From positions 1 through 56,911 of IMG/VR virus record IMGVR_UViG_3300045988_169529: a DNA stretch of 56,911 nucleotides, one strand, 5' to 3'. Under the pieces are notes generated by a model. That model was not told the DNA's origin, did not search any database, and saw nothing but the letters and a program-made list of their open reading frames with translations. This document shows, piece after piece, positions 1-56,911 of this stretch. Both the position numbers and the translations under genes were made by a program. The stretch is from a virus. Each line of letters starts with the position of its first letter. The first letter of the stretch is position 1.

Positions 1-55
1 AAACTGGATGCGATAAACAAGTCCATGAAAAACTTATTCAAATAACTCAAAACTA
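1..55. repeat. Left copy of a perfect 55-bp inverted terminal repeat
   Basis: nt 1-55 are the exact reverse complement of nt 56857-56911 (checked base by base). Identity ends at nt 56. Confidence 0.95.
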
Positions 56-62
56 GATTAAT

Positions 63-431
63 ATGAAACAGACAGTAGAAGAAGTGGCAAGGGGATATTC
101 CAATGATTGCAGAAACAGGCAGCGTCATTGTGAACCATACTGCATTGTTGACTTTATTTCTGGTGCCGAATGGCAGTCAAAGCAATCACCTTGGATAAGT
201 GTTAAGGAGCGGTTGCCGGAAGAAGGACAAAAAGTTTTCGTTTTGACAATGTGTTGTGGTGTTTCACGCATTCTAATTGAAAGGTTTTATAAAATAAATG
301 CTTTTGATAAAGATAATAGATGGATTTTTGGAAATAGTATCGTGCTGGCATGGTTTCCTATCCCGTCTTTCGATGATATACTCGAAGAGAACAGGGATGT
401 ACTTGAACGGATTAAAGAGAAAGGAGATTAA
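63..431 (+). CDS. DUF551-like phage protein
   Basis: 122-aa ORF with a WISVKERLPEEGQKVFVL segment typical of DUF551 phage proteins. It is the first gene inward of the left repeat. Confidence 0.55.
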   Translation: MKQTVEEVARGYSNDCRNRQRHCEPYCIVDFISGAEWQSKQSPWISVKERLPEEGQKVFVLTMCCGVSRILIERFYKINAFDKDNRWIFGNSIVLAWFPIPSFDDILEENRDVLERIKEKGD

Positions 432-432
432 T

Positions 433-582
433 ATGGATAACAAAGAACTATCTGATAAAATAATTGATATTGTAAGAACTATACGAAAAATACCTAGAGA
501 ACAAATCAAGAATCCTTTCGAGATACAAGTTATTGTAGTTAAACCTAAAGATTATGAAAATAAAGAATATAGGACAACTTAG
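433..582 (+). CDS. Small hypothetical protein (49 aa)
   Basis: ATG at 433 is preceded by AAGGAG (421-426). It is a sub-ORF of the 298..582 track ORF. Confidence 0.4.
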   Translation: MDNKELSDKIIDIVRTIRKIPREQIKNPFEIQVIVVKPKDYENKEYRTT

Positions 583-769
583 AAAAATCATAGAAAACCT
601 TTCCGATGATTTTGAAATCGAGATGCGTATCAGACGCAAATTGACGGATGAAGAATTGAAAAATTGCAGATACCCTTATCCTTACGATACAGAGTATTTA
701 ACTTTGGAATTTGACGATATAGGCGTTTCTAACAAAGTATTGTGTTTGGGTGTAACTTCTAATGAATGA
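554..769 (+). CDS. Hypothetical small protein
   Basis: 71-aa ORF. Its N-terminus (NIGQLRKIIENLSDD) resembles that of the 56360..56632 product (TVGELIEKLKKMP). Confidence 0.45.
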   Translation: MKIKNIGQLRKIIENLSDDFEIEMRIRRKLTDEELKNCRYPYPYDTEYLTLEFDDIGVSNKVLCLGVTSNE

Positions 770-975
770 ACGGTATGGAAATAAATAACGGAATAATAAT
801 AGATGGGGTGTTGCATGAATCATCAGAAGGATTTTGTAATGAGTGTTCCTTATACCGGGAATGTTGTAATATTTTAGATGATACCTATTGTTCCATACTA
901 GATTTGGGAATAGGTCAGTGTTTTGTCTGTCGTGGTAAAGTAACGGATATTAAAACAGAGGAGGAAAAGAAATGA
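766..975 (+). CDS. Cys-rich small protein, possibly zinc-binding
   Basis: 69 aa with 7 Cys, including CNECSLYRECC and CFVC. ATGA start/stop overlap with the upstream ORF. Confidence 0.5.
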   Translation: MNGMEINNGIIIDGVLHESSEGFCNECSLYRECCNILDDTYCSILDLGIGQCFVCRGKVTDIKTEEEKK

Positions 976-1256
976 AACAGGTATTGTCATTTGATCAGAC
1001 GAAACATTTACAAGAACTTGGATTATACCATATCTACACCTTGCCGGATATTCTCGACAATTTACCTTGTTTCATCGGCAATCAAGTGCTGACCATGCAA
1101 AAACTTGCAGATAGCTATACATGCTTGTATGTGGAACCTTATACTAGGTCTATCGGAAATATCACAGAAGGTAAAGAAATCATTGATGCAGCATACGAAA
1201 TGTTGTGCTGGTGCATTGAAAACGGATATGTTAAAGTTGGGAAGGAGGAATTATGA
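972..1256 (+). CDS. Hypothetical protein
   Basis: 94-aa ORF. GAGGAGG lies 8 nt upstream of the ATG, and the start overlaps the upstream stop. Confidence 0.6.
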   Translation: MKQVLSFDQTKHLQELGLYHIYTLPDILDNLPCFIGNQVLTMQKLADSYTCLYVEPYTRSIGNITEGKEIIDAAYEMLCWCIENGYVKVGKEEL

Positions 1257-1531
1257 AAGCAAGAATAAAATCAACTGGAGAAATTGTAGAGATTAAGGAT
1301 TTATATGATGATGGTACTGCATTGGTGGGAAACATGTATATCAAGGTGTCAGAACTTAATTTCTTTAGTGAAAACATTGATTGGGAACAACGTAGGTACG
1401 AATTGGCAAAAGACATTATTAAAATTGTTATAGCAAACGACTATGGTGTTAATTCTGATGTAGTCGCTAAATATTCGCTTAATTGCGCTGATGCCCTAAT
1501 TAAAAGATTAAAGGAGAATAATTATGAATAG
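1253..1531 (+). CDS. Hypothetical protein
   Basis: 92-aa ORF with AAGGAGG at 1242-1248 just upstream. Tightly packed in the operon. Confidence 0.6.
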   Translation: MKARIKSTGEIVEIKDLYDDGTALVGNMYIKVSELNFFSENIDWEQRRYELAKDIIKIVIANDYGVNSDVVAKYSLNCADALIKRLKENNYE

Positions 1532-1736
1532 CGTACAGACACAAACACTTTCCATTAACGGAGATGGAGGTGGTGAAGCATATATTGACTTTTGCAACGG
1601 TCAGTTATGTATTTCAGTTGTCATAGAAGGGAAACAGGCGGATTTTCACTTTGAGCCTGTTACGTTAAAGATGTTTGCCCATGCTTATAAATTACATTGT
1701 GAAGAGTGTGATAACCAACAAAAGAAAGGAGAATAA
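1524..1736 (+). CDS. Hypothetical protein
   Basis: 70-aa ORF with AAGGAG at 1511-1516. Confidence 0.55.
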   Translation: MNSVQTQTLSINGDGGGEAYIDFCNGQLCISVVIEGKQADFHFEPVTLKMFAHAYKLHCEECDNQQKKGE

Positions 1737-1738
1737 CC

Positions 1739-2119
1739 ATGACCGAAGAACTTGTAACATTAGAAACAGCAAAGCTGCTGAAAGAGAAAGGGTTTAATTG
1801 GAAGTGTGAACACACAATAAGTTGCGATAATATTATTAGAAGATACGACATTCCGCAAAGTATGTCATGTTGTACGGAAATAGATAACGAACCAGTTGAA
1901 TTTTTGTGCCCAGTGTTGTATGTTGCCCAAAAGTGGCTACGTGAAACCAAGAACCTGCATATCGAAATATCCTATATGTATGGAAATTATTGGATATATG
2001 ATATACTAACAATTCCGAGGCATGACTTGATAGGATTGTCTGACAGGCCTATTGTCCGTTATAATACCTACGAGGAAGCACTAGAAGCTGGGATACAGGA
2101 AGCATTAAAACTTATATAA
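1739..2119 (+). CDS. Hypothetical protein
   Basis: 126-aa ORF with AAAGGAG at 1725-1731. Confidence 0.6.
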   Translation: MTEELVTLETAKLLKEKGFNWKCEHTISCDNIIRRYDIPQSMSCCTEIDNEPVEFLCPVLYVAQKWLRETKNLHIEISYMYGNYWIYDILTIPRHDLIGLSDRPIVRYNTYEEALEAGIQEALKLI

Positions 2120-2121
2120 AA

Positions 2122-2757
2122 ATGAAAAAGATATCTTTCAATGATAAATTTGGATTAACACAAGCGGTGTTGGATGGTCGTAAGACTATGACGAGAAGAA
2201 TAATCAAATGTCCTGGAACTTTTAAAGGAGAATGGGTTGCTGGATTCAATATACACAGATGTCATTCTGATAAAAAGATTGTTGGCTATCCTTGTATGTA
2301 TGATGCTGATGGAAGGGAATTTGATTCGGGAGAAATTATTTCACGCTATAAGGTTGGTGAAGTTGTTGCCATTGCGCAAAGCTATGAAACCGTTTACCAT
2401 GAACAAGGATTGGAAACACTTGATATGTTAGTTAGTGGTTGGAAGTATAGCAAAGGTTGGCGTAATAAACTCTTTGTCCGCGCTGACCTCATGATACATC
2501 AGATCCGAATTACCAATCTCAAGGTTGAACGTTTACAGGACATTAGCGATGAAGATTGCTTGAAAGAAGGGATATATGAAGATTCGGGTGATGATGAGTT
2601 TCCACCATCTATATTTTATGAATTTGAGGGAAACAAAGACGATGGATTTGATAATCCACGTGAAGCCTTTGCCGCCCTCATAGATAAAGTATCCGGCAAG
2701 GGTACATGGGAATCCAATCCTTATGTTTTCGTATATGAATTTAAACTGATTGATTAA
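2122..2757 (+). CDS. ASCH-domain-like phage protein
   Basis: The N-terminal AVLDGRKTMTRRI motif matches the GRKTxTRR signature of phage ASCH-like proteins. 211 aa. Confidence 0.5.
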   Translation: MKKISFNDKFGLTQAVLDGRKTMTRRIIKCPGTFKGEWVAGFNIHRCHSDKKIVGYPCMYDADGREFDSGEIISRYKVGEVVAIAQSYETVYHEQGLETLDMLVSGWKYSKGWRNKLFVRADLMIHQIRITNLKVERLQDISDEDCLKEGIYEDSGDDEFPPSIFYEFEGNKDDGFDNPREAFAALIDKVSGKGTWESNPYVFVYEFKLID

Positions 2758-2775
2758 CAGATAGAGAGTAAATTT

Positions 2776-3369
2776 ATGAACAATATTAATTTGAACGAAC
2801 TACGGAATCGTGCTTATAAGACCGCCTGTGAGCACGGTTTCCATGATAAAGAATTGAGTAACGAACACTGCCTTTGCCTTATCGTTGGAGAGCTTATGGA
2901 AGCTGTGGAAGCGGATAGAAAGGGAAGATTAGGAAAGAAATGTAAATCACGTTTTGAAATGGACTATAATCGCTATCCTGCATTAGTGGAAGAAGAAAAG
3001 CGATTTAAGTGTTCCTTTGAAAAGCATGTAAAAGATACACTTCCAGACGAACTAAGTAATGCGGTTATATGCCTGTTTGACTTTGCAGGACTTCGAGGGA
3101 TAAGCCTTGAATCTGCTAGTAATGATATTAACTCCGAATATATGGATGATATTGCCTACATGTACAGCCAATTGAGTTTCACGGAAGCGATATATTCCAT
3201 ATTTACCAAACCAATTGTAGATTACCAGTATCTTTCTACGATTGTAAATGAGATGATATTTTCAATCTTTGCACTAGCCAAACATCTTGGCATAGATTTG
3301 CTATGGCATATTGAGCAGAAACAAAGATATAACGAATTAAGACCTAAGTTGAACGGAAAAAGATATTGA
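2776..3369 (+). CDS. MazG-like (all-alpha) nucleotide pyrophosphohydrolase family protein
   Basis: YKTACEHGFHD....LIVGELMEAVEADRKG fits the E-x2-E-A-x-E-A-x-R metal-binding helix of the MazG/NTP-PPase family. Confidence 0.5.
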   Translation: MNNINLNELRNRAYKTACEHGFHDKELSNEHCLCLIVGELMEAVEADRKGRLGKKCKSRFEMDYNRYPALVEEEKRFKCSFEKHVKDTLPDELSNAVICLFDFAGLRGISLESASNDINSEYMDDIAYMYSQLSFTEAIYSIFTKPIVDYQYLSTIVNEMIFSIFALAKHLGIDLLWHIEQKQRYNELRPKLNGKRY

Positions 3370-3614
3370 TTATGAAAACAATTATATTTACAATCATATG
3401 TATTATCGCCCTATTATGGGTTGGAGATCTCACAATTACATTTAAGCCGTTTTCTATATCACTTCCCAGTTGGTATAAGCCTGTAGGTATCATCCTGTTT
3501 GTGTTGGCAATGGCGGTATATAACATTGGAGAATACGCTAAAGGGTATAAGCATGGTTTCGATGATGGGTTAAAGGAATGTATTGAAACGATTAAGAGAA
3601 ATGGAAAGAATTGA
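3366..3614 (+). CDS. Small membrane protein (2 predicted TM helices)
   Basis: 82 aa with hydrophobic stretches IIFTIICIIALLWVG and VGIILFVLAMAVYNI. ATGA overlap with the upstream gene. Confidence 0.5.
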   Translation: MIMKTIIFTIICIIALLWVGDLTITFKPFSISLPSWYKPVGIILFVLAMAVYNIGEYAKGYKHGFDDGLKECIETIKRNGKN

Positions 3615-3861
3615 GCACATAGCCACAATTGATTTCTGTTACTGGCGTTTGGAAATGCTCTGTCAACAACTTTCTAATACCAAGTCAAACATCGAAAGAC
3701 TAGTCGATAAGGCTTGCGGTTATAACGAAACCGAAGAGATAAGGAAGGAGTGCATAACGCTTGTAGAGCAAATTATTGAAAGTAAGAAATCAATCGGGGA
3801 GAATTTTACAAGAGATATATGTTTTTTGAATAAATTAAAAAAGGGAAATAAACTCTCATAG
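3601..3861 (+). CDS. Hypothetical protein
   Basis: The track ORF 3583..3861 starts at a TTG. The in-frame ATG at 3601 is more plausible. Last small gene before the terS promoter region. Confidence 0.45.
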   Translation: MERIEHIATIDFCYWRLEMLCQQLSNTKSNIERLVDKACGYNETEEIRKECITLVEQIIESKKSIGENFTRDICFLNKLKKGNKLS

Positions 3862-3926
3862 TTGATTCCTAAAATGTTAATATATATATCTACGCTATTT
3901 TTAAGAACAGAAATTAAATAACAGGT

Positions 3927-3957
3927 TTTGTTTTTATTCAGATTTTTTGTAATTTTG
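3927..3957 (+). promoter_or_regulatory. Candidate Bacteroidota-type promoter (-33 TTTG / -7 TAATTTTG) upstream of terS
   Basis: TTTG at 3927-3930 and TAATTTTG at 3950-3957 (spacing 19 nt) match TTTG-N19-21-TAnnTTTG. It lies in a 153-nt gap before the terS ATG, and two small hairpins follow. Confidence 0.45.
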
Positions 3958-4014
3958 AATTATAATGTTTCCGTGTAAAGGGGCACGGTACGTTCTTCGG
4001 ACGAAAAGACTTTT

Positions 4015-4512
4015 ATGGGAAAAAAACTCGTAGCAAATAGAGAAAATTTCTGCCATTATTATATGGAAACGGGTAATGCTACAGATGCATATCGGAAAGC
4101 TTACCCTAATAGTATTGGATGGAAGGATGGGGTCGTTAGTAAGCGTGCATTTGAATTACTGAGAAATCCATCTGTCGCATCCCGTGTAAATGAATTGCAG
4201 GCTGATATCTTAAAAAAGTCTGATATGAAGAAGGAAGATGCATTGCGCTTCCTTACAAATGTGGTAAATGTAGACCCTATAGATCTCCAATTAAAAGGTA
4301 AAGATACGTTTATTGTCCGTTCTCTTGATAATATACCAAAACCAGTCCGATGTTGCATCCAATCGATTAAGAATACTCAATATGGAGTAGAGATACGGCT
4401 ATATAGCAAAATAGCCGCCATTACACAGATAAGCAAGATGCTTGGATGGGATGCTCCAGTAAAAAGTGATGTCAGTACCAATGTGCGCATGATAATTGGG
4501 GACGAGCAATGA
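4015..4512 (+). CDS. terS: Terminase small subunit (Terminase_2/P27-like)
   Basis: NRENFCHYYMETGNATDAYRKAYPNS is the classic N-terminal HTH signature of this TerS family. Its stop overlaps the terL start. Confidence 0.8.
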   Translation: MGKKLVANRENFCHYYMETGNATDAYRKAYPNSIGWKDGVVSKRAFELLRNPSVASRVNELQADILKKSDMKKEDALRFLTNVVNVDPIDLQLKGKDTFIVRSLDNIPKPVRCCIQSIKNTQYGVEIRLYSKIAAITQISKMLGWDAPVKSDVSTNVRMIIGDEQ

Positions 4513-6518
4513 TAGAGATGGTATTCTCGTATAAATTGTTTAATCCCCTGTTTTGGCATATCCGTGAGGCGATGCATGACAAGGATATCCGGTATATTAT
4601 AAACAGAGGTGGTTCTTCATCAGGGAAATCTGTATCTACGACACAATCCGTGTTGTTGTCTGTATTCTCTGGAGAAGGTTCGGCTCTCGTTGTGAGAAAA
4701 GTTGGAGCGAGCCTGAAGAATACGGTATATGAAGAGTTTAAGACCCAAATGAAAGCTCTTCAATTGAGTCAGTTCTTCACCCCAAAGGAAAATAATATAA
4801 CCTGTATAAATGGTTGCAAAATCGACTTTACAGGATTGGACGATCCCGAAAAGATAAAGTCTATCACAGGATATCGCTGGATAGTGATGGAGGAAGCCAC
4901 TGAGTTTGAATATGAGGATTTCACACAGATACGTTTCCGCCTACGAGGAAAGGAGGGCCTACAGATTATATGCAACTTTAATCCGGTATCAGAGGACTCG
5001 TGGATAAAAACCAAGATTCTTGATACATACGAGTGGGATGAGCATCCGAATGATTTGTACGGGAAAGTAAAATATCCGATAAAAAGGAGTTTATTACCTA
5101 AGGATTATAGCCGGATACTAGGAAAGAGATATAATAAATCTAGAATGATAGCTAATGAGCGTACGGGAAAAATGGAAAGATATCCATCGGATACGGTAGA
5201 GCTGCATTCTTCGTATAAGAACAACTTCTGGGTAGTAGGTTCTCCGGACGGGAAGTATGGATACTATGACAGACAGACGATATCTAATTACCAATGGTAC
5301 AAGGATCATGATTATAATTACTACAGGGTATACGCATTGGGAGAATGGGGAAGCATTAAGACAGGAGGAGAGTTCCTGTATGCATTTGATTCAAACAAAC
5401 ACATAAAAACGACACACTACATTAAAGGGATGCCGGTTCATATATCAATTGATAACAATGTGCTCCCTTATATTTCAATATCATTTTTCCAGGTGGATGG
5501 AAGTAGTATAAGGCAGTTTAACGAGATATGCGCCAGTGATCCGTTCAACACGGTAACACAGGCTTCAAAAATGGCGGTAGATTACCTGAAATCAATAAGG
5601 TATAATGATATGCTGTATCTGTACGGAGATGCTTCGACAAAAAACGGGAACACTATAGACGAAGAGAAGAGATCGTTTCTTGATAAGTTCGTGGAAGGGC
5701 TGGAAAGCGATTACCATGTTGAGGAGAGGATACCGGCTTCTAACCCGTCCGTACCGATGTCAGGTGAATTTGTAAACTACATGCTCGATGGAGGCTCGGG
5801 TATGTCATTTTCGGTAGATGATGGATGTAAAAACTCGATAGTCGATTATAACAATGCCAAGAAGGACGTTAATGGAGGGGTGCTGAAAAAAAGAGTAAAG
5901 GATAAGATTACAGGACAGTCTTATGAGAGATACGGTCACTTGGTGGATTGTCTGCGATATATTACTGTATGGGTATTCAAGGATGAATATACTCGTTTCT
6001 CTTTGAAAAGGAAACGAAGTAAAATTAAACAGGAAAATAAAGATATGAGATATTTTGATATGTCTAAAAATATTCAGGGGACAAGACTTGTATATGTTCT
6101 TCCCGAATATGCCGGAAAGTTCATTATCGTTTCGTGCTATGTAAATGAGGGAATATATATAGATAATGTGACATATACAGGATCATTTGATGAGACTGTT
6201 CTCCTGTCATTTTTAGAGGGCATATCTCCTGTGGAAGTGTTGTTTGAAAGTGAGAAAAATTATTTCCCCATAGCACGGGGCTTAAGGGATAGATATGATG
6301 TCAGAATTATGCATAAAAATATGGGAACAGATGCTAGGGTATCTGCTTTTCTGGATTTTATCAAAAATAATGTGATGTTTCGTGCAGACTATGATGAGAT
6401 CCCGCAATACAATGAGTTTATGGATGGGATATTGGATTATAATGGTTCAGATGATTGCGCTGCAATTTATTCTGTCGCCTCCTTGGCTTATTACGTGTCG
6501 AAAAAATATAATATATAA
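4509..6518 (+). CDS. terL: Terminase large subunit, PBSX/Terminase_3-like, with an extra C-terminal region of about 170 aa
   Basis: Walker A NRGGSSSGKS, Walker B/coupling WIVMEEATEF, NFNP motif and nuclease-like ISIDNN..YGDAS..GHLVDCLRY. At 669 aa it is longer than I expect for this family. Confidence 0.85.
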   Translation: MIEMVFSYKLFNPLFWHIREAMHDKDIRYIINRGGSSSGKSVSTTQSVLLSVFSGEGSALVVRKVGASLKNTVYEEFKTQMKALQLSQFFTPKENNITCINGCKIDFTGLDDPEKIKSITGYRWIVMEEATEFEYEDFTQIRFRLRGKEGLQIICNFNPVSEDSWIKTKILDTYEWDEHPNDLYGKVKYPIKRSLLPKDYSRILGKRYNKSRMIANERTGKMERYPSDTVELHSSYKNNFWVVGSPDGKYGYYDRQTISNYQWYKDHDYNYYRVYALGEWGSIKTGGEFLYAFDSNKHIKTTHYIKGMPVHISIDNNVLPYISISFFQVDGSSIRQFNEICASDPFNTVTQASKMAVDYLKSIRYNDMLYLYGDASTKNGNTIDEEKRSFLDKFVEGLESDYHVEERIPASNPSVPMSGEFVNYMLDGGSGMSFSVDDGCKNSIVDYNNAKKDVNGGVLKKRVKDKITGQSYERYGHLVDCLRYITVWVFKDEYTRFSLKRKRSKIKQENKDMRYFDMSKNIQGTRLVYVLPEYAGKFIIVSCYVNEGIYIDNVTYTGSFDETVLLSFLEGISPVEVLFESEKNYFPIARGLRDRYDVRIMHKNMGTDARVSAFLDFIKNNVMFRADYDEIPQYNEFMDGILDYNGSDDCAAIYSVASLAYYVSKKYNI

Positions 6519-6537
6519 TTGGTATATTTTTAAGATA

Positions 6538-6553
6538 TATCAAAGCTTTGATA
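6538..6553. promoter_or_regulatory. Perfect 16-bp palindrome TATCAAAGCTTTGATA flanked by 15-bp direct repeats
   Basis: The palindrome was read directly. ATTGGTATATTTTTA occurs at 6518-6532 and 6582-6596. It sits in the convergent gap after terL. Confidence 0.6.
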
Positions 6554-6699
6554 AAAAAACATCGGGTGTTATACAAAAAGTATTGGTATATTTTTAATAT
6601 TTTTTTTCTCGTGGGTATTTTTAGGGTATTGCGAAATGATATGACTTTAATTTATCTAAACAACACGATTCAAAACGTGATTTTAAATATAGTTTTAAT

Positions 6700-6729
6700 A
6701 AAAAAATAACCGACAATTAATGCCGGTTA
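6700..6729 (-). terminator. Rho-independent terminator of the RHH gene
   Basis: Stem TAACCG/CGGTTA (6707-6712 / 6724-6729) is followed on the minus strand by a T7 run (A7 at 6700-6706). Confidence 0.5.
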
Positions 6730-6944
6730 CCGTGATAGTATCTTATAGCCTCATTGACATATAATGATACCGATTGCTCCTTATCCAATATAGCTGCCAC
6801 GTCCTCCTCTATTATAACAAGTATTCTTTTCACACCATTAACCTTCGGTCTTCGGGGCACACCATTGCTGTCCAATATCCTATATATCGTTTGCTCAGGC
6901 TTTGAAGATAATAGCAAAGATATCAATTCTAAAACGAAATACAA
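6717..6944 (-). CDS. Ribbon-helix-helix (CopG/Arc-like) DNA-binding protein
   Basis: The C-terminal KRILVIIEEDVAAILDKEQSVSLYVNEAIRYY fits a beta-strand/helix/helix RHH pattern. The start codon is uncertain. Confidence 0.45.
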   Translation of the reverse strand: MYFVLELISLLLSSKPEQTIYRILDSNGVPRRPKVNGVKRILVIIEEDVAAILDKEQSVSLYVNEAIRYYHGNRH

Positions 6945-7112
6945 AAAGAAAACTATATTAATTAGTTATAAGAAGCCAATGTTGAAACAAAAACCAATCT
7001 TCTTAAAAAATTGCCATTAATGCAATATTTTTTACTTGCAAGATGAATGAAGAGAATTAATAGAACGGCAAGACTGGCGAGTTTGTATATTTATTGACAG
7101 GAAACGAATGTT

Positions 7113-7313
7113 ATGGAATGGGATCGGAAAACAACTAAATCAACATCTAATTCTCCATTCGAAAGTGGTGATGGGCAAAATGCTGTTATATTTATAGGGA
7201 CAAATGATGTTCAAAAAATAGGGTTTCAAGCAACCTATTCGGGGCAATTTATTAAGATCAGGCTATATTGGGTCGGTAGTTGGGGTAAATGGCAAACTTT
7301 TTCTTTGACATAA
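7113..7313 (+). CDS. Short fibre-tip-like fragment, in opposite orientation to the cassette array
   Basis: The 66-aa ORF ends QFIKIRLYWVGSWGKWQTF, homologous to the end of tip E (VFYIRQKLGDNWGKWAKY). It has its own terminator downstream. Confidence 0.4.
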   Translation: MEWDRKTTKSTSNSPFESGDGQNAVIFIGTNDVQKIGFQATYSGQFIKIRLYWVGSWGKWQTFSLT

Positions 7314-7417
7314 AAACGATAGCATTTAATTTTATTATCACTATCTTTGTAAGGAAATGCAGATTCTCTCATAAATGACTTTACTTATAGGGTTTATAGA
7401 TTTTTTAAACCATTTTT

Positions 7418-7450
7418 AAGCAGTTGCCCGTGATGGATAGCTGCTTTTTT
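7418..7450 (+). terminator. Hairpin plus T6 terminator (plus strand)
   Basis: AAGCAG..(loop)..CTGCTT followed by TTTTTT (7445-7450). Confidence 0.5.
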
Positions 7451-7469
7451 AGACTACGCTGTTCTGCCC

Positions 7470-7488
7470 CATCCCAGAAGTACAAAAT
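7470..7488 (-). repeat. Junction repeat A (terminal stub)
   Basis: tcccagaagtacaaaat (7472-7488) is identical to 8456-8472. The coding strand reads FVLLGWGRTA-stop. Confidence 0.85.
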
Positions 7489-7490
7489 TC

Positions 7491-7811
7491 CTATACCTGT
7501 GTCAAATCTATTTTATTCCATCCAAAATTGGTATGGTTAAGTTGTCTCACATACAATTTAAACCCATCTGAAACAGAATAAAAAGCGAACTGGACTTTAT
7601 ATGAATGCCCAATGACAAATAGCGGTCCCCAACTTTGGGTAAATGGAGCATTGGAAATGTCACCAAATATTTCATACCAACCATTGTCTACTGCTAGATT
7701 TGCATCACTAACTCTCCCTCTATACATGAATGGAAACAGCTTCAAATTAGTGAACAGTTCTCCCAGCTCTCGATTTTTGGTTAGAATCATGTCAAAGATA
7801 CGGTTTGCCAA
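7491..7811 (-). CDS. Fibre-tip cassette B
   Basis: 106-aa ORF with NRELGELF near its N-terminus. The C-terminal part (WGPLFVIG..KLYVRQLNHTNFGWNKI) is homologous to tip E. Confidence 0.6.
   Translation of the reverse strand: MANRIFDMILTKNRELGELFTNLKLFPFMYRGRVSDANLAVDNGWYEIFGDISNAPFTQSWGPLFVIGHSYKVQFAFYSVSDGFKLYVRQLNHTNFGWNKIDLTQV
7756..7772 (-). repeat. Junction repeat B
   Basis: ctcccagctctcg (7760-7772) is identical to 8131-8143. It encodes R-E-L-G-E. Confidence 0.85.
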
Positions 7812-7816
7812 TTACT

Positions 7817-8110
7817 CTAAACAACATCAACAGAAATTCGTAAATAACTGAATTTGGAGGCTGGTGAATTGTTGATAATTGTAACAGTATTGCCTTTTTT
7901 CAACAAACATATTCTGCCTTCGATGTTACTATTCAAGTTAATGATTCCTTCAAACAATGCCGAAATCGTATCATTCCATTGTGCTGGAATTATAGATATA
8001 CTAGGGTTATGATTCAAGGGGGAAAATAAGATTAATATAGATGGATCATATATTTGTAAATCTGTACTTTCCCCTGTTTTTAATTCAAATTTTCCCTTAT
8101 ATATATTCAT
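7817..8110 (-). CDS. Fibre-tip cassette C
   Basis: 97-aa ORF from an ATG. The in-frame upstream sequence KRELGGLLPSGT carries the junction motif but has no start codon. Confidence 0.5.
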   Translation of the reverse strand: MNIYKGKFELKTGESTDLQIYDPSILILFSPLNHNPSISIIPAQWNDTISALFEGIINLNSNIEGRICLLKKGNTVTIINNSPASKFSYLRISVDVV

Positions 8111-8127
8111 AGTTCCACTTGGCAGAA

Positions 8128-8143
8128 GTCCTCCCAGCTCTCG
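8128..8143 (-). repeat. Junction repeat C
   Basis: It shares ctcccagctctcg with repeat B and lies between the stop of cassette D and the first ATG of cassette C. Confidence 0.85.
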
Positions 8144-8161
8144 TTTCGAATAGATTTTATG

Positions 8162-8449
8162 TCAATTATTACTGTGAATTATTATCTTAGGATCTTCCCA
8201 AGTTGAAACGTCTGGATAATTCCTTTTTCTAAATATTAATGTTCCGTCTATTGCTATTCCGAAGATGAAAACAACATCTTCTAATTGTTTTATAACCAAT
8301 CCTTGAACGACATTACCATAGAATCCTTCTCCAGCAAAAGCATTGAAATCGGAAACGAAAGGTTGAATTGTTTTTATAGGCATTTCATTTACAAAATCCG
8401 TAAATTCACTCCATGAAGAAAACGATTTTGTTCCCTTCGGATTTCCCAA
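8162..8449 (-). CDS. Fibre-tip cassette D
   Basis: The track ORF starts at a TTG that lies inside the junction. In-frame upstream reads stop-LKLLYFVLLGELLG-NPKGTKSF with no ATG. IFGIAIDGTLIFRKRN..STWEDPK is distantly tip-like. Confidence 0.5.
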   Translation of the reverse strand: MGNPKGTKSFSSWSEFTDFVNEMPIKTIQPFVSDFNAFAGEGFYGNVVQGLVIKQLEDVVFIFGIAIDGTLIFRKRNYPDVSTWEDPKIIIHSNN

Positions 8450-8472
8450 AAGTTCTCCCAGAAGTACAAAAT
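8443..8472 (-). repeat. Junction repeat D
   Basis: 8443-8461 is identical (19 nt) to 8752-8770. 8456-8472 is identical (17 nt) to 7472-7488. Confidence 0.9.
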
Positions 8473-8494
8473 ATAAGAGCTTAAGTTATAATTT

Positions 8495-9034
8495 CTATAC
8501 AAAAACACCTTCGTATTTTGCCCATTTTCCCCAATTATCTCCTAATTTTTGTCTTATATAAAAAACATTATCATTCATCGGAATGTATATTTGAGTTATA
8601 AACAAACGCCCAAAAACCAATAATCCTCCCCATGCCCTATGACCGTTAGGGGTATCTTCGTTAGTTAATCTGTCATCAATAGTATAATATCCAACCTCAG
8701 TTGCTGATGCAAATGATGTTGGATATCCTTTATCTCCTAACATTTGATTTATTCCCAAAAGTTCTCCCAGGACTTTCGCGGCAGCCGAAGAAGATGTCAA
8801 AGTTGGGTTCTTGGAACCGTCCAAAGTACGGAGCCAAGAGAAGGTGTCGGACTGGGGCAACTGATCCTCAAACTCATCTGTTCCGGCTGCCGCAGCGGCA
8901 GCAAATGTTGATATTTCTGATGCAGCGGAAACAATCCGTGCGGAAACTAATTCTGTCATCTCATCGACGGTCACCTGTCGTTCGTTGCCGTTTTTATCCA
9001 CAGCTTTAAAGCCAACTATATTATTCAAGTCCAT
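8495..9034 (-). CDS. Small fibre protein: constant N-terminal part plus tip E (apparently the expressed copy)
   Basis: 179 aa with an ATG start. An Ala-rich linker runs to ..AAKVLGELLG (junction E, internal), followed by an 80-aa tip ending NWGKWAKYEGVFV. Confidence 0.7.
   Translation of the reverse strand: MDLNNIVGFKAVDKNGNERQVTVDEMTELVSARIVSAASEISTFAAAAAAGTDEFEDQLPQSDTFSWLRTLDGSKNPTLTSSSAAAKVLGELLGINQMLGDKGYPTSFASATEVGYYTIDDRLTNEDTPNGHRAWGGLLVFGRLFITQIYIPMNDNVFYIRQKLGDNWGKWAKYEGVFV
8752..8770 (-). repeat. Junction repeat E (inside the expressed ORF)
   Basis: ttcccaaaagttctcccag encodes LGELLG, and the same 19-mer heads cassette D. Confidence 0.9.
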
Positions 9035-9050
9035 AATGCAAATTTTAAAA

Positions 9051-9470
9051 TTAAAACAAATACTTCACCCATGCAAAATAATTACTGTTCTCAATATAAT
9101 TCGGATCATCCTCGTTGGAATATGCCTCCCTCTCAAACGATACCGTCTTATACGCCCTGCCGGCATCCTTCAACCGTACCGCCCTGACCAGCCACTCCAC
9201 ACCATACCAGAGATAGAATGCCAGCCCGGCCAGTACCAGCCACCAGGCGGAAAGGTCAAAACACAACAGCAAGATCCAGATAACTGTACCGATGGCAACT
9301 GCCATCTCAACCCATTGACGGGCGTGGGTACACTCATGGTTTCTCACTTTCTGAGTGATTTTCTCTTCCGGTCGCTTGCTTAAAACAAACGGACCGATTG
9401 TTATCGTATGGCAAGAACTGAACGCAAGCAGCACCTTTGCCAGAAGGTTGTTACAATATACCTTTTTCAT
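9051..9470 (-). CDS. Membrane protein with an HExxH zincin-like motif
   Basis: RNHECTHARQW (HExxH) is followed by two hydrophobic helices (AVAIGTVIWILLLCF, WWLVLAGLAFYLWY) and FEREAY. Confidence 0.45.
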   Translation of the reverse strand: MKKVYCNNLLAKVLLAFSSCHTITIGPFVLSKRPEEKITQKVRNHECTHARQWVEMAVAIGTVIWILLLCFDLSAWWLVLAGLAFYLWYGVEWLVRAVRLKDAGRAYKTVSFEREAYSNEDDPNYIENSNYFAWVKYLF

Positions 9471-9744
9471 GTTGTTCCTCCTTTTTATCTAAATAATCAT
9501 TCAAAGAATCGGCCAGCAAGCCGGACAACATAGGGGTAGAACGTCTTATGATATCCACCTCCTCTTCGTCAAGTTCCACACCATCTACAGTCGACTTGAA
9601 GATTTTCTCCGCAAGGAGATGCGCCTTCAAGCCCGCTACGTTCTTATATATCCAGTCACCGAAGGCCTCAGTGATGTTACTGGCTATAAGCTTTTCTTTT
9701 TTAATCCCATCATAAATAGGGAATTGTGCAAAATTTATTCTCAT
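9451..9744 (-). CDS. Hypothetical protein (fibre-module associated)
   Basis: 97-aa ORF immediately downstream of the large fibre gene. It overlaps the next ORF by 20 nt. Confidence 0.55.
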   Translation of the reverse strand: MRINFAQFPIYDGIKKEKLIASNITEAFGDWIYKNVAGLKAHLLAEKIFKSTVDGVELDEEEVDIIRRSTPMLSGLLADSLNDYLDKKEEQHEKGIL

Positions 9745-9758
9745 ACTTTATATTTAAA

Positions 9759-12700
9759 TTATCCGCAATAAAACATAACCCAATAATTACCCATACACTT
9801 AATGAAGCCGGATGCAAAATCCAAATCAATATAAGACACCTCCTGTCCTCCGGGAGCAGGCAGGATCCGTCCTCCTGTCAATCTTACTCCGCCGCTCATA
9901 CGTTTGAAGTATATAGTATGTCCCGGAACATCCGGAGGAAGTGTCACTTCTATATTGCCCGTATTAATAAACATCACATTATCATCATTGTTATTCAGGG
10001 GAGTGCTGACGGATATGTTCCTCCAGTTGCCAACTATGCCACGAAGAGAAACATAGCTGTCATTGTTCGGATGAAGGAAAATGTTACCTCCCTCCACGAA
10101 TAGAGGAATGCTTGGAGTCTTGATGTGCATCCCGATCATGACATTTGGACTCTGTATGTCAATTCCAGCATCATACTTAATCCCTTCAATGGTGACAAAC
10201 TGCGTGTTTCCCCCGATTCTTACGTTTGCAAATGTCCTTTCGTTATAAAACTCAATTTGTCCGGCAGACAGATTGAAACCGACGTATTTATTTGTTTCAT
10301 TTTCATAAAGGATCTTTGAGGACAACATCCCCGAAGCGATGGAGAACGGACCGATACGTCCTCCTTCTATGTCCATATTAATGCCATGAATATAACCGGA
10401 TTCGGAATTCAGTATCAGGTTGGGCACACCATTGGTTGACTTCTGTGATTTTATATCTCCAAAAGGTATGCCGTTGGCATCCATTCCTTTATATGTGAAC
10501 ATGAATCCGCATATATTGGCTCCTGTAGCAAACAGGGTGTCAGTGGCGATATTAACAAACTTCTGCATGGCTTCCCAATTGGAATCCCCGTTGACAGATG
10601 TAGGGGCGGCGGTTACACTGGCACCATAGTTCCGCACAAGGAAATTATAATACACGCCATTGAACTTGTAGATGATCTTGTCACGATAGCTGGCGTTCCA
10701 TACATAGCTAGTACCAGATTGGAATACTCCCATATCTCTTGGAGAAGCCCCTGTCGCTCCAGTTGCTCCTATGGCGCCATCATTTGCAACACCCACCCCT
10801 TTTTCAGCGACAAAATTATTATTCCATGCGTTCGCGTCCGATGCGGATTGATAAGCCCGGACGGCAAACTGGGTGTATCCGGCTGTCGCTGGAACGGATA
10901 TCTGATTGCTTAGGGTAGCACCTACATGAGCCAGCCAGCTTCCGTTATACTTACGGGCTGCCAGATAAAGCGTGCTGCACGTGCTTACATTGCCTGCCAC
11001 ATTCTGTTTGCAAGTGACAAGGAATCCAGACGGGGATGGCGTGCCCGTACTGGTGAAGTTGATCACGCTGACAGGACTGTCCAGCCAGTAGGATGCCGAC
11101 GGTCCGACGGGAGCAACCATCTCCTGCCAGTCCGCATGTACCGTCCGGTTCGCGGATCTGCCGGCGAGGATGTATCCGCCGTCTCTTTTCCTGCGGAGTC
11201 TGCCGTTTCTGAACTTGGCGATTTTAATCGGAGGGTTGGAGGTTTCAACCTTGCTTAAGTAAGATCCTCCGGCAAACGATACTGTACTGTTCTTGGCATA
11301 CGGAGTATTGGCGGATTCCCAATGACCGGCTGCTGTGATGCTCTCACCATCCTTTCCGTCACTGCCGTCCACAACCATCGGGACAGTCTCGACATCAACC
11401 GCCTGACCGTTCACGTAGAACACGAACTTCAAGCTACTGGTAAAATTACCGGAAGCCACCCCGACACCATCACCGATGGGAACCTCGGCCGCACCGTCAC
11501 GACTGTACTTCAACTCCCCGTCCGTTGTGGCCGTAGTGACCGCACCGACTGTCTTCATACGCCGGCAGGATACCGAAGCTACACTGTAACCGCCGTTCTT
11601 GTTCTTGCTGACCATCGTGGCCGAAGTGACAAGGCTATAAATTACCGCATCGGAACCGTCCGCCCCGCCACGGACACCGGTTATCTTGAAAGTCAGTTCA
11701 CGGGTATAGAGCTGCCCGTTCTTCATTGCAGCCAGTGTGATGGTGACCGTATTCTGTTCCGGAACCGACTTTCCGGCAGCGACGGATATCGCCACCGCTC
11801 CGGTGGCCTTGCTTGTGCTTGCCGTGAAACCGGCAGGCGTGCTGACTGTTAAAGTCTCAAGGGTGAGTTTCTCGGTACCGTACCACATGGATACATGGGT
11901 AGTCCATGACTGTGCGGAAGTAGTAACACCGGTACTGGTAAGAGCGACGCTCACCATCTCATTGTCAAGGTCGGCCATGATATTCGACTCCCCGTCCTTA
12001 CTCCAACGGTGCACAGGGGCCGGAGTGCTCCATTCACTCCATACTCCATCACGCTTCACACGTTTGCACGCCCATTCCACCTGATGGTCTGCATCCACGC
12101 CAAGAAAATCATCTGTCCAGCCTTCCGGTATATAATCATCCTGCTGCTTCGAATCCGGCTTGTCAGGGGTAAGGCCGATGATGTTGGTACGGGTGTAGAT
12201 CCACTCGTAACCTTTGCCGTCCTTACCGTCAGTCCCGTCTTTGACCATGACCATCCACAAACCATTCCGGTATATGTAAGTACAATGGTCAGCCGTATTT
12301 CGGTAGCTGTCACCCTCCTTGGGATTGGACGGATGGGATGCGAACTCACCCAAGAAGGTGATACTCTCACCTTTAAGTTCACGACCGTCCAGCAGCATCT
12401 CCCAGTCTTCATGCACGGTCCAGTCGGCTGATTTCCCGGCAAGGATATAACCGCCATCCTTTTTCTTTCGATAATTGCCGTTCCTGAACCTTGCAATTTT
12501 AATCGGAGGATTGGAGGTTTCCACCTTGGATATAAAGACACAATTGGCAAGAGTGACCATTGTATTGGCTTTGTACGGGGTCTTGGAGGATTCCCAATGA
12601 CCGCCACCTACTACGGACAATCCCGGATCACCTTTTTGCCCTTCCGCCACTTGTTTCAGCCATGCCGGATTATCATCTGACGGTTCTGTTGTCGTTCCGT

Positions 12701-13955
12701 TGTCATCAACACACAACCACAAAGCCCCGTTATGTGACACCCGGTCATAGTAGGCGTACTTCCCTGCAACCCATTCACCCTTGTCCAAGGGTACACGAAC
12801 CTTGTTCCCCGTTATCTCATCTATCTGGAAGATAAGCCCAGTCAATAAGACCTGTTGCAACACGGCTGAATATTTCTCGCAATCAATTCCGTTAACGGTC
12901 ATGCCCTTTTTTTTGCCGAACCACGCAGGCATCTGCGCCGGCTCCGGGTCCCAAGTGTTGGCATTGTCAAAGAATGTAATACAGTTGTTTCCGTTGACTG
13001 AATCAATAAGTATATAAGTCTGACGTTCCGGGTCCGTAAAGTTACCTGTTTGTGCCAATACCATCTGCTCGGCAGGTTTCCAGTCAGAATGCCCCGGACG
13101 GGGAATGACAGTAAACTTCTTGGCAGTATAATCTGCGGCAGTCACCCGGAATTTCATCTCTTCAAAGCCATTCAGCTTGCCTTCGCTATTCTTAGTCACA
13201 AAATAGGTGGTAAGGATATCATCAACAAACTGGCTCAATCCGTCCGCGTCCGTCAGATCGGGAGTGATGGTGTAGGTTCCATCGCCGTTATCCACATATG
13301 ACAATACGGTACAACCACCACCGGGGGAGTTTACCATACGTCCTTTGAAATAGGTTGTACGGTTATAAGCTATTTCAGGAACAAACAAACGCTTACGGAA
13401 AACGCCGCTTCCCATTTCCATGTCACCCTTTTCGTCTATGTATCCACCTGATACACCAGTAACGAAATCACCGAACTTGGCATATTTCTTAATCAAGACT
13501 CCGCCCAGTAAGGATAACAAGTACTTAGTGGAATCAGCCACGTCCTTCCGCAAGAATATCTCTTTCAGCTTCTCCGCACTGTTCTCTATCTCAGTCATTA
13601 CACGCAATGCGCTCATCACATCCTCATCGGTGTAGGTGACATCCTTGTCACCCTGCTTTACGATGCGGTTTATCAGATTCCCGGCTATCTTAAGACCTTT
13701 GAGGTAATTAATGACCCCTTGCGCATCATCATCGTTCAATGCGGATAAGAACCAGTCAAGCACAGGCGTATTCTTATCCAGCGTGTATGCAGATGTGGCA
13801 TGGTCGGCGTTAGTGACATCGCCTCCGCCACCACTGCCGCCACCGCCGTTCTGCTTTATCTCTTCAACCTCAATGGAGATCTTGCTAAAGTTGCTGTTGA
13901 TGCGGTCTGCCGTTTCGCTCCAAGTACCTGTTTTGTTTATTGTATTAAGCTCCAT
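9759..13955 (-). CDS. Large tail fibre protein (about 1398 aa from MELNTINK)
   Basis: The N-terminus MELNTINKTGTWSETADRINSNFSK is shared with the 17747..18085 product. It has a Gly run, short collagen-like GxxGxx stretches, an internally duplicated ~70-aa module (GHWES..SKVETSNPPIKIA.FRNG..DGGYILAG) and a beta-rich C-terminus. Confidence 0.8.
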   Translation of the reverse strand: MELNTINKTGTWSETADRINSNFSKISIEVEEIKQNGGGGSGGGGDVTNADHATSAYTLDKNTPVLDWFLSALNDDDAQGVINYLKGLKIAGNLINRIVKQGDKDVTYTDEDVMSALRVMTEIENSAEKLKEIFLRKDVADSTKYLLSLLGGVLIKKYAKFGDFVTGVSGGYIDEKGDMEMGSGVFRKRLFVPEIAYNRTTYFKGRMVNSPGGGCTVLSYVDNGDGTYTITPDLTDADGLSQFVDDILTTYFVTKNSEGKLNGFEEMKFRVTAADYTAKKFTVIPRPGHSDWKPAEQMVLAQTGNFTDPERQTYILIDSVNGNNCITFFDNANTWDPEPAQMPAWFGKKKGMTVNGIDCEKYSAVLQQVLLTGLIFQIDEITGNKVRVPLDKGEWVAGKYAYYDRVSHNGALWLCVDDNGTTTEPSDDNPAWLKQVAEGQKGDPGLSVVGGGHWESSKTPYKANTMVTLANCVFISKVETSNPPIKIARFRNGNYRKKKDGGYILAGKSADWTVHEDWEMLLDGRELKGESITFLGEFASHPSNPKEGDSYRNTADHCTYIYRNGLWMVMVKDGTDGKDGKGYEWIYTRTNIIGLTPDKPDSKQQDDYIPEGWTDDFLGVDADHQVEWACKRVKRDGVWSEWSTPAPVHRWSKDGESNIMADLDNEMVSVALTSTGVTTSAQSWTTHVSMWYGTEKLTLETLTVSTPAGFTASTSKATGAVAISVAAGKSVPEQNTVTITLAAMKNGQLYTRELTFKITGVRGGADGSDAVIYSLVTSATMVSKNKNGGYSVASVSCRRMKTVGAVTTATTDGELKYSRDGAAEVPIGDGVGVASGNFTSSLKFVFYVNGQAVDVETVPMVVDGSDGKDGESITAAGHWESANTPYAKNSTVSFAGGSYLSKVETSNPPIKIAKFRNGRLRRKRDGGYILAGRSANRTVHADWQEMVAPVGPSASYWLDSPVSVINFTSTGTPSPSGFLVTCKQNVAGNVSTCSTLYLAARKYNGSWLAHVGATLSNQISVPATAGYTQFAVRAYQSASDANAWNNNFVAEKGVGVANDGAIGATGATGASPRDMGVFQSGTSYVWNASYRDKIIYKFNGVYYNFLVRNYGASVTAAPTSVNGDSNWEAMQKFVNIATDTLFATGANICGFMFTYKGMDANGIPFGDIKSQKSTNGVPNLILNSESGYIHGINMDIEGGRIGPFSIASGMLSSKILYENETNKYVGFNLSAGQIEFYNERTFANVRIGGNTQFVTIEGIKYDAGIDIQSPNVMIGMHIKTPSIPLFVEGGNIFLHPNNDSYVSLRGIVGNWRNISVSTPLNNNDDNVMFINTGNIEVTLPPDVPGHTIYFKRMSGGVRLTGGRILPAPGGQEVSYIDLDFASGFIKCMGNYWVMFYCG

Positions 13956-14080
13956 ATATCCTGTTCCACTTTTACCATTCCGCATCCGGATGCACTTCAA
14001 CGGACAGATAGTTCATTATTCTGATGATTAATTTTCGTATCATAAATATATGTTTTGAGTGTTACTGATAACTTTCCGAG

Positions 14081-17000
14081 TTACCCTACAACAAGCACTC
14101 CGTTGTTTACCCTTGCCCTGCTAACAAGACATGAGTAGTCATAATCATTTTTAGAAATCTCCATACAATCTTGTAATACATCAGACTTACTTACTCCTGC
14201 TAATATAACATTTGTAAAAAGACTATTAGTGAAATGTACAGTATCTACACGACCTAGCAACAAATTCTTATCGCTTGCGAATATGACATTGTCAAAATTA
14301 CATCTCGCATTGTCCAATGTATTGTCTACAGAAACAAATATGGCTGTTGTAGGGGTGAAGCTTTCGGGCATTTCCCACTCTATTACAGAATTACATATCT
14401 TTAGGCTTTCAATAGCTTTGGAGTCCGTAACTGACTTATAATACAACGAATACCCAACTTGGCGTGTGGTATCAGTCACCTTTATTTTGATTCTTGCATT
14501 TATCAGCTCTATATCTTTGATTTCTGTTCCGCTAACTAACAATCCGTTATTTCCAATATTTTGAACGATCGTTCCAAATACCGTGCAATATGTAATCTTA
14601 TTTTCTAGGCCAGTACTTCCCCTTAAGGAGCCTGAATTTTTTAATGTAATATTATAAACATGTACGTGATTTACTAGAGACGTATCTCCTATAACAGATC
14701 CACAACCCTCCACATAACAATTCTCTATATACCAATTGGAATATTCCATAGTAAAACCGCCATTATGCCCGGAAAATGCAGAACCTAGCTGACCGGGATT
14801 TATCACTCTACAATTAGCGCATATCAAATCTATATTTTCCGATAATCCTGAGGAGGTCAAAAAATGATATTGATATCCCTGTGCCTTGGATGATTTTGTT
14901 TCGCAGTTTAAAAAATATGACTCCTTGAAAACAACGCCATGATGCTGATGGTCCATAAATGTGCAGTCCTCCCAAAATATATTATCCCCGCCAACAGCCA
15001 CTCCATCCCTGCTTCCGGAACCTCTTAATATCAGATGGCGAAAATCAAGACAGGACACATCACTACCAATTAACATTTTCGAGAAGAATCTGTTAGCTTC
15101 TATTGTGTGATTTTCTGGAGAATCAGATAATGATATATAATAATAACAATCTTGTTCAGACCATCCATCAATATATTTACCGCCACTGAACCAAGATGAT
15201 TTATCAGCATGGGCATCAAGATAGGTCATTGCCTCTGCTTCTTCCATGGAATTAGTGTCATACACGCTGCACATCCTTTCTCCATCCAAATACACCTGAT
15301 TCATTCCGCGGTCCGCCACAGCCTGATAAGCATGAACTCTACAACGATAGATATGATTATAGCCCTCTACCTTTTCCCAGTCTGTTAAAACAGACAGATA
15401 ATTTATAATAGGATTTTTCCCAAGACCATATGCAGATATCCTTATATTTTGAAGGTTACTTATTAATGAGAAATCATCTCTGAACTCACTCCCTCTCTCT
15501 ATTAATAGCACGTCGCCGTCAATCAATGCCGAAAAAGCTTTGCTCAGGCTCCTGAATGGCTTGTCACGTGTGTCACCGGGATGCTCATCAGAACCTTGTG
15601 AAGAAAGATAATACGTATTGCCATTTATTTGACGGTTAATTTTCTCTCTTTTGATAAGGAATCTTGATTCTGCTGATAACCCGTGATATGGACGGGCATC
15701 ATTAATAGAATGGGATAAGCCGTTCAAAGCTTCGAATATAGCACCGCTGCTTACCGGACCTGTATTCCCTGATTCTATTTTTTGTTCGGTCTTTATTACA
15801 ACTCCAAATATCCCTTGGGCTTTCCAGATTACCCCACTAGGATTATGGGCGGGTGATATGCAAAATCTAAAATACTTACAAGAAGAATATGAGGTAGCAT
15901 CAAAGACATTATTATCACTATCAATTTGAACGATTACATCTGCGTTTTCGGACGGATCGGAATAAACAAAAAAACGATAGATCTCATAACTGCCTGTTGT
16001 AGGGAATATAATTGTGACAGGAACAGAATTGTCAAAAGGTATAAAATCTGTAATTGTATTATAATAGGCATATGTTACCTTTCCGCTTGCGTTCAAACCG
16101 GAATTTTTCTTGGTTTCCGGCAAAGTTATCTCTTCAATTGGGCTTGTCAAATTTTCAAGCCGGGAAACGGAAGCCTCTATAGAATCTATTTGCCCTTTAT
16201 CTATTCCTGTTTCTATCTCCATGCCGAAAAATCCTTCGGCCACCCACGATTCAACAGATCGAGGAGTATAACTAAATCTAAAATAGATACAATCCGGATA
16301 TTGTTTTGCGTCAAACTTATTATTTGACAAGGAGACAGTATGAATTTCGGATGCATTTTCACTGGCTTCATTATAAACTAGGACTTTTAAAAGAGTCTTA
16401 TCACCTGAGGAGGAAGTAAGAGTAACAGGTTCAGAAGGATTGAATCTTATAAATTCCACACATGCTACTGAAGATGAAGGTGTCAATGCCCCACCATCAT
16501 TTATACCATAACCATCTCTAAAATAAGATGCAGGAAGCTGCAATTCTTTAATCTTGTTAAAGTTATTACTGATAAGCTCTACATTGCTCTGCAATTCGGT
16601 ATAAGAGGAGCCATTTTTTGACACAAAGTTTGCAAGAATTTCCTCTTTACTGTAGTAATCTCTTAATTTGATAGAAGGATTCAGAGTTGTACCACCTTGT
16701 ATATAAGCTGTAGGCTGCGATTCCTGTATAACGATCATGCCATTATTGGCATTCAACTTAAAATCATCTGGCTGTGAAGTACCAATATACCACGAGTAAA
16801 CTATTTCACAGTCCTCTGAAGCATTATAGGGAAATGAGACTTGACTTGATGTAAGTCTCTCATAATGCCCATTACTGCGCCAAATACTCACATAGTTAGG
16901 TTTTGAGATAAACCAATTTTTCAGAATACCGTTTTCACCGACATCAGTTGAATAACCGCATTGTAAAGTATCACCTGACTGCAATTTGATTCTGATTGTC

Positions 17001-17254
17001 GAAAGATATTGTGCATAGGAATCTGTATTTTTAAAGACTCCATTTGCATCATATATACCAATAGTACCTCCGTCCCATTTGTTAACCGAAAATTGAAGAC
17101 TTGCTATTTCATCAGTTCCGTTGCCTATCTTTTCTTCTAACTCCGACAGTTCCGTAGTCAGGTCTTTGCGTGTATTCGGATTAACCACCGCATCGGTTGT
17201 GGTAGCCGGGTAAATGGTTTGGCTACCTTTGGTCAGCTTATATATTTTTGCCAT
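14081..17254 (-). CDS. Tail spike/fibre with a pectate-lyase-like beta-helix C-terminal region (putative polysaccharide depolymerase)
   Basis: N-terminus MAKIYKLTKGSQTIYPATTTDAV. Two or three tandem ~115-aa repeat domains. Then NGNTYYLSSQGSDEHPGDTRDKPFRSL..GDVLLIERG and many short N/G/C-rich beta-helix-like rungs. Confidence 0.7.
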   Translation of the reverse strand: MAKIYKLTKGSQTIYPATTTDAVVNPNTRKDLTTELSELEEKIGNGTDEIASLQFSVNKWDGGTIGIYDANGVFKNTDSYAQYLSTIRIKLQSGDTLQCGYSTDVGENGILKNWFISKPNYVSIWRSNGHYERLTSSQVSFPYNASEDCEIVYSWYIGTSQPDDFKLNANNGMIVIQESQPTAYIQGGTTLNPSIKLRDYYSKEEILANFVSKNGSSYTELQSNVELISNNFNKIKELQLPASYFRDGYGINDGGALTPSSSVACVEFIRFNPSEPVTLTSSSGDKTLLKVLVYNEASENASEIHTVSLSNNKFDAKQYPDCIYFRFSYTPRSVESWVAEGFFGMEIETGIDKGQIDSIEASVSRLENLTSPIEEITLPETKKNSGLNASGKVTYAYYNTITDFIPFDNSVPVTIIFPTTGSYEIYRFFVYSDPSENADVIVQIDSDNNVFDATSYSSCKYFRFCISPAHNPSGVIWKAQGIFGVVIKTEQKIESGNTGPVSSGAIFEALNGLSHSINDARPYHGLSAESRFLIKREKINRQINGNTYYLSSQGSDEHPGDTRDKPFRSLSKAFSALIDGDVLLIERGSEFRDDFSLISNLQNIRISAYGLGKNPIINYLSVLTDWEKVEGYNHIYRCRVHAYQAVADRGMNQVYLDGERMCSVYDTNSMEEAEAMTYLDAHADKSSWFSGGKYIDGWSEQDCYYYISLSDSPENHTIEANRFFSKMLIGSDVSCLDFRHLILRGSGSRDGVAVGGDNIFWEDCTFMDHQHHGVVFKESYFLNCETKSSKAQGYQYHFLTSSGLSENIDLICANCRVINPGQLGSAFSGHNGGFTMEYSNWYIENCYVEGCGSVIGDTSLVNHVHVYNITLKNSGSLRGSTGLENKITYCTVFGTIVQNIGNNGLLVSGTEIKDIELINARIKIKVTDTTRQVGYSLYYKSVTDSKAIESLKICNSVIEWEMPESFTPTTAIFVSVDNTLDNARCNFDNVIFASDKNLLLGRVDTVHFTNSLFTNVILAGVSKSDVLQDCMEISKNDYDYSCLVSRARVNNGVLVVG

Positions 17255-17264
17255 AATAAATCTC

Positions 17265-17744
17265 CTATATTTCTAGATTAGTAACTGTTTCTTCTTCCTC
17301 TTCCGGTGGCAAAGGAGGTACAAAATCACTCAGCACATCTTCATATTCATTATCCGACAATGGGAACGCCTGAATCGAATTATATGCGGCATAATCGGGA
17401 TAAGATGTTATTTCCACCGTGCTTTCATCGGTTTTCCCGGTAGTCAGTACGATTCCTGTATCTTCAACGGAAACAAGGTTGCAGATGCCATCCTGAAAGT
17501 CGGAATCGGATATGAAGTATTCACGTTTTACCTTCAGCATACCGGGAGAAAAACAGGGGTTGTCAAAAGCGACAAGCAGGTTGCCGTCTTCCATGCGGCT
17601 GCAACCGACATACTCATGTCCGTCAAAGGAGGCTATGAACTTTCCCTTGAACGGATTGAAGTAAGTGAACCGGAAAGGAGTATTCACATCCCCGTTCAAG
17701 TTCTTCTCTATGATCTTAAAATCGGACTGATAATTAATTCTCAT
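17265..17744 (-). CDS. Hypothetical fibre-module protein
   Basis: 159-aa ORF tightly packed between fibre genes, with an acidic C-terminus (PPLPPEEEEE). Confidence 0.6.
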   Translation of the reverse strand: MRINYQSDFKIIEKNLNGDVNTPFRFTYFNPFKGKFIASFDGHEYVGCSRMEDGNLLVAFDNPCFSPGMLKVKREYFISDSDFQDGICNLVSVEDTGIVLTTGKTDESTVEITSYPDYAAYNSIQAFPLSDNEYEDVLSDFVPPLPPEEEEETVTNLEI

Positions 17745-17746
17745 AA

Positions 17747-18085
17747 CTATAATATTGATGTTACATCGTCTATCTCCTCGGCTGTCAGGTAGCTGGATAA
17801 GTCAACACTTCCGCCACCTCCTGTCGTGCCAGTGGCACTCCATGTTCCCTTTGTCTTGCATTGATATATAGGACCCGGTATGGTGTCACCCACAACAGCC
17901 CAGTCACCTACAACAGGAGATGGAACAGCCGCTTTCAGTGATTCAAGAGTAGGGAACAACCCCTTGTTGCGGATGCCGTTCTGCTTGACTTTTTCCACTT
18001 CGGTAGAAGTCTTGCTAAAGTTGTTGTTAAGACGGTCTGCCGCCTCACTCCAAGTTCCCGTTTTGTTAATACTATTCAGTTCCAT
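17747..18085 (-). CDS. Short fibre protein sharing the N-terminal anchor of the 1398-aa fibre
   Basis: MELNSINKTGTWSEAADRLNNNFSKTSTEVEKVKQNG compared with MELNTINKTGTWSETADRINSNFSKISIEVEEIKQNG. By-eye nt identity is roughly 80% over about 95 nt. Confidence 0.7.
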   Translation of the reverse strand: MELNSINKTGTWSEAADRLNNNFSKTSTEVEKVKQNGIRNKGLFPTLESLKAAVPSPVVGDWAVVGDTIPGPIYQCKTKGTWSATGTTGGGGSVDLSSYLTAEEIDDVTSIL

Positions 18086-18096
18086 ATCACTTCTTT

Positions 18097-21000
18097 TTAT
18101 TTAGGCAGTTGGTTTTGATCCCATACAATCTCAGAACCTTTAACCATAATTATGCGCCCTCCCATTATCTGGGTCTGATATATATAACCGTCACTTCCTT
18201 TTTGCTCGACAACCATACTGTCCGGGCGGAAATACAATACATCACTATTGGAAGGATCATTCATAAAAACACGGGGAACCATACCGTTCAATCCATATTG
18301 AAGAGATATGTCCAAAAGCGAATTACCATCATCATCATGAATATCAATTGACGGTCTTCCATATTCATCTTCAGGAAATATGGTTATCTCATAACCTGAC
18401 GGTGAGGAAACCTTCACTTTCCCGACAAATTCAGGATTTCCGTCAGCATCCCATTTAATGTTCCCATTGGCAAGCTGCCCGGAACCATCCTCATTCAACA
18501 GTATCTTACCATTGGCTATTTCAACCTTTCCCCGGAAATATCCGCCCAAAGCATAGATATATCCTCTTAAGAACACATCACCGCCATGAGTGGCAACGAA
18601 ATTCGCCATGTTCGCCCATTCCGCATCTGTGGGCTGATAATCAGGATCATTACGGAACCTCATTACAGTCAGAATCGCCTGTTCAAGTTTTCCTCCTGCC
18701 CAAAACGCCACATCATCATCGTCATTGTATATGCCGCTAACTCCGGCTGTGACCTTCTGTAACTTGCCATTCTTGTAGTTGCCTAACTGGATCATATTGG
18801 CAAGAATCAGACCACCAAGAATATCCACAGATCCATCCTTGATCGCACTGGCGATATAATTGATTGACTGGAAACCGGCTGTTGCCTTGTCGTTGTCAAG
18901 AATTGAAGGCTTCCAGTCAGTAGCGATGGTTCCACGCTCTAGCTGAAGGTCACAAACGGTTGCGGTACCACTGATAAGAAATATACCACTGCCATTGAAG
19001 GTGATCTTATGGGTATATCTCTGATAAGAGGATGTGAGAGGTTGAGAAACACTGAAAGAACCGCACGAAACAGACACAGACGTACCCTTTGCTTTATAAC
19101 TGATAACATAACTTTCCCCTTTAATCAATGATACGGACTGGGATAAGCTGCCTATTGCAGCAGAATATCCGGAAACAGCCTCACTGTCCGCAGATACGGT
19201 AGCCACTCCCGTCCAATACTTTAATTGCTTGCTATATAATTCGGTATCAGCAGACAATTGAGTATCAGAGGACAATGTCTCACTTTCATAATCTCCAGTA
19301 AACCCGGAGTTACGCAACAGATTGACACTTCCGACAGCCGCATTGTCTATCGCATCCTGAGCCTTTTGGGCCAGATCGGCAGCCGCCTGTATCTCATCCG
19401 GAAGACCTTCCATATTACGCCATCCGGTGGAACCTTGTTCGATATGAAACATACCCTTGATATCAACACCGCCTTTCTGGCTATAACGGATGTAAGTGCT
19501 CTCATCCTTGGCACCGATATAGGCATCACCATACACATTGATATAAGCGTGTCCGGTGGACTTGTCAAAGCCCAGCCCGATGACTTCTTTCCCGGCAAGA
19601 GAGAAAGAGTTGATACCTTGATAAAAAATAATGGAAGGCGAAGTTTCATTAACAGACGAAAGGATTATAGCTGCCTGACGGGTGATATCCGTCAAATGCC
19701 CAAGCCCGATGATATCATCACCGGCAGCCGGAACATCACTGTCCTTGTCAGCATTGGTTTTGCTCAAGTCAATATAGTCAGATCCTACACCTGTCACCTC
19801 ACGCCAATAGTAGCGGTTGGATACATTGTGGGATGTCCCTTCTTTAATGTTAAATTCTTGGGCTAATGCTAATGTACCTACTGTAAATTCGTTATTGATT
19901 GTCACTCCATCAACTTCTGACAAAAAGAAACAACGGTAGCTCTCATCAAGTTCCTCCACACGGACACACTTCAATCCGGCCGGAGATATGATCTGTTCAC
20001 CACCAACATGCGTCTTCTTCTTTACTTCAAGCTCGTCAAAGACAGCCTTAATCTTCACATACAAGCGGTCAACAACAGCTTGTGTCGTACCATCTTCCAA
20101 TACAGTCCAACCGCTTCCGTTCTTACCCACCAAGAAACCTTTCAAAAAGGTTACAAGGTCAGCAAAGGTATTACCGGCAATTCCATCTGCATAACCTGCC
20201 TTGATTTTCTTACCATTGACCAAAAGATATTCGTCCACATAAGATATAAGCTGGAGCAGATCCAGATTCGTATGAGTGTGTCCAATACCTCCACCTTCAG
20301 CATAGTCTGTACTTATCTTATTCAGTACATATGCAAAAATAGCACCTATATTCGTTGTCGCCCATTTCTCCGAAAACGGTTGCTGTACGGGGAACAACAC
20401 CCCCTCGGACAAGGGCTGCGAAGGAAATTCAACTAACCGAGGGGGTATAGTAAAAGAATTCAAATCAGGTATATGGATATCCAGATTATCCGGAAGACTA
20501 TCTGTTCGCTGTAGATTGAGCAACGGGCGGGCATCCGCATATCTGTAAGTAAACGTATAAGATGAAGGAAGCTCTTTGTCCGTATAGGATGTATTGTCCT
20601 CTATCACTACAATCCGTCGCAAATAAGTCTGATTATATATATATTTCTGCTTCGACGGAAGGAAATCAACCAGCCATTGACGTTCACGATTGTCAAGATA
20701 TCCGGTATTCTTCTGGAACTTACGTTCCGTATCCACCCTATATTCTTCAGATATATCATCTATCTCGGCAATATTATGAGTATGTTCTGCCAGAAAATCA
20801 AGCTGTCCGTAAGCCCGGAACGTATCCATACCTCCCAAGGAGTTTTCAAAAAGTATCCATTGCTCCTGCTCGGAAAGGATATTGCCCGCCACATAACGCT
20901 GCACATAAGTAAAACGGCTACCTGATCCATCCTCCACCCATACATCATAAAAAGAAGGAAGGCGGGATTCAAATAGTGCCATTATCACAGCATATTGCAC

Positions 21001-21528
21001 AGGAATGGTATATGCCCGTTTCTCTCCCAATGTAGCCAGTTGTTTCACCTCTTCGGTCACTTTGCCTTCATCATCGGTAAAATAGGCCTTTACCTTTACA
21101 TAGGAGGATATCACAGCATAATATGTCAGATATTCGGGAGAATAGTAAGTCACTTTCTTCACCTGTGGCTGCCAAGTTAGGAAATTAGCCTTCAAAAAAG
21201 TTTCGGCAGAGCCAGAAAAACGGTCTACCCCACAACGAAGTACACGAAATGTTATGTTCTTGTCGGCAATAACAGCCGTAAAATCAGCCGCCAGATCAGG
21301 CTGTTCATAAGGAGTGGTGATATCTTTCATTAAGAAAGATAATTGGGATTCTACAATATCCCGTATATCAATCGTAACATAACCATCTGTACCGGGAGTA
21401 TACACAGAAGACAATAGTCTGGTATTCCCTTTTGACAAGACAAAAGAGAAAGATTCCGCAGATTGGATGCGGAACTTCTCAATGTTACCGGACAGAGATA
21501 AAGCAGCAGGTTGATTCAGAATATTCAT
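18097..21528 (-). CDS. Tail-tip/baseplate hub-like protein (Tal-like)
   Basis: 1143-aa ORF, the second gene downstream of the tape measure. The call is positional and I recognised no catalytic motif. Confidence 0.55.
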   Translation of the reverse strand: MNILNQPAALSLSGNIEKFRIQSAESFSFVLSKGNTRLLSSVYTPGTDGYVTIDIRDIVESQLSFLMKDITTPYEQPDLAADFTAVIADKNITFRVLRCGVDRFSGSAETFLKANFLTWQPQVKKVTYYSPEYLTYYAVISSYVKVKAYFTDDEGKVTEEVKQLATLGEKRAYTIPVQYAVIMALFESRLPSFYDVWVEDGSGSRFTYVQRYVAGNILSEQEQWILFENSLGGMDTFRAYGQLDFLAEHTHNIAEIDDISEEYRVDTERKFQKNTGYLDNRERQWLVDFLPSKQKYIYNQTYLRRIVVIEDNTSYTDKELPSSYTFTYRYADARPLLNLQRTDSLPDNLDIHIPDLNSFTIPPRLVEFPSQPLSEGVLFPVQQPFSEKWATTNIGAIFAYVLNKISTDYAEGGGIGHTHTNLDLLQLISYVDEYLLVNGKKIKAGYADGIAGNTFADLVTFLKGFLVGKNGSGWTVLEDGTTQAVVDRLYVKIKAVFDELEVKKKTHVGGEQIISPAGLKCVRVEELDESYRCFFLSEVDGVTINNEFTVGTLALAQEFNIKEGTSHNVSNRYYWREVTGVGSDYIDLSKTNADKDSDVPAAGDDIIGLGHLTDITRQAAIILSSVNETSPSIIFYQGINSFSLAGKEVIGLGFDKSTGHAYINVYGDAYIGAKDESTYIRYSQKGGVDIKGMFHIEQGSTGWRNMEGLPDEIQAAADLAQKAQDAIDNAAVGSVNLLRNSGFTGDYESETLSSDTQLSADTELYSKQLKYWTGVATVSADSEAVSGYSAAIGSLSQSVSLIKGESYVISYKAKGTSVSVSCGSFSVSQPLTSSYQRYTHKITFNGSGIFLISGTATVCDLQLERGTIATDWKPSILDNDKATAGFQSINYIASAIKDGSVDILGGLILANMIQLGNYKNGKLQKVTAGVSGIYNDDDDVAFWAGGKLEQAILTVMRFRNDPDYQPTDAEWANMANFVATHGGDVFLRGYIYALGGYFRGKVEIANGKILLNEDGSGQLANGNIKWDADGNPEFVGKVKVSSPSGYEITIFPEDEYGRPSIDIHDDDGNSLLDISLQYGLNGMVPRVFMNDPSNSDVLYFRPDSMVVEQKGSDGYIYQTQIMGGRIIMVKGSEIVWDQNQLPK

Positions 21529-21582
21529 GTCTTTTGTTTTTATTACAAAAATAACTTACCCGCGAATCTATAGAAAGGACAA

Positions 21583-23547
21583 TCAATTATCTGCATTAGG
21601 AACGGCTTCTAACCAAAATGTATATAAAGCCCAATTCTGTGATATATATATACCAGCCGTATAGCACACATACATTTTCTTCCCTACCAAATCAGCAGTA
21701 GGTGGAGGTGGGAAAAATGGAGAAATCTCTGCATCCTTAAATGGGGATGAATTATATTCATCTTCTGATATTAGTTTATAAGAGGTTTTGCCCACCCATT
21801 TATAACCCGTATCCATAGAAGGAAATATTTCTTCAATACTTTTCGGCAAAGATACAGGCTCATATAACTGGGTAGTGTATAATTCAGACTCTATCGGATC
21901 ATTTCTAAGCCCAAGATTATAGTTTATTTTATTAGGCAATAATTCCGCACCATGTATTACAAGTTTTTTAAAAGATGAGAGAGTCATCTTCTGGTGCTGG
22001 GTAAGCAACAAATCCGCCTTAACAGTATGCATGGAATTACGTAACAACTTGTCATATTCCTTATAAAACTTTTCAAAGATTCCATAAGGCCCGTTATACA
22101 CCAATGCAAAATCAGAAAACTTATAATTTATCTCATTACGTCCAGATCTTCTATATATATAGTTACTCACAGATCCTTCAGTAAACTTCCAATCCGCTTC
22201 TTTATGCGAAAAAGCAAGCATGACATACATATTAGAAGACGAATTTGTTTCTTCTTCTGATGGTTCATTCGTAGTATCTGTTCCAGTGATTTTCATTGAT
22301 GAGTTAAGATATTGCACTTCGCCAATATACATTCCAGCTGAAGGTATACATTCAGGAACTTCGATTTTATATGTCTCAAATTCACCTCCTTCATAGTAGC
22401 GCTGACCACAATCAGCCACTATTTCAGTAGTAGGTGTTATCATACTGGACAAACGAGTACTTATTTTAAAGCCGTTGCGAACAAAATATCCTTGTCGTTC
22501 ATTAAATATGGCAGTTGGGTATTTTGATTTAATCAGTTCCAAGGAATCAAAAGTTTCAATAGTCCCATCAACAGAATCTTTCGCTTCCAATATCAGCTGC
22601 TTATATTTATCCGGGTATTCAACTCTCAATTTCCCAACCAAAGATGACGAAAGATTCACATCCGCCTTATCAGACATTAAATCATTAAACATTATAACGT
22701 CAACAGTTCGATTAACTTCATCGGTAATAAACTCACAACAGAATTTACGCCGAAACAAATCCAGAATCTTACTACAAGTTACTTTGGGAACCAGCTGATC
22801 AATACGAATTTTTCCTGTCACAATTGCGTCAGCAACATTGTTAATGAAAACCATATCGGGGAAAGGAGACGTTTTTGTAAAGAAATTATCAAGAAGAGTA
22901 TATCCAAAATGAGCGAACAAACGTTTAAGGACATAATTAGCCTTAATGAACGGTGTCATATAAAATCCGCGAGTAACAGATATTGTCTTTCCATCAATAT
23001 ATTCAGTTGTATCATTTTCATTATAAAATAAAGAGGACCTTCCATCATTACCATTCAAATATCGTGGATTGTCATTATCATCATCATTAATTTTAACGCG
23101 AAAAATAGAGAACATTTCATCTCCTCCGGATGTGTTCAGCTGTTTTAAATAAGATATGGCCTGATCCAATGTATTAATCCCATCAACTGTTTCATCTGCA
23201 AACACATCTGTAATATAAGTATTTTCCAATTTGCTATAAAAACTTCCTTCATTTATATAAAACGAAGTCTCAATGCTTTCAGACGGGGACACACTCAATA
23301 TCGCCTGACGACATGGAACAAAATATTCTCCGTCCTGAATAGAGGCATCAAGCAACTGTACTTTTTCCTTTCTTTGTATAACATTCGGGAAATTAAGAAT
23401 ATCACGATTATAAGGACTATCAGGCAAACTTACCGGCAGAGATTGCTCACCATAATCGTTAAAAAAGGGATTTGTTTTTTCAATTTCAAGCTGTGTTTCA
23501 GGAACAAGCTGATATGCTTTTCCCGATTTTGTATTAATAATCTTCAT
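21583..23547 (-). CDS. Distal tail protein-like structural protein
   Basis: 654-aa ORF whose start overlaps the tape-measure stop (ATGA). Positional call. Confidence 0.5.
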   Translation of the reverse strand: MKIINTKSGKAYQLVPETQLEIEKTNPFFNDYGEQSLPVSLPDSPYNRDILNFPNVIQRKEKVQLLDASIQDGEYFVPCRQAILSVSPSESIETSFYINEGSFYSKLENTYITDVFADETVDGINTLDQAISYLKQLNTSGGDEMFSIFRVKINDDDNDNPRYLNGNDGRSSLFYNENDTTEYIDGKTISVTRGFYMTPFIKANYVLKRLFAHFGYTLLDNFFTKTSPFPDMVFINNVADAIVTGKIRIDQLVPKVTCSKILDLFRRKFCCEFITDEVNRTVDVIMFNDLMSDKADVNLSSSLVGKLRVEYPDKYKQLILEAKDSVDGTIETFDSLELIKSKYPTAIFNERQGYFVRNGFKISTRLSSMITPTTEIVADCGQRYYEGGEFETYKIEVPECIPSAGMYIGEVQYLNSSMKITGTDTTNEPSEEETNSSSNMYVMLAFSHKEADWKFTEGSVSNYIYRRSGRNEINYKFSDFALVYNGPYGIFEKFYKEYDKLLRNSMHTVKADLLLTQHQKMTLSSFKKLVIHGAELLPNKINYNLGLRNDPIESELYTTQLYEPVSLPKSIEEIFPSMDTGYKWVGKTSYKLISEDEYNSSPFKDAEISPFFPPPPTADLVGKKMYVCYTAGIYISQNWALYTFWLEAVPNADN

Positions 23548-26500
23548 TTTGAGCCAATTTTTCTAGAACGATTCCTCAATTCTTGTTTTTTTTCAAATTC
23601 AGATAAAATAGTGTATGCATGTATTCCACCGTTTTTATCAATTCGGGACAGAATATCATTCAATTTGTTTACAGATTGAATAAAAACAGGATCAGCATAT
23701 ACCATTGAAGGCGTGTTTCCTATTGGTGAGACCTGTCCTCCATCTTGTTTCCCTACAGTTCTTGCCTGAAGATATTTGTTAAAGTCCAAAGTACGAATAG
23801 TTCCGGCCTGTTGTGCCTGATCAAGAATGGACAATATGGGTGCAATGGTAGGATTCTTCAGCGCCTCATTGCTAGCTACCCATTCCTTGGATGATCCGGC
23901 AGGACCTTCTCCTACTATGACAGTAGGTTTGTCTATAAATCCACGACGTTTAGGATCATAGACAGCCTGAAACTCTTTTCCATCTTGGGCACGAGTGACA
24001 TCTATATATCCTCCGGACTGCCTACCGGGAACACGGGTATATGATGTATTCGGAGATGTAGTTCCCGACGTGGTAGATGAGCCTTTTTTAGCAAGCAAAC
24101 CTTTTAATGTTGTTTTTGCAGCTGTTAAAGCAGCCATGATCAAGCCACTGATAATGGCGGTTCGGGCAGCAGCAGTCGCGCCAAAAGTGGCAACAGAATC
24201 CGGCTGGGCAGCACTAATAGCTGCCGCTTTAGCCTGTTCCGCAATGGCTACAGCAGTAGCTTCCGCAATTTTTTGATTTATAATTTGAGATAAGACATCA
24301 AAAAGGATATCAATCATGGTATTACCAAAAGCGGAAAGCATGTCTTCCTGCCCTGACAAAACTTTACCTAATGATTCCCCCATTTGGCTTCCATATTCCT
24401 TATACTGATCCACTTGCTGTTTCAAAGAGTCACTAATTATTTTTACCTGATCATTATGATGTTGCTGCCTATCTGCCAACTGCTTATCAAGCCACTCTTT
24501 ATTTTCATCCATGGATTTTTTATTGAGTGACACACGCTGTTGCTCTTCTTCTGTTTCAATCGCAAGTTTTCTCTGACGAAAATCCTCAAGTGCCTTTATA
24601 CGAATATCCAAAATTTGCTGTTCAATCTGTTGGCGTTGTGAAACCTCCAACCCCATTATTTTAAGCCGGGCATTAAGATCCTGCAAGGTCAAATCTTCCA
24701 TGGCCTTGTTAAATTGAGATTCAGTCTGTAGTTGTTCGTCATTATGCGCCAAATAACGTTGTTTTAACTCTATTTTTTGTTGTTCAAAAAGTTCTGTCTG
24801 CTTCTGTAATGCTTCCTTAAATATTTTTTCATTTCGTTTAGCTTCTTCTTCCGCTGCATCAGGATCAATAGGAGTTACTGGAAAACGGTTTTTATAAATT
24901 TCCTTGGCCATGCTCAAATACTCGCTTGTTGCATTCTTTTCATCATCAATCCAAGCGGAAAGAGATTCTTTATTCATCTCATTAAAACTTTTACGTTTTT
25001 CAATCATCTCTGTTTGAGTTTTAATCATATCGTCTAAAGTAGTTCCCTGCAAACGAGAAAGTTCCGCATCAACTCCTGATAATTCCTCATATAATGACTT
25101 CATCTCCTCTTTGAACTTGTTTTGCTCATCCGCAGTCATCTTTCTAGAGTTTATTTGTTCCGCATTAGGTCCATATCCCATCCCCCCGCTATAAACAGCA
25201 ATATGTTTTGCATTTCCTTCTTTATCAACCCCATAAAGCCTTTTTCCTATACTTTCTTGGCGTTTCAGACTCTTTATCCTTTCTTCAATGTTCTTTTTTT
25301 CGTTCTTGCGCTCTTCAATTTGTGATTTATTGATATAGGCTAATCTGGCTTTTTCTGTTTTTATCCACTCACGGGCATAATCAGTACTCACAGATATAGC
25401 CCTTCCATAATTGTCAAAGCCAGTAACAGCTCCTGGTATTATTTGAGCGATACGGGATATCAATTGGTTTAATTCATCTTGTTCTTGTGCGCTTAAGCTT
25501 GTTTTAGTTTTCAATTCATCATATCGGTTCAGCAAAGGGAGCAGCCCATTTTGCAGGGAAACAACCTTATTCAACTGGTCATCAAATTTTTCGCCAGAAG
25601 AATCAAGGGATTTTGATATTGTCCCCATAAAACGTCCTAAAGTTCCCATGAAGGATTTGATAGCCGGTTCAAGTTTCTTTCCTATCTTATTATAGATAGA
25701 ATCCATCTGGTCCCCTAAATTTGATTCCAAGCCAGCCAGCTCATTCATCTGGGTAGCCATAGAACCTTGTACACCCTGTAATTTGCCCAAGGACAGAATA
25801 TAGTTCTTAATTGCCATATCCGTATTCTGTACCTCAGTAGTTACACCCCTGAACGTATATGCAGTAGTTTTTCCATTCTTCGAAGCGGTAATACCAAACT
25901 CCTTCAAACGTTCATTCTCACCCGTCATGGCATCAAGCAATGCTTCAATAAACTGGTCTATATCCTTGCCTTGGGACATTGCGATATCTCCCATTGCTGT
26001 CAGTTCATCGGTAGTCGGTTTAATTCCACGGTTAACTAATTTAATATATGATTCAGTCCATTCTGACACACTGGCCGGCGTATCTTTAGCAAGCTGCTGC
26101 AACATCTTCATTGCCTTTGCCGCTTCTTCTGAAGAGCCGGTAGCATTACGAAGAGTCGCTTCAAAGCGGGCATATTCTTTACGAGTTTCATAGGATTTCA
26201 TTCCGACATCTTTCAAATATCTGACAAGTTGCACGGCTATAAAACCTTTAGCAGCCGTTTTGGCCATATTCATTGTTTTATCAAATGCAGTCAGCTGTTG
26301 CTGGGCATATTTCCCAGTACCCCTAAGTTCCTCCATCCGGCTATTTACTTTGGAAAGCTCCGCTTCAAGTTCGGCGTATTCTTCCGGATGTGTTGATTTT
26401 ACGGTATTATCCAATTGCTGACGAAGATCTTTGGCCTTTTTTCGGAGTTGTACCATAGTAAGCCCTGTAACATCCAGCTTCTTCTCCAATTCACCAATCA

Positions 26501-26738
26501 GCTTGTTATTTGTTGAAATAGTCTTATTGCTTTTTTTTATTTCTTCATCAAGACGCTGATACTCATCTGATTCTTTTTTTCCTTGAGCCTCCAAATTACG
26601 CATTAATTCACGACGTTCTTTGTTTGTTTTGTTCAACTCCCTATTAACCTTAGTGAGTTTGCGAATTTCCTGCTGTGCCTTTGATGATTCCACAGATAAA
26701 ATCCACTTGATTTCGTCTTCATTAAGTTTCTTAGCCAT
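23544..26738 (-). CDS. Tail tape measure protein
   Basis: 1064 aa, dominated by long charged coiled-coil sequence, with an Ala/Gly-rich hydrophobic block (AAAISAAQPDSVATFGATAAARTAIISGLIMAALTAAKT) near the C-terminus. Confidence 0.85.
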   Translation of the reverse strand: MAKKLNEDEIKWILSVESSKAQQEIRKLTKVNRELNKTNKERRELMRNLEAQGKKESDEYQRLDEEIKKSNKTISTNNKLIGELEKKLDVTGLTMVQLRKKAKDLRQQLDNTVKSTHPEEYAELEAELSKVNSRMEELRGTGKYAQQQLTAFDKTMNMAKTAAKGFIAVQLVRYLKDVGMKSYETRKEYARFEATLRNATGSSEEAAKAMKMLQQLAKDTPASVSEWTESYIKLVNRGIKPTTDELTAMGDIAMSQGKDIDQFIEALLDAMTGENERLKEFGITASKNGKTTAYTFRGVTTEVQNTDMAIKNYILSLGKLQGVQGSMATQMNELAGLESNLGDQMDSIYNKIGKKLEPAIKSFMGTLGRFMGTISKSLDSSGEKFDDQLNKVVSLQNGLLPLLNRYDELKTKTSLSAQEQDELNQLISRIAQIIPGAVTGFDNYGRAISVSTDYAREWIKTEKARLAYINKSQIEERKNEKKNIEERIKSLKRQESIGKRLYGVDKEGNAKHIAVYSGGMGYGPNAEQINSRKMTADEQNKFKEEMKSLYEELSGVDAELSRLQGTTLDDMIKTQTEMIEKRKSFNEMNKESLSAWIDDEKNATSEYLSMAKEIYKNRFPVTPIDPDAAEEEAKRNEKIFKEALQKQTELFEQQKIELKQRYLAHNDEQLQTESQFNKAMEDLTLQDLNARLKIMGLEVSQRQQIEQQILDIRIKALEDFRQRKLAIETEEEQQRVSLNKKSMDENKEWLDKQLADRQQHHNDQVKIISDSLKQQVDQYKEYGSQMGESLGKVLSGQEDMLSAFGNTMIDILFDVLSQIINQKIAEATAVAIAEQAKAAAISAAQPDSVATFGATAAARTAIISGLIMAALTAAKTTLKGLLAKKGSSTTSGTTSPNTSYTRVPGRQSGGYIDVTRAQDGKEFQAVYDPKRRGFIDKPTVIVGEGPAGSSKEWVASNEALKNPTIAPILSILDQAQQAGTIRTLDFNKYLQARTVGKQDGGQVSPIGNTPSMVYADPVFIQSVNKLNDILSRIDKNGGIHAYTILSEFEKKQELRNRSRKIGSK

Positions 26739-26749
26739 AATTCAGTAGT

Positions 26750-27238
26750 CTATATATATGATTGAAAATCTAATTGATCAATATCCGATCCTTCTTGAAG
26801 TTGCCGGGTGATATACTTACGTATGTCTTGAGTAAAGCCATAGCGAAGATTAGGAAGTACTTCACCGTAGATAACTCCCCAAACCACGCGGTTATAAATG
26901 GATAAATTTCTACGAAGAATAATGTTTTCCCGAAAATAAATATCAAGGAAACGCATATAAGGAAGAACGCTCATATAATATACCTGACGTTCAGTTTCTA
27001 TTATTCCTACTGGCTCTTTTTGAATTGATCGGAGCAGATTGCCGGATACGACATTCAAATTCTCCGATATGACTTCCTGTTGTATCTGCCGTATCTTTTG
27101 AAAACCGACAGATACAACATTGTGAATGAATGTTTTTTTGATAAGTTGGTCTGTTACCATAGCTTCAAATTTTATGAAGCTAAAGTAATTATAGGAAAGA
27201 AAAAGGCGAAGGACAGATTTTATACCGCCTTCGCCCAT
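26750..27238 (-). CDS. Hypothetical tail-module protein (start may be MVTDQL at 27160)
   Basis: ORF directly upstream of the tape measure. I recognised no motif. Confidence 0.5.
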   Translation of the reverse strand: MGEGGIKSVLRLFLSYNYFSFIKFEAMVTDQLIKKTFIHNVVSVGFQKIRQIQQEVISENLNVVSGNLLRSIQKEPVGIIETERQVYYMSVLPYMRFLDIYFRENIILRRNLSIYNRVVWGVIYGEVLPNLRYGFTQDIRKYITRQLQEGSDIDQLDFQSYI

Positions 27239-27255
27239 ATTATTATAAAATAAGC

Positions 27256-27360
27256 TTATAAATTAGCAAGCCATTTTTTACCTGCTTTCGTATAGAGCCA
27301 TAATAATATGCCTCCACTAATAACTGTTGTTATTAAAAACAATATAGCTAATACTTCCAT
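27256..27360 (-). CDS. 34-aa single-TM peptide
   Basis: My own translation is MEVLAILFLITTVISGGILLWLYTKAGKKWLANL. It starts 5 nt after the stop of 27366..27614 and is too short for the ORF track. Confidence 0.35.
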   Translation of the reverse strand: MEVLAILFLITTVISGGILLWLYTKAGKKWLANL

Positions 27361-27365
27361 ATACT

Positions 27366-27614
27366 TTATTTAAAAATTTGATTTCCAATTTTAGCTAATA
27401 AGATTGTTGTAGCTATGCCTCCTGATATAACGGAAAGCACTAACGGCAAATTAAGTTCTTTGGTAGTAAACATACAAGTTACCCCACCCAATACTAAAGC
27501 CGTAAAAGTGAGTTTAGAAAGATCAAGAAAATATTTTGCAATATTTTCACGCCTCACTTTGTCTTTATCTTTAACTTCTTTCTTTGCCTCTTGTTGTTCG
27601 CTCCAATTTCCCAT
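27366..27614 (-). CDS. Small membrane protein (2 TM)
   Basis: 82 aa with a Lys/Glu-rich N-terminus, then LTFTALVLGGVTCMF and LVLSVISGGIATTILLAKI. Confidence 0.5.
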   Translation of the reverse strand: MGNWSEQQEAKKEVKDKDKVRRENIAKYFLDLSKLTFTALVLGGVTCMFTTKELNLPLVLSVISGGIATTILLAKIGNQIFK

Positions 27615-27722
27615 GTAACTAAACTTATTACGCAGCGTTTATATTCTGAACACATTGCAAATATACAAAAAGGATTGATAATATAAGAATTAGACTAAAA
27701 GAAATATCGTATTTATCTATAA

Positions 27723-27983
27723 TTATTTCTGTTTAAACATCCATCGGAACTCACATCCCAATGTTCCGGGACGTGGCTGGAAACGGAACCCTCCCATAAG
27801 AAGCGAATTGTAGACATCCTCCAAGCTGACGGATGTTCCCGGATCAATCTTCTTTATGGCTTCATACACATCCTCAGTAGAAAACCAATGAGTCGCATCG
27901 GACTCATTGGTTGCGGGAGAATAGACAGCCATCAACGCAGTGATGTAACTGTCCATTTTAGTTTCATTATTCTGACTCATCAA
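27723..27983 (-). CDS. Hypothetical protein
   Basis: 86-aa ORF overlapping the stop of 27967..28206 by 17 nt. Confidence 0.5.
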   Translation of the reverse strand: MMSQNNETKMDSYITALMAVYSPATNESDATHWFSTEDVYEAIKKIDPGTSVSLEDVYNSLLMGGFRFQPRPGTLGCEFRWMFKQK

Positions 27984-28206
27984 AAGAAGATGCTTTGAGA
28001 TCTTTCAAAATCTTGCGCACACCGCGAAGCTGCTGCAACATGACCAGACGATCACCATCACTGGCATCCGCTTCCGGATTCTCAATCAGTTCAGCTATAC
28101 AATCAAGTCCTTCAAGAACATTATCAATTTCGCTATTACCGTCTTCCTGCATACGACGCAACACATTAAGACTTTCGTCGCTTAGAATAATTCCATTAAT
28201 ATTCAT
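27967..28206 (-). CDS. Small acidic protein, paralogue of 47937..48233
   Basis: LSDESLNVL..MQEDGNSEIDNVLEGL..ELIENPEADASDGDRLVMLQQLRGVRKILKDL aligns with LTDEAVDLL..LQDDENSNIESLLNGI..EIVLNPEAGASYGERLVMMQTLRDIRHLLDLL. Confidence 0.7.
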   Translation of the reverse strand: MNINGIILSDESLNVLRRMQEDGNSEIDNVLEGLDCIAELIENPEADASDGDRLVMLQQLRGVRKILKDLKASSFDESE

Positions 28207-28603
28207 TTCTTTTAAATCATTAAATTACAATATCATAATATTAGCTATAAGCAAGCTTTTCAACGGTGCACTGCTTGTATTGTCTTGCTATATGCAGCAA
28301 AGATAAAACAAATATGGTGAAACATATAGGACAGGCAATTGTGCTTAATGCAGGGAACGAAACGAAGCAATGTGGCACGTAGTATGAACAATACCAAACG
28401 TGAAAATGTTCTAAAGAATTTTCCTTTTTTACCTAAAAAAATAATAACATAATGAACATCAATGCATTTCAATAAAAAATGCGGATTTTTTTGCAAAGAA
28501 TCAAACTTTACTCTTTCAATAAATACAGTCGTTTTCATTTTTTTGGAGATCATTTAAAATAAAACAAAACTTTATATAACGGAGAGAAAATAAAAAGTTC
28601 CGC

Positions 28604-28757
28604 TCCCCGTTGATCTCCACCTTGAACAGGCAGTGGGCGCATTAACGCTCCACACGGGACGGAACTATATGATAAGCCATGGACACAAAAAATGCCAACG
28701 GTAATGTCAGCGGAACTATCCGCCTGTTCAATATGGAGATCACTGCAAAGATGGGGA
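28604..28757. ncRNA. Candidate structured RNA/DNA element (long imperfect hairpin)
   Basis: 28612-28631 pairs with 28722-28741 (8 bp, 2 mismatches, 10 bp). The outer tcccc/gggga pair extends the stem. Inside are a hairpin at about 28633-28653 and a direct repeat CGGAACTAT at 28660 and 28711. The strand is undetermined. Confidence 0.35.
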
Positions 28758-28810
28758 TTATTTTTAAAAGTACCAAAGAAAAGAAAAAATTTTAGCAAAG
28801 CTTCAAAAAA

Positions 28811-29629
28811 TTATTCTTCATTTCTAAGAACATCATAAGCCAAAAGAATATCTTTCATAGCATTTATTTCTTTAGAAGATAAACTACGTGTTTTTGTATA
28901 TTTACCGCTTAATCTCATTTTTAAAACTTTTCCTTTAGACATTTCTTCTAAAAATTTCAACAAATCGTCAAACACGGGAACATCTATCCACTCCCAAACT
29001 TCGGTATCACTATCTGTTTCTTTATCTTTATATTTATCAAATATTATTTCTTTAGTATTCCCATCGTATGATAAATAAGCATTTTCAAAAAAAATCCAAT
29101 CATCTCCATAGTAAGACATTCTTAAGCATAACCAAACATCATTATCTTTTTGTCCCATGTATAATGAAGTCAAATTAGAATTTGTATAATGCGTAAAATA
29201 GGGATTATAATACCAAGTAATACCAGAAACATCATCATATTTTTTTCTCAGTTTAGTAACAGCTCTCATTCTTTGGGCCTTTTCTTTTTGAGCTTTATCA
29301 GCTATCATTTTATCCAATGTAACTAACATAGACTCTACTTGTTTATATTCTTTAGATGTTGGATGATAAGTATATAATTGATCTAAAATTATATTTAATT
29401 CATTACGATTCTTATCTTTAAATTTATTTTGAGCTGACATAAGAAGTTTATCAGGAGTATATCTATATCCTTCTATATCCTTTGTTAATAAAATTATAGA
29501 GTCTCTTAATACTTTATTATTTTCCTCTAAATTTTTTTTTTCATTTAACAACTTGTTATATTCACTTTTAGAAGGAGAACATGAATTTAGCCCCAAAATC
29601 AGAGATAATAAAATAAATATTTTTTTCAT
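28811..29629 (-). CDS. Lipoprotein (moron-like) in a very AT-rich island
   Basis: Signal peptide plus lipobox MKKIFILLSLILGLNSC. Coiled-coil N-terminal part. An A10 run in codons ~31-34 (T10 at 29532-29541). Confidence 0.75.
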   Translation of the reverse strand: MKKIFILLSLILGLNSCSPSKSEYNKLLNEKKNLEENNKVLRDSIILLTKDIEGYRYTPDKLLMSAQNKFKDKNRNELNIILDQLYTYHPTSKEYKQVESMLVTLDKMIADKAQKEKAQRMRAVTKLRKKYDDVSGITWYYNPYFTHYTNSNLTSLYMGQKDNDVWLCLRMSYYGDDWIFFENAYLSYDGNTKEIIFDKYKDKETDSDTEVWEWIDVPVFDDLLKFLEEMSKGKVLKMRLSGKYTKTRSLSSKEINAMKDILLAYDVLRNEE

Positions 29630-29888
29630 AATAAGTTATTATATTTTTTGCAAAGCTATAAATAAAAAATTAATTAGTATTAAAACTAGACTAAATATTT
29701 ATTGAAACCAATCAAAAAACATTATTCTATATAACACAAATAAAAGGTGCTTTATTTCTAAAACACCTTACAGTTACCTACCCATGATTATATCTCCTAC
29801 AACATTAGCCAGTACATTGGAGCCGAAACCTTTCAGACCGTCCAGCTTTTCAATCATGGAGATTATTTTATCTAATTTTTTATCCAGG

Positions 29889-30437
29889 TCACATAACTGA
29901 ATCGTCGTACATCTTGTGCTTGAAATACCGCCGTACATGAAACCCGGAATCCACATCCTTAAGACTTTCCACAGCCTTACGATAGCATGACAATGCCATC
30001 TTTTCATTAGGCACATCTGCCGGCAATTTATGCCCCATGTCTTCCGCAATGCTTCTGGCATGATCCGAATAAATCATATTGGCAGTTACCCATAAAGCAT
30101 AACTGTTATAATGCGGTTTGTCTTCACATACTCCTCCAAGCGATTCAACCGTTTTCTCAAAAGTATCATAGGACCAATGAAATCCTTTCATTCCATCTTG
30201 GTTGACAATACGTTTGCTGATATTCATTGCCTCGTGTTCGGATAGATAATTGTCCCAACAAACAGCCTCCAAATGCGACAACCAGTTTTCGGCCAGATCA
30301 GGATGAGCTGCCGCGACAGCCTTGAACATATACTTTTCAGTTTCACCGAATATCTTCATATTCTTCGGATCTTTACTTGCCACCATCTTTTCATAAAGTT
30401 CATGGTAGCGATCTATCATTTCTTCTTTAGTCTTCAT
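29889..30437 (-). CDS. Hypothetical protein
   Basis: 182-aa helical-looking ORF with no recognised motif. Confidence 0.6.
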   Translation of the reverse strand: MKTKEEMIDRYHELYEKMVASKDPKNMKIFGETEKYMFKAVAAAHPDLAENWLSHLEAVCWDNYLSEHEAMNISKRIVNQDGMKGFHWSYDTFEKTVESLGGVCEDKPHYNSYALWVTANMIYSDHARSIAEDMGHKLPADVPNEKMALSCYRKAVESLKDVDSGFHVRRYFKHKMYDDSVM

Positions 30438-30459
30438 AATTATAGGATATTAAAGTAAA

Positions 30460-30481
30460 CTCCCCACAATAAAGCGGGGAG
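30460..30481 (-). terminator. Candidate terminator after 30548..30964
   Basis: Stem CTCCCC/GGGGAG with a 10-nt loop. The minus strand continues TTTACTTTAAT. Confidence 0.4.
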
Positions 30482-30547
30482 CAAACTCAAACTTTTTTCT
30501 CCCTTTTCTTTTTTACAGGTTTTAATGACTTTTGAGTCATAATCCTA

Positions 30548-30964
30548 TCAAGCTGTGGGAGTAGCCGGAAAGGTGGCCGCAATGGTCAACGGAGTAGCCA
30601 GGCTCACACCAAACGCACGGTTACAGCACTTTACATTCTCAGGAGTAACCTGAGTAACAAGAGGAGTAAGTGTAATCGTAGGAACAGCACCGGCCGCACC
30701 GATAAAGGCTACCTTAAACTGCTCAACCCATTGTTTGGTAACAGAACGGCATGATCCTTTAGGAGTGTAAGCAACAAGCACTGCTGCATTGATGGTTACA
30801 ACAGTCTGGATATTCACCGTCTGCTGTTCTGCGACAGTAAAATTAACTATGCCAGTAGGCTGTACACCATTTTCAGCGCAATAAGCCTGGCATAAATTCT
30901 CCACTACATTAGTCAGATATTGCTGGCTGGTAGCAGCGATTTCAATCGGAATCAATTGAATCAT
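30548..30964 (-). CDS. Putative abundant virion protein (possible major tail protein)
   Basis: 138 aa, beta-rich with Thr/Val/Ala. A hairpin follows. Positional guess only. Confidence 0.4.
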   Translation of the reverse strand: MIQLIPIEIAATSQQYLTNVVENLCQAYCAENGVQPTGIVNFTVAEQQTVNIQTVVTINAAVLVAYTPKGSCRSVTKQWVEQFKVAFIGAAGAVPTITLTPLVTQVTPENVKCCNRAFGVSLATPLTIAATFPATPTA

Positions 30965-30983
30965 AATGGATATATATTAAGAA

Positions 30984-31475
30984 TTATTCTGTGTCGGAAC
31001 TTATACCGTCCGACTTCGGTTGGGGTTCATCGCTGCCGTCAGCTTCCTTATCAGGCGCTGTCTTGACGATGTATTCTTCTCTAGGAATCAAAGGCAGGTT
31101 ATATTCAAGCAAGGTTTTCAGTTCTTCCATGTCTTCCTTTTCAAAAACAACCTTTCCATCCATCAGTGTCAACCCTCCGTTTTTAATAGCATCATCCACT
31201 ATTTTGTGAGCCATTTCGGGCAATGCATCATCCGGCACTTGTGAGATATAGCGGTTAATGATAGGTTCTATGATAGTTCCACTGACATTCTGCATTATCG
31301 GAGATAATTCCGCAGCAAGACTCCAGCCGGGTTTAACGAAACCTGTTGATTTCAATTTGGTCTCAATCATCTGCACAAGAGGAAACGATCCCATTTTTTG
31401 TGCGGAGAATTGCTGCACTACAGGTTGCAGCCATTTATTCAACACTGCTGATAAAATTTGTGAATTGGTATACAT
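30984..31475 (-). CDS. Hypothetical structural-module protein
   Basis: 163-aa ORF with an acidic C-terminus. Confidence 0.55.
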   Translation of the reverse strand: MYTNSQILSAVLNKWLQPVVQQFSAQKMGSFPLVQMIETKLKSTGFVKPGWSLAAELSPIMQNVSGTIIEPIINRYISQVPDDALPEMAHKIVDDAIKNGGLTLMDGKVVFEKEDMEELKTLLEYNLPLIPREEYIVKTAPDKEADGSDEPQPKSDGISSDTE

Positions 31476-31542
31476 GGTAATATATTGTTTGAGTTTAAAA
31501 AGAGGAAAGGACGGAATGAAACCGCCCTTTCAATGAGATTCA

Positions 31543-32040
31543 CTAGTTACAACCGCAGCAACCGGTATCACACACTTTACGTTGCGGAACAACAAGTTCA
31601 CTTAACGCAGCCAAATCAGCAATCTGCTGTTTCATACAAGCCAGAGTGGCGGTATTAGTGCCATTGTACACAGCCTGATTCATGTTGATGGCATTCTGCT
31701 CACTCTTATCCGCATTGATACGGCTAAGCAATCGGTCATAAACATCAGCAAGTTTCTGATCCGTGTAAGTGTTCGCTTTCAGCAAGGCGATCTCTCCATC
31801 CTTTTGAGCCAGTTTGTCCATCATGGCCGCTTCATAACGGCTGACAGGTTTGTCATCCGAAGTAATCACTTCCACAGGACCTGCCGCCATATTACGGTTA
31901 TAACAGCCGCCTCCCAGGATATTGCCCGCATTCAATCCTAAAAATGATGCGATACCTGCTGACGCTCCGACGGTATTGTAATTACCTTGTCCCTGGCCGG
32001 TGACATTATAGTTCTCACCGTTCATACCTTTGATAGTCAT
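31543..32040 (-). CDS. Gly-rich / coiled-coil protein with C-terminal Cys cluster
   Basis: 165 aa. Gly/Asn-rich N-terminus, central heptad-like region, and it ends CDTGCCGCN. Confidence 0.55.
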   Translation of the reverse strand: MTIKGMNGENYNVTGQGQGNYNTVGASAGIASFLGLNAGNILGGGCYNRNMAAGPVEVITSDDKPVSRYEAAMMDKLAQKDGEIALLKANTYTDQKLADVYDRLLSRINADKSEQNAINMNQAVYNGTNTATLACMKQQIADLAALSELVVPQRKVCDTGCCGCN

Positions 32041-32135
32041 AATATTATGTTTTAATAAGTTACTAGGCCAGGCTATAACCTGACATTACAAAGGTACAGA
32101 CTATAACTATCAACTGAATTACAGTTATTTGTTTC

Positions 32136-32447
32136 TTATTTACCGTTTATTTTCGACTTATTTTCAAGATGTTTGCGGATAACTTCTACATCCTTTTCCA
32201 TCCACAGACTGGAAGAAATTCGAGATGAATAGGAAGCAAGCAGATACCGGATACTAGCTTCTGTACGGTCCATATACTTGCTGATCTGGGAAGGGTAGAA
32301 ACCTTCTTCGGATAACAGTTTTACCAAAATGCACCGGGCATCCACCACTTCGGCGGCCCGATTGTCTGACAGGATAAATTCCTGATGTATTTCCGTGAAA
32401 GAGGCGACTGATTCAAGGATTTCATTAAAACGTGCGGTCTTGCTCAT
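32136..32447 (-). CDS. DnaA-C-terminal-like HTH protein
   Basis: SDNRAAEVVDARCILVKLLSEEGFYPSQISKYMDRTEASIRYLL resembles the DnaA domain IV fold pattern. Confidence 0.4.
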   Translation of the reverse strand: MSKTARFNEILESVASFTEIHQEFILSDNRAAEVVDARCILVKLLSEEGFYPSQISKYMDRTEASIRYLLASYSSRISSSLWMEKDVEVIRKHLENKSKINGK

Positions 32448-32572
32448 AATAATGTAAAATTTAGAAACAATTTATTAAAAACATTGTTGTTTATCTATCC
32501 CCGGCACATCCAAAGGTTTTCAAATTCGACTGTCAATAGAATAAGAGCAAGACCGCAAGCCGGGGATTTTTG

Positions 32573-33061
32573 TTACCACTGCAACAGATTGTAATTGATA
32601 GTAACAGCCAACACAGGAGAAAAGCCGCCACTTCCGATACCATATCCGGCAGAAAGACCAATCCCCCACCGTTTGTTTCTCTGTTTAATAGTTCCCAACA
32701 TTGTAGGGCGATACAATTCAACTGACTTAAGTTCCGGATTATAACCATTAATCAAAATGCGATAATCATCCGTCCGGTATTCCCTTTCCATTATCGGGAT
32801 TATCACCGGCATGGAGTCAGGCAACGTAGAGTCTATGTCCACATCAGGATCTTCCATGGATACCGGCAACAAAACGGTATCCACTCTTACATGATGTTCT
32901 ACCTTAGGCGGAGGTATGATGGTATCCCTTATGGTGTCAACAACCAACGTCCATAATGTATCCGGCGCAAGCTTCCCAGAATTATCAGCCGGGCAGGAAC
33001 ACCATGAAAGCATCAGCATGATACTTAACAAGACTACCAAGATCCAAGGTATAAGCTTCAT
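32573..33061 (-). CDS. Membrane-anchored protein downstream of the endolysin (spanin-like candidate)
   Basis: N-terminal TM segment IPWILVVLLSIMLMLSW, Pro-rich middle, Gly-rich C-terminus. ATGA overlap with the amidase gene. Confidence 0.4.
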   Translation of the reverse strand: MKLIPWILVVLLSIMLMLSWCSCPADNSGKLAPDTLWTLVVDTIRDTIIPPPKVEHHVRVDTVLLPVSMEDPDVDIDSTLPDSMPVIIPIMEREYRTDDYRILINGYNPELKSVELYRPTMLGTIKQRNKRWGIGLSAGYGIGSGGFSPVLAVTINYNLLQW

Positions 33062-33660
33062 AGTTCAATGAATTTAATTATTCCTTCGACATGAAGGGAT
33101 GTTATAGCCTGTTTCCCTTCTTCAGACAAAAGGAAAGCCACATCTTCCATATTGTCTTGAAATAAGTTTTCCGTCAATACAGCCGGACATTCCGTATGTT
33201 TTAAAATATAGAATCCGCTCTCCTTGTCCGAATCACCATCAGCCAGATCTTTTCTAATCTTCATTCCAGGAAGGAACCTGTCAGCCGAAGCATACAGACA
33301 ATCAGCAAGCCTGTCCGCTTTTGTCTGCCCTATACTGGTCCATGCCTCCCATCCACGAGCCTGCATCCATTGTGCCCCATTTCCGACGGCGTTGCAATGG
33401 ATGGATACCAGAAGAACATTACTCTTCCCAAATTCGGAACAAATATCATTCACTCGGCGGCATCTCTCCGATAGCGGCACATCAACTTCCTCACGCACAA
33501 TCCGAAGTGTCTCATACCCCCTCTTACACAATTCATGCTCCACACGGATGGCAATTTCACGGGTATATAACGCCTCAATCAAACGACCGTCCGGAGAACG
33601 CTTGCCTTGTGTGTTGGCTCCATGGCCATTGTCAATTAAGATTTTCATGTTTGCTTTCAT
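33058..33660 (-). CDS. N-acetylmuramoyl-L-alanine amidase (Amidase_3-type endolysin)
   Basis: KILIDNGHGANTQGKRSP...LLVSIHCNA...PAVLTENLFQDN matches the Amidase_3 Zn-ligand pattern. Confidence 0.8.
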   Translation of the reverse strand: MKANMKILIDNGHGANTQGKRSPDGRLIEALYTREIAIRVEHELCKRGYETLRIVREEVDVPLSERCRRVNDICSEFGKSNVLLVSIHCNAVGNGAQWMQARGWEAWTSIGQTKADRLADCLYASADRFLPGMKIRKDLADGDSDKESGFYILKHTECPAVLTENLFQDNMEDVAFLLSEEGKQAITSLHVEGIIKFIEL

Positions 33661-34105
33661 TTTCTATTTCATTAATAACATTCTTCAATTCTTTACTTTT
33701 CAAGCCGACCAGTCCCTTAAAGACACTCCAAAGACTGATATGGTAATGCAGACCTTTACATTCGCAGTAATTACTGATCACACTTTCAAGTTCACAGTAA
33801 CAGGCTATCAGCATACAGCATACGGAAATAGTGGAATAAGGAATGCCCAAAGGTTCACCAATCGCTTTTCCTAAAACCGCCCCCAATAGAATTATACATA
33901 CGTAATCCCCCATTTTTATAAGGGTTCTCCGGATAGCCCGGCTTATACGCACTTCCTCCATCCTTCGTTTGGACTTGCTGATGCCCCACCATAGATCTGT
34001 AGAAATAAGAATCAAAGCCAGCAGCATCAACCATCTCATATCCCACATCAGACTATAAAATTCGGTAATGAATACCGAAAATGTAATTTTAGAACTTGTA
34101 TTCAT
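33632..34105 (-). CDS. Holin (phage_holin_4_1-like)
   Basis: 157 aa with 3-4 TM helices and a C-terminal CELESVISNYCE motif resembling the E-x2-SI-x-EN of this holin family. Immediately upstream of the amidase. Confidence 0.6.
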   Translation of the reverse strand: MNTSSKITFSVFITEFYSLMWDMRWLMLLALILISTDLWWGISKSKRRMEEVRISRAIRRTLIKMGDYVCIILLGAVLGKAIGEPLGIPYSTISVCCMLIACYCELESVISNYCECKGLHYHISLWSVFKGLVGLKSKELKNVINEIENESKHENLN

Positions 34106-34112
34106 ATCTGTT

Positions 34113-34673
34113 TTAAGTTATGTGTTTCATTATTTCTTTTACATTCATCCAGTCGGGAGCCGATGCGACAAAGCTCATGCTCCAGCCTATTGATAACAGT
34201 TCAGGCGACACAAAAGGCACAATCGTCTGATTATCCGATATAGGCTTGAGCCATGACATATAACGGGAATCATACATCATATAAGCACGTACCTGGTTCA
34301 ATAGTTTCAACGTTCGGTCACTCTGAATGGCAACTTCTACCATATCAGATTTATTCCCTAATTTGACCGCAACCGTCACCGCACGCTTATGCGTATCCTC
34401 TATGGAACCTATATTGTCCTGAGAGCTTTGTATCTCTCCAAAATCACAGAACAGATAAGTTCCTATCAGGGCATCCACCCGTTTTTTAACATCCTCAAAA
34501 CGTTGCCCAAAAACAAAATTGGAAATATCAGGAACCAAAGGCTCGGACATACCGGCTATATACCCTTTCAGTTCCTCATACTCATAAAGTTCGGAACTTC
34601 CGTTAATAAACATATCCAGAACCCCGTCACGGGCAGGAAACCGGGAAAAATATTTTAAATACTCAAGAATCAT
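34113..34673 (-). CDS. Head-tail joining module protein (hypothetical)
   Basis: 186-aa ORF translationally coupled to its neighbours. Confidence 0.55.
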   Translation of the reverse strand: MILEYLKYFSRFPARDGVLDMFINGSSELYEYEELKGYIAGMSEPLVPDISNFVFGQRFEDVKKRVDALIGTYLFCDFGEIQSSQDNIGSIEDTHKRAVTVAVKLGNKSDMVEVAIQSDRTLKLLNQVRAYMMYDSRYMSWLKPISDNQTIVPFVSPELLSIGWSMSFVASAPDWMNVKEIMKHIT

Positions 34674-35647
34674 AGTATATCATTTATAACATCAATTGGT
34701 AACCGGGTGGTATTAGCGATCTCAGCAACATCCATTTTGGAGGCATGAAGGCTACGCACGGATTCAATCATCTTCTTTCTCAGGATTCCAAGATATTGCA
34801 AGACGCTCATCTGGGATATCTCACGCAAATTTCCATATCCGTCAGCACTCAAGCCGTACAGAGCATCCTGTGCCCCTGTGCTTATCACAGATTCCTTTCC
34901 CGGTATGATTTTAGTAAGAATCTTGTATTCTGTCCGACTGAACAAATAATTGATGAATCCCTTGAAATTGAAACGGATGGCCTGCAATGTTTTAATATCC
35001 ACTTTTGAAAAAAGAACGGCACGTTGATGCGCCCTGTCACTTTCATAAGGTAGTGAAGAATACAGGATGGAAGCAAGCAGGGGAAGCTGATCATCCCGGC
35101 AATCCGCCAGCTCACGCGCGTCAATAAACTGCTGTGCCGTCAATGAGGTTGTCAGCATAGAGAATCCTGTATCAATGGTATAACCAAGACAAGGTTCATC
35201 CTGCCCGTCAATATGGACAGATCCTATAAATTGTTTGCAAAAACAGGAGTCTACCACAAACTTATAATCAAGCCGTGACAGATAGCGGGATATAGTTATC
35301 CCCGTCAGTCTTTCCGGCGGGACACGCTTGCATAGCTCATAAGAATCGGTGTCAAGATCCGCCAGTACCGCATCATTATCCGGATAACAGATCAGAAAAG
35401 GAAAGGTGACCTGCTCAGCCAGGCAAGCAATGTTTCCCATGGCATCCGCATCGGTTATCTTATTGATATCCCAGCCCATCACCCTGCATATATGGCGCAC
35501 ACGCACAAGACCGGCAGAAAGTTTACCTGCGGACATGGAAATCAGGTCCGCAACCAGTTCTTTAAATTGATAAGTGTTCAACCCTTCCCAACTGTTTGGA
35601 ATAGAATACACGCTTCCTTTCAGGGTAAATTCAATATCTTTTTTCAT
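34670..35647 (-). CDS. Hypothetical virion-module protein
   Basis: 325-aa ORF with ATGA overlaps on both sides. Confidence 0.6.
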   Translation of the reverse strand: MKKDIEFTLKGSVYSIPNSWEGLNTYQFKELVADLISMSAGKLSAGLVRVRHICRVMGWDINKITDADAMGNIACLAEQVTFPFLICYPDNDAVLADLDTDSYELCKRVPPERLTGITISRYLSRLDYKFVVDSCFCKQFIGSVHIDGQDEPCLGYTIDTGFSMLTTSLTAQQFIDARELADCRDDQLPLLASILYSSLPYESDRAHQRAVLFSKVDIKTLQAIRFNFKGFINYLFSRTEYKILTKIIPGKESVISTGAQDALYGLSADGYGNLREISQMSVLQYLGILRKKMIESVRSLHASKMDVAEIANTTRLPIDVINDIL

Positions 35648-36495
35648 GGCATCAAATAAATTTTATCGTCCGGACGATTGAAAGATGTTTCAGTTACTAT
35701 ATCAACATCCGTATTTCCGGATAAAGACAAATCAATATTTTTAAGGCTTTCCAAGGCTTGTGACATCAGATCATCAGATAAAGTTAACATCCTCTCCTGC
35801 TCCTGGGTACCGTAACGCATAACTTTTGAATCTTCAAACAAATTACGGATGGTTGACGGAAATTCAAGGATATCAAATCTTCGTAACGACAATGCCACTG
35901 TTATTTTAGCCAGACATCTGTCCAATTTCCGACGATTTGTCTGGTCCTTTTCCGGCAAACGTTCATAATAGCCTGATACATAATCATCCAATGCCTCCTG
36001 CTGGATCGGAACACATCTGAAAAAGTACAGGAATGAATTATCAATGGGATAAGATGCATCGAATTCATAAGTCGTCTTCAACTTAAGGTTTTCCAAAGCT
36101 TTATAAGTCTTGGTTTTCTTCCATTCCTCATCCGAATCAAGTAGCTGAAGTAACGTATCCATTGCATTATAGTAATTATCACGATAGGCCCTGCGCATCT
36201 GCTCCTGCTCGTTCTTGTAGATATCCACATCCGATTTACGAAGTGACAGTACATTGAATATAAGCTGTTTTGCCAATGTCAGATTAGCCACGGCACTTCT
36301 TAATGCATCCTTTTCATCGTTATCCTCTCCTGCTGCTATCTTCTTGTAGATATCAGGAGATATGACGGATTGAACCTGCTTAATGGCACTCATGGCACTT
36401 GATGCAAGATCTTTGAAATTCATGTTACTCTCCGCATAAGGGGAATAAAGGTGGAACTGGGCCACATCTATAAACAATTCTTCTAAAACATTCAT
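35644..36495 (-). CDS. Hypothetical virion-module protein
   Basis: 283-aa ORF directly downstream of the portal. Confidence 0.6.
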   Translation of the reverse strand: MNVLEELFIDVAQFHLYSPYAESNMNFKDLASSAMSAIKQVQSVISPDIYKKIAAGEDNDEKDALRSAVANLTLAKQLIFNVLSLRKSDVDIYKNEQEQMRRAYRDNYYNAMDTLLQLLDSDEEWKKTKTYKALENLKLKTTYEFDASYPIDNSFLYFFRCVPIQQEALDDYVSGYYERLPEKDQTNRRKLDRCLAKITVALSLRRFDILEFPSTIRNLFEDSKVMRYGTQEQERMLTLSDDLMSQALESLKNIDLSLSGNTDVDIVTETSFNRPDDKIYLMP

Positions 36496-37991
36496 GGCTG
36501 CTGATTATTAAGACGGTTAGACGGTGATACATCTTCCTGGCGTGATGGGATTTCCCGGTAAAAGCCTATCCGATAACCTTGTTCGTACAATTCAGGGAAG
36601 TTTATACGGATAGCCTGGTTGAACGGTTCACATACAATCTCATCTTCCGGTGCCAATTGGAGCAGATAAATCAAATAGTTGTAATAAGCGTCACTTCCGC
36701 TCTTGCTAATTACACCGTCCTTGCTGACTGATGAGATGGAAGAATCCAGCCCGACACTTGACAGCAATACTTCGTCAGCACGTTTATCATAGCTGATAAT
36801 CGCATCAATGTATTCTTTATATTTTAAATCGACGGTTTCTATCTTCCATCGCTCCTCTTCCCCGCTGCTTCCGTTCCGAAAGCTGAAAGTCGCGTAAGCC
36901 TTTCCTTGGTTATCGGCTCCGGACAAGTAATCGGATATATTATCCAATTCCTGTTTAATATAGCGGATCAAGGTAGACTCCTTGAACTCAGTCCCAATCT
37001 CCAGCCCATTGTACAGCAATAGTTTCTCCTGTTTCGAAGCACGTTCCTTGTTTTCGTTGCAAAGATTGGTAATCTGGGTTCTCTTCGAATTTACCCATGC
37101 GTTAGGAATGATAATATGTATTTTAGCAGCCAACGAATTACGAAGAAAGCTGTTAATATATACTGCATTTTCATTGGATCCCTTGATATAAGGCTGTGTG
37201 CCCTCGTGTGTTTCATTCTCTCCATAGAAATTATCAATGGACTTCTCACGATGATGGGAAACAGCAGCGAACCTGTATCGCGGTACATCCTGCATACGCA
37301 ATTTCGGATAAATACGCAAACTGGTACTGATTCCATTGATAAACTTACCAACAGCTATAGCCGTGAAATCCTTATAATAAACCATATCATAAGCCACATC
37401 CGTCCGGGTGGTGGCCAAAAGGCAATCCTTATTCTCCATGGCTTCCAAACCAGCAACTGGCAGCACGCCCGGAACAATCCCTTTTCCTGCTGAAAACCGC
37501 CACTTTACAAAGAAATCGCGGAAATAATAATAGTTTTTGATGTTCTGTTTTGCAAACGCCCGGTATCCCTGCTCCATTCCATTCTGCTCCCAGCTTTCCA
37601 GCCATCTCTGTATACTGGGTTCCATAATCCAAGTTCTCTTGACTTTGTTATCGACAAGTTCTGTCTTATAGACAGCCGGTCCGGAGCCATACAGCATATT
37701 GACCTGTTTGGTTATCAATCTTGGAAGCAGCCTGTTATGCTTGATATCACTCGCTACTTCCTGGCATTTCAGATTGTTCCAGCCACGAGAAGCGATGTTA
37801 TACCCTTTGACTGTAAGCCATCTCACCTGTCCTTCCAATGCCACCGGATTAACAGATACAGTACGGTTACGCTGCAAGGCATCCTGCATACTCCCTTCTC
37901 CCAGCTGGAAAGATATCACACTGCTGTCATTAACGTACACGCCAAGGCATCCCTGTATCTCTATATTACTTTGTTGACTCATGATAACCAA
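36492..37991 (-). CDS. Portal protein (putative)
   Basis: About 499 aa, one small gene downstream of a large terminase, with an acidic/polar C-terminus. The call rests on size and position only. Confidence 0.6.
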   Translation of the reverse strand: MVIMSQQSNIEIQGCLGVYVNDSSVISFQLGEGSMQDALQRNRTVSVNPVALEGQVRWLTVKGYNIASRGWNNLKCQEVASDIKHNRLLPRLITKQVNMLYGSGPAVYKTELVDNKVKRTWIMEPSIQRWLESWEQNGMEQGYRAFAKQNIKNYYYFRDFFVKWRFSAGKGIVPGVLPVAGLEAMENKDCLLATTRTDVAYDMVYYKDFTAIAVGKFINGISTSLRIYPKLRMQDVPRYRFAAVSHHREKSIDNFYGENETHEGTQPYIKGSNENAVYINSFLRNSLAAKIHIIIPNAWVNSKRTQITNLCNENKERASKQEKLLLYNGLEIGTEFKESTLIRYIKQELDNISDYLSGADNQGKAYATFSFRNGSSGEEERWKIETVDLKYKEYIDAIISYDKRADEVLLSSVGLDSSISSVSKDGVISKSGSDAYYNYLIYLLQLAPEDEIVCEPFNQAIRINFPELYEQGYRIGFYREIPSRQEDVSPSNRLNNQQP

Positions 37992-38311
37992 TCTATTTTA
38001 TGAAGTTTAAATCCATCTTGCGGGAATCCCATATAGCGTATCAATATAGTGTAACACATACGGGGTTCTCCGTCCTTGTCGGTAAACAGGAAGAAGTTAT
38101 CACTGTCCACACTGAAACGTTCATGAGGCAATTGGGTGCGCCATCTGCAACCGTCCTTTACTATGATCTTAGTGGATGCCTCATTACGTTGCAGACTGCA
38201 TGGATAGAATGCTATGGTAAAGCATCCATCGGGCAGCTTGGATATCTCCCTAGCCCATTGCATGGCCTGTGCACCCGACATTGTAACGTTATGATCTATT
38301 ACTTCTTCCAT
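37979..38311 (-). CDS. Hypothetical protein
   Basis: 110-aa ORF overlapping the portal start. Confidence 0.55.
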   Translation of the reverse strand: MEEVIDHNVTMSGAQAMQWAREISKLPDGCFTIAFYPCSLQRNEASTKIIVKDGCRWRTQLPHERFSVDSDNFFLFTDKDGEPRMCYTILIRYMGFPQDGFKLHKIDWLS

Positions 38312-38566
38312 GCTACGAATTTATTCGTTTTCCGATACAGTAGAAAAGACGAAATCTCAAGGGAAGAATCATATTTCCACCCATCTACCCCCTGTGCTGT
38401 GCAATCGGTTTTATCAGCGCGGCGTGGAGTCAATCGTCTCTTGAAAAAAGTTCAAAAATTTTTCAAAAAGTCAATCGTTTATCCATGATTCACATAATAC
38501 TTATTTAAATGTCAAACAGACACTTATATTAAATCAATTGAACTTATTATTTAAGCCGAATTTTAA

Positions 38567-40333
38567 TTATAAGCTGAAATTATCCGGAATATCATCAGGA
38601 ATGCTGGTCAATTCGTTAAGAACAGCATCCCCATACAGACCGTACATCAGGTAAATGAATGCAGAAGGAATCTGTGTTGTCAGTCCAGCCTGACGGTGAA
38701 GCGGTATCTTAACCTCGCTGCTCTTGTCCAGCTCTATACGTCCGTTGGTGCTCTTACGTGGTGAAAGAGGTATAGCACTACAAAGGTTAGGGCATTCATT
38801 TTCGTCAATAAAAACGTGAGGCAAAGCATTGCTTCTGTCACCAAACAAAAGCAACATCAGCTTGAACTGCTGCCAATGATAGATTGTGGCCTGTCCTTCG
38901 TTCATGAGCTGCACTTCGAACCCGTAGCTTTCCAGTTCCCTCTTCAATGCTCGGCTGTCAGTCGTTATCTGCTCCAGTTCCTCCCTGCGTTTGTTACCGG
39001 CCCTGTCCGGATATAAAACAATACGTTTGTTCCGACAGTCACGCCCGAAAAACTCATAAACCTGTCTAGCAAGTTCCGGCTGCTCATCCGGATAGAAACA
39101 GAAGAACTCTTTCAACAGCCTGAATTCCTTCCCGTACTTCTTGGGTTGCCCACATACCAGGCTTGAGAAATGTCCGGGATCATACCCTATATACAGCGGA
39201 GCGCTCTTGTCGTAGTATTTCAAATAACGGGCAGTGATGATAAAATGATCCTTCAGATCAAGTTTCATGATAGAATCATAAATATACCCGTCAGAGAATT
39301 GATGCTTTTCTTTATCATAATTTGCAAAGAACTTGTTAACCACAGACTTATGACGGACAGCACATATAGCAGTAAGAAATTCGTCCATATCCAATGTGTC
39401 AAGCTGAGTTTTAAAAAACTTAGGTCCCAATATGTCCTTATTGACAAACGAACTGGCCCGGATATACAATGTGGCGTTGCGCCGCATATCAGCCAAACGC
39501 GGTGTCCACATGGATATCTGTCTGTCATACTTCTTCAGTTCCAGGCGTATCTTTTCAAGCGTGACCGGGTTGGTGGTATTCTTCTGGGCAGTAAGAAGTT
39601 CCATTCTTTTATAAACCGCTTTATTCACATGAACAGCTACTGTGGCTATTTCGGAAAGAAGCTGAGGATTGTTCTGATCTTCATACCGTTCAAACCAGTC
39701 GTCCTCATTCAAATCCACACGGGCAGTATCAGAAACCCCGGTCCATCCCTGGTAATATGGGCTTTTACGAATTTCCGCAGAAGATCCACGAAGAGAAGGA
39801 AACAAACGTGTCTTGAGTTTCTCTCCGTCATTGTGTTTCATTTCTTCTACAAAAGCATGAACACCACTTCTACCCGCCACTGAGTCCGGCTGGTCAGAAC
39901 TTACCAGCTGGATATGATGACCGTTCCGGAACAGGATGCTATGCTTGGGATAAGAAATTGGATAACGCGGCTTCCGGAAATGCTCTGGAATCTTCGACTC
40001 TCCCGCAATATAGTCAATGCCATATTCCAGCATACAACGGGGACGACCGTTAACCGTAATCTGCCTGGAAAAAGCAGCCTGAATGTTAGGCCATATATTG
40101 GTAAGCAACGCAACATAGGTACGATGCGCTAAAAATGACAACTCGGCCGGCATACTGTCTGCCACACGGACAATGCGGTTTACTGTAACCTCACTCGTCT
40201 TACCTGACGCACGTGCAGCTTCCACCACCACTTTGTTAGGGTCAAGAAGATTGACCATTACCTGCATGGAATTCATGTAGATACGTTCCATCTCCATTGA
40301 AAATTCATCATTGGATATATCGTTCTGACTCAT
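38567..40333 (-). CDS. terL: Second terminase large subunit (a different family from 4509..6518)
   Basis: Walker A VEAARASGKTS, Walker B-like GVHAFVEEM, and RNaseH-like nuclease motifs YIGYDPGHFSS and VLYPDRAGN. 588 aa, adjacent to the portal. Confidence 0.75.
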   Translation of the reverse strand: MSQNDISNDEFSMEMERIYMNSMQVMVNLLDPNKVVVEAARASGKTSEVTVNRIVRVADSMPAELSFLAHRTYVALLTNIWPNIQAAFSRQITVNGRPRCMLEYGIDYIAGESKIPEHFRKPRYPISYPKHSILFRNGHHIQLVSSDQPDSVAGRSGVHAFVEEMKHNDGEKLKTRLFPSLRGSSAEIRKSPYYQGWTGVSDTARVDLNEDDWFERYEDQNNPQLLSEIATVAVHVNKAVYKRMELLTAQKNTTNPVTLEKIRLELKKYDRQISMWTPRLADMRRNATLYIRASSFVNKDILGPKFFKTQLDTLDMDEFLTAICAVRHKSVVNKFFANYDKEKHQFSDGYIYDSIMKLDLKDHFIITARYLKYYDKSAPLYIGYDPGHFSSLVCGQPKKYGKEFRLLKEFFCFYPDEQPELARQVYEFFGRDCRNKRIVLYPDRAGNKRREELEQITTDSRALKRELESYGFEVQLMNEGQATIYHWQQFKLMLLLFGDRSNALPHVFIDENECPNLCSAIPLSPRKSTNGRIELDKSSEVKIPLHRQAGLTTQIPSAFIYLMYGLYGDAVLNELTSIPDDIPDNFSL

Positions 40334-40335
40334 GA

Positions 40336-40974
40336 TTACTCTTCATTTAATATTTCCTCTACATCCTGAATATCGGCATCCCGCAACAAGCGTTTCTTTT
40401 CCCTCTTATCAATAGGAAGACCGTCGATAAGTTGGATATAAAACCCTTCGTTATGCTTACGCGCTATCTCTTTTAGTGATTTGCTTTCCAATCCCATATC
40501 TTCCGGACGAAGGTTAGGATCAATAATGAAAGTAATACCAAGATTGGTAGCAGCCTCTGCTATCTGGGCGGCACGAATCCTATGCTCGCTGGCTCTTTCG
40601 ATACATGCAGCCATCGTTTTCATATCCCCCTTGGCCGCACATAACTGCGCCATGGATTCCAGCTTGTCCGCATAGTGATTCTCCCATACCTTCTCGCTGA
40701 CATTGTTATCGACATTAAAATAATTAATGGCTTGATAGATACGTTCCTTGCAGGTACGTTCATCCAAAGCCAACTTCTGCTCCGCATTAATGCGCAGACG
40801 CAATTTCTTGGAAGCACGGGTTATATTCGGCTCATATTCATATATTTCTGCCGCCCATTGTATTTGTTTCAAAAATTTCTGCACATCTTCCGGAATGCCA
40901 TTACACTTTCCGGTAGTGAGAAATCCTGAAATCATATCGGGATGTATCTTATCAAGACGCTCAAGTACGGTCAT
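40336..40974 (-). CDS. Hypothetical protein upstream of terL-2 (possible small terminase)
   Basis: 212-aa helical ORF ending 3 nt before the terL-2 start. Positional guess. Confidence 0.4.
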   Translation of the reverse strand: MTVLERLDKIHPDMISGFLTTGKCNGIPEDVQKFLKQIQWAAEIYEYEPNITRASKKLRLRINAEQKLALDERTCKERIYQAINYFNVDNNVSEKVWENHYADKLESMAQLCAAKGDMKTMAACIERASEHRIRAAQIAEAATNLGITFIIDPNLRPEDMGLESKSLKEIARKHNEGFYIQLIDGLPIDKREKKRLLRDADIQDVEEILNEE

Positions 40975-41312
40975 ATTCCAAATAGTTCTTTACGCAAATC
41001 TTTAAAATAACGTTCATTCTTTCTCTCTTCAAGAAGCTCAATGGCATCAATATCCCCGTTTTCCGCTTTCTTCGCCAGTTCCATATCAATATTCTTCTCT
41101 CCTTGAGCCAGTCCCGACTCATAGGTTTCATAGAACACATCTCCCGGCAACGACAGCCGGACAGCCAATGCCATCTGCATTTTCCGCGGCAACTCCAACA
41201 GGCGGCACACGCGCTCACGGCTATACCCCATAATGGCATAGGTACGTACCCGTGGCAGATAATCATCGCTGACAATTACAATATCCTTATTACCAGTCAT
41301 AGCAAACAGCAT
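40971..41312 (-). CDS. HTH-containing small protein (possible packaging or regulatory role)
   Basis: GYSRERVCRLLELPRK looks like an HTH. LAKKAENGDIDAIELLEERKNE resembles TerS-type helices. Confidence 0.4.
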   Translation of the reverse strand: MLFAMTGNKDIVIVSDDYLPRVRTYAIMGYSRERVCRLLELPRKMQMALAVRLSLPGDVFYETYESGLAQGEKNIDMELAKKAENGDIDAIELLEERKNERYFKDLRKELFGI

Positions 41313-41375
41313 ATTAATACTGAAATACCGGCTATCATCCCCACCATGGTAAGGAACAGGGAAACAGCCATAAAA

Positions 41376-41753
41376 TCAACTTTTAGTTTTTTCATTGAGT
41401 ATGTCTCTAAACAATGTTTCACGATCACGATACTTGCGTAACAAATTCCTGTCCTGTTTCCGTCGGGATTCACGTTCGGGATTTTTCAAATACGCTTCAT
41501 AACGCCGTATACTGTCAAGCACATTGCGGTGTTTGCGGAGAAATTCCTGAGGATCCTTTTCAAGAAGGGAAGCCAGCAAGGCACGTTCACTGCGCCCTGC
41601 TATAAGAGGATGAAGGAAACGGAAAGAACCGGTATCATTATAGGCTCTAAGTTCTGAGAAAGCCTGCAAATTACGGATGCGAAGATGGACAAGGGAAAAT
41701 ATATCATCCTTGGTAATATTGTCAGCATCCATACGTTCGTCTATCTGTTTCAT
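41376..41753 (-). CDS. Hypothetical protein. Its frame stays open 43 codons upstream to the A9 run.
   Basis: 125-aa ORF from the first ATG. The upstream in-frame sequence RGLRKVQKHEEYPAIDWDNLDDENVQTATLIYNDRVVSWKR has no stop and no start. Confidence 0.6.
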   Translation of the reverse strand: MKQIDERMDADNITKDDIFSLVHLRIRNLQAFSELRAYNDTGSFRFLHPLIAGRSERALLASLLEKDPQEFLRKHRNVLDSIRRYEAYLKNPERESRRKQDRNLLRKYRDRETLFRDILNEKTKS

Positions 41754-41866
41754 CCGTTTCCAGCTTACAACACGGTCATTATAGATAAGGGTGGCAGTCT
41801 GTACATTCTCATCATCAAGATTATCCCAGTCAATAGCGGGATATTCTTCATGCTTCTGTACTTTCC

Positions 41867-42256
41867 TTAAACCTCTTTTTTTTTCTCAAAGTCCAAAGAT
41901 GTTTCCGCCTTTTCCGCACGAAATTCCGATTCCTCTACTCTTTCCTGCAATTCCTGAACCGTATCTTTCGTTTCTTTCAATTCGGCCGATTTCTCCTGCA
42001 ACTCGTGTACTGTCTCTTCCAATTTCTCCTTTACCGAGCTGACAGGATTGCGCCGGTTCTTTCTGATCTGTTCTGCCGTTGCATAATCAAGCAGAAGATA
42101 AAGAATCTTGTTTGCAAAACGTTCAGGTGATCGCTCCCATGCAGGCAACACAGGCGCATCAGGATTAATACTCCGTAAAAGCTTCAGATCGGTCAAAGCG
42201 GCGGACTGGTTCTGAAGACGGTTATAATGAAGCTTCTTTTCTTTGAATGAATACAT
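41867..42256 (-). CDS. Coiled-coil protein ending two codons after an A9 slippery run
   Basis: 129 aa. The C-terminus ..DFEKKKEV is encoded by gac ttt gag aaa aaa aaa gag gtt taa. Confidence 0.6.
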   Translation of the reverse strand: MYSFKEKKLHYNRLQNQSAALTDLKLLRSINPDAPVLPAWERSPERFANKILYLLLDYATAEQIRKNRRNPVSSVKEKLEETVHELQEKSAELKETKDTVQELQERVEESEFRAEKAETSLDFEKKKEV

Positions 42257-42333
42257 AACTTATCAGTTTAACCGGTGCATGATAATACAGTGTAAAACAA
42301 GCATATATATCCGCACCGGATTAATTATAAAAA

Positions 42334-43287
42334 TCAGACAACAGTTTGAATACGGGATCCGGCAATCTCAACCAAAGTGTCAGTATCAATTACGCGGAAA
42401 GTAATACGGCTTCCAGCACGGGCGGTCCATGTGGCTCCATCCTCAAGAATAAACACTTCATTTTCAGCAACTGTAGCCGGATGCTCCACACCCTCACCTA
42501 TCAGAGTTATATAGCGTCCCTTATCATTAGCCGCCAGACCGGAAACTGTAGCAATAGCCTTAGGTGAGGATGTACAATCAGGAATGGAATACAAGTCCTG
42601 TCCCGGAGTAACGGTAAGATTAGTGGCATCCACCGGATTGGATTTGGCAGGCTGGCGTACAATAGCACCTGTATATTTGTAATACTGTGAGATTGAAGTA
42701 CGCTGGAATGTAAACGTCACATAACGTCCGTCTGCGTCGTGCTTGTTTTCAAACGTTTGAAGAATCATCGGGCGGTCATAAGAACCGATGATATACCACT
42801 GGCTTTCTTCAATTTCTTTGAAGAGAATGATAAACTTGCCACCCGCATATTCTTCCGTGAAAGAAAGCAGTTTATCCCGCTGTCCACCCATAACCGCCAC
42901 AAACTGATTGGTTCCGGAAGTGGTAATATCCCCTTTCTCACCATTGCCTACAAAAGTGGGGATGGTATGGCACACAAAGTACTTCATATACTCACCATTC
43001 TTCATCGGAACCTGCCCTACCTCCCTGTTGGCATTGGGAGCCGGAAACAACTGAGAATTATCCACCTGGTCAATACTGATCAGATAAATCTGATATGCAA
43101 TGTTCGATCCATGGGTCTGACGGTCGGACACATCCTCAATATCACCAATAGTCATCATTCCGGTGACAGCCATTGACAAACCGACGGCAGTATCGGCAGA
43201 GGAATCAAAAACAAAGCTCAAGGAGAGCACTACAACCAGCACCGCCAGTTGAAATAAAAATATGCGGGAATTAATTCTTGTTCTCAT
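42334..43287 (-). CDS. Virion structural protein (decoration- or tube-like). The start is uncertain.
   Basis: 317-aa beta-rich ORF after the capsid-gene terminator. The hydrophobic N-terminus may be an artefact of the first ATG (alternative start MAVTGMM). Confidence 0.5.
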   Translation of the reverse strand: MRTRINSRIFLFQLAVLVVVLSLSFVFDSSADTAVGLSMAVTGMMTIGDIEDVSDRQTHGSNIAYQIYLISIDQVDNSQLFPAPNANREVGQVPMKNGEYMKYFVCHTIPTFVGNGEKGDITTSGTNQFVAVMGGQRDKLLSFTEEYAGGKFIILFKEIEESQWYIIGSYDRPMILQTFENKHDADGRYVTFTFQRTSISQYYKYTGAIVRQPAKSNPVDATNLTVTPGQDLYSIPDCTSSPKAIATVSGLAANDKGRYITLIGEGVEHPATVAENEVFILEDGATWTARAGSRITFRVIDTDTLVEIAGSRIQTVV

Positions 43288-43302
43288 AAATTTTCTGTTT
43301 AA

Positions 43303-43330
43303 TAAAAAGGGCGGGCTACCACACCCGCCC
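43303..43330 (-). terminator. Rho-independent terminator after the capsid gene
   Basis: GC-rich stem GGGCGGG/CCCGCCC (43309-43315 / 43324-43330) followed on the minus strand by TTTTTATT. Confidence 0.7.
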
Positions 43331-43367
43331 CCGATTTAAAAACCTTTTTAATAACCAACCAAAAAAA

Positions 43368-45377
43368 TTATCTAGCTCCAGGTACATTGGGCTGCGCTGT
43401 CTTATTGACTTTGCGAACGCCACCAATGCAGCGTTCCAACTCAATGAATTTGTTCTGACTGTTCAGCATGACCATGATATAATCTCCTACAGCTGTCGGA
43501 GTCCATGCTTCGGAAATACTGTCAAAAGAACCCGCCTTGTCAATTCCGGTCACATTGGTTTTGTTTCCACACTCTACAATGTAAGCCACGCCTTTTTTGG
43601 CTTTGTTGATCGCTGTCAGTTTCTTTTCACCGGTATTGGTTCCAGAAATAAACCAGAATCCTTTCGATGCGTCAGCTGTTGTGGCATCCGCATCCAAGGT
43701 TACGGAAGGTTTATTCAGGAAGATCTGCTGCCACAAATAGTCATTTTCCTTCAGTTTATCGGCAGAAGAGAAATTACGGCCGACAAATGCGGGCGAACAT
43801 CCTTCTTTCCAGGTAGACCATCCACGAACCATCTCCATTTGCATTTCTGTTTGCATGGCAAGCATTTCACCAGGAAGATTTTCAAGGAACTGGATATTAC
43901 CGGGAACCTGCATCATCATGAACGGAAGCTGACCTAAATAAGGCAGCCAAATAATACGCATATTGGTAGAACTGTCCGGTATGATATTAAGGTAACTGTT
44001 CGGTCCTGTAAAGTCCTGCTGTTGGCCATAAGCTTCACGGACATTCTGAATCCACCATTGCTTGTGGTTTTCGTTCAGATACATTACATGCTGGTCAAGG
44101 CTCATGTCCTCAGATACTTTGGCCAGAATTTCTTTGTAGAATTCCTGTACGGTTTCCAGCATGTTGGCATCGTCATAAGTACGGTATGCAACATTGTCTG
44201 TCAACAACAGTTTATGTTCGTGGTGCAGACGGATAAGGGTATAGAGCACTCCGGTACCGGCATTAAGATAGGAACCGGCTACACCCGTCTCAGGCTTCAC
44301 ATACAAACCTCTCATACGGCGCATATTCTGTTCACGCTGCGCGTTTTCAAGAGATCCCATAATGGCATATTCAATCATAGACCATTTGATCGGATCCGAG
44401 CCTTCACGGTTAAGGTAGCCTATATACATGCGTTCCAGTTCCTTCATAGGACCGAACTTCATCTTGATCATGGCATCGTCCACATATCCCATCTCCGGTT
44501 CAATCTCCATATCACCTTTATAAACCTCCCCTACCTGGTATGCTTGTGACACTTCACCAAAGAAAGCGTTGAAAATGACATCACGGTCCTGAATACCGTA
44601 ACGAACAGGGAAATACTGGGTAAGCTGGCGGATGGAAAGCACACGGGCTATAATGGCATCCTGACGACGGATAAGATACTGGTCTCCGCCCTTCATTCCC
44701 GTAACCTGGGAATAATCGGTGGCAAACTCACCCGCCGCCAATTTTTCCGGGTTTAGCTGGTTATGCGATTGCAAATAGCTGTAACGCTCAGCCAATGAAG
44801 AAGAATAGGCTTCCACTTCAGCTCCGAAAGACGCGGCTATCTTCTTATCTCCCAGACGCTGGTCTGACGTAGGATTGGCTGTGAACCGGTTCCATGGTTT
44901 ATCCATTGAAAAGAATTCGTGCTCAATTCCGAAAAGGAATTTCTCACGGTCTCCGGAACCTGTAAATCCTACAACCGAACCGGCAACCGTAGTCATAGGG
45001 ACATCATCAGCCGCATGATTACCCATAGCCATAAAGGTAGCGGATACAGCTTTCGCCATATCAAGTACCTGCTGTGCGGTAGGCTGCTCTGTTTTCGTAT
45101 CCTGTACTCCATGCGCGGCAGCGCCTTCCACATTTTGTTTCGGGTTGATCAATCCTGACAATACGCTGAACGCCTCATTGATCTGTGCCTGGTCGGGAAC
45201 GGCACGCTGTTCATCCTGGTAGGCCTGCATATCGGTATGAAAATCCGTTCCGAACTCCTCATGATAGGAGGCAAAAAACTGTTTCCATTCATCCGGCGTA
45301 AGAGCCTTCAGGGATTCCTCGGAGCCAGCGAAACCAAGCTTCTGAAGAATTTTCTGTACGTTTTCTTTAAATTTCAT
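43368..45377 (-). CDS. Putative major capsid protein with N-terminal helical (scaffold/delta-like) region
   Basis: 669-aa ORF immediately after the S49 prohead protease and followed by a strong terminator. The N-terminal ~110 aa are helical and charged. I recognised no fold from the sequence alone. Confidence 0.55.
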   Translation of the reverse strand: MKFKENVQKILQKLGFAGSEESLKALTPDEWKQFFASYHEEFGTDFHTDMQAYQDEQRAVPDQAQINEAFSVLSGLINPKQNVEGAAAHGVQDTKTEQPTAQQVLDMAKAVSATFMAMGNHAADDVPMTTVAGSVVGFTGSGDREKFLFGIEHEFFSMDKPWNRFTANPTSDQRLGDKKIAASFGAEVEAYSSSLAERYSYLQSHNQLNPEKLAAGEFATDYSQVTGMKGGDQYLIRRQDAIIARVLSIRQLTQYFPVRYGIQDRDVIFNAFFGEVSQAYQVGEVYKGDMEIEPEMGYVDDAMIKMKFGPMKELERMYIGYLNREGSDPIKWSMIEYAIMGSLENAQREQNMRRMRGLYVKPETGVAGSYLNAGTGVLYTLIRLHHEHKLLLTDNVAYRTYDDANMLETVQEFYKEILAKVSEDMSLDQHVMYLNENHKQWWIQNVREAYGQQQDFTGPNSYLNIIPDSSTNMRIIWLPYLGQLPFMMMQVPGNIQFLENLPGEMLAMQTEMQMEMVRGWSTWKEGCSPAFVGRNFSSADKLKENDYLWQQIFLNKPSVTLDADATTADASKGFWFISGTNTGEKKLTAINKAKKGVAYIVECGNKTNVTGIDKAGSFDSISEAWTPTAVGDYIMVMLNSQNKFIELERCIGGVRKVNKTAQPNVPGAR

Positions 45378-45388
45378 TGTGATACTAA

Positions 45389-46351
45389 TTAAATTATACT
45401 TAATAACTGGCTTTTGGCCCGCTGAATGTCGGCATACTCACGCCCCAGACGGGATGCTTCCAATATGGCTTCTGTCAGAGTGGCCCTTGCATCTATCAAA
45501 CCTTTTCCGATCGCTTCGTCCGTAAGGTAAATATCCCCGCGAAGAGCAGGCTCATCATCAGGAGCATCCTTAAGTGCCGGACGGGTGGAACGAACTTCGG
45601 ACAAGAACATATCATTAAGAGGATTCAGCATACGTTCCACATACTCATCACCCTTACCGGAAGCCGCGTCATCCATAAGCTTGGTCTTAAGATCCGATGC
45701 GGAAGCATGATACGTATGCACCTCTATACCCATTTTTTTAAAATATTCGGAATAGTCCCAGACCTCGGCCATTGTCCCGATAGATCCTATCTTGTCATAA
45801 CCGGTAGCGGCAAAAATTCTAGTGCCATGACAGGCGATGAGATAACCGGCAGACGCACATACGCGCTCGGCCAAAACAACCACCGGCTTACTCAAGTCTC
45901 TCATAGTCTCGGAGAGGCGGTCCATGTAAAATGCCTCGCCTCCCGGACTGTCTATATGAACAAAATGTGCAATGATCGCAGGATTGGATTCGGATGCCAG
46001 CAGATCCTTCTCAAACTGTTTGCTGGAAAAACGCCACCAACTGTTTGATGTGATTACACCGAACACGGGATAGTAAGCAATACTGTTATCGGGAAGTTCT
46101 TCAGAAGCATAATCGGAAACAATGCTGATATCCTTGTCAGGAAAAGCCATACGGACCTGAGAGGAGCATAAATCCAAGGCACCGGAAATCACCTCGGTAT
46201 ACAGCATATCAGCATGTCCCTTTTCCGCTGAATCGGAATCGTGAACATTAGGGAATGCTTCAGCTACGACAGAGGCGTAACCCTCTGCCGTAATGAGCAA
46301 TCCTTGTCGGGATAAGAGAAGCTGCTGAAGATATTTCTGTGACTGTGTCAT
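45389..46351 (-). CDS. Prohead protease, S49 (SppA/ClpP-fold) family
   Basis: VHIDSPGGEAF...VCASAGYLIACHG...KIGSIGTMAEV matches the S49 catalytic Ser region and GSIG motif. Confidence 0.8.
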   Translation of the reverse strand: MTQSQKYLQQLLLSRQGLLITAEGYASVVAEAFPNVHDSDSAEKGHADMLYTEVISGALDLCSSQVRMAFPDKDISIVSDYASEELPDNSIAYYPVFGVITSNSWWRFSSKQFEKDLLASESNPAIIAHFVHIDSPGGEAFYMDRLSETMRDLSKPVVVLAERVCASAGYLIACHGTRIFAATGYDKIGSIGTMAEVWDYSEYFKKMGIEVHTYHASASDLKTKLMDDAASGKGDEYVERMLNPLNDMFLSEVRSTRPALKDAPDDEPALRGDIYLTDEAIGKGLIDARATLTEAILEASRLGREYADIQRAKSQLLSII

Positions 46352-46403
46352 TCTATTTTTTTGTTTTTACAAAAATATCCATACCTTATATATATAAAAA
46401 AGA

Positions 46404-46841
46404 CTATAAGACGGGCGGTTTCAGCATGGTGCACTTCATTGTAAGCCGTGCCGAATTAAGCTGGGGAGACAGGCACACTCTGGCAGGAATGTCAGCATCT
46501 CCAACCCCATAGCTGTTACCGGAAGTATCACGAAAATACAATATGCCGGAACGGAAGATGGAAAACTCCCTCAATATACCGCTATCAGGACGTGATATGA
46601 CAAGTTCCTTGTCACAATTGAAACTAGTTCCCGAAGCATTGTCCGAAGCCACGGGTTCAAATGAAAACTCCTCGGCCAGAAAAACATATTGTTCCTGATT
46701 CATACCACCTGAGGGGACAAAAGTAACGACAATAGAGAATTCTTTATTTCGCTGATTCATAACATTTTGATAATTAACGAGTTCGCCATTTACATCCATA
46801 TAGCGGACAGTTTTACCGTCAAAACGGACAAAACGATACAC
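46404..46841 (-). CDS. Hypothetical protein
   Basis: 145-aa ORF upstream of the protease. Non-ATG start in the track. Confidence 0.5.
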   Translation of the reverse strand: MYRFVRFDGKTVRYMDVNGELVNYQNVMNQRNKEFSIVVTFVPSGGMNQEQYVFLAEEFSFEPVASDNASGTSFNCDKELVISRPDSGILREFSIFRSGILYFRDTSGNSYGVGDADIPARVCLSPQLNSARLTMKCTMLKPPVL

Positions 46842-46876
46842 TTGGTCGGCTGTTTATTTAATATTATTTAACCATG

Positions 46877-47365
46877 TTAGATAACCTGTATCATATCCTT
46901 CTTTCTTTCGCGTCGGGCTTTCCGTTTACGCAAGTTCTCACGCCACCGATAATAGTTCTTCAACAGTGCTTCTTCAGATACCGATTCAATGCCATAAGTA
47001 CACAGAAACTGATAGACAACGGCATTGTTGTCAAACAGGTGTCCGCGCTGGTCATTATCCAACAGGGTGGCGTGCAGCTCCTCGTTGAACTCACGACGGA
47101 TGGCAAGTTCTATATACGTCACCGCACGCGCGGACAGATAGTTGTACACTTCGGGATTCTTTCCCTCGCGCCGGTTAGGCAGGGCCAATACAATATTGCC
47201 ATCCGTATGCGGCATATTACTGGGACGACGGGACATATAATTCCATATCACATGATACAGATCTGAATTGTCGGGAATATTTATCGGATCATTTGAACCT
47301 GAAGCATATTTCCCGCGCAAATATTCCGCCAAATAGGGAGTGATGTTAATTGTGGTAGTGATCAT
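46877..47365 (-). CDS. Hypothetical protein, first gene after the iteron region (candidate DNA-binding or late regulator)
   Basis: 162 aa with a very basic C-terminus (RWRENLRKRKARRERKK). Confidence 0.55.
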   Translation of the reverse strand: MITTTINITPYLAEYLRGKYASGSNDPINIPDNSDLYHVIWNYMSRRPSNMPHTDGNIVLALPNRREGKNPEVYNYLSARAVTYIELAIRREFNEELHATLLDNDQRGHLFDNNAVVYQFLCTYGIESVSEEALLKNYYRWRENLRKRKARRERKKDMIQVI

Positions 47366-47402
47366 ACTTTTATTTTTTTTAGTTGAAAGTTCTTATTTTT
47401 GC

Positions 47403-47757
47403 GACCAACAGACCAACAGACCAACAATTGGCTATTAGTATAAAGCAAAGTTAGTGATTTTCAGCCAATAAACAAACTATACCTTATATATTTATATTGT
47501 TGGTCAGCGACCAACACGACCAACATAAGGTATAGTTTACCCTTATTTTTACTGAATTATTGACAAATGCCTAAAAACGGAAGACCAACAGTCCGACCAA
47601 CAAAAAACAACTACGACCAACAACGACCAACAGACCAACACATATTATATATATATTATTACTTTATAAATTATATATATTATATTATAAATGAGATAGT
47701 TACATTTTAAAGGCTATTTTTATATTTTTGAAATGTTGGTCTGTTGGTCTGTTGGTC
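47403..47757. repeat. Iteron array: 14 copies of GACCAACA (10 direct, 4 inverted) around an AT tract
   Basis: Direct copies at 47403, 47411, 47419, 47509, 47518, 47583, 47595, 47615, 47625 and 47633. Inverted copies at 47498, 47734, 47742 and 47750. 48 of 50 nt are A/T in 47641-47690. A 13-bp inverted repeat lies at 47474-47486 / 47526-47538. Confidence 0.9.
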
Positions 47758-47845
47758 GTGTTTTTTGCAAAATTCTACGTGCAAAAATGCGTGTGTCTAT
47801 GTTTTCTTTAAAATAAGGGGGTCCGGGGGATTTTTATTATAAAAG

Positions 47846-47888
47846 AATAGGGAATACGGTATTAATATTTTTTACCATATCCCCTATT
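47846..47888 (-). terminator. Imperfect 16-bp hairpin downstream of 47937..48233 (candidate terminator)
   Basis: AATAGGGAATACGGTA / TACCATATCCCCTATT pair at 14 of 16 positions. The minus strand continues CTTTTAT. Confidence 0.35.
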
Positions 47889-47936
47889 GTATTAAGATAA
47901 ATGACCTGCCGCATGTCTGAAGCCATGCGAATGCAA

Positions 47937-48233
47937 TCAATGACCGGGTGCGGAACGGACTTTAAGCAGATCCAGCAAATGGCGGATATCTCGGAGAGTC
48001 TGCATCATGACCAGACGTTCACCATAGGAAGCGCCAGCTTCAGGATTGAGAACTATCTCCTCCACTTCATATATACCATTGAGAAGGCTTTCTATGTTGC
48101 TGTTCTCATCGTCCTGCAAATCATAGAGGAGATCCACCGCTTCATCGGTGAGTTTGACACCTTCGATGGTAAAGAATTTATCTTCAGGCATACCGGATGT
48201 TTCTTCAGCCAGTTTTAATATGTCAGTCTTCAT
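47937..48233 (-). CDS. Small acidic protein, paralogue of 27967..28206
   Basis: I place the start at MKTDILKL (48233). The ATG overlaps the stop of the upstream ORF as ATGA. See the alignment under 27967..28206. Confidence 0.65.
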   Translation of the reverse strand: MKTDILKLAEETSGMPEDKFFTIEGVKLTDEAVDLLYDLQDDENSNIESLLNGIYEVEEIVLNPEAGASYGERLVMMQTLRDIRHLLDLLKVRSAPGH

Positions 48234-48499
48234 CGCAGACCTCCTTTCCGGCATAAATACAACGAAGTGGCAAACCATGGAAGGCAGAGCAACGCAGGAA
48301 CCACGGACACACATGAGGCACATATCAGCGCGGAGAATGAAAGACAGGCATGGCCCATCAATAACATCTGAAGATTGTTGATGGAAGATTCCATGACCAT
48401 TGAGAACAACGCGTTCTCAGAATTCAGCCATAATTGAATAGCTGAAGATTTGCTAGCGACATTTATGTCGGGAGCAGAAATAGAAACTGTTTGTTTCAT
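48230..48499 (-). CDS. Possible Cys-rich hydrophobic small protein coupled to the paralogue gene
   Basis: It starts MKQTVSI and has the C-terminus ACLSFSALICASCVSVVPALLCLPWF. The ATGA overlap with the next gene suggests it is translated, but it could still be spurious. Confidence 0.3.
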   Translation of the reverse strand: MKQTVSISAPDINVASKSSAIQLWLNSENALFSMVMESSINNLQMLLMGHACLSFSALICASCVSVVPALLCLPWFATSLYLCRKGGLR

Positions 48500-48501
48500 A
48501 T

Positions 48502-48572
48502 TAATGAGATGTTTGGCGTTATAGGCAGAAAAAGAACGGCTGCCATTTCCCGTGTCGCCAAACATCTCATTA
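48502..48572. promoter_or_regulatory. 17-bp perfect inverted repeat with a nested stem
   Basis: TAATGAGATGTTTGGCG (48502-48518) and CGCCAAACATCTCATTA (48556-48572). Inner stem GGCAG/CTGCC. Confidence 0.6.
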
Positions 48573-48890
48573 GTCTCTATGCCGTAGCATTAAAGTAATG
48601 TGGGAAAGACAGCCGTAGATTTTGCAAACAAGTTGCGACTTCTACAATATCCTTTATATGTATTATCATTTTCGTGACTTTACGAAAATGGTCTGTATAG
48701 GCATAAAAAAAGCCCATTAAAATATGAGCATTAACCGCGCTCTGCGACATAGAAAACATTCTATGAGATATTTGGCACTGCAAATCTAAATATTAAAATC
48801 AGTCTATGCAAGTGTTTTTGGGAAAATTTCAAATTATAGATTGTGAAATGCAATATTTTATTGGTATTTTTGTATGTAAATCAATGAATT

Positions 48891-49028
48891 ATGGAAAATC
48901 CTATCTATCATCTGAGAAAAAACAAACGTAAATGGGATATAGAAGATATCACCTTACGATTACTGGCCATATCAGCCTTACTATTAGTAGTCTATATGAC
49001 AATATTAATAATTAAAGCAATTGGCTGA
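48891..49028 (+). CDS. Possible 45-aa tail-anchored membrane peptide
   Basis: My own translation is MENPIYHLRKNKRKWDIEDITLRLLAISALLLVVYMTILIIKAIG. It converges on 49012..49350 and overlaps it by 17 nt. Confidence 0.25.
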   Translation: MENPIYHLRKNKRKWDIEDITLRLLAISALLLVVYMTILIIKAIG

Positions 49029-49350
49029 TAAATGAAGCGATTGTTGCTAATGAAGCTAATGCTGTAATTAACCATACAATGCGCCTAATAAGGAGTTTTT
49101 TCTTTTCTTTTTCTACTTTAGAAAAACCTCCATTTTGGCAAAACTTCATTCCTTCAGGTGTTAAGCGACAACGAAAAGAGTTGTCGCTTAATTTTTTCAC
49201 TGTAATATAGCCTGATGCTTTAAGAGTATATATAATCTCTTCCAGCTCATTCGAGTTCAAATCAACTAACCAATTCGTATTGAAGTCCTGATCCTTCAAT
49301 GTGTGATATCTTATATAAACCAAAATTGTATCATATCTTGCAAAATCCAT
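49012..49350 (-). CDS. Hypothetical protein with C-terminal TM anchor
   Basis: 112 aa, ending RRIVWLITALASLATIASFISQLL. Confidence 0.55.
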   Translation of the reverse strand: MDFARYDTILVYIRYHTLKDQDFNTNWLVDLNSNELEEIIYTLKASGYITVKKLSDNSFRCRLTPEGMKFCQNGGFSKVEKEKKKLLIRRIVWLITALASLATIASFISQLL

Positions 49351-49374
49351 ATCTATATTACTACATTAGCGGGA

Positions 49375-49626
49375 TTAATAGTTAATAAGCCATCCGAAAA
49401 TATATTCCATAGGCAAACAGAACATTTCTCGCTGTTTTCCATCAGCTCCAACCGCCTTGCAGAGCAAGGCAGTTGGAGCAAGTAAATAATGAGATTGAAT
49501 CTTCTGTCTTTGCGCCTCAGAATCTATACCCAATGCTTCGCAAATAGGTTTTATTGGAACCAATCGTTCATCACTTATGGACATAATATCCACGTTGTTC
49601 ACTCTTGCAATAATACTTGTAGTCAT
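49375..49626 (-). CDS. P22 antirepressor N-terminal-domain (P22_AR_N)-like protein
   Basis: LVPIKPICEALGIDSEAQRQKIQ...GADGKQREMFCLPMEYIFGWL matches the PxKPIxExxGxDxxxQ..DGKQRExxCLP..GWL signature. Confidence 0.7.
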   Translation of the reverse strand: MTTSIIARVNNVDIMSISDERLVPIKPICEALGIDSEAQRQKIQSHYLLAPTALLCKAVGADGKQREMFCLPMEYIFGWLINY

Positions 49627-49647
49627 AATTTTATTTTTTATTGGTTA

Positions 49648-52600
49648 TTAAAATGGCAGGCGTTCCACTTCGGGATCCTGCATATTTTTTTCTCTTGGTG
49701 TTTCGTTGCGTTTCAAATCAAGGCCATACATAGAGGCCAATATGTCGTAATTCAATGCGATACAGCTTGTATTCTTATTCAGAGATTTGACACGGCGCAC
49801 CATCATGGTATCGCTGCCTTGGGCTATATATTCTTCCGGAATATCCTTGCCTTCATTTTCCAACTCTCCACGGGGTACTTCTTCCGTTTCCTTCCAATTG
49901 AAACGATGAGCTGCTACAGGACCTATATAACAGGCATTGGAACGAAGATTCTGCTCAATGGTAGACTGACTAGACTGTTCCCGATTAAAGGAACTGCGGT
50001 CATACTGGGCATAAATCACAGATAGCCGGATATACATGACACATGTTCCGTCAGGCACAGGATAAGAAATATGTGATTTTCCCGGTCCGATCAGAGTAAG
50101 CTTCTGAGGATAATCGAAGTCAAAGTCACGACCCAGAATCAATGCCTTGGTATCTATCATAACATCCATGGCCTTGAAGAATGTAGCCAGCTTGTCTGTA
50201 CGTGAAATCAGATCCACCTGGAACTGAATTTTATCGCAAGCTATTTTGAAAAACTCCTTGTATGTAAAAGGCAGTTTCAGATCCGTATATTCTTCCACCA
50301 GACGGCACATGGCAAGAAACAGAGAGGCTGTCTTCATCAGACGGTCTATCTCACCATGAGCCAGCATCTGCGATTTCAGCTCCTTGTAACATTCAGTTTT
50401 AAGCCTGCGGATATTGTCCATTACCAAAGGACGAAGCTTCAGTATCTCCAGCAGCACATTGCACAAACCACGTTCCTCTATATCTTTCAATTCATTGAAC
50501 AAGTTCACCTCTTCCTGAGTACGTTCCTTGGCAGGTTTTGGCACCTCGCACACAATGATACGGGACATCAACGAATTATCATCCCGCTGCGGTGTTTCCT
50601 GGCCGCAAATAATAATGGGAGCATATATCTTCTCAACCTCTATTTCCTTTCCCGTAGTTCCTTTCCGCTTCTGTCTTCCATCACCGTCATATACGGCGGT
50701 TTTCAAAAACTGAAACACCTTATCCTCTATTTCCTTGTTGTTATACTCGTCTAAAACAACAGGAACGTCACGAAACATGGCCAGCATGGAAGACAGACCT
50801 GCGTAAGTAGTAGAAGGAAGATTGGTCAATGGAACTTTCGGATTCATAAACAGCGACCGGATGCTGACTGCAATCTGTGTCTTTCCGGAAGACATAGGCC
50901 CCATGAAAAATGGAGCTGTAAACAAACGGTCTATGCAATGGATATTACTTCGGAACGGGCACATCAAAGCAAACATGATAGCCCATTTCCCATTATCATT
51001 AAGCTGATACACCCGGTTCATCAGATCCGCCCATCGTTGAAACGTGCACTGTTTCTCAACAGGTATATCCTTATAAAGCAGGTTACTGATTACTTCATAT
51101 TTCTCTTTCATGTCCGAATTCATATATAATTGGGAGAAAGCCGGCAGATACCAGTTTTCATTGTTATGAGTTGCCACACCCAGTTCGTTGACAGGATCAA
51201 AACGATACTGTCCGTCCTGCTCATGGTATATACCATTGGCAAACGCAAAGAACATAGTGGACTGGTCCCGGCTGAATCCGTCGGGCTGCTGGTTCCCATA
51301 AGTACGGACTTCTTTACAGGACACAAAATTACGGGACATCCATTCGCGGATCTTTGTCCAATGCTTTTCTTCTCCATTACTGAAGTTGACAGCTTCCAGC
51401 ATGATCAGTCTTTCCTCAATGGTTGATTTTTTAAGAAAACATTTGGAAGGTGCTTCCAGATAAATAGGTTTCTTATAATATCGGCGATTGATACGCACTA
51501 TACGTTTATTGTCCTCATCCTTGTCACTGACAATATGAATTAGCGGTTCCATAAAAAAATCTCCCACCAAAGTACCTCCCTGCTTATTATTCGTAAAGAT
51601 ATAAGCCACAGGTTCCCCGTTACGGTTCAGACGGGGATAGAACTGGTAATCATCCAGCATCTTTTGATATACGGGATTCGATTCGACATAATCAGGAATG
51701 ATATCGGGATCATAGAACCCTTCTTCCTGATCATCACGCTGTGCGTTGATAGCAACCCTTGATTTTCGCTTTGCCAAGTACGGTTTCAGCAATGTATTTA
51801 GATCAGTCTTGGTTAGCTCCATCCATGTTGTAAACTTACTGAAGTTGACAATACGAACGGATTCTTCTGTGCAGGCTATCAAATCGGCACAACGCTGAAG
51901 GTAAGGTGTACGGTCTACCGGCTTATAGCGATTAAGGAACTGGTTATACTTAAAGACATAGGCATTGATGAATATCCATTCCTCATCCGGCTGTTCCTCC
52001 TCAATATAATCGTCTGACTGTTTTTTCTTGTTGATAGATGCGATATCGCTTCCCGGAACAAGTACAGAAATGTTGGTGACTCCGTTTCTGTAGCAGTCGG
52101 CCAAAGCTACCATAGTGGTACTCTCCTCCCCTGTAGCAGAAATTACAAGAGCATCAGCGGACACATCCAGTAACTGGCAATCACGGCGTACCTTCTGAAT
52201 ATCTTCCATAGACAGACTTTCATGAAAGTATATCTGAGGCACCGTCTCATAATTTTCCAAGAATTCATCAAAAGATGCTGATACATGAATGCTGGTACGC
52301 TCCGTCACTAAAGCCGGGAGTACATCAAGACCATATACACCCGGTTTTAGTGTCTCAACTGTTGGAGTTTCCGGCATATTGGAACGCATCTGACGAATCT
52401 TACGGTCTACTACATCCGGTTCTTGTGAGAACCGACGTGCCAGGTTCCTGGTATAATCCAGACGGAGAGTTTCTGATTCCACACATGCCACTAACCGACA
52501 GACAGATGCCAATCTTTCTTCTTTCTCTACTGGGTCCTCTATTTTCTCCGGAAGAAATATGTTACAGAAATAAGTTACAAAGCTGGCCGTATTATTATTC

Positions 52601-53661
52601 AGCCATGCCAAAGTCTGCTCTTTTTTCTCCCTGGCCAGATCGTCCGGATCTTTACCCTGAGGAAGACGTACACAATTAATGTTAAGCCCTGCACGAAGCA
52701 TTGTCTCACAATTTTTCATGGATGCCTTGATACCCGCTTCATCATCATCGTATACCAGTACGACTTTGTTGCTATAACGGGAAATCAATTTCACCTGATC
52801 ATCTGTCAGAGCCGTTCCCGAACCGGCAACAACGTTTTTCACACCTGCTGCGTACAGGCTCATGACATCGAACTGCCCTTCCACCAGATACACATAGCCC
52901 ACCTGGCTGATGAAACGATAAGCCTGATACAGTCCGAAAAGGTGTTTCCCTTTATTAAATAGCGGTGTGTCGGTAGTATTGACATATTTCCCTACTTTCT
53001 TGTTGGGAGTTACTATGCGGCCACTATATGCCACCGGTCTACCCTGCATGTCTAGAAATGGAAAAACTATACGGTCACGGAATACATCGTAATAATCATA
53101 ATCCCCTTTAGCCACTACATTAACCTCAACAAGATTTTGTGTCATATATCCGAATAAAGTGAGATGGGAATAAGCCTTGTTACCCTGTGGCGCGTATCCG
53201 ATACGGAACGTTTTCAAAATTCCATTATCCAAAGAGTAGCCGCGCTCTTTCAAATAGGCTCCGGCCGAAGGAAGCTGGGACTGAAAAAAATTGGTGGCGG
53301 CATCCATTGTTATATATAATGTTTCACGATGTTTCCGTACTTCCAACTCCTCTTTGGTCACTTCGGTTTCTTCTACCTGTATACCCGCACGCCGGGCGCA
53401 CCATAATACAGCTTCTGTAAATGACATATTTTCATGTCTTATCAAGAAATCAAACACATCCCCTCCTGCTCCGCATACAAAACATTTGTATATCTGACGG
53501 GATGGAGTAACGCGCATGGACGGATGACGATCGTTATGAAACGGACATACTCCGACATACCCCGGTCCTTTTTTCTCCAGTCTGACAAATGAGGATATCA
53601 CATCTACGATATCAACTGCTGCTTTGACTTTATCTATGCTATTCTGACTTATTTTGCTCAT
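49648..53661 (-). CDS. Primase-helicase fusion (DnaG zinc finger + Toprim + P-loop NTPase)
   Basis: CHC2 finger CPFHNDRHPSMRV..YKCFVCGAGGD. Toprim YLVEGQFDVMS...VYDDDEAG. C-terminal Walker A FFMGPMSSGKTQ and Walker B PVVLDEYN. 1337 aa. Confidence 0.85.
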   Translation of the reverse strand: MSKISQNSIDKVKAAVDIVDVISSFVRLEKKGPGYVGVCPFHNDRHPSMRVTPSRQIYKCFVCGAGGDVFDFLIRHENMSFTEAVLWCARRAGIQVEETEVTKEELEVRKHRETLYITMDAATNFFQSQLPSAGAYLKERGYSLDNGILKTFRIGYAPQGNKAYSHLTLFGYMTQNLVEVNVVAKGDYDYYDVFRDRIVFPFLDMQGRPVAYSGRIVTPNKKVGKYVNTTDTPLFNKGKHLFGLYQAYRFISQVGYVYLVEGQFDVMSLYAAGVKNVVAGSGTALTDDQVKLISRYSNKVVLVYDDDEAGIKASMKNCETMLRAGLNINCVRLPQGKDPDDLAREKKEQTLAWLNNNTASFVTYFCNIFLPEKIEDPVEKEERLASVCRLVACVESETLRLDYTRNLARRFSQEPDVVDRKIRQMRSNMPETPTVETLKPGVYGLDVLPALVTERTSIHVSASFDEFLENYETVPQIYFHESLSMEDIQKVRRDCQLLDVSADALVISATGEESTTMVALADCYRNGVTNISVLVPGSDIASINKKKQSDDYIEEEQPDEEWIFINAYVFKYNQFLNRYKPVDRTPYLQRCADLIACTEESVRIVNFSKFTTWMELTKTDLNTLLKPYLAKRKSRVAINAQRDDQEEGFYDPDIIPDYVESNPVYQKMLDDYQFYPRLNRNGEPVAYIFTNNKQGGTLVGDFFMEPLIHIVSDKDEDNKRIVRINRRYYKKPIYLEAPSKCFLKKSTIEERLIMLEAVNFSNGEEKHWTKIREWMSRNFVSCKEVRTYGNQQPDGFSRDQSTMFFAFANGIYHEQDGQYRFDPVNELGVATHNNENWYLPAFSQLYMNSDMKEKYEVISNLLYKDIPVEKQCTFQRWADLMNRVYQLNDNGKWAIMFALMCPFRSNIHCIDRLFTAPFFMGPMSSGKTQIAVSIRSLFMNPKVPLTNLPSTTYAGLSSMLAMFRDVPVVLDEYNNKEIEDKVFQFLKTAVYDGDGRQKRKGTTGKEIEVEKIYAPIIICGQETPQRDDNSLMSRIIVCEVPKPAKERTQEEVNLFNELKDIEERGLCNVLLEILKLRPLVMDNIRRLKTECYKELKSQMLAHGEIDRLMKTASLFLAMCRLVEEYTDLKLPFTYKEFFKIACDKIQFQVDLISRTDKLATFFKAMDVMIDTKALILGRDFDFDYPQKLTLIGPGKSHISYPVPDGTCVMYIRLSVIYAQYDRSSFNREQSSQSTIEQNLRSNACYIGPVAAHRFNWKETEEVPRGELENEGKDIPEEYIAQGSDTMMVRRVKSLNKNTSCIALNYDILASMYGLDLKRNETPREKNMQDPEVERLPF

Positions 53662-54091
53662 CTGTTATTTCTCCTTCAAAGAGGTTTAATTGCCGCGCCT
53701 CGAATGCTTCCTGTAGGGTAATTTCTAGGTGCGTGGTTATTGCTACATATTCCGGCTCTGTAATTTGTACACGGCCATAATATAAATCCCAAAAGTGTAT
53801 TTGCGACATACCTACCGCCTTATAAAAGGCACGGGTAGGCTTAAAGTACTCCGGGTGCACGAACTTGATTTTCAAAATTTCCTGTAAGATGTTCCGCTTA
53901 ATCTGAGTTCCTACCGCTATCCGGTTTCTGATCAGAAACATTTTGACTGCGCTAGAAGTACGGCCTATGCGACAGGCCATTTCCTCTACTGTCAGCTTTC
54001 CAGCGTTATCGCGGACAAATCTTTTTTCTGCGTTGGTCCAACTTCCCTGGTTCATATTTTTCTTGTTTATAAATTCGGGTATATGTATCAT
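53639..54091 (-). CDS. Myb/SANT-like HTH protein (start probably MNQGSW)
   Basis: WTNAEKRFVRDNAGKLTVEEMACRIGRTSSAVKMFLIRN fits the W-x2-E..L..T..E.A..LGRT..AV pattern. Confidence 0.5.
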   Translation of the reverse strand: MIHIPEFINKKNMNQGSWTNAEKRFVRDNAGKLTVEEMACRIGRTSSAVKMFLIRNRIAVGTQIKRNILQEILKIKFVHPEYFKPTRAFYKAVGMSQIHFWDLYYGRVQITEPEYVAITTHLEITLQEAFEARQLNLFEGEITDEQNKSE

Positions 54092-54350
54092 TAAAAACTA
54101 CCTGCGGATGATCATGGATATACAAGCAACATATTCTGATGAATATTTCACGCATATCTTCCTGGACTAGGGTGACATCAAAGCATCTTCCTTCACGTAA
54201 ACCGTCAAGTGCGGAAAACACCTTACCTTCGTATTCGGTATATTCTTTCAACCCCATGGCATGGATGGTATCAAGTATCCATTCTCCATAATTATCCGGC
54301 AGACGAAACGAAGAGAAGTCCACCCCTTGAGATTTATCGGATAAAATCAT
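54006..54350 (-). CDS. Hypothetical protein
   Basis: 114-aa ORF. Its 3' end overlaps the next ORF in another frame. Confidence 0.45.
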   Translation of the reverse strand: MILSDKSQGVDFSSFRLPDNYGEWILDTIHAMGLKEYTEYEGKVFSALDGLREGRCFDVTLVQEDMREIFIRICCLYIHDHPQVVFNDTYTRIYKQEKYEPGKLDQRRKKICPR

Positions 54351-54364
54351 AATACTTTGATGAT

Positions 54365-54577
54365 TTATTTACTGTTTTTTTCAACAGGACGTGTTGTCTT
54401 GCCTGTATCATATTCCCGGCTGATTGCTGTTGCTATCCTACGGGATATTTCCTGACTATCAGCAGATATATCCTGTATCCGAGAATAACACACAATTGCC
54501 TCGCTGATAACGTACAATTCGTTAGGGGTAAGTTCCATTATGGAAAAAAGCCCTGAATGATCTACATCTACATACAT
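54365..54577 (-). CDS. Hypothetical protein
   Basis: 70-aa ORF in the early operon. Confidence 0.45.
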   Translation of the reverse strand: MYVDVDHSGLFSIMELTPNELYVISEAIVCYSRIQDISADSQEISRRIATAISREYDTGKTTRPVEKNSK

Positions 54578-54867
54578 AACTGACCTGATTTTATATCGTA
54601 TCCTTTATTCTGAACAGACTTGAGAGGCAGGTCATACTGCGGAAGACGCTGGTTATCACTGGCACGAAAACAGATACCGGCAGCATCCCAACGCACACGG
54701 ATCTGACGTTTGACACGCTTGATCTTACCATCAATCACACGTTTGCTACGGATACGAATAAATCCTTCAGCCTTACGTATATAACGCGCACGGTCTGTGT
54801 AAAAAAGGCGATAAAGGTGATAGCCACATATAATCATTGCAGCTTCAAAAGTGTTTGAATAATACAT
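54568..54867 (-). CDS. Hypothetical basic protein
   Basis: 99-aa Arg/Lys-rich ORF. Confidence 0.5.
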   Translation of the reverse strand: MYYSNTFEAAMIICGYHLYRLFYTDRARYIRKAEGFIRIRSKRVIDGKIKRVKRQIRVRWDAAGICFRASDNQRLPQYDLPLKSVQNKGYDIKSGQLCM

Positions 54868-54872
54868 AGTTG

Positions 54873-55436
54873 TTATTTTAAATTATTGTTAATCCAGAAT
54901 AGTATCATCTCCGTAATGGAATGAAGATCAAGCTTAGATTGTATATCAGAACGGTGACGGTCAATCGTATTAGTCGAAAGAGAAAGCTTTTTGGCAATCT
55001 GTTCGGTATTAAGTCCATCCGCATACATACGGAAGATATTAATCTGCTGTTTTGTCAAAGGCAAAGTATACTGAGGATTACAGACAACATTTTCCAATTG
55101 ACAATCACCAGCGCCACGTAACGGGCAATGAACCTGCTCAAAATGGAACGTGTGTTTACTTATATCAACCACATTGGTTTCGTATTCTCCAAAATTACAT
55201 CGGGCAAAACGACTCACAATCCGATAACGATAGTAAGAAGGATTCTGAGCACTCCCTTTATATAGGGAAGATAATGCCAGATAGGCTCCATGATAGTTTT
55301 GCATAATATAATCATGCAAAATGGATATCAAGTCATAGTGGGTAGGCAATAAAATAAAAGCCTCCTGCCCTTCAACAGATACCATAACACCTCCAGAAGG
55401 AGTGTTGTAAAATTCTATGTCATTTAGTTTCAACAT
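54873..55436 (-). CDS. LuxR/GerE-type HTH transcriptional regulator with an unknown N-terminal domain
   Basis: The C-terminus LTKQQINIFRMYADGLNTEQIAKKLSLSTNTIDRHRSDIQSKL is a canonical GerE HTH. Confidence 0.7.
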   Translation of the reverse strand: MLKLNDIEFYNTPSGGVMVSVEGQEAFILLPTHYDLISILHDYIMQNYHGAYLALSSLYKGSAQNPSYYRYRIVSRFARCNFGEYETNVVDISKHTFHFEQVHCPLRGAGDCQLENVVCNPQYTLPLTKQQINIFRMYADGLNTEQIAKKLSLSTNTIDRHRSDIQSKLDLHSITEMILFWINNNLK

Positions 55437-55463
55437 ATTAATGTTTTGTTCCTTATTGTTCCG

Positions 55464-55700
55464 TTACGATTCTGATAAATATCTCATTAAACTATCCTTA
55501 TCTCTAAAAAGTCTTTTTCCCCATTGTGGATAATTGTTTCTGGGCACACTTACACCGTCAGATAGTTTGTAAACCATCAAAAAGCTATCATCCTCATAGG
55601 ATATTTCAATAGTTATTTTGCTTATACTTGTATGGATAATGTTATCCCCGCTCAGATAGCATACGCTATCTCCTACGTTAAATTCAGTATCTATATTCAT
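55464..55700 (-). CDS. Hypothetical protein
   Basis: 78-aa ORF. Confidence 0.5.
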   Translation of the reverse strand: MNIDTEFNVGDSVCYLSGDNIIHTSISKITIEISYEDDSFLMVYKLSDGVSVPRNNYPQWGKRLFRDKDSLMRYLSES

Positions 55701-55713
55701 ACCTGTTCCGTTA

Positions 55714-56196
55714 TTAGTTAATTGGCAGTTTCATAAAACACATCCACATAGTCTTTCCATGTCTTCCAGTAGTATGGCCGAAGAGTGGTTGCCGATTGAT
55801 GGCACTCAATACTTCCCTAACTGTTATCTGATCCTCATTCCATTTGAAAATCAGAACTCCGTAGTCATCCAGAACACGAAAGCATTCATCAATTCCCTTT
55901 TTTATCACCCTTGGCCAATCTTCAGGAAGTTTACCATACTTCTTGGCTAACCAACTATTTTTACCAACCTTTAGCAAATGGGGTGGATCAAACACTACCA
56001 GTTTAAAGGATTTATCCAAAAACGGCATATCGGTAAAGTCCGATACGATGTCTGGGTGGACTTTCAGATTCCGCCCATCACAAAGAATGTATTCTTCGTC
56101 CCTAATGTCAGCAAACAAAGCCAAAGGATTATGTTTGTCAAACCAAAACATCCTACTGCCACAACAGGCATCTAATATTATTTTTGTTTCACTCAT
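55714..56196 (-). CDS. SAM-dependent methyltransferase (small phage MTase family with a DPPH motif)
   Basis: Motif I KIILDACCGSRMFWFDK and motif IV LVVFDPPHL. I place the start at MSETK (56196). Confidence 0.65.
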   Translation of the reverse strand: MSETKIILDACCGSRMFWFDKHNPLALFADIRDEEYILCDGRNLKVHPDIVSDFTDMPFLDKSFKLVVFDPPHLLKVGKNSWLAKKYGKLPEDWPRVIKKGIDECFRVLDDYGVLIFKWNEDQITVREVLSAINRQPLFGHTTGRHGKTMWMCFMKLPIN

Positions 56197-56359
56197 TTCT
56201 GTTCCGTTTTGAATTAAAGTACAAAGCATTTCACCTTGTAAAACAATCTACCTGGTGAACTCATGGCATAAACGTCTCCGTTGGCAAATTCAATTTTATT
56301 GCCTGTGCAGTTGATTATTCTATTATCTTCACTCTCCAATTTAAGAACCTCTTCTTTTG

Positions 56360-56632
56360 TCATATTTCATCCTCCTCTATTTCAAGTAAGACATTAAGTT
56401 CCACACTATCCGTAAATCCATCATCAGGATATACAGTTTCTTTTTCTACATATTCAATCCCGTGAACACGTATAAATTTAGCGTTCTCTTCATCCCAGTT
56501 TGATTCTGTTCTATCTGTGAGCATAAATACATTGGCTGATTTAGGCATTTTTTTAAGCTTTTCTATAAGCTCTCCAACAGTTAATGTTTTCATAATTTTA
56601 TTCCTTTTTAATTTAATATTAATCATCTTCAA
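56360..56632 (-). CDS. Hypothetical small acidic protein
   Basis: 90-aa track ORF (TTG start; an internal ATG start at MKTLTVGELIEKL is likely). Confidence 0.5.
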   Translation of the reverse strand: MKMINIKLKRNKIMKTLTVGELIEKLKKMPKSANVFMLTDRTESNWDEENAKFIRVHGIEYVEKETVYPDDGFTDSVELNVLLEIEEDEI

Positions 56633-56837
56633 CGAAAGTGTTAGTCGTGTTTATCACACCAGCAGAATCAACGCTCTTACCATCCCGGATAAACACTTTT
56701 TCTCGCATTAACTCTTCATAGTCATATCGTGACATTCCGATTACACACACACGACCATCAACATACAATTTACATTTCATTAATTCAGTTTCTTCTATCG
56801 GACCGATAACATCTATTTGAATTGTTCTTTTATTCAT
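56619..56837 (-). CDS. Hypothetical protein, first gene inward of the right repeat
   Basis: 72-aa ORF with AAAGGA 8 nt upstream of the ATG. Confidence 0.55.
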   Translation of the reverse strand: MNKRTIQIDVIGPIEETELMKCKLYVDGRVCVIGMSRYDYEELMREKVFIRDGKSVDSAGVINTTNTFVEDD

Positions 56838-56856
56838 AATTCATTCCTTTCTAAAT

Positions 56857-56911
56857 TAGTTTTGAGTTATTTGAATAAGTTTTTCATGGACTTGTTTATC
56901 GCATCCAGTTT
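56857..56911. repeat. Right copy of the perfect 55-bp inverted terminal repeat
   Basis: Exact reverse complement of nt 1-55. It contains TAGTTTTG (56857-56864) and an outward ATG at 56886. Confidence 0.95.

What the first reader, a model, noticed from the sequence alone, without database searches (positions are those of the whole stretch)
4015..6518. Orphan terS-terL pair on the opposite strand, with no portal or head genes attached
4015..4512 and 4509..6518 are a textbook TerS (Terminase_2-like HTH) and TerL (Walker A GGSSSGKS, WIVMEEA, nuclease motifs). They have their own promoter-like sequence. They terminate the short plus-strand arm and run head-on into the fibre genes, and no portal, protease or capsid gene follows them. 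The complete head and packaging module lies 30 kb away on the other strand and has its own, unrelated TerL (38567..40333) beside the portal. Two intact large terminases in one tailed-phage-sized element is unusual. Possible explanations are a recombinant that retained two packaging systems (for example different pac/cos specificities), a hitchhiking or satellite-like cassette carried in the phage arm, or a chimeric assembly. The last option links to the odd inverted ends.
Basis: partly seen in the sequence, partly recalled or inferred. Interest (0 to 1): 0.7.

Follow-up and report, generated by a model that had tools for sequence, protein, structure and literature searches.

The report
Two phages' terminases on one contig
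The window does encode two unrelated, intact DNA-packaging enzymes, but they belong to two different gut Phocaeicola phage lineages joined in one incomplete contig, so this is a mosaic or mis-join and not a phage with two packaging machines.

Summary
4015-4512 is a Terminase_2 small subunit. 4509-6518 is a Terminase_3 large terminase (TerL1). 38567-40333 (TerL2) has no Pfam or PHROG hit, but its model folds as a full large terminase.

The two enzymes come from two different phage lineages.
- TerL2 sits in a head, tail and replication arm collinear with Porphyromonas gingivalis phages, which have only this terminase ("A-type").
- terS-terL1 is the terminase of a separate ~60-kb Phocaeicola lineage ("B-type"). 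Its relatives at 48-99% identity carry terS-TerL-portal-S78 protease-HK97 capsid.
- 27 IMG/VR contigs hold TerL1 together with that portal, and 25 of them have the portal on the opposite strand. Facing the fibre genes is therefore normal for B-type.

The window has no B-type portal, protease or capsid. It is 100% identical to B-type relatives up to 19116 and 100% identical to an A-type contig from 19043, inside tail gene 18097-21528. I found no other contig with this join or with both terminases.

The inverted ends match for exactly 55 nt, an assembler k-mer length, and lie inside an early gene in other contigs. The contig is therefore incomplete.

I lean towards an assembly-graph join (~55%) over a real, private recombinant (~33%). 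In either case the terS-terL1 pair is stranded. Interest is low to moderate.

The parts
1..55 (+). Left copy of the 55-nt sequence X. Its exact reverse complement forms the right end of the window.
   Evidence: The arms printed are identical for 55 bases and then diverge. The same 55-mer lies inside L016, L017, L022 and L024, at the 3' end of a 309-aa integrase-like early gene.
63..3861 (+). Small early (nin-like) genes of the B-type arm (DUF551 and others). The arm is cut at X. In complete B-type contigs this arm is 31-37 kb long.
4015..4512 (+). TerS1, small terminase (Terminase_2).
   Evidence: The block conserved at 96-100% across more than 50 contigs starts at 3899.
4509..6518 (+). TerL1, large terminase (Terminase_3/PBSX type, 669 aa). 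The extra C-terminal region (about residues 505-669, beyond the reach of phage TerLs) is a family trait.
   Evidence: The exact protein is on record in 186 blocks of contigs.
6717..6944 (-). 75-aa ORF, a short version of a 95-aa HTH_7-like gene of relatives. A terminator-like hairpin lies at 6731-6705.
6904..6926 (+). 23-nt sequence GAAGATAATAGCAAAGATATCAA, sitting exactly at a homology breakpoint. Candidate recombination site.
7113..8449 (.). Short fibre-tip cassettes. In relatives they occur in the other orientation beside a 431-aa tyrosine recombinase that is absent from this window.
8495..18085 (-). Fibre and distal-tail genes as found in B-type contigs (179, 139, 1413, 1057, 159 and 112 aa).
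   Evidence: L276 and L042 match up to about 14.1 kb. L268-L275 match 13525-19116.
18097..21528 (-). 1143-aa tail protein in which the contig changes lineage.
19043..19116 (.). 74-nt stretch identical in both parental types. This is the switch point from B-type to A-type.
21583..26738 (-). A-type 654-aa tail protein and 1064-aa tape measure protein (TMP_3).
36492..37991 (-). Candidate portal of the A-type head module.
   Evidence: 49% identical to the annotated portal of PP754931. No profile or PDB hit.
38567..40333 (-). TerL2, a divergent large terminase matched to the head genes that are present.
40336..40974 (-). 212-aa protein upstream of TerL2. Candidate small subunit by position only.
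   Evidence: 52% identical to the syntenic protein of PP754931, which is annotated there as an 'acr candidate'. No Pfam hit.
43368..46351 (-). A-type major capsid protein (669 aa) and S49 prohead protease.
49648..53661 (-). A-type primase (1337 aa).
56857..56911 (-). Right copy of X. In L016 the sequence continues past it into int309, int296 and an HTH repressor.

Best explanation
The window is an incomplete contig that joins pieces of two different Phocaeicola phages.

The two lineages:
- Bases 1-19116 are the distal part of a 'B-type' genome. This lineage is about 60 kb and has an HK97-like head. Its terS-terL1 lie at the end of a long early arm, and in most genomes they face the integrase/fibre end of an inverted structural block.
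- Bases 19043-56911 are an 'A-type' genome. It is a relative of Porphyromonas gingivalis phages, carrying primase, S49 protease, a 669-aa capsid protein, TerL2, portal, tape measure and tail genes.
- Each TerL is the packaging motor of its own head type. TerL2 matches the portal and capsid genes present here. terS-terL1 are cut off from their portal, S78 protease and HK97 capsid, which are absent from the contig.

Shown: the identity of both enzymes, the two lineages, the switch point, and the incompleteness of the contig.

Inferred: I judge the join itself most likely to be an assembly-graph path. Two co-resident phages share a 74-nt identical stretch in a tail gene and share the 55-mer X in their early regions. 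The contig is the path that leaves X along one phage and returns to X along the other.
For: terS-terL1 belong to a complete B-type phage:
- Relatives at 75% (L185), 48%, 90% (L079, L084) and 99% (L053, L072) have terS-TerL followed by a portal, a protease and a capsid gene. Pfam hits for the three (PF04860, PF04586, PF05065) are on record or tested for L185 and L053; L186-L188 show the portal and capsid families only; for L079, L084 and L072 the assignment rests on matching ORF order and sizes.
- 27 IMG/VR contigs hold both TerL1 and that portal. In 25 they are on opposite strands, separated by a 24-33 kb structural block.

The minus arm is A-type:
- It is syntenic with PP754931, which has only the TerL2-type terminase.
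- The exact TerL2 protein is on record in 3438 blocks of contigs, including contigs longer than 1 Mb.

The join:
- The window has no B-type head genes.
- The B-type portal loci share nothing with window bases 7-57 kb.
- The switch is at 19043-19116, with 100% identity to each parental type on its own side.
- Near-identical copies of each part continue elsewhere in their own lineage. L281/L018 has 2 mismatches over 17 kb and carries the A-type C-terminus, 143-aa gene and fibres. L042's contig carries the B-type portal.
- The hybrid 1143-aa protein is not on record, and the best full-length IMG/VR relative is 96% identical.
- No fetched locus combines TerL1 with A-type markers.

The ends:
- They match for exactly 55 nt, and X is internal in other contigs.

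Size argument (inference):
- A closed molecule holding everything seen here needs two inverted copies of the int309-X region. It would be at least about 62 kb, against about 50-52 kb for A-type genomes (my estimate from the distances).
Against: - A 74-nt shared stretch is shorter than usual reads. A read-threading assembler should resolve it correctly, so passing straight through suggests read support for the join.
- These phages are heavily mosaic. Exact stretches of 122-194 nt spanning the switch exist in other natural haplotypes.
- The switch lies where a functional tail-module swap would be expected.
- No reads or coverage data were available.
- The co-occurrence checks were limited to the 80 best loci per scan.
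Confidence: 0.55

Rival explanations
1. The join is real. A recent, private recombination between a B-type genome and an A-type (pro)phage at the conserved part of the tail gene produced a cointegrate or hybrid. terS-terL1 were carried along as a stranded, not yet decayed relic without its portal.
For: - The contig runs unbranched through a repeat shorter than a read.
- Mosaicism at gene and domain boundaries is rampant in these phages.
- TerL1 here is identical to the functional allele found in complete B-type genomes, as expected for a very recent event.
Against: - It is seen in no other contig.
- The B part has the circular-form junction (TerL1 next to the fibres) and lacks the integrase. 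An inversion between two integrated prophages therefore does not fit.
- A closed hybrid would exceed A-type genome size by 20% or more (inference).
- Cointegrates should be rare in a population and should not dominate an assembly.
Confidence: 0.33
2. This is a working phage that keeps two packaging systems. For example, TerL2 fills its own capsids, while terS-terL1 with its pac site lets the genome be packaged into B-type capsids during co-infection.
For: - Both enzymes have intact catalytic motifs.
- A-type and B-type phages share hosts, early-region modules and fibre modules.
Against: - There is no lineage with both terminases, so no sign of selection for keeping them together.
- The configuration is private to this contig.
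- The genome would be oversized.
- The contig is incomplete.
Confidence: 0.05
3. terS-terL1 and the plus-strand arm are a satellite-like element (PICI or cf-PICI type) riding in the phage.
For: - It is a small arm of short genes ending in terminase genes.
- Integrase-like genes occur further upstream in relatives.
Against: - The same arm in relatives is 31-37 kb long and belongs to genomes with a full head, tail and lysis gene set.
- The integrase-like early genes also occur in A-type phages.
- No att-flanked 10-15 kb unit was seen.
Confidence: 0.02
4. The inverted ends are true terminal repeats of a complete linear genome that naturally contains both terminases.
For: A 60-nt inverted repeat was reported at the ends.
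Against: - Identity stops at exactly 55 nt.
- The 55-mer is internal in four other contigs, at the end of an early gene. In L016 the identical sequence continues for 3.8 kb beyond the window end.
- L276 breaks at the same base.
Confidence: 0.02

Closest known systems
PBSX/SPP1-type terminase pair (Pfam Terminase_2 small subunit + Terminase_3 large subunit) of HK97-like siphoviruses
   Same: TerS1 and TerL1 match these profiles. In relatives they are followed by a Phage_portal protein, an S78 protease and an HK97-fold capsid protein.
   Different: The family is about 670 aa long, with a conserved extra C-terminal region. In most genomes of the closest allele group the structural block is inverted relative to the terminase genes. 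In this window the head genes are missing altogether.
Porphyromonas gingivalis phages (for example PP754931, phage019b_ATCC49417; described in PMC10367356) and Flavobacterium psychrophilum 6H-like phages
   Same: TerL2 is 63% identical to their annotated terminase LSU. The order primase-protease-capsid-TerL-portal-adaptor-tape measure is shared.
   Different: The host is different (Phocaeicola). The fibre end and lysis gene position differ. Those phages carry a single terminase and no Terminase_3 gene.
Mosaic recombinants between co-resident temperate phages, and inter-genome chimeric contigs in de Bruijn graph assemblies
   Same: The switch falls at a short stretch identical in both parents. 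Each flank is 100% identical to haplotypes seen elsewhere. The contig ends at a shared k-mer.
   Different: Which of the two applies cannot be settled without reads.
Capsid-forming PICIs and other satellites that encode their own terminase
   Same: Terminase genes that are not next to the head genes of the surrounding phage.
   Different: The element owning terS-terL1 is a full-size phage with its own head and tail. The satellite reading was tested and not met.

Membership tests
Large terminase (TerL), for 4509-6518 | ASCE ATPase with Walker A and a Walker B/catalytic glutamate | tested here: met
   GGSSSGKS (G34-S41) and E128/E129 are invariant in 25 family members. Pfam Terminase_3 E 2.5e-38. 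The family profile hits the Sf6 gp2 ATPase at 8e-7.
Large terminase (TerL), for 4509-6518 | C-terminal RNase H-like nuclease domain with conserved acidic residues | tested here: inconclusive
   D315, D374 and D480 are invariant, and phrog_2 aligns over residues 9-663. No nuclease-domain Pfam or PDB hit was obtained and no structure was predicted.
Large terminase (TerL), for 4509-6518 | Encoded with a small subunit and next to a portal gene | tested here: not met
   TerS is adjacent, but the window has no portal of its type. The feature is met in relatives at 48-99% identity.
Large terminase (TerL), for 38567-40333 | Walker A, Walker B and nuclease acidic residues | tested here: met
   K44 and E163 are invariant, and D384 and D442 are conserved in at least 90% of 68 diverse members. 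This protein reads VEE where the family consensus reads GDE. The profile hits the P74-26 TerL ATPase at 1.2e-5.
Large terminase (TerL), for 38567-40333 | Two-domain TerL fold | tested here: met
   The model has pLDDT 90.2 and pTM 0.86. The top 34 Foldseek PDB hits are phage packaging ATPases (large terminases and the phi28 motor), and SPP1 nuclease-domain chains follow at ranks 38 and 42; best E 5e-12.
Large terminase (TerL), for 38567-40333 | Curated family profile (Pfam or PHROGs) | tested here: not met
   No hit in Pfam-A or PHROGs v4. The family is simply not covered by these libraries.
Small terminase, Terminase_2 | Profile match above the curated cut-off | tested here: met
   PF03592 scores 69.5 bits against a cut-off of 26.1. 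phrog_51 E 5.5e-23.
Phage satellite (PICI / cf-PICI-like) | Small att-flanked island without a full set of virion genes, dependent on a helper phage | tested here: not met
   Contigs carrying TerL1 are about 55-63 kb and carry a portal, protease, capsid, tail, fibres and lysis genes.
Linear genome with true inverted terminal repeats | A repeat that marks the molecule's ends and is not of assembler k length | tested here: not met
   The repeat is exactly 55 nt, and it lies internally in L016, L017, L022 and L024.
Salyersviridae (Bacteroides phage BV01) | 22-25 bp att core GTCTAGTTTAGTTTTTGTGTTG (PMC8354205) | tested here: not met
   Absent from the window with up to 3 mismatches, and absent as an exact match from the 184 loci held at that point. 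Protein-level relatedness to BV01 was not tested because its genome is not in the collections.

The most novel reading that the evidence does not exclude
The join is real and the hybrid is propagated. It would be a temperate Phocaeicola phage that carries two complete, unrelated terminase systems. The stranded terS-terL1 pair and its pac site would let the genome be packaged into capsids of co-infecting B-type phages, a form of cross-packaging or piracy between full-size phages.
Probability: 0.05. Interest if true: 0.65.

Novelty: new member of a known kind. Interest (0 to 1): 0.25.

Why it matters
If the join were real and maintained, a phage with two unrelated packaging motors would bear on how terminase-portal specificity constrains module exchange. 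It would also bear on whether phages can borrow each other's capsids.

As it stands, the value is practical.
- It shows that a 'complete genome with inverted terminal repeats' can be a path between two visits to one k-mer.
- It shows that a widespread gut phage terminase family (TerL2 type, 544 representatives) is invisible to Pfam and PHROGs.
- It shows that a common Phocaeicola phage lineage keeps its terminase genes on the opposite strand from its portal. That arrangement makes them look orphaned to a reader working from sequence alone.

Tried and rejected
- BV01 identity: the att core is absent from the window and the loci, and megablast of the window against the phage collection found nothing.
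- Single-sequence structure prediction of TerL2 gave pLDDT 34 and was useless. It was redone with an alignment.
- Nested-prophage idea (A-type integrated into B-type just after TerL1): dropped. B-type contigs have their own portal at the far end of the same arm, and no locus shows an A-type repressor next to the B-type portal.
- Idea that the inverted structural block is flanked by long inverted copies of the 95-aa HTH_7 gene: not supported. Only a 23-nt repeat (98 nt in one contig) was found.
- Junction-specific 86-mer scans of IMG/VR and the metagenome collection: 12 hits, but these are other haplotypes only 80-94% alike, so they are not diagnostic.
- The scan of species-representative genomes for TerL1 found nothing.
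- Exact look-up of the hybrid tail protein found nothing on record.
- Overlap of the TerL1 and TerL2 contig lists in IMG/VR was nil.
- A PDB sequence search for the candidate portal found nothing.
Full report
**1. Observation**

The plus strand carries a run of small ORFs from 63 to 3861, then 4015-4512 and 4509-6518.
- The first is a Terminase_2 small subunit (PF03592, E 5.9e-19; phrog_51).
- The second is a Terminase_3 large subunit (PF04466, E 2.5e-38 over residues 28-207; phrog_2 over residues 9-663).
- Homologues are all about 643-689 aa long, so the long C-terminus is a family trait.
- In 25 members the Walker A residues, E128/E129 and D315/D374/D480 are invariant, and the profile hits Sf6 gp2.

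The protein at 38567-40333 has no Pfam or PHROG hit. The evidence that it is a terminase is as follows.
- It is 63% identical to 'terminase LSU' of Porphyromonas gingivalis phages.
- It has 544 relatives among 50%-identity cluster representatives.
- Across 68 diverse relatives it shows GRGxGKT, hhGDEAK, TTDMP and conserved nuclease aspartates.
- Its profile hits the P74-26 TerL ATPase.
- Its alignment-based model (pLDDT 90.2) matches solved large terminases over both domains, best E 5e-12.

There are therefore two unrelated, intact TerLs. The sigma-70-like 'promoter' upstream of terS is no more than chance.

**2. The minus arm is one known kind of phage ('A-type')**

From about 18 kb to 56 kb the window is gene-for-gene syntenic with Porphyromonas phage PP754931. 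The shared order is primase, prohead protease, major capsid protein, a 212-aa protein, TerL2, a 110-aa protein, portal, adaptor, tape measure and tail proteins.
- That phage has no counterpart of terS-terL1.
- The exact TerL2 protein is on record in 3438 blocks of contigs, including chromosomal contigs up to 2.8 Mb. This is a very common Phocaeicola vulgatus/dorei prophage.
- In independent contigs this prophage starts with an HTH repressor and a co-directional early region containing integrase-like genes. In L277 and L280 it ends with fibres followed by a convergent integrase.

**3. terS-terL1 belong to another complete phage ('B-type')**

Relatives of TerL1 are followed directly by a portal, a protease and a capsid gene. 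This holds at 75% (L185), 48% (L186-L188), 90% (L079, L084 and 26 more loci) and 99% identity (L053, L072). Pfam hits for all three genes (PF04860, PF04586, PF05065) are on record or tested for L185 and L053. L186-L188 show the portal and capsid families only, and the remaining loci were assigned by portal homology and matching ORF sizes.

Scanning IMG/VR with that portal showed how the two genes are arranged.
- 27 contigs carry both TerL1 (at least 91% identical) and the portal.
- In 25 of them the two genes are on opposite strands, with a 24-33 kb structural block between TerL1's 3' end and the portal's start.
- The early arm leading to terS-TerL1 is 31-37 kb long.

Among the 57 loci with TerL1 at 96% identity or more:
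- 34 have a convergent tyrosine recombinase;
- 14 have another arrangement with no colinear portal and no int431-type integrase hit (convergent fibre or tail genes in those inspected);
- 3 are colinear;
- 6 are too short to classify.

The cognate head genes then lie at the far end of the opposite arm.

**4. What is odd about this window**

The window has no B-type portal, protease, capsid or integrase. The B-type portal loci (plus or minus 10 kb) share nothing with window bases 7-57 kb.

Sliding identity locates the change of lineage.
- The window is 100% identical to B-type-context contigs (L268, L272) up to base 19116.
- It is 100% identical to an A-type contig (L281, the same record as L018) from base 19043.
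- The shared stretch is 74 nt, inside the 1143-aa tail gene.

The left 14,132 bases are reproduced colinearly, with 63 SNPs, in an independent contig (L276). This includes the integrase-less junction at 6.5-7.5 kb.

Close copies of each part continue in their own lineage elsewhere.
- The A-type contig has 2 mismatches over 17 kb and goes on to the A-type C-terminus, a 143-aa gene and its own fibres.
- L042's contig has fibres 96-99% identical to the window's and carries the B-type portal.

The join itself was not found elsewhere.
- The hybrid tail protein is not on record among 153 billion gene positions.
- Its best full-length IMG/VR relative is 96% identical.
- No fetched locus combines TerL1 with A-type tail markers.

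**5. The ends**

The inverted repeat at the window ends is exact for 55 nt and then stops.
- The same 55-mer (X) lies inside L016, L017, L022 and L024, at the 3' end of a 309-aa integrase-like early gene.
- L016 is 100% identical to the window's last 1262 bases. It then continues for 3.8 kb through early genes to the repressor.
- L276 starts at the same base as the window.

X is therefore a branching node shared by the early regions of both arms, and not a genome terminus. The contig is the path between two visits to X and is incomplete on both sides.

**6. Interpretation**

The core conclusion is that the two terminases belong to two lineages, and that terS-terL1 are stranded here without their head genes. 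They are not a second packaging system or a satellite. I hold this at about 0.9.

Whether the join exists in a real molecule cannot be settled without reads.

For an assembly path:
- The join is private to this contig.
- Both flanks are identical to unjoined haplotypes seen elsewhere.
- The A-type prophage is ubiquitous, so co-residence with a B-type phage is likely.
- Both ends sit on a shared k-mer.
- The B part has the circular-form junction and lacks its integrase, so recombination between two integrated prophages does not fit.
- A closed molecule would need two inverted int309-X copies and would be at least about 62 kb, against about 50-52 kb for A-type genomes (inference).
- Oddity scans enrich for artefacts.

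For a real join:
- 74 nt is shorter than usual reads, so an assembler should not cross it wrongly.
- These phages exchange modules constantly.
- Exact stretches of 122-194 nt over the switch exist in other natural haplotypes.

I put the assembly path at about 55% and a real private recombinant or cointegrate at about 33%. The remaining readings together take about 10%.

**7. Comparison with known systems, and novelty**

- TerS1/TerL1 are ordinary PBSX/SPP1-type terminase subunits.
- TerL2 is a divergent but structurally ordinary TerL, already annotated as such in P. gingivalis phages (PMC10367356).
- BV01's att core is absent (PMC8354205).

Nothing here lies outside known kinds. The by-products may deserve their own look. 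They are the inverted structural block with a 23-nt inverted repeat, the shufflon-like fibre tips, and a terminase family missing from the profile libraries.

Noticed in passing
window 6904-6926; L042/L241 and nine other contig pairs (TerL1 loci paired with portal loci): In the B-type lineage a 24-33 kb structural block (portal to integrase) is inverted relative to terS-TerL1 in 25 of 27 contigs. It is colinear in 2 of those contigs and in 28 loci of a 90%-identity allele group. The 23-nt sequence GAAGATAATAGCAAAGATATCAA sits at the homology breakpoint 6903|6904. An inverted copy lies 239-261 nt upstream of the portal in 6 of 10 contig pairs, and one pair has a 98-nt inverted repeat. This may be a recombinase-mediated inversion of a whole virion module.
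   Followed up: partly
window 7113-8461; L003, L034, L036, L039: Short fibre-tip ORFs (66, 106, 97 and 95 aa), several sharing a W-x-K-W/I-type motif near the C-terminus. Stretches of this cassette region (7755-8137, 8127-8461 and 8447-8770) lie in the opposite orientation in L039, L036 and L034, beside or near a 431-aa tyrosine recombinase with an arm-binding domain. This looks like a shufflon or host-range switch. The recombinase gene is missing from the window and from L276, and the breakpoint at 7131 falls right at its stop codon in relatives.
   Followed up: partly
window 38567-40333: The TerL2 family has 544 representatives at 50% clustering and occurs in Porphyromonas, Flavobacterium, Cellulophaga, Microcystis and Bacteroides phage records and in Phocaeicola genomes. 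It has no Pfam-A or PHROGs v4 model. In Flavobacterium 6H-like phages it is still annotated as hypothetical.
   Followed up: partly
window 1-55 and 56857-56911: The inverted terminal repeat is exact for 55 nt only, which is a de Bruijn k-mer length. Tools that treat inverted repeats as evidence of completeness would wrongly call this contig complete.
   Followed up: yes
window 11124-11253 / 12399-12528 and 11299-11328 / 12574-12603: Direct repeats spaced 1275 nt apart inside the 1413-aa fibre gene, which is also the most G+C-rich part of the window (about 0.5 against about 0.4). This is probably an internal domain duplication.
   Followed up: no
loci L016-L022, upstream of the window's right end: The early region of these phages carries up to three integrase-domain genes (296, 309 and 368 aa) in the same orientation as the replication genes. 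They are highly mosaic between contigs. BV01 is likewise reported to encode three integrase-domain genes (PMC8354205).
   Followed up: no
window 27-29 kb; L277, L280, L283: The slot between the tail genes and the tape measure gene holds variable cargo in relatives (SocA_Panacea, DUF6722). It looks like a moron or defence hot spot.
   Followed up: no

Follow-up and report, generated by a model that had tools for sequence, protein, structure and literature searches.

The window analysed here is a 56,911-nt stretch of viral DNA, and the locus of interest within it lies between positions 7113 and 9034. The initial annotation had described an ORF followed on the same strand by three tip-sized blocks and a stub, and this was confirmed for the ORF (8495..9034) and for its neighbours D (8162..8449), C (7817..8110) and B (7491..7811). 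With the head sites included, the features are as follows.

8495..9034, − strand: expressed gene (ORF, 179 aa), constant N-terminal part plus tip E.
8771..9034, − strand: constant part, aa 1-88 (...SSSAAAKV), near-identical in 22/24 aligned proteins whatever the tip.
8760..8770, − strand: site S0 (CTGGGAGAACT) within the expressed gene, encoding LGEL and containing the invariant 7-bp CTGGGAG.
8495..8759, − strand: tip E, putatively knob-type, currently expressed (cluster 29).
8162..8461, − strand: silent cassette D with its head site (8451-8461), 99 codons open from the site.
7817..8137, − strand: silent cassette C with its head site (8127-8137), 106 codons in frame.
7787..7816, − strand: 3'-terminal relic of a putative knob-type tip (SNWQTVSLT*), directly past the stop of C.
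7491..7766, − strand: silent cassette B with its head site (7756-7766), 91 codons in frame.
7472..7488, − strand: stub A, the 3' flank of B plus the half-site CTGGGA, a degenerate site fused to unrelated DNA.
7418..7446: hairpin AAGCAG-17 nt-CTGCTT, read from the sequence and located where cassettes B and F converge.
7113..7313, + strand: cassette F, inverted and truncated, with the first ~36 codons and the site absent.
7113..7132: deletion junction, a 20-nt microhomology GTTTTCCGATCCCATTCCAT (− strand).

The junction CTGGGAG(A/G)ACT recurs at 7472-8770 on the − strand, always in direct orientation and with a tip-sized block in frame behind each copy. Five copies had been counted originally; four of these are full copies, and the fifth, in the stub, is only a half-site. 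Matches to CTGGGAGRACTTYT with at most two mismatches were found on the − strand at 7753-7766, 8124-8137, 8448-8461 and 8757-8770, and the window as a whole gave 5 matches against 0.95 expected, a number reached in 0/100 shuffles. Both pairs of identical words reported earlier were reproduced, namely the 19-mers at 8443-8461 and 8752-8770 and the 17-mers at 7472-7488 and 8456-8472. Bases upstream of the site segregate with the context, and downstream bases with the cassette. Counting of the BV01-type core TGGGAGAACT gave four full copies and one half-site in the window and 218 cassette sites in its relatives. The window contains no inverted site, all copies being on the − strand, and its sole inverted cassette (7113-7313) has no site.

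The 179-aa protein has 1643 homologues, some of which are named 'pyocin knob domain-containing protein [Phocaeicola vulgatus]' (NCBI), and in database proteins the near-identical residues 1-88 are followed by unrelated tips past LGEL/LGGL. At the DNA level, homology of the constant part to relatives ends at 8756-8764. NCBIfam and Pfam gave no match for tip E itself, and scans of E, D, C, B and F with PHROGs, Pfam and NCBIfam gave no usable family. In an AF2 model, tip E (residues ~100-179) had a pLDDT of 78-91 and the N-terminal half of the protein was of low confidence. Foldseek matched the tip E model best to baseplate fibre proteins of phi812 and 80alpha and to the fibre of R2 pyocin (6ct8/6cl6); these matches were weak, with a probability of 1.00 but E values of 0.003-0.07 and TM scores of 0.3-0.4. 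Together with the database name, the fold matches suggest that E is a fibre tip, and the expressed protein may bind a receptor.

As had been noted, the sites of D and C are in frame with their tips; each lies 8 codons past a stop in the same frame, and no ATG intervenes. The first ATG of D does not occur before residue 27, and C has one 9 codons past the site; in B, an in-frame ATG is found 5' of the junction (MILTKNRELGELF), overlapping the stop of a tip relic (ATGA). The tips E, B and D and the inverted fragment 7113..7313 had been proposed to be distant homologues, with C different. BLASTP among the tips related E to B (7e-5) and, marginally, F to B (7e-3) and to E (1.4e-2), and C, whose tip family is unrelated to E, matched nothing. 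Since D matched E across the junction peptide only, its inclusion among the homologues of E and B was not supported at the sequence level. The inverted fragment is a genuine cassette (type F) without its site and its first ~36 codons: the related loci L010, L016 and L038 have F at full length (102 aa from the site), and the window copy begins inside F. Stub A consists of CTGGGA and five further codons before a stop; the same flank precedes an intact site and cassette in L038, and L008 and L010 carry an identical stub A, inverted. The relic at 7787-7816 showed 85% identity over 68 nt to Bacteroides phage BS-TP2, whose intact tips end in ...WGTWKTVSLT*, and these 68 nt were the sole match when 6900-9500 was searched against the cultured phages of INPHARED. 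The hairpin may be terminator-like when read on the + strand; a consensus scan for terminators did not detect it, and promoter and terminator scanning gave nothing above shuffled expectation.

We compared the locus with 80 related viral contigs. In these, the constant N-terminus continues at precisely this site into D-type (L054, L049, L032), C-type (L044, a const'-C protein of 197 aa), B-type (L038, L009 at 100% identity, L075) and many other tips. The swapped tips in the aligned relatives bear out the earlier proposal that the blocks serve as silent alternatives for the C-terminal tip of a single constant part. In L035 and L074, tip E itself is silent and forms the second cassette; in P0006 and P0007 it is joined to a different constant part. 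About 58 tip types occur across the 80 loci, most of them in both orientations: tip D (cluster 3) was found five times as + and five times as −, C is inverted in L070 at 100% identity, and L008 and L010 carry B inverted along with F. From site to stop, at least 80 codons are open in the CTG-GGA frame in 226/238 cases, the medians for the other two frames being 3 and 9 codons. Arrays contain from 2 to about 10 cassettes, and some are double-ended. A scan of the genome collection gave three short P. vulgatus fragments only, so the host assignment rests on the names of homologues.

The arrangement of the related arrays points to inversion. All 46 arrays with at least two sites are ordered +...+ −...− (+, direct; −, inverted), and 32 of them hold both orientations. 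Between L073 and L054 a 1,704-bp segment is 100% identical and flipped, with flanks of 99.95-100% identity, and two further pairs are exact inversion isomers (L016 compared with L020, 642 bp; L033 compared with L050, 653 bp). Every isomer pair found was an inversion, and none showed a precise site-to-site deletion. Crossover mapping revealed that positions −20 to −1 track the upstream context and positions from +7 onwards track the cassette, with seven invariant bp between. The site is asymmetric, with an invariant CTGGGAG, a conserved 3' RACTnnT and an unconserved 5' side; BS-TP2 has the variant core CTGGAAG at all four of its sites. We infer that strand exchange takes place within CTGGGAG. 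Judged from these alignments, tip swapping in the related loci is by inversion, not by deletion or gene conversion.

A tyrosine recombinase gene encoding roughly 400 aa was found in 16/16 relative loci that reach the position beyond the array. It starts 60-75 nt past the last − site in 15 of the 16 and about 500 nt past it in L035, and its product has the domains Arm-DNA-bind_5, Phage_int_SAM_5 and Phage_integrase. This array-linked recombinase is distinct from the second integrase of BS-TP2 (26-29% identity), and P. vulgatus prophages widely carry related recombinases and sites. Its position suggests that it is the invertase. The initial annotation had proposed switching by deletion or gene conversion at the direct repeats and not by an invertase, which is not supported, given both orientations, exact inversions and an abutting tyrosine recombinase in the relatives. 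Its observation that no recombinase is visible in the window held: Pfam scans of the 20 larger window ORFs gave no recombinase domain, tblastn with the BS-TP2 integrase found nothing, a profile of the array-linked recombinases run against all six frames gave no tyrosine recombinase (best E 0.69), and there was no resolvase domain, as of a serine recombinase, among the scanned window ORFs of about 126-212 aa.

The relatives also resolve the deletion junction to 20 nt. In L016, the 20-nt microhomology occurs twice, with copy 1 inside F (~8251-8272) and copy 2 downstream of the recombinase gene (~9998-10018), whereas in the window and in L041 and L045 a single copy joins both flanks. The junction has two different left-hand contexts, one in the window and the other in L041 and L045, which reflects either recurrence of the deletion or its spread by recombination.

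Taken together, we consider it highly probable that the locus is a shufflon operating by multiple inversion on the putative receptor-binding tip of a small protein associated with the tail fibre, a kind known from BV01-like and other Bacteroides/Phocaeicola phages, and that the window copy is disabled and most likely locked on E. In an intact system, the constant part (88 aa), presumably promoter-proximal, ends in an asymmetric site, composed of the invariant 7-bp core CTGGGAG and a partly conserved 3' arm RACTnnT with no conserved 5' arm, and each tip cassette, presumably promoterless, is headed by the same site, in frame (LGEL/LGGL). The recombinase, encoded just past the last cassette, would pair the expressed or any + site with any inverted site, the intervening DNA would flip and a new tip would enter the frame; because + sites would recombine with inverted ones, arrays would stay as a + run followed by a − run. 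The ancestor of the window was probably in the state const-E, D+, C+, B+, F−, and a deletion between two 20-nt direct microhomologies then took the head and site of F and the recombinase gene, along with any further inverted cassettes. The all-direct, recombinase-free state of the window would thus follow from a history of inversion and the subsequent loss of the inverted sites and the recombinase. With four full sites and one half-site, all direct, and no recombinase, the array is most likely frozen in the E-expressing state, leaving D, C, B and F as probable silent relics in it; the window copy probably no longer switches.

Other readings of the window were weighed against the disabled shufflon. 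A prophage in the same host could supply a recombinase that works in trans on the window array, and it is fairly unlikely that the array is still live in this way, or that phages are repeatedly 'locked' through the 20-nt microhomology, a reading that stems from the presence of the same junction in two array contexts. Under trans action in a host lysogenic for a relative with a working recombinase, DNA between direct sites would be deleted, giving a one-way switch from E to D, C or B; under recurrent locking, a switchable phage would be turned into a lineage of fixed host range. We regard as quite unlikely the proposal that the direct repeats themselves drive tip replacement by deletion or gene conversion, through a trans recombinase (e.g. 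of a BV01-like prophage) or homologous recombination; under it, an irreversible switch from E to D, C or B would still be open to the phage. The persistence of four intact direct sites with identical cores agrees with that proposal, as do the related recombinases and sites held by P. vulgatus prophages, the variable cassette number among relatives (2 to about 10) and the loci L089 and L090, which have the E...B-stub frame but other internal cassettes. However, all isomer pairs found are inversions, and the +...+ −...− order in 46/46 arrays with an asymmetric site is the expected product of an inversion-only system; the asymmetry of the R64 shufflon site blocks recombination between direct sites, and identities of 11-19 nt are too short for efficient general recombination.

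The family contigs very often break at the sites (35/52 contigs ending inside an array end 0-80 nt past a site), showing that assemblers struggle at the array, and the window arrangement might be an artefact, e.g. a collapse or chimera over short repeats in a mixed population. This is very unlikely, as L087 and L088, two other assemblies of ERR1190586, are 100% identical to the window over 13034-8323 and span the E-D junction, L089 and L090 repeat the linkage of B, stub A and downstream DNA, the junction from F to the far flank is also present in L041 and L045, and repeats of 11-20 nt are below the usual assembly k-mers. We consider it very unlikely that the blocks are independent small genes for paralogous tip or adaptor proteins, with their own starts and with the junction as an N-terminal motif left by tandem duplication. 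The ATGs of B and C would suit such genes, and gene-calling programs mark ORFs of this kind in both BS-TP2 and metagenome contigs, but D has no ATG until residue 27, the DNA core is invariant although the tips are unrelated, and in relatives the same cassettes are joined to the constant part and occur in both orientations beside a recombinase. Three further ideas were rejected. Ribosomal bypassing (as in T4 gene 60) or splicing, prompted by the repeated GGA-containing junction, would have to span distances of at least 300 nt, and the comparative data indicate DNA rearrangement. A diversity-generating retroelement does not fit, there being no RT and no template/variable repeat pair, and the tips being unrelated and not point-mutated. 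A fossil series of horizontal replacements fits the relic at 7787-7816, but not the exact inversion isomers or the invariant core.

Comparable systems are known. In the R64 plasmid shufflon, the tyrosine recombinase Rci swaps the C-termini of pilV, its target being a conjugative pilus adhesin, and the R64 sites have a 7-bp core and one conserved arm and favour inversion only. Multiple inversion of C-terminal segments and a 7-bp core with a single conserved arm are shared with the present system, whereas the target here is a phage fibre and the recombinase has the Bacteroides-type Arm-DNA-bind_5 plus SAM_5 architecture. R64 segments have sites at both ends; the cassettes of the present arrays have just one, at the head, and this leads to the +...+ −...− order. 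Gin, Cin and Min (phages Mu and P1 and plasmid p15B) are serine invertases with a Fis-dependent enhancer, Min forming a multi-site shufflon. There too invertible DNA swaps tail-fibre C-termini and affects host range (PMC6109161), but the enzyme linked to the present arrays is a tyrosine recombinase. The Rin shufflon of Bifidobacterium prophages has an invertase of the tyrosine family at the far end of the array, with isomers differing between prophage and virion, and there too a constant 5' part of the RBP is combined with variable 3' cassettes that lack promoters, a short and asymmetric repeat of 11 bp standing ahead of each (PMC6109161). It differs in its site (TTCCCTAACCC), host phylum and unrelated RBP, with no evidence of common descent.

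Phages of the BV01-like kind are commonly carried by P. vulgatus. A preprint (Sept 2026) described in BV01-like P. vulgatus phages a tail-fibre shufflon with the motif TGGGAGAACT, read-level inversion activity, three cassettes and six variants (PMC13596623). This directional core is contained in CTGGGAGAACT; as in our relatives, the BV01-like cassettes overlap the tail-fibre gene at its distal end and the recombinase flanks the array, and the L054 array, at 1.7 kb, is of the size reported for BV01 (PMC13596623). Since motif and architecture were published for those phages, the window is a degenerate member of the already described BV01-type shufflon, from which it differs in having lost the recombinase and all inverted sites. 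Its backbone beside the array (terminase side) is unlike the one seen in, for example, L010 and BS-TP2.

As the relatives show, the system greatly exceeds its first description in size: arrays reach about 10 cassettes, and about 58 tip types occur in just 80 loci. Its site could be narrowed down to a crossover core of 7 bp with one conserved arm. The window would represent a natural "locked" allele, in which a microhomology deletion dropped the invertase and the inverted sites together. Bacteroides and Phocaeicola capsules are phase-variable, and a phage shufflon cycling many receptor-binding tips would be a counter-strategy to capsule phase variation, with a bearing on host-range prediction and the design of gut phage therapy.

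The initial annotation had described a short junction repeated at the head of several tip-sized blocks, and this was confirmed: the window contains four full copies of the CTGGGAG(A/G)ACT site (encoding LGEL or LGGL) and one half-site, and an open frame of 91–106 codons runs from every full site. A 14-nt site pattern allowing up to two mismatches was matched five times against 0.95 expected, and none of 100 shuffles gave five matches.

Features of the locus in the window
9759–14000, minus strand: large tail-fibre gene, 1413 aa, upstream of the 179-aa ORF
8495–9034, minus strand: expressed ORF, 179 aa, downstream of the 1413-aa fibre gene, a 97-aa ORF and a 139-aa ORF
starts 8770, 8461, 8137 and 7766, minus strand: CTGGGAG(A/G)ACT sites (motif copies)
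7787–7816, minus strand: relic of a knob-type tip end, SNWQTVSLT-stop, 9 codons, directly after the stop of cassette C
7477–7472, minus strand: half-site CTGGGA (stub)

The 19-mers at 8443–8461 and 8752–8770 are identical, as are the 17-mers at 7472–7488 and 8456–8472; in the stub, unrelated DNA follows the half-site. For the silent cassettes D and C, an in-frame stop lies 8 codons before the site with no ATG in between, as originally proposed, but cassette B differs in having an in-frame ATG upstream of its site. The stop of the relic overlaps the ATG (ATGA) opening MILTKNRELGELF... of cassette B, and a 68-nt stretch at the relic aligns with unannotated DNA of Bacteroides phage BS-TP2 at 85% identity, which was the sole match in the cultured-phage collection. 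The proposed homology of the expressed tip E with tips B, D and F (F being inverted) held in BLASTP for E, B and marginally F, but not for D; D and C are separate families, and C had already been singled out as unlike the rest.

Close homologues of the 179-aa protein are named 'pyocin knob domain-containing protein [Phocaeicola vulgatus]' at NCBI. An AlphaFold2 model from a 24-sequence alignment was confident for the tip only (pLDDT 78–91, residues ~100–179), and its top PDB matches were the R2 pyocin fibre and baseplate fibre proteins from phages phi812 and 80alpha (probability 1.00, E 0.003–0.07), weakly supporting a receptor-binding tip. Tips C and D fall into different families, which are uncharacterised.

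Within the 1413-aa fibre gene, G+C is 0.50–0.55 at 11000–13000 versus 0.35–0.45 elsewhere, and BLAST of contig L087 against the window showed an internal repeat of ~205 nt (12399–12603 versus 11124–11328, 72% identity). Situated between fibre gene and constant part, the 139-aa ORF (9051–9470, minus strand) has a hit to PHROG 15610 ('protease', E 1e-21), and its sequence NHECTHARQW resembles an HExxH motif. In relatives the ORF is present either in this form or as a 165–175-aa variant (THETIHLRQAQ); the variant goes with an alternative constant part.

Relatives were anchored on the conserved C-terminus of the large fibre (289 in IMG/VR, 80 loci fetched). In nearly all 80 loci, homology to the constant part (residues 1–88, 8771–9034) stops at 8756–8764, that is, at the site, and beyond it the cassettes are permuted. 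The constant part is fused to B in L038, L009 (100% identity) and L075, and to D in L054, L049 and L032; the alternative constant part is fused to C in L044, where it is translated as a 197-aa protein. Tip E is silent in L035 and L074, and D, C, or B together with F are found inverted in other relatives. Fusions of this kind, which the initial annotation had suggested looking for, support its idea of silent, swappable tips, with C found on the alternative constant part. Frames from site to stop were at least 80 codons long in the CTG-GGA frame in 226 of 238 cases, the medians of the other two frames being 3 and 9 codons, and clustering gave ~58 tip types, most present in both orientations. A protein search returned 1643 homologues; residues 1–88 were almost identical in 22 of 24 aligned proteins, which diverged immediately past LGEL/LGGL, and two of the 24 carried the same tip, E, behind another constant part.

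In one database protein, P0085, the junction motif appears twice in a row (…AAKVLGELIGVANAEKNGLIQKSLIQILLGELMNNL…): the reading frame passes through the stub of a truncated cassette and continues in the following one. In L044 (6600–12657; also in L025 and L030), two convergent fibre modules, each with a fibre gene, a 97-aa ORF, a 139/165-aa ORF and a constant part, flank the cassette array; each of the two ends continues into a tip (197 aa at one, 223 aa at the other), and no recombinase lies between the modules. This looks like a double-ended shufflon, in which one inversion would change two proteins.

The exchange of tips had been attributed to direct-repeat deletion or gene conversion without a dedicated enzyme; this mechanism is not supported, the relatives showing inversion isomers and an adjoining tyrosine recombinase. 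L073 and L054 match at 99.95–100% in their flanks and at 100% over a 1,704-bp segment that runs in opposite directions in the two, with an overlap of 12 nt at both outer sites; similar pairs are L016/L020 (642 bp) and L033/L050 (653 bp). All 46 arrays with at least two sites consist of a run of plus sites followed by a run of minus sites, an order that would always be preserved if recombination took place only between inverted sites and every cassette carried a single site at its head, and 32 of the 46 contain both orientations. Position-by-position analysis of 218 sites showed that bases −20 to −1 go with the upstream context and those from +7 onward with the cassette, the seven bases between them, CTGGGAG, being invariant; conservation extends in part to the 3′ arm, RACTnnT, but not to the 5′ arm. 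A recombinase gene was present in all 16 loci extending far enough, starting 60–75 nt past the last minus site in 15 and ~500 nt past it in L035, and encodes ~400 aa with Arm-DNA-bind_5, Phage_int_SAM_5 and Phage_integrase domains. Of 52 contigs that break off inside an array, 35 do so no more than 80 nt past a site, the commonest distance being 54 nt; as assembly k-mers are longer than the repeats, this fits assembly-graph branching from mixed isomers. Taken together, these comparisons point to site-specific inversion by a tyrosine recombinase as the probable means of tip exchange in the relatives.

BS-TP2 carries an array of the same kind.

BS-TP2 inverted-cassette array: L001 4000–4933 and L002 10200–10556, equal to PQ571275.1 1–933 and 57277–57555

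The array is largely unannotated, and the linear record PQ571275.1 has its arbitrary start within it. The expressed gene, gp85 (156 aa), contains CTGGAAGAACTG, and at least three inverted tip cassettes each have CTGGAAG(G/A)ACTG at the head. A gene annotated 'integrase' adjoins the array; a second integrase, near the repressor, is only 26–29% identical to it. All BS-TP2 sites have the core CTGGAAG, not CTGGGAG, although the recombinase is 95% identical to that of L054. This uniform core fits a putative crossover region that must match between partner sites.

In the window itself there is no inverted site, and no tyrosine recombinase was found in any frame (family profile, best E 0.69), as the initial annotation had noted. 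The segment 7113–7313 is what is left of the inverted cassette F, which lacks its site and the first ~36 codons. L016 has two copies of the 20-mer GTTTTCCGA(A)TCCCATTCCAT, one lying within F and the other downstream of the recombinase gene, and a single copy links the body of F to the far flank in the window (7113–7132), L041 and L045. Judging from these junctions, the loss event is a microhomology deletion, which would have taken away the head of F, any further inverted cassettes and the recombinase. The ancestral state would have been the constant part on E, then D+, C+, B+ and F−, a legitimate shufflon isomer; L008 and L010 have the F+/B− form of the same tail-to-tail pair. Independent assemblies support the arrangement in the window: L087 and L088 are 100% identical to it across the E–D junction, and L089 and L090 back the link from B via the stub to downstream DNA. 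Most likely, the array is frozen on tip E with its machinery lost.

In L010, whose constant region is 100% identical to that of the window, the array-linked recombinase (8894–9595) is reduced to 233 aa by an internal deletion that takes out the central core-binding part, a second means, independent of the first, by which the system is disabled. At 6903/6904 of the window, L013, L016, L020 and L082 are longer by about 720 bp, and the N-termini of the window's 75-aa ORF at 6717–6944 (minus strand) and the 95-aa ORF of L016 (10845–11132) are not the same, which suggests a second deletion adjoining the array.

R64/Rci and Gin/Cin/Min are older analogues. An active multi-cassette shufflon was described in BV01-like P. 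vulgatus phages in a September 2026 preprint, with directional 10-bp motifs TGGGAGAACT, a flanking recombinase, overlap with the end of a tail-fibre gene and configurations confirmed by reads (PMC13596623). The 1.7-kb array of L054 has the size described there (PMC13596623), which would fit if L054 were BV01 itself or closely related to it. The Rin shufflon of Bifidobacterium prophages, with a constant part, an asymmetric 11-bp repeat before each cassette and a tyrosine invertase (PMC6109161), follows the same logic as the Bacteroides/Phocaeicola arrays with unrelated components. The window shares the sites and cassettes of the BV01 type but neither its inverted sites nor its recombinase, and is thus a degenerate copy of an already described shufflon type, not in itself a new mechanism. 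The tail-fibre shufflon of BV01-like phages has only just been described, and the relatives reveal a much larger tip repertoire and a clear route by which the system is lost.
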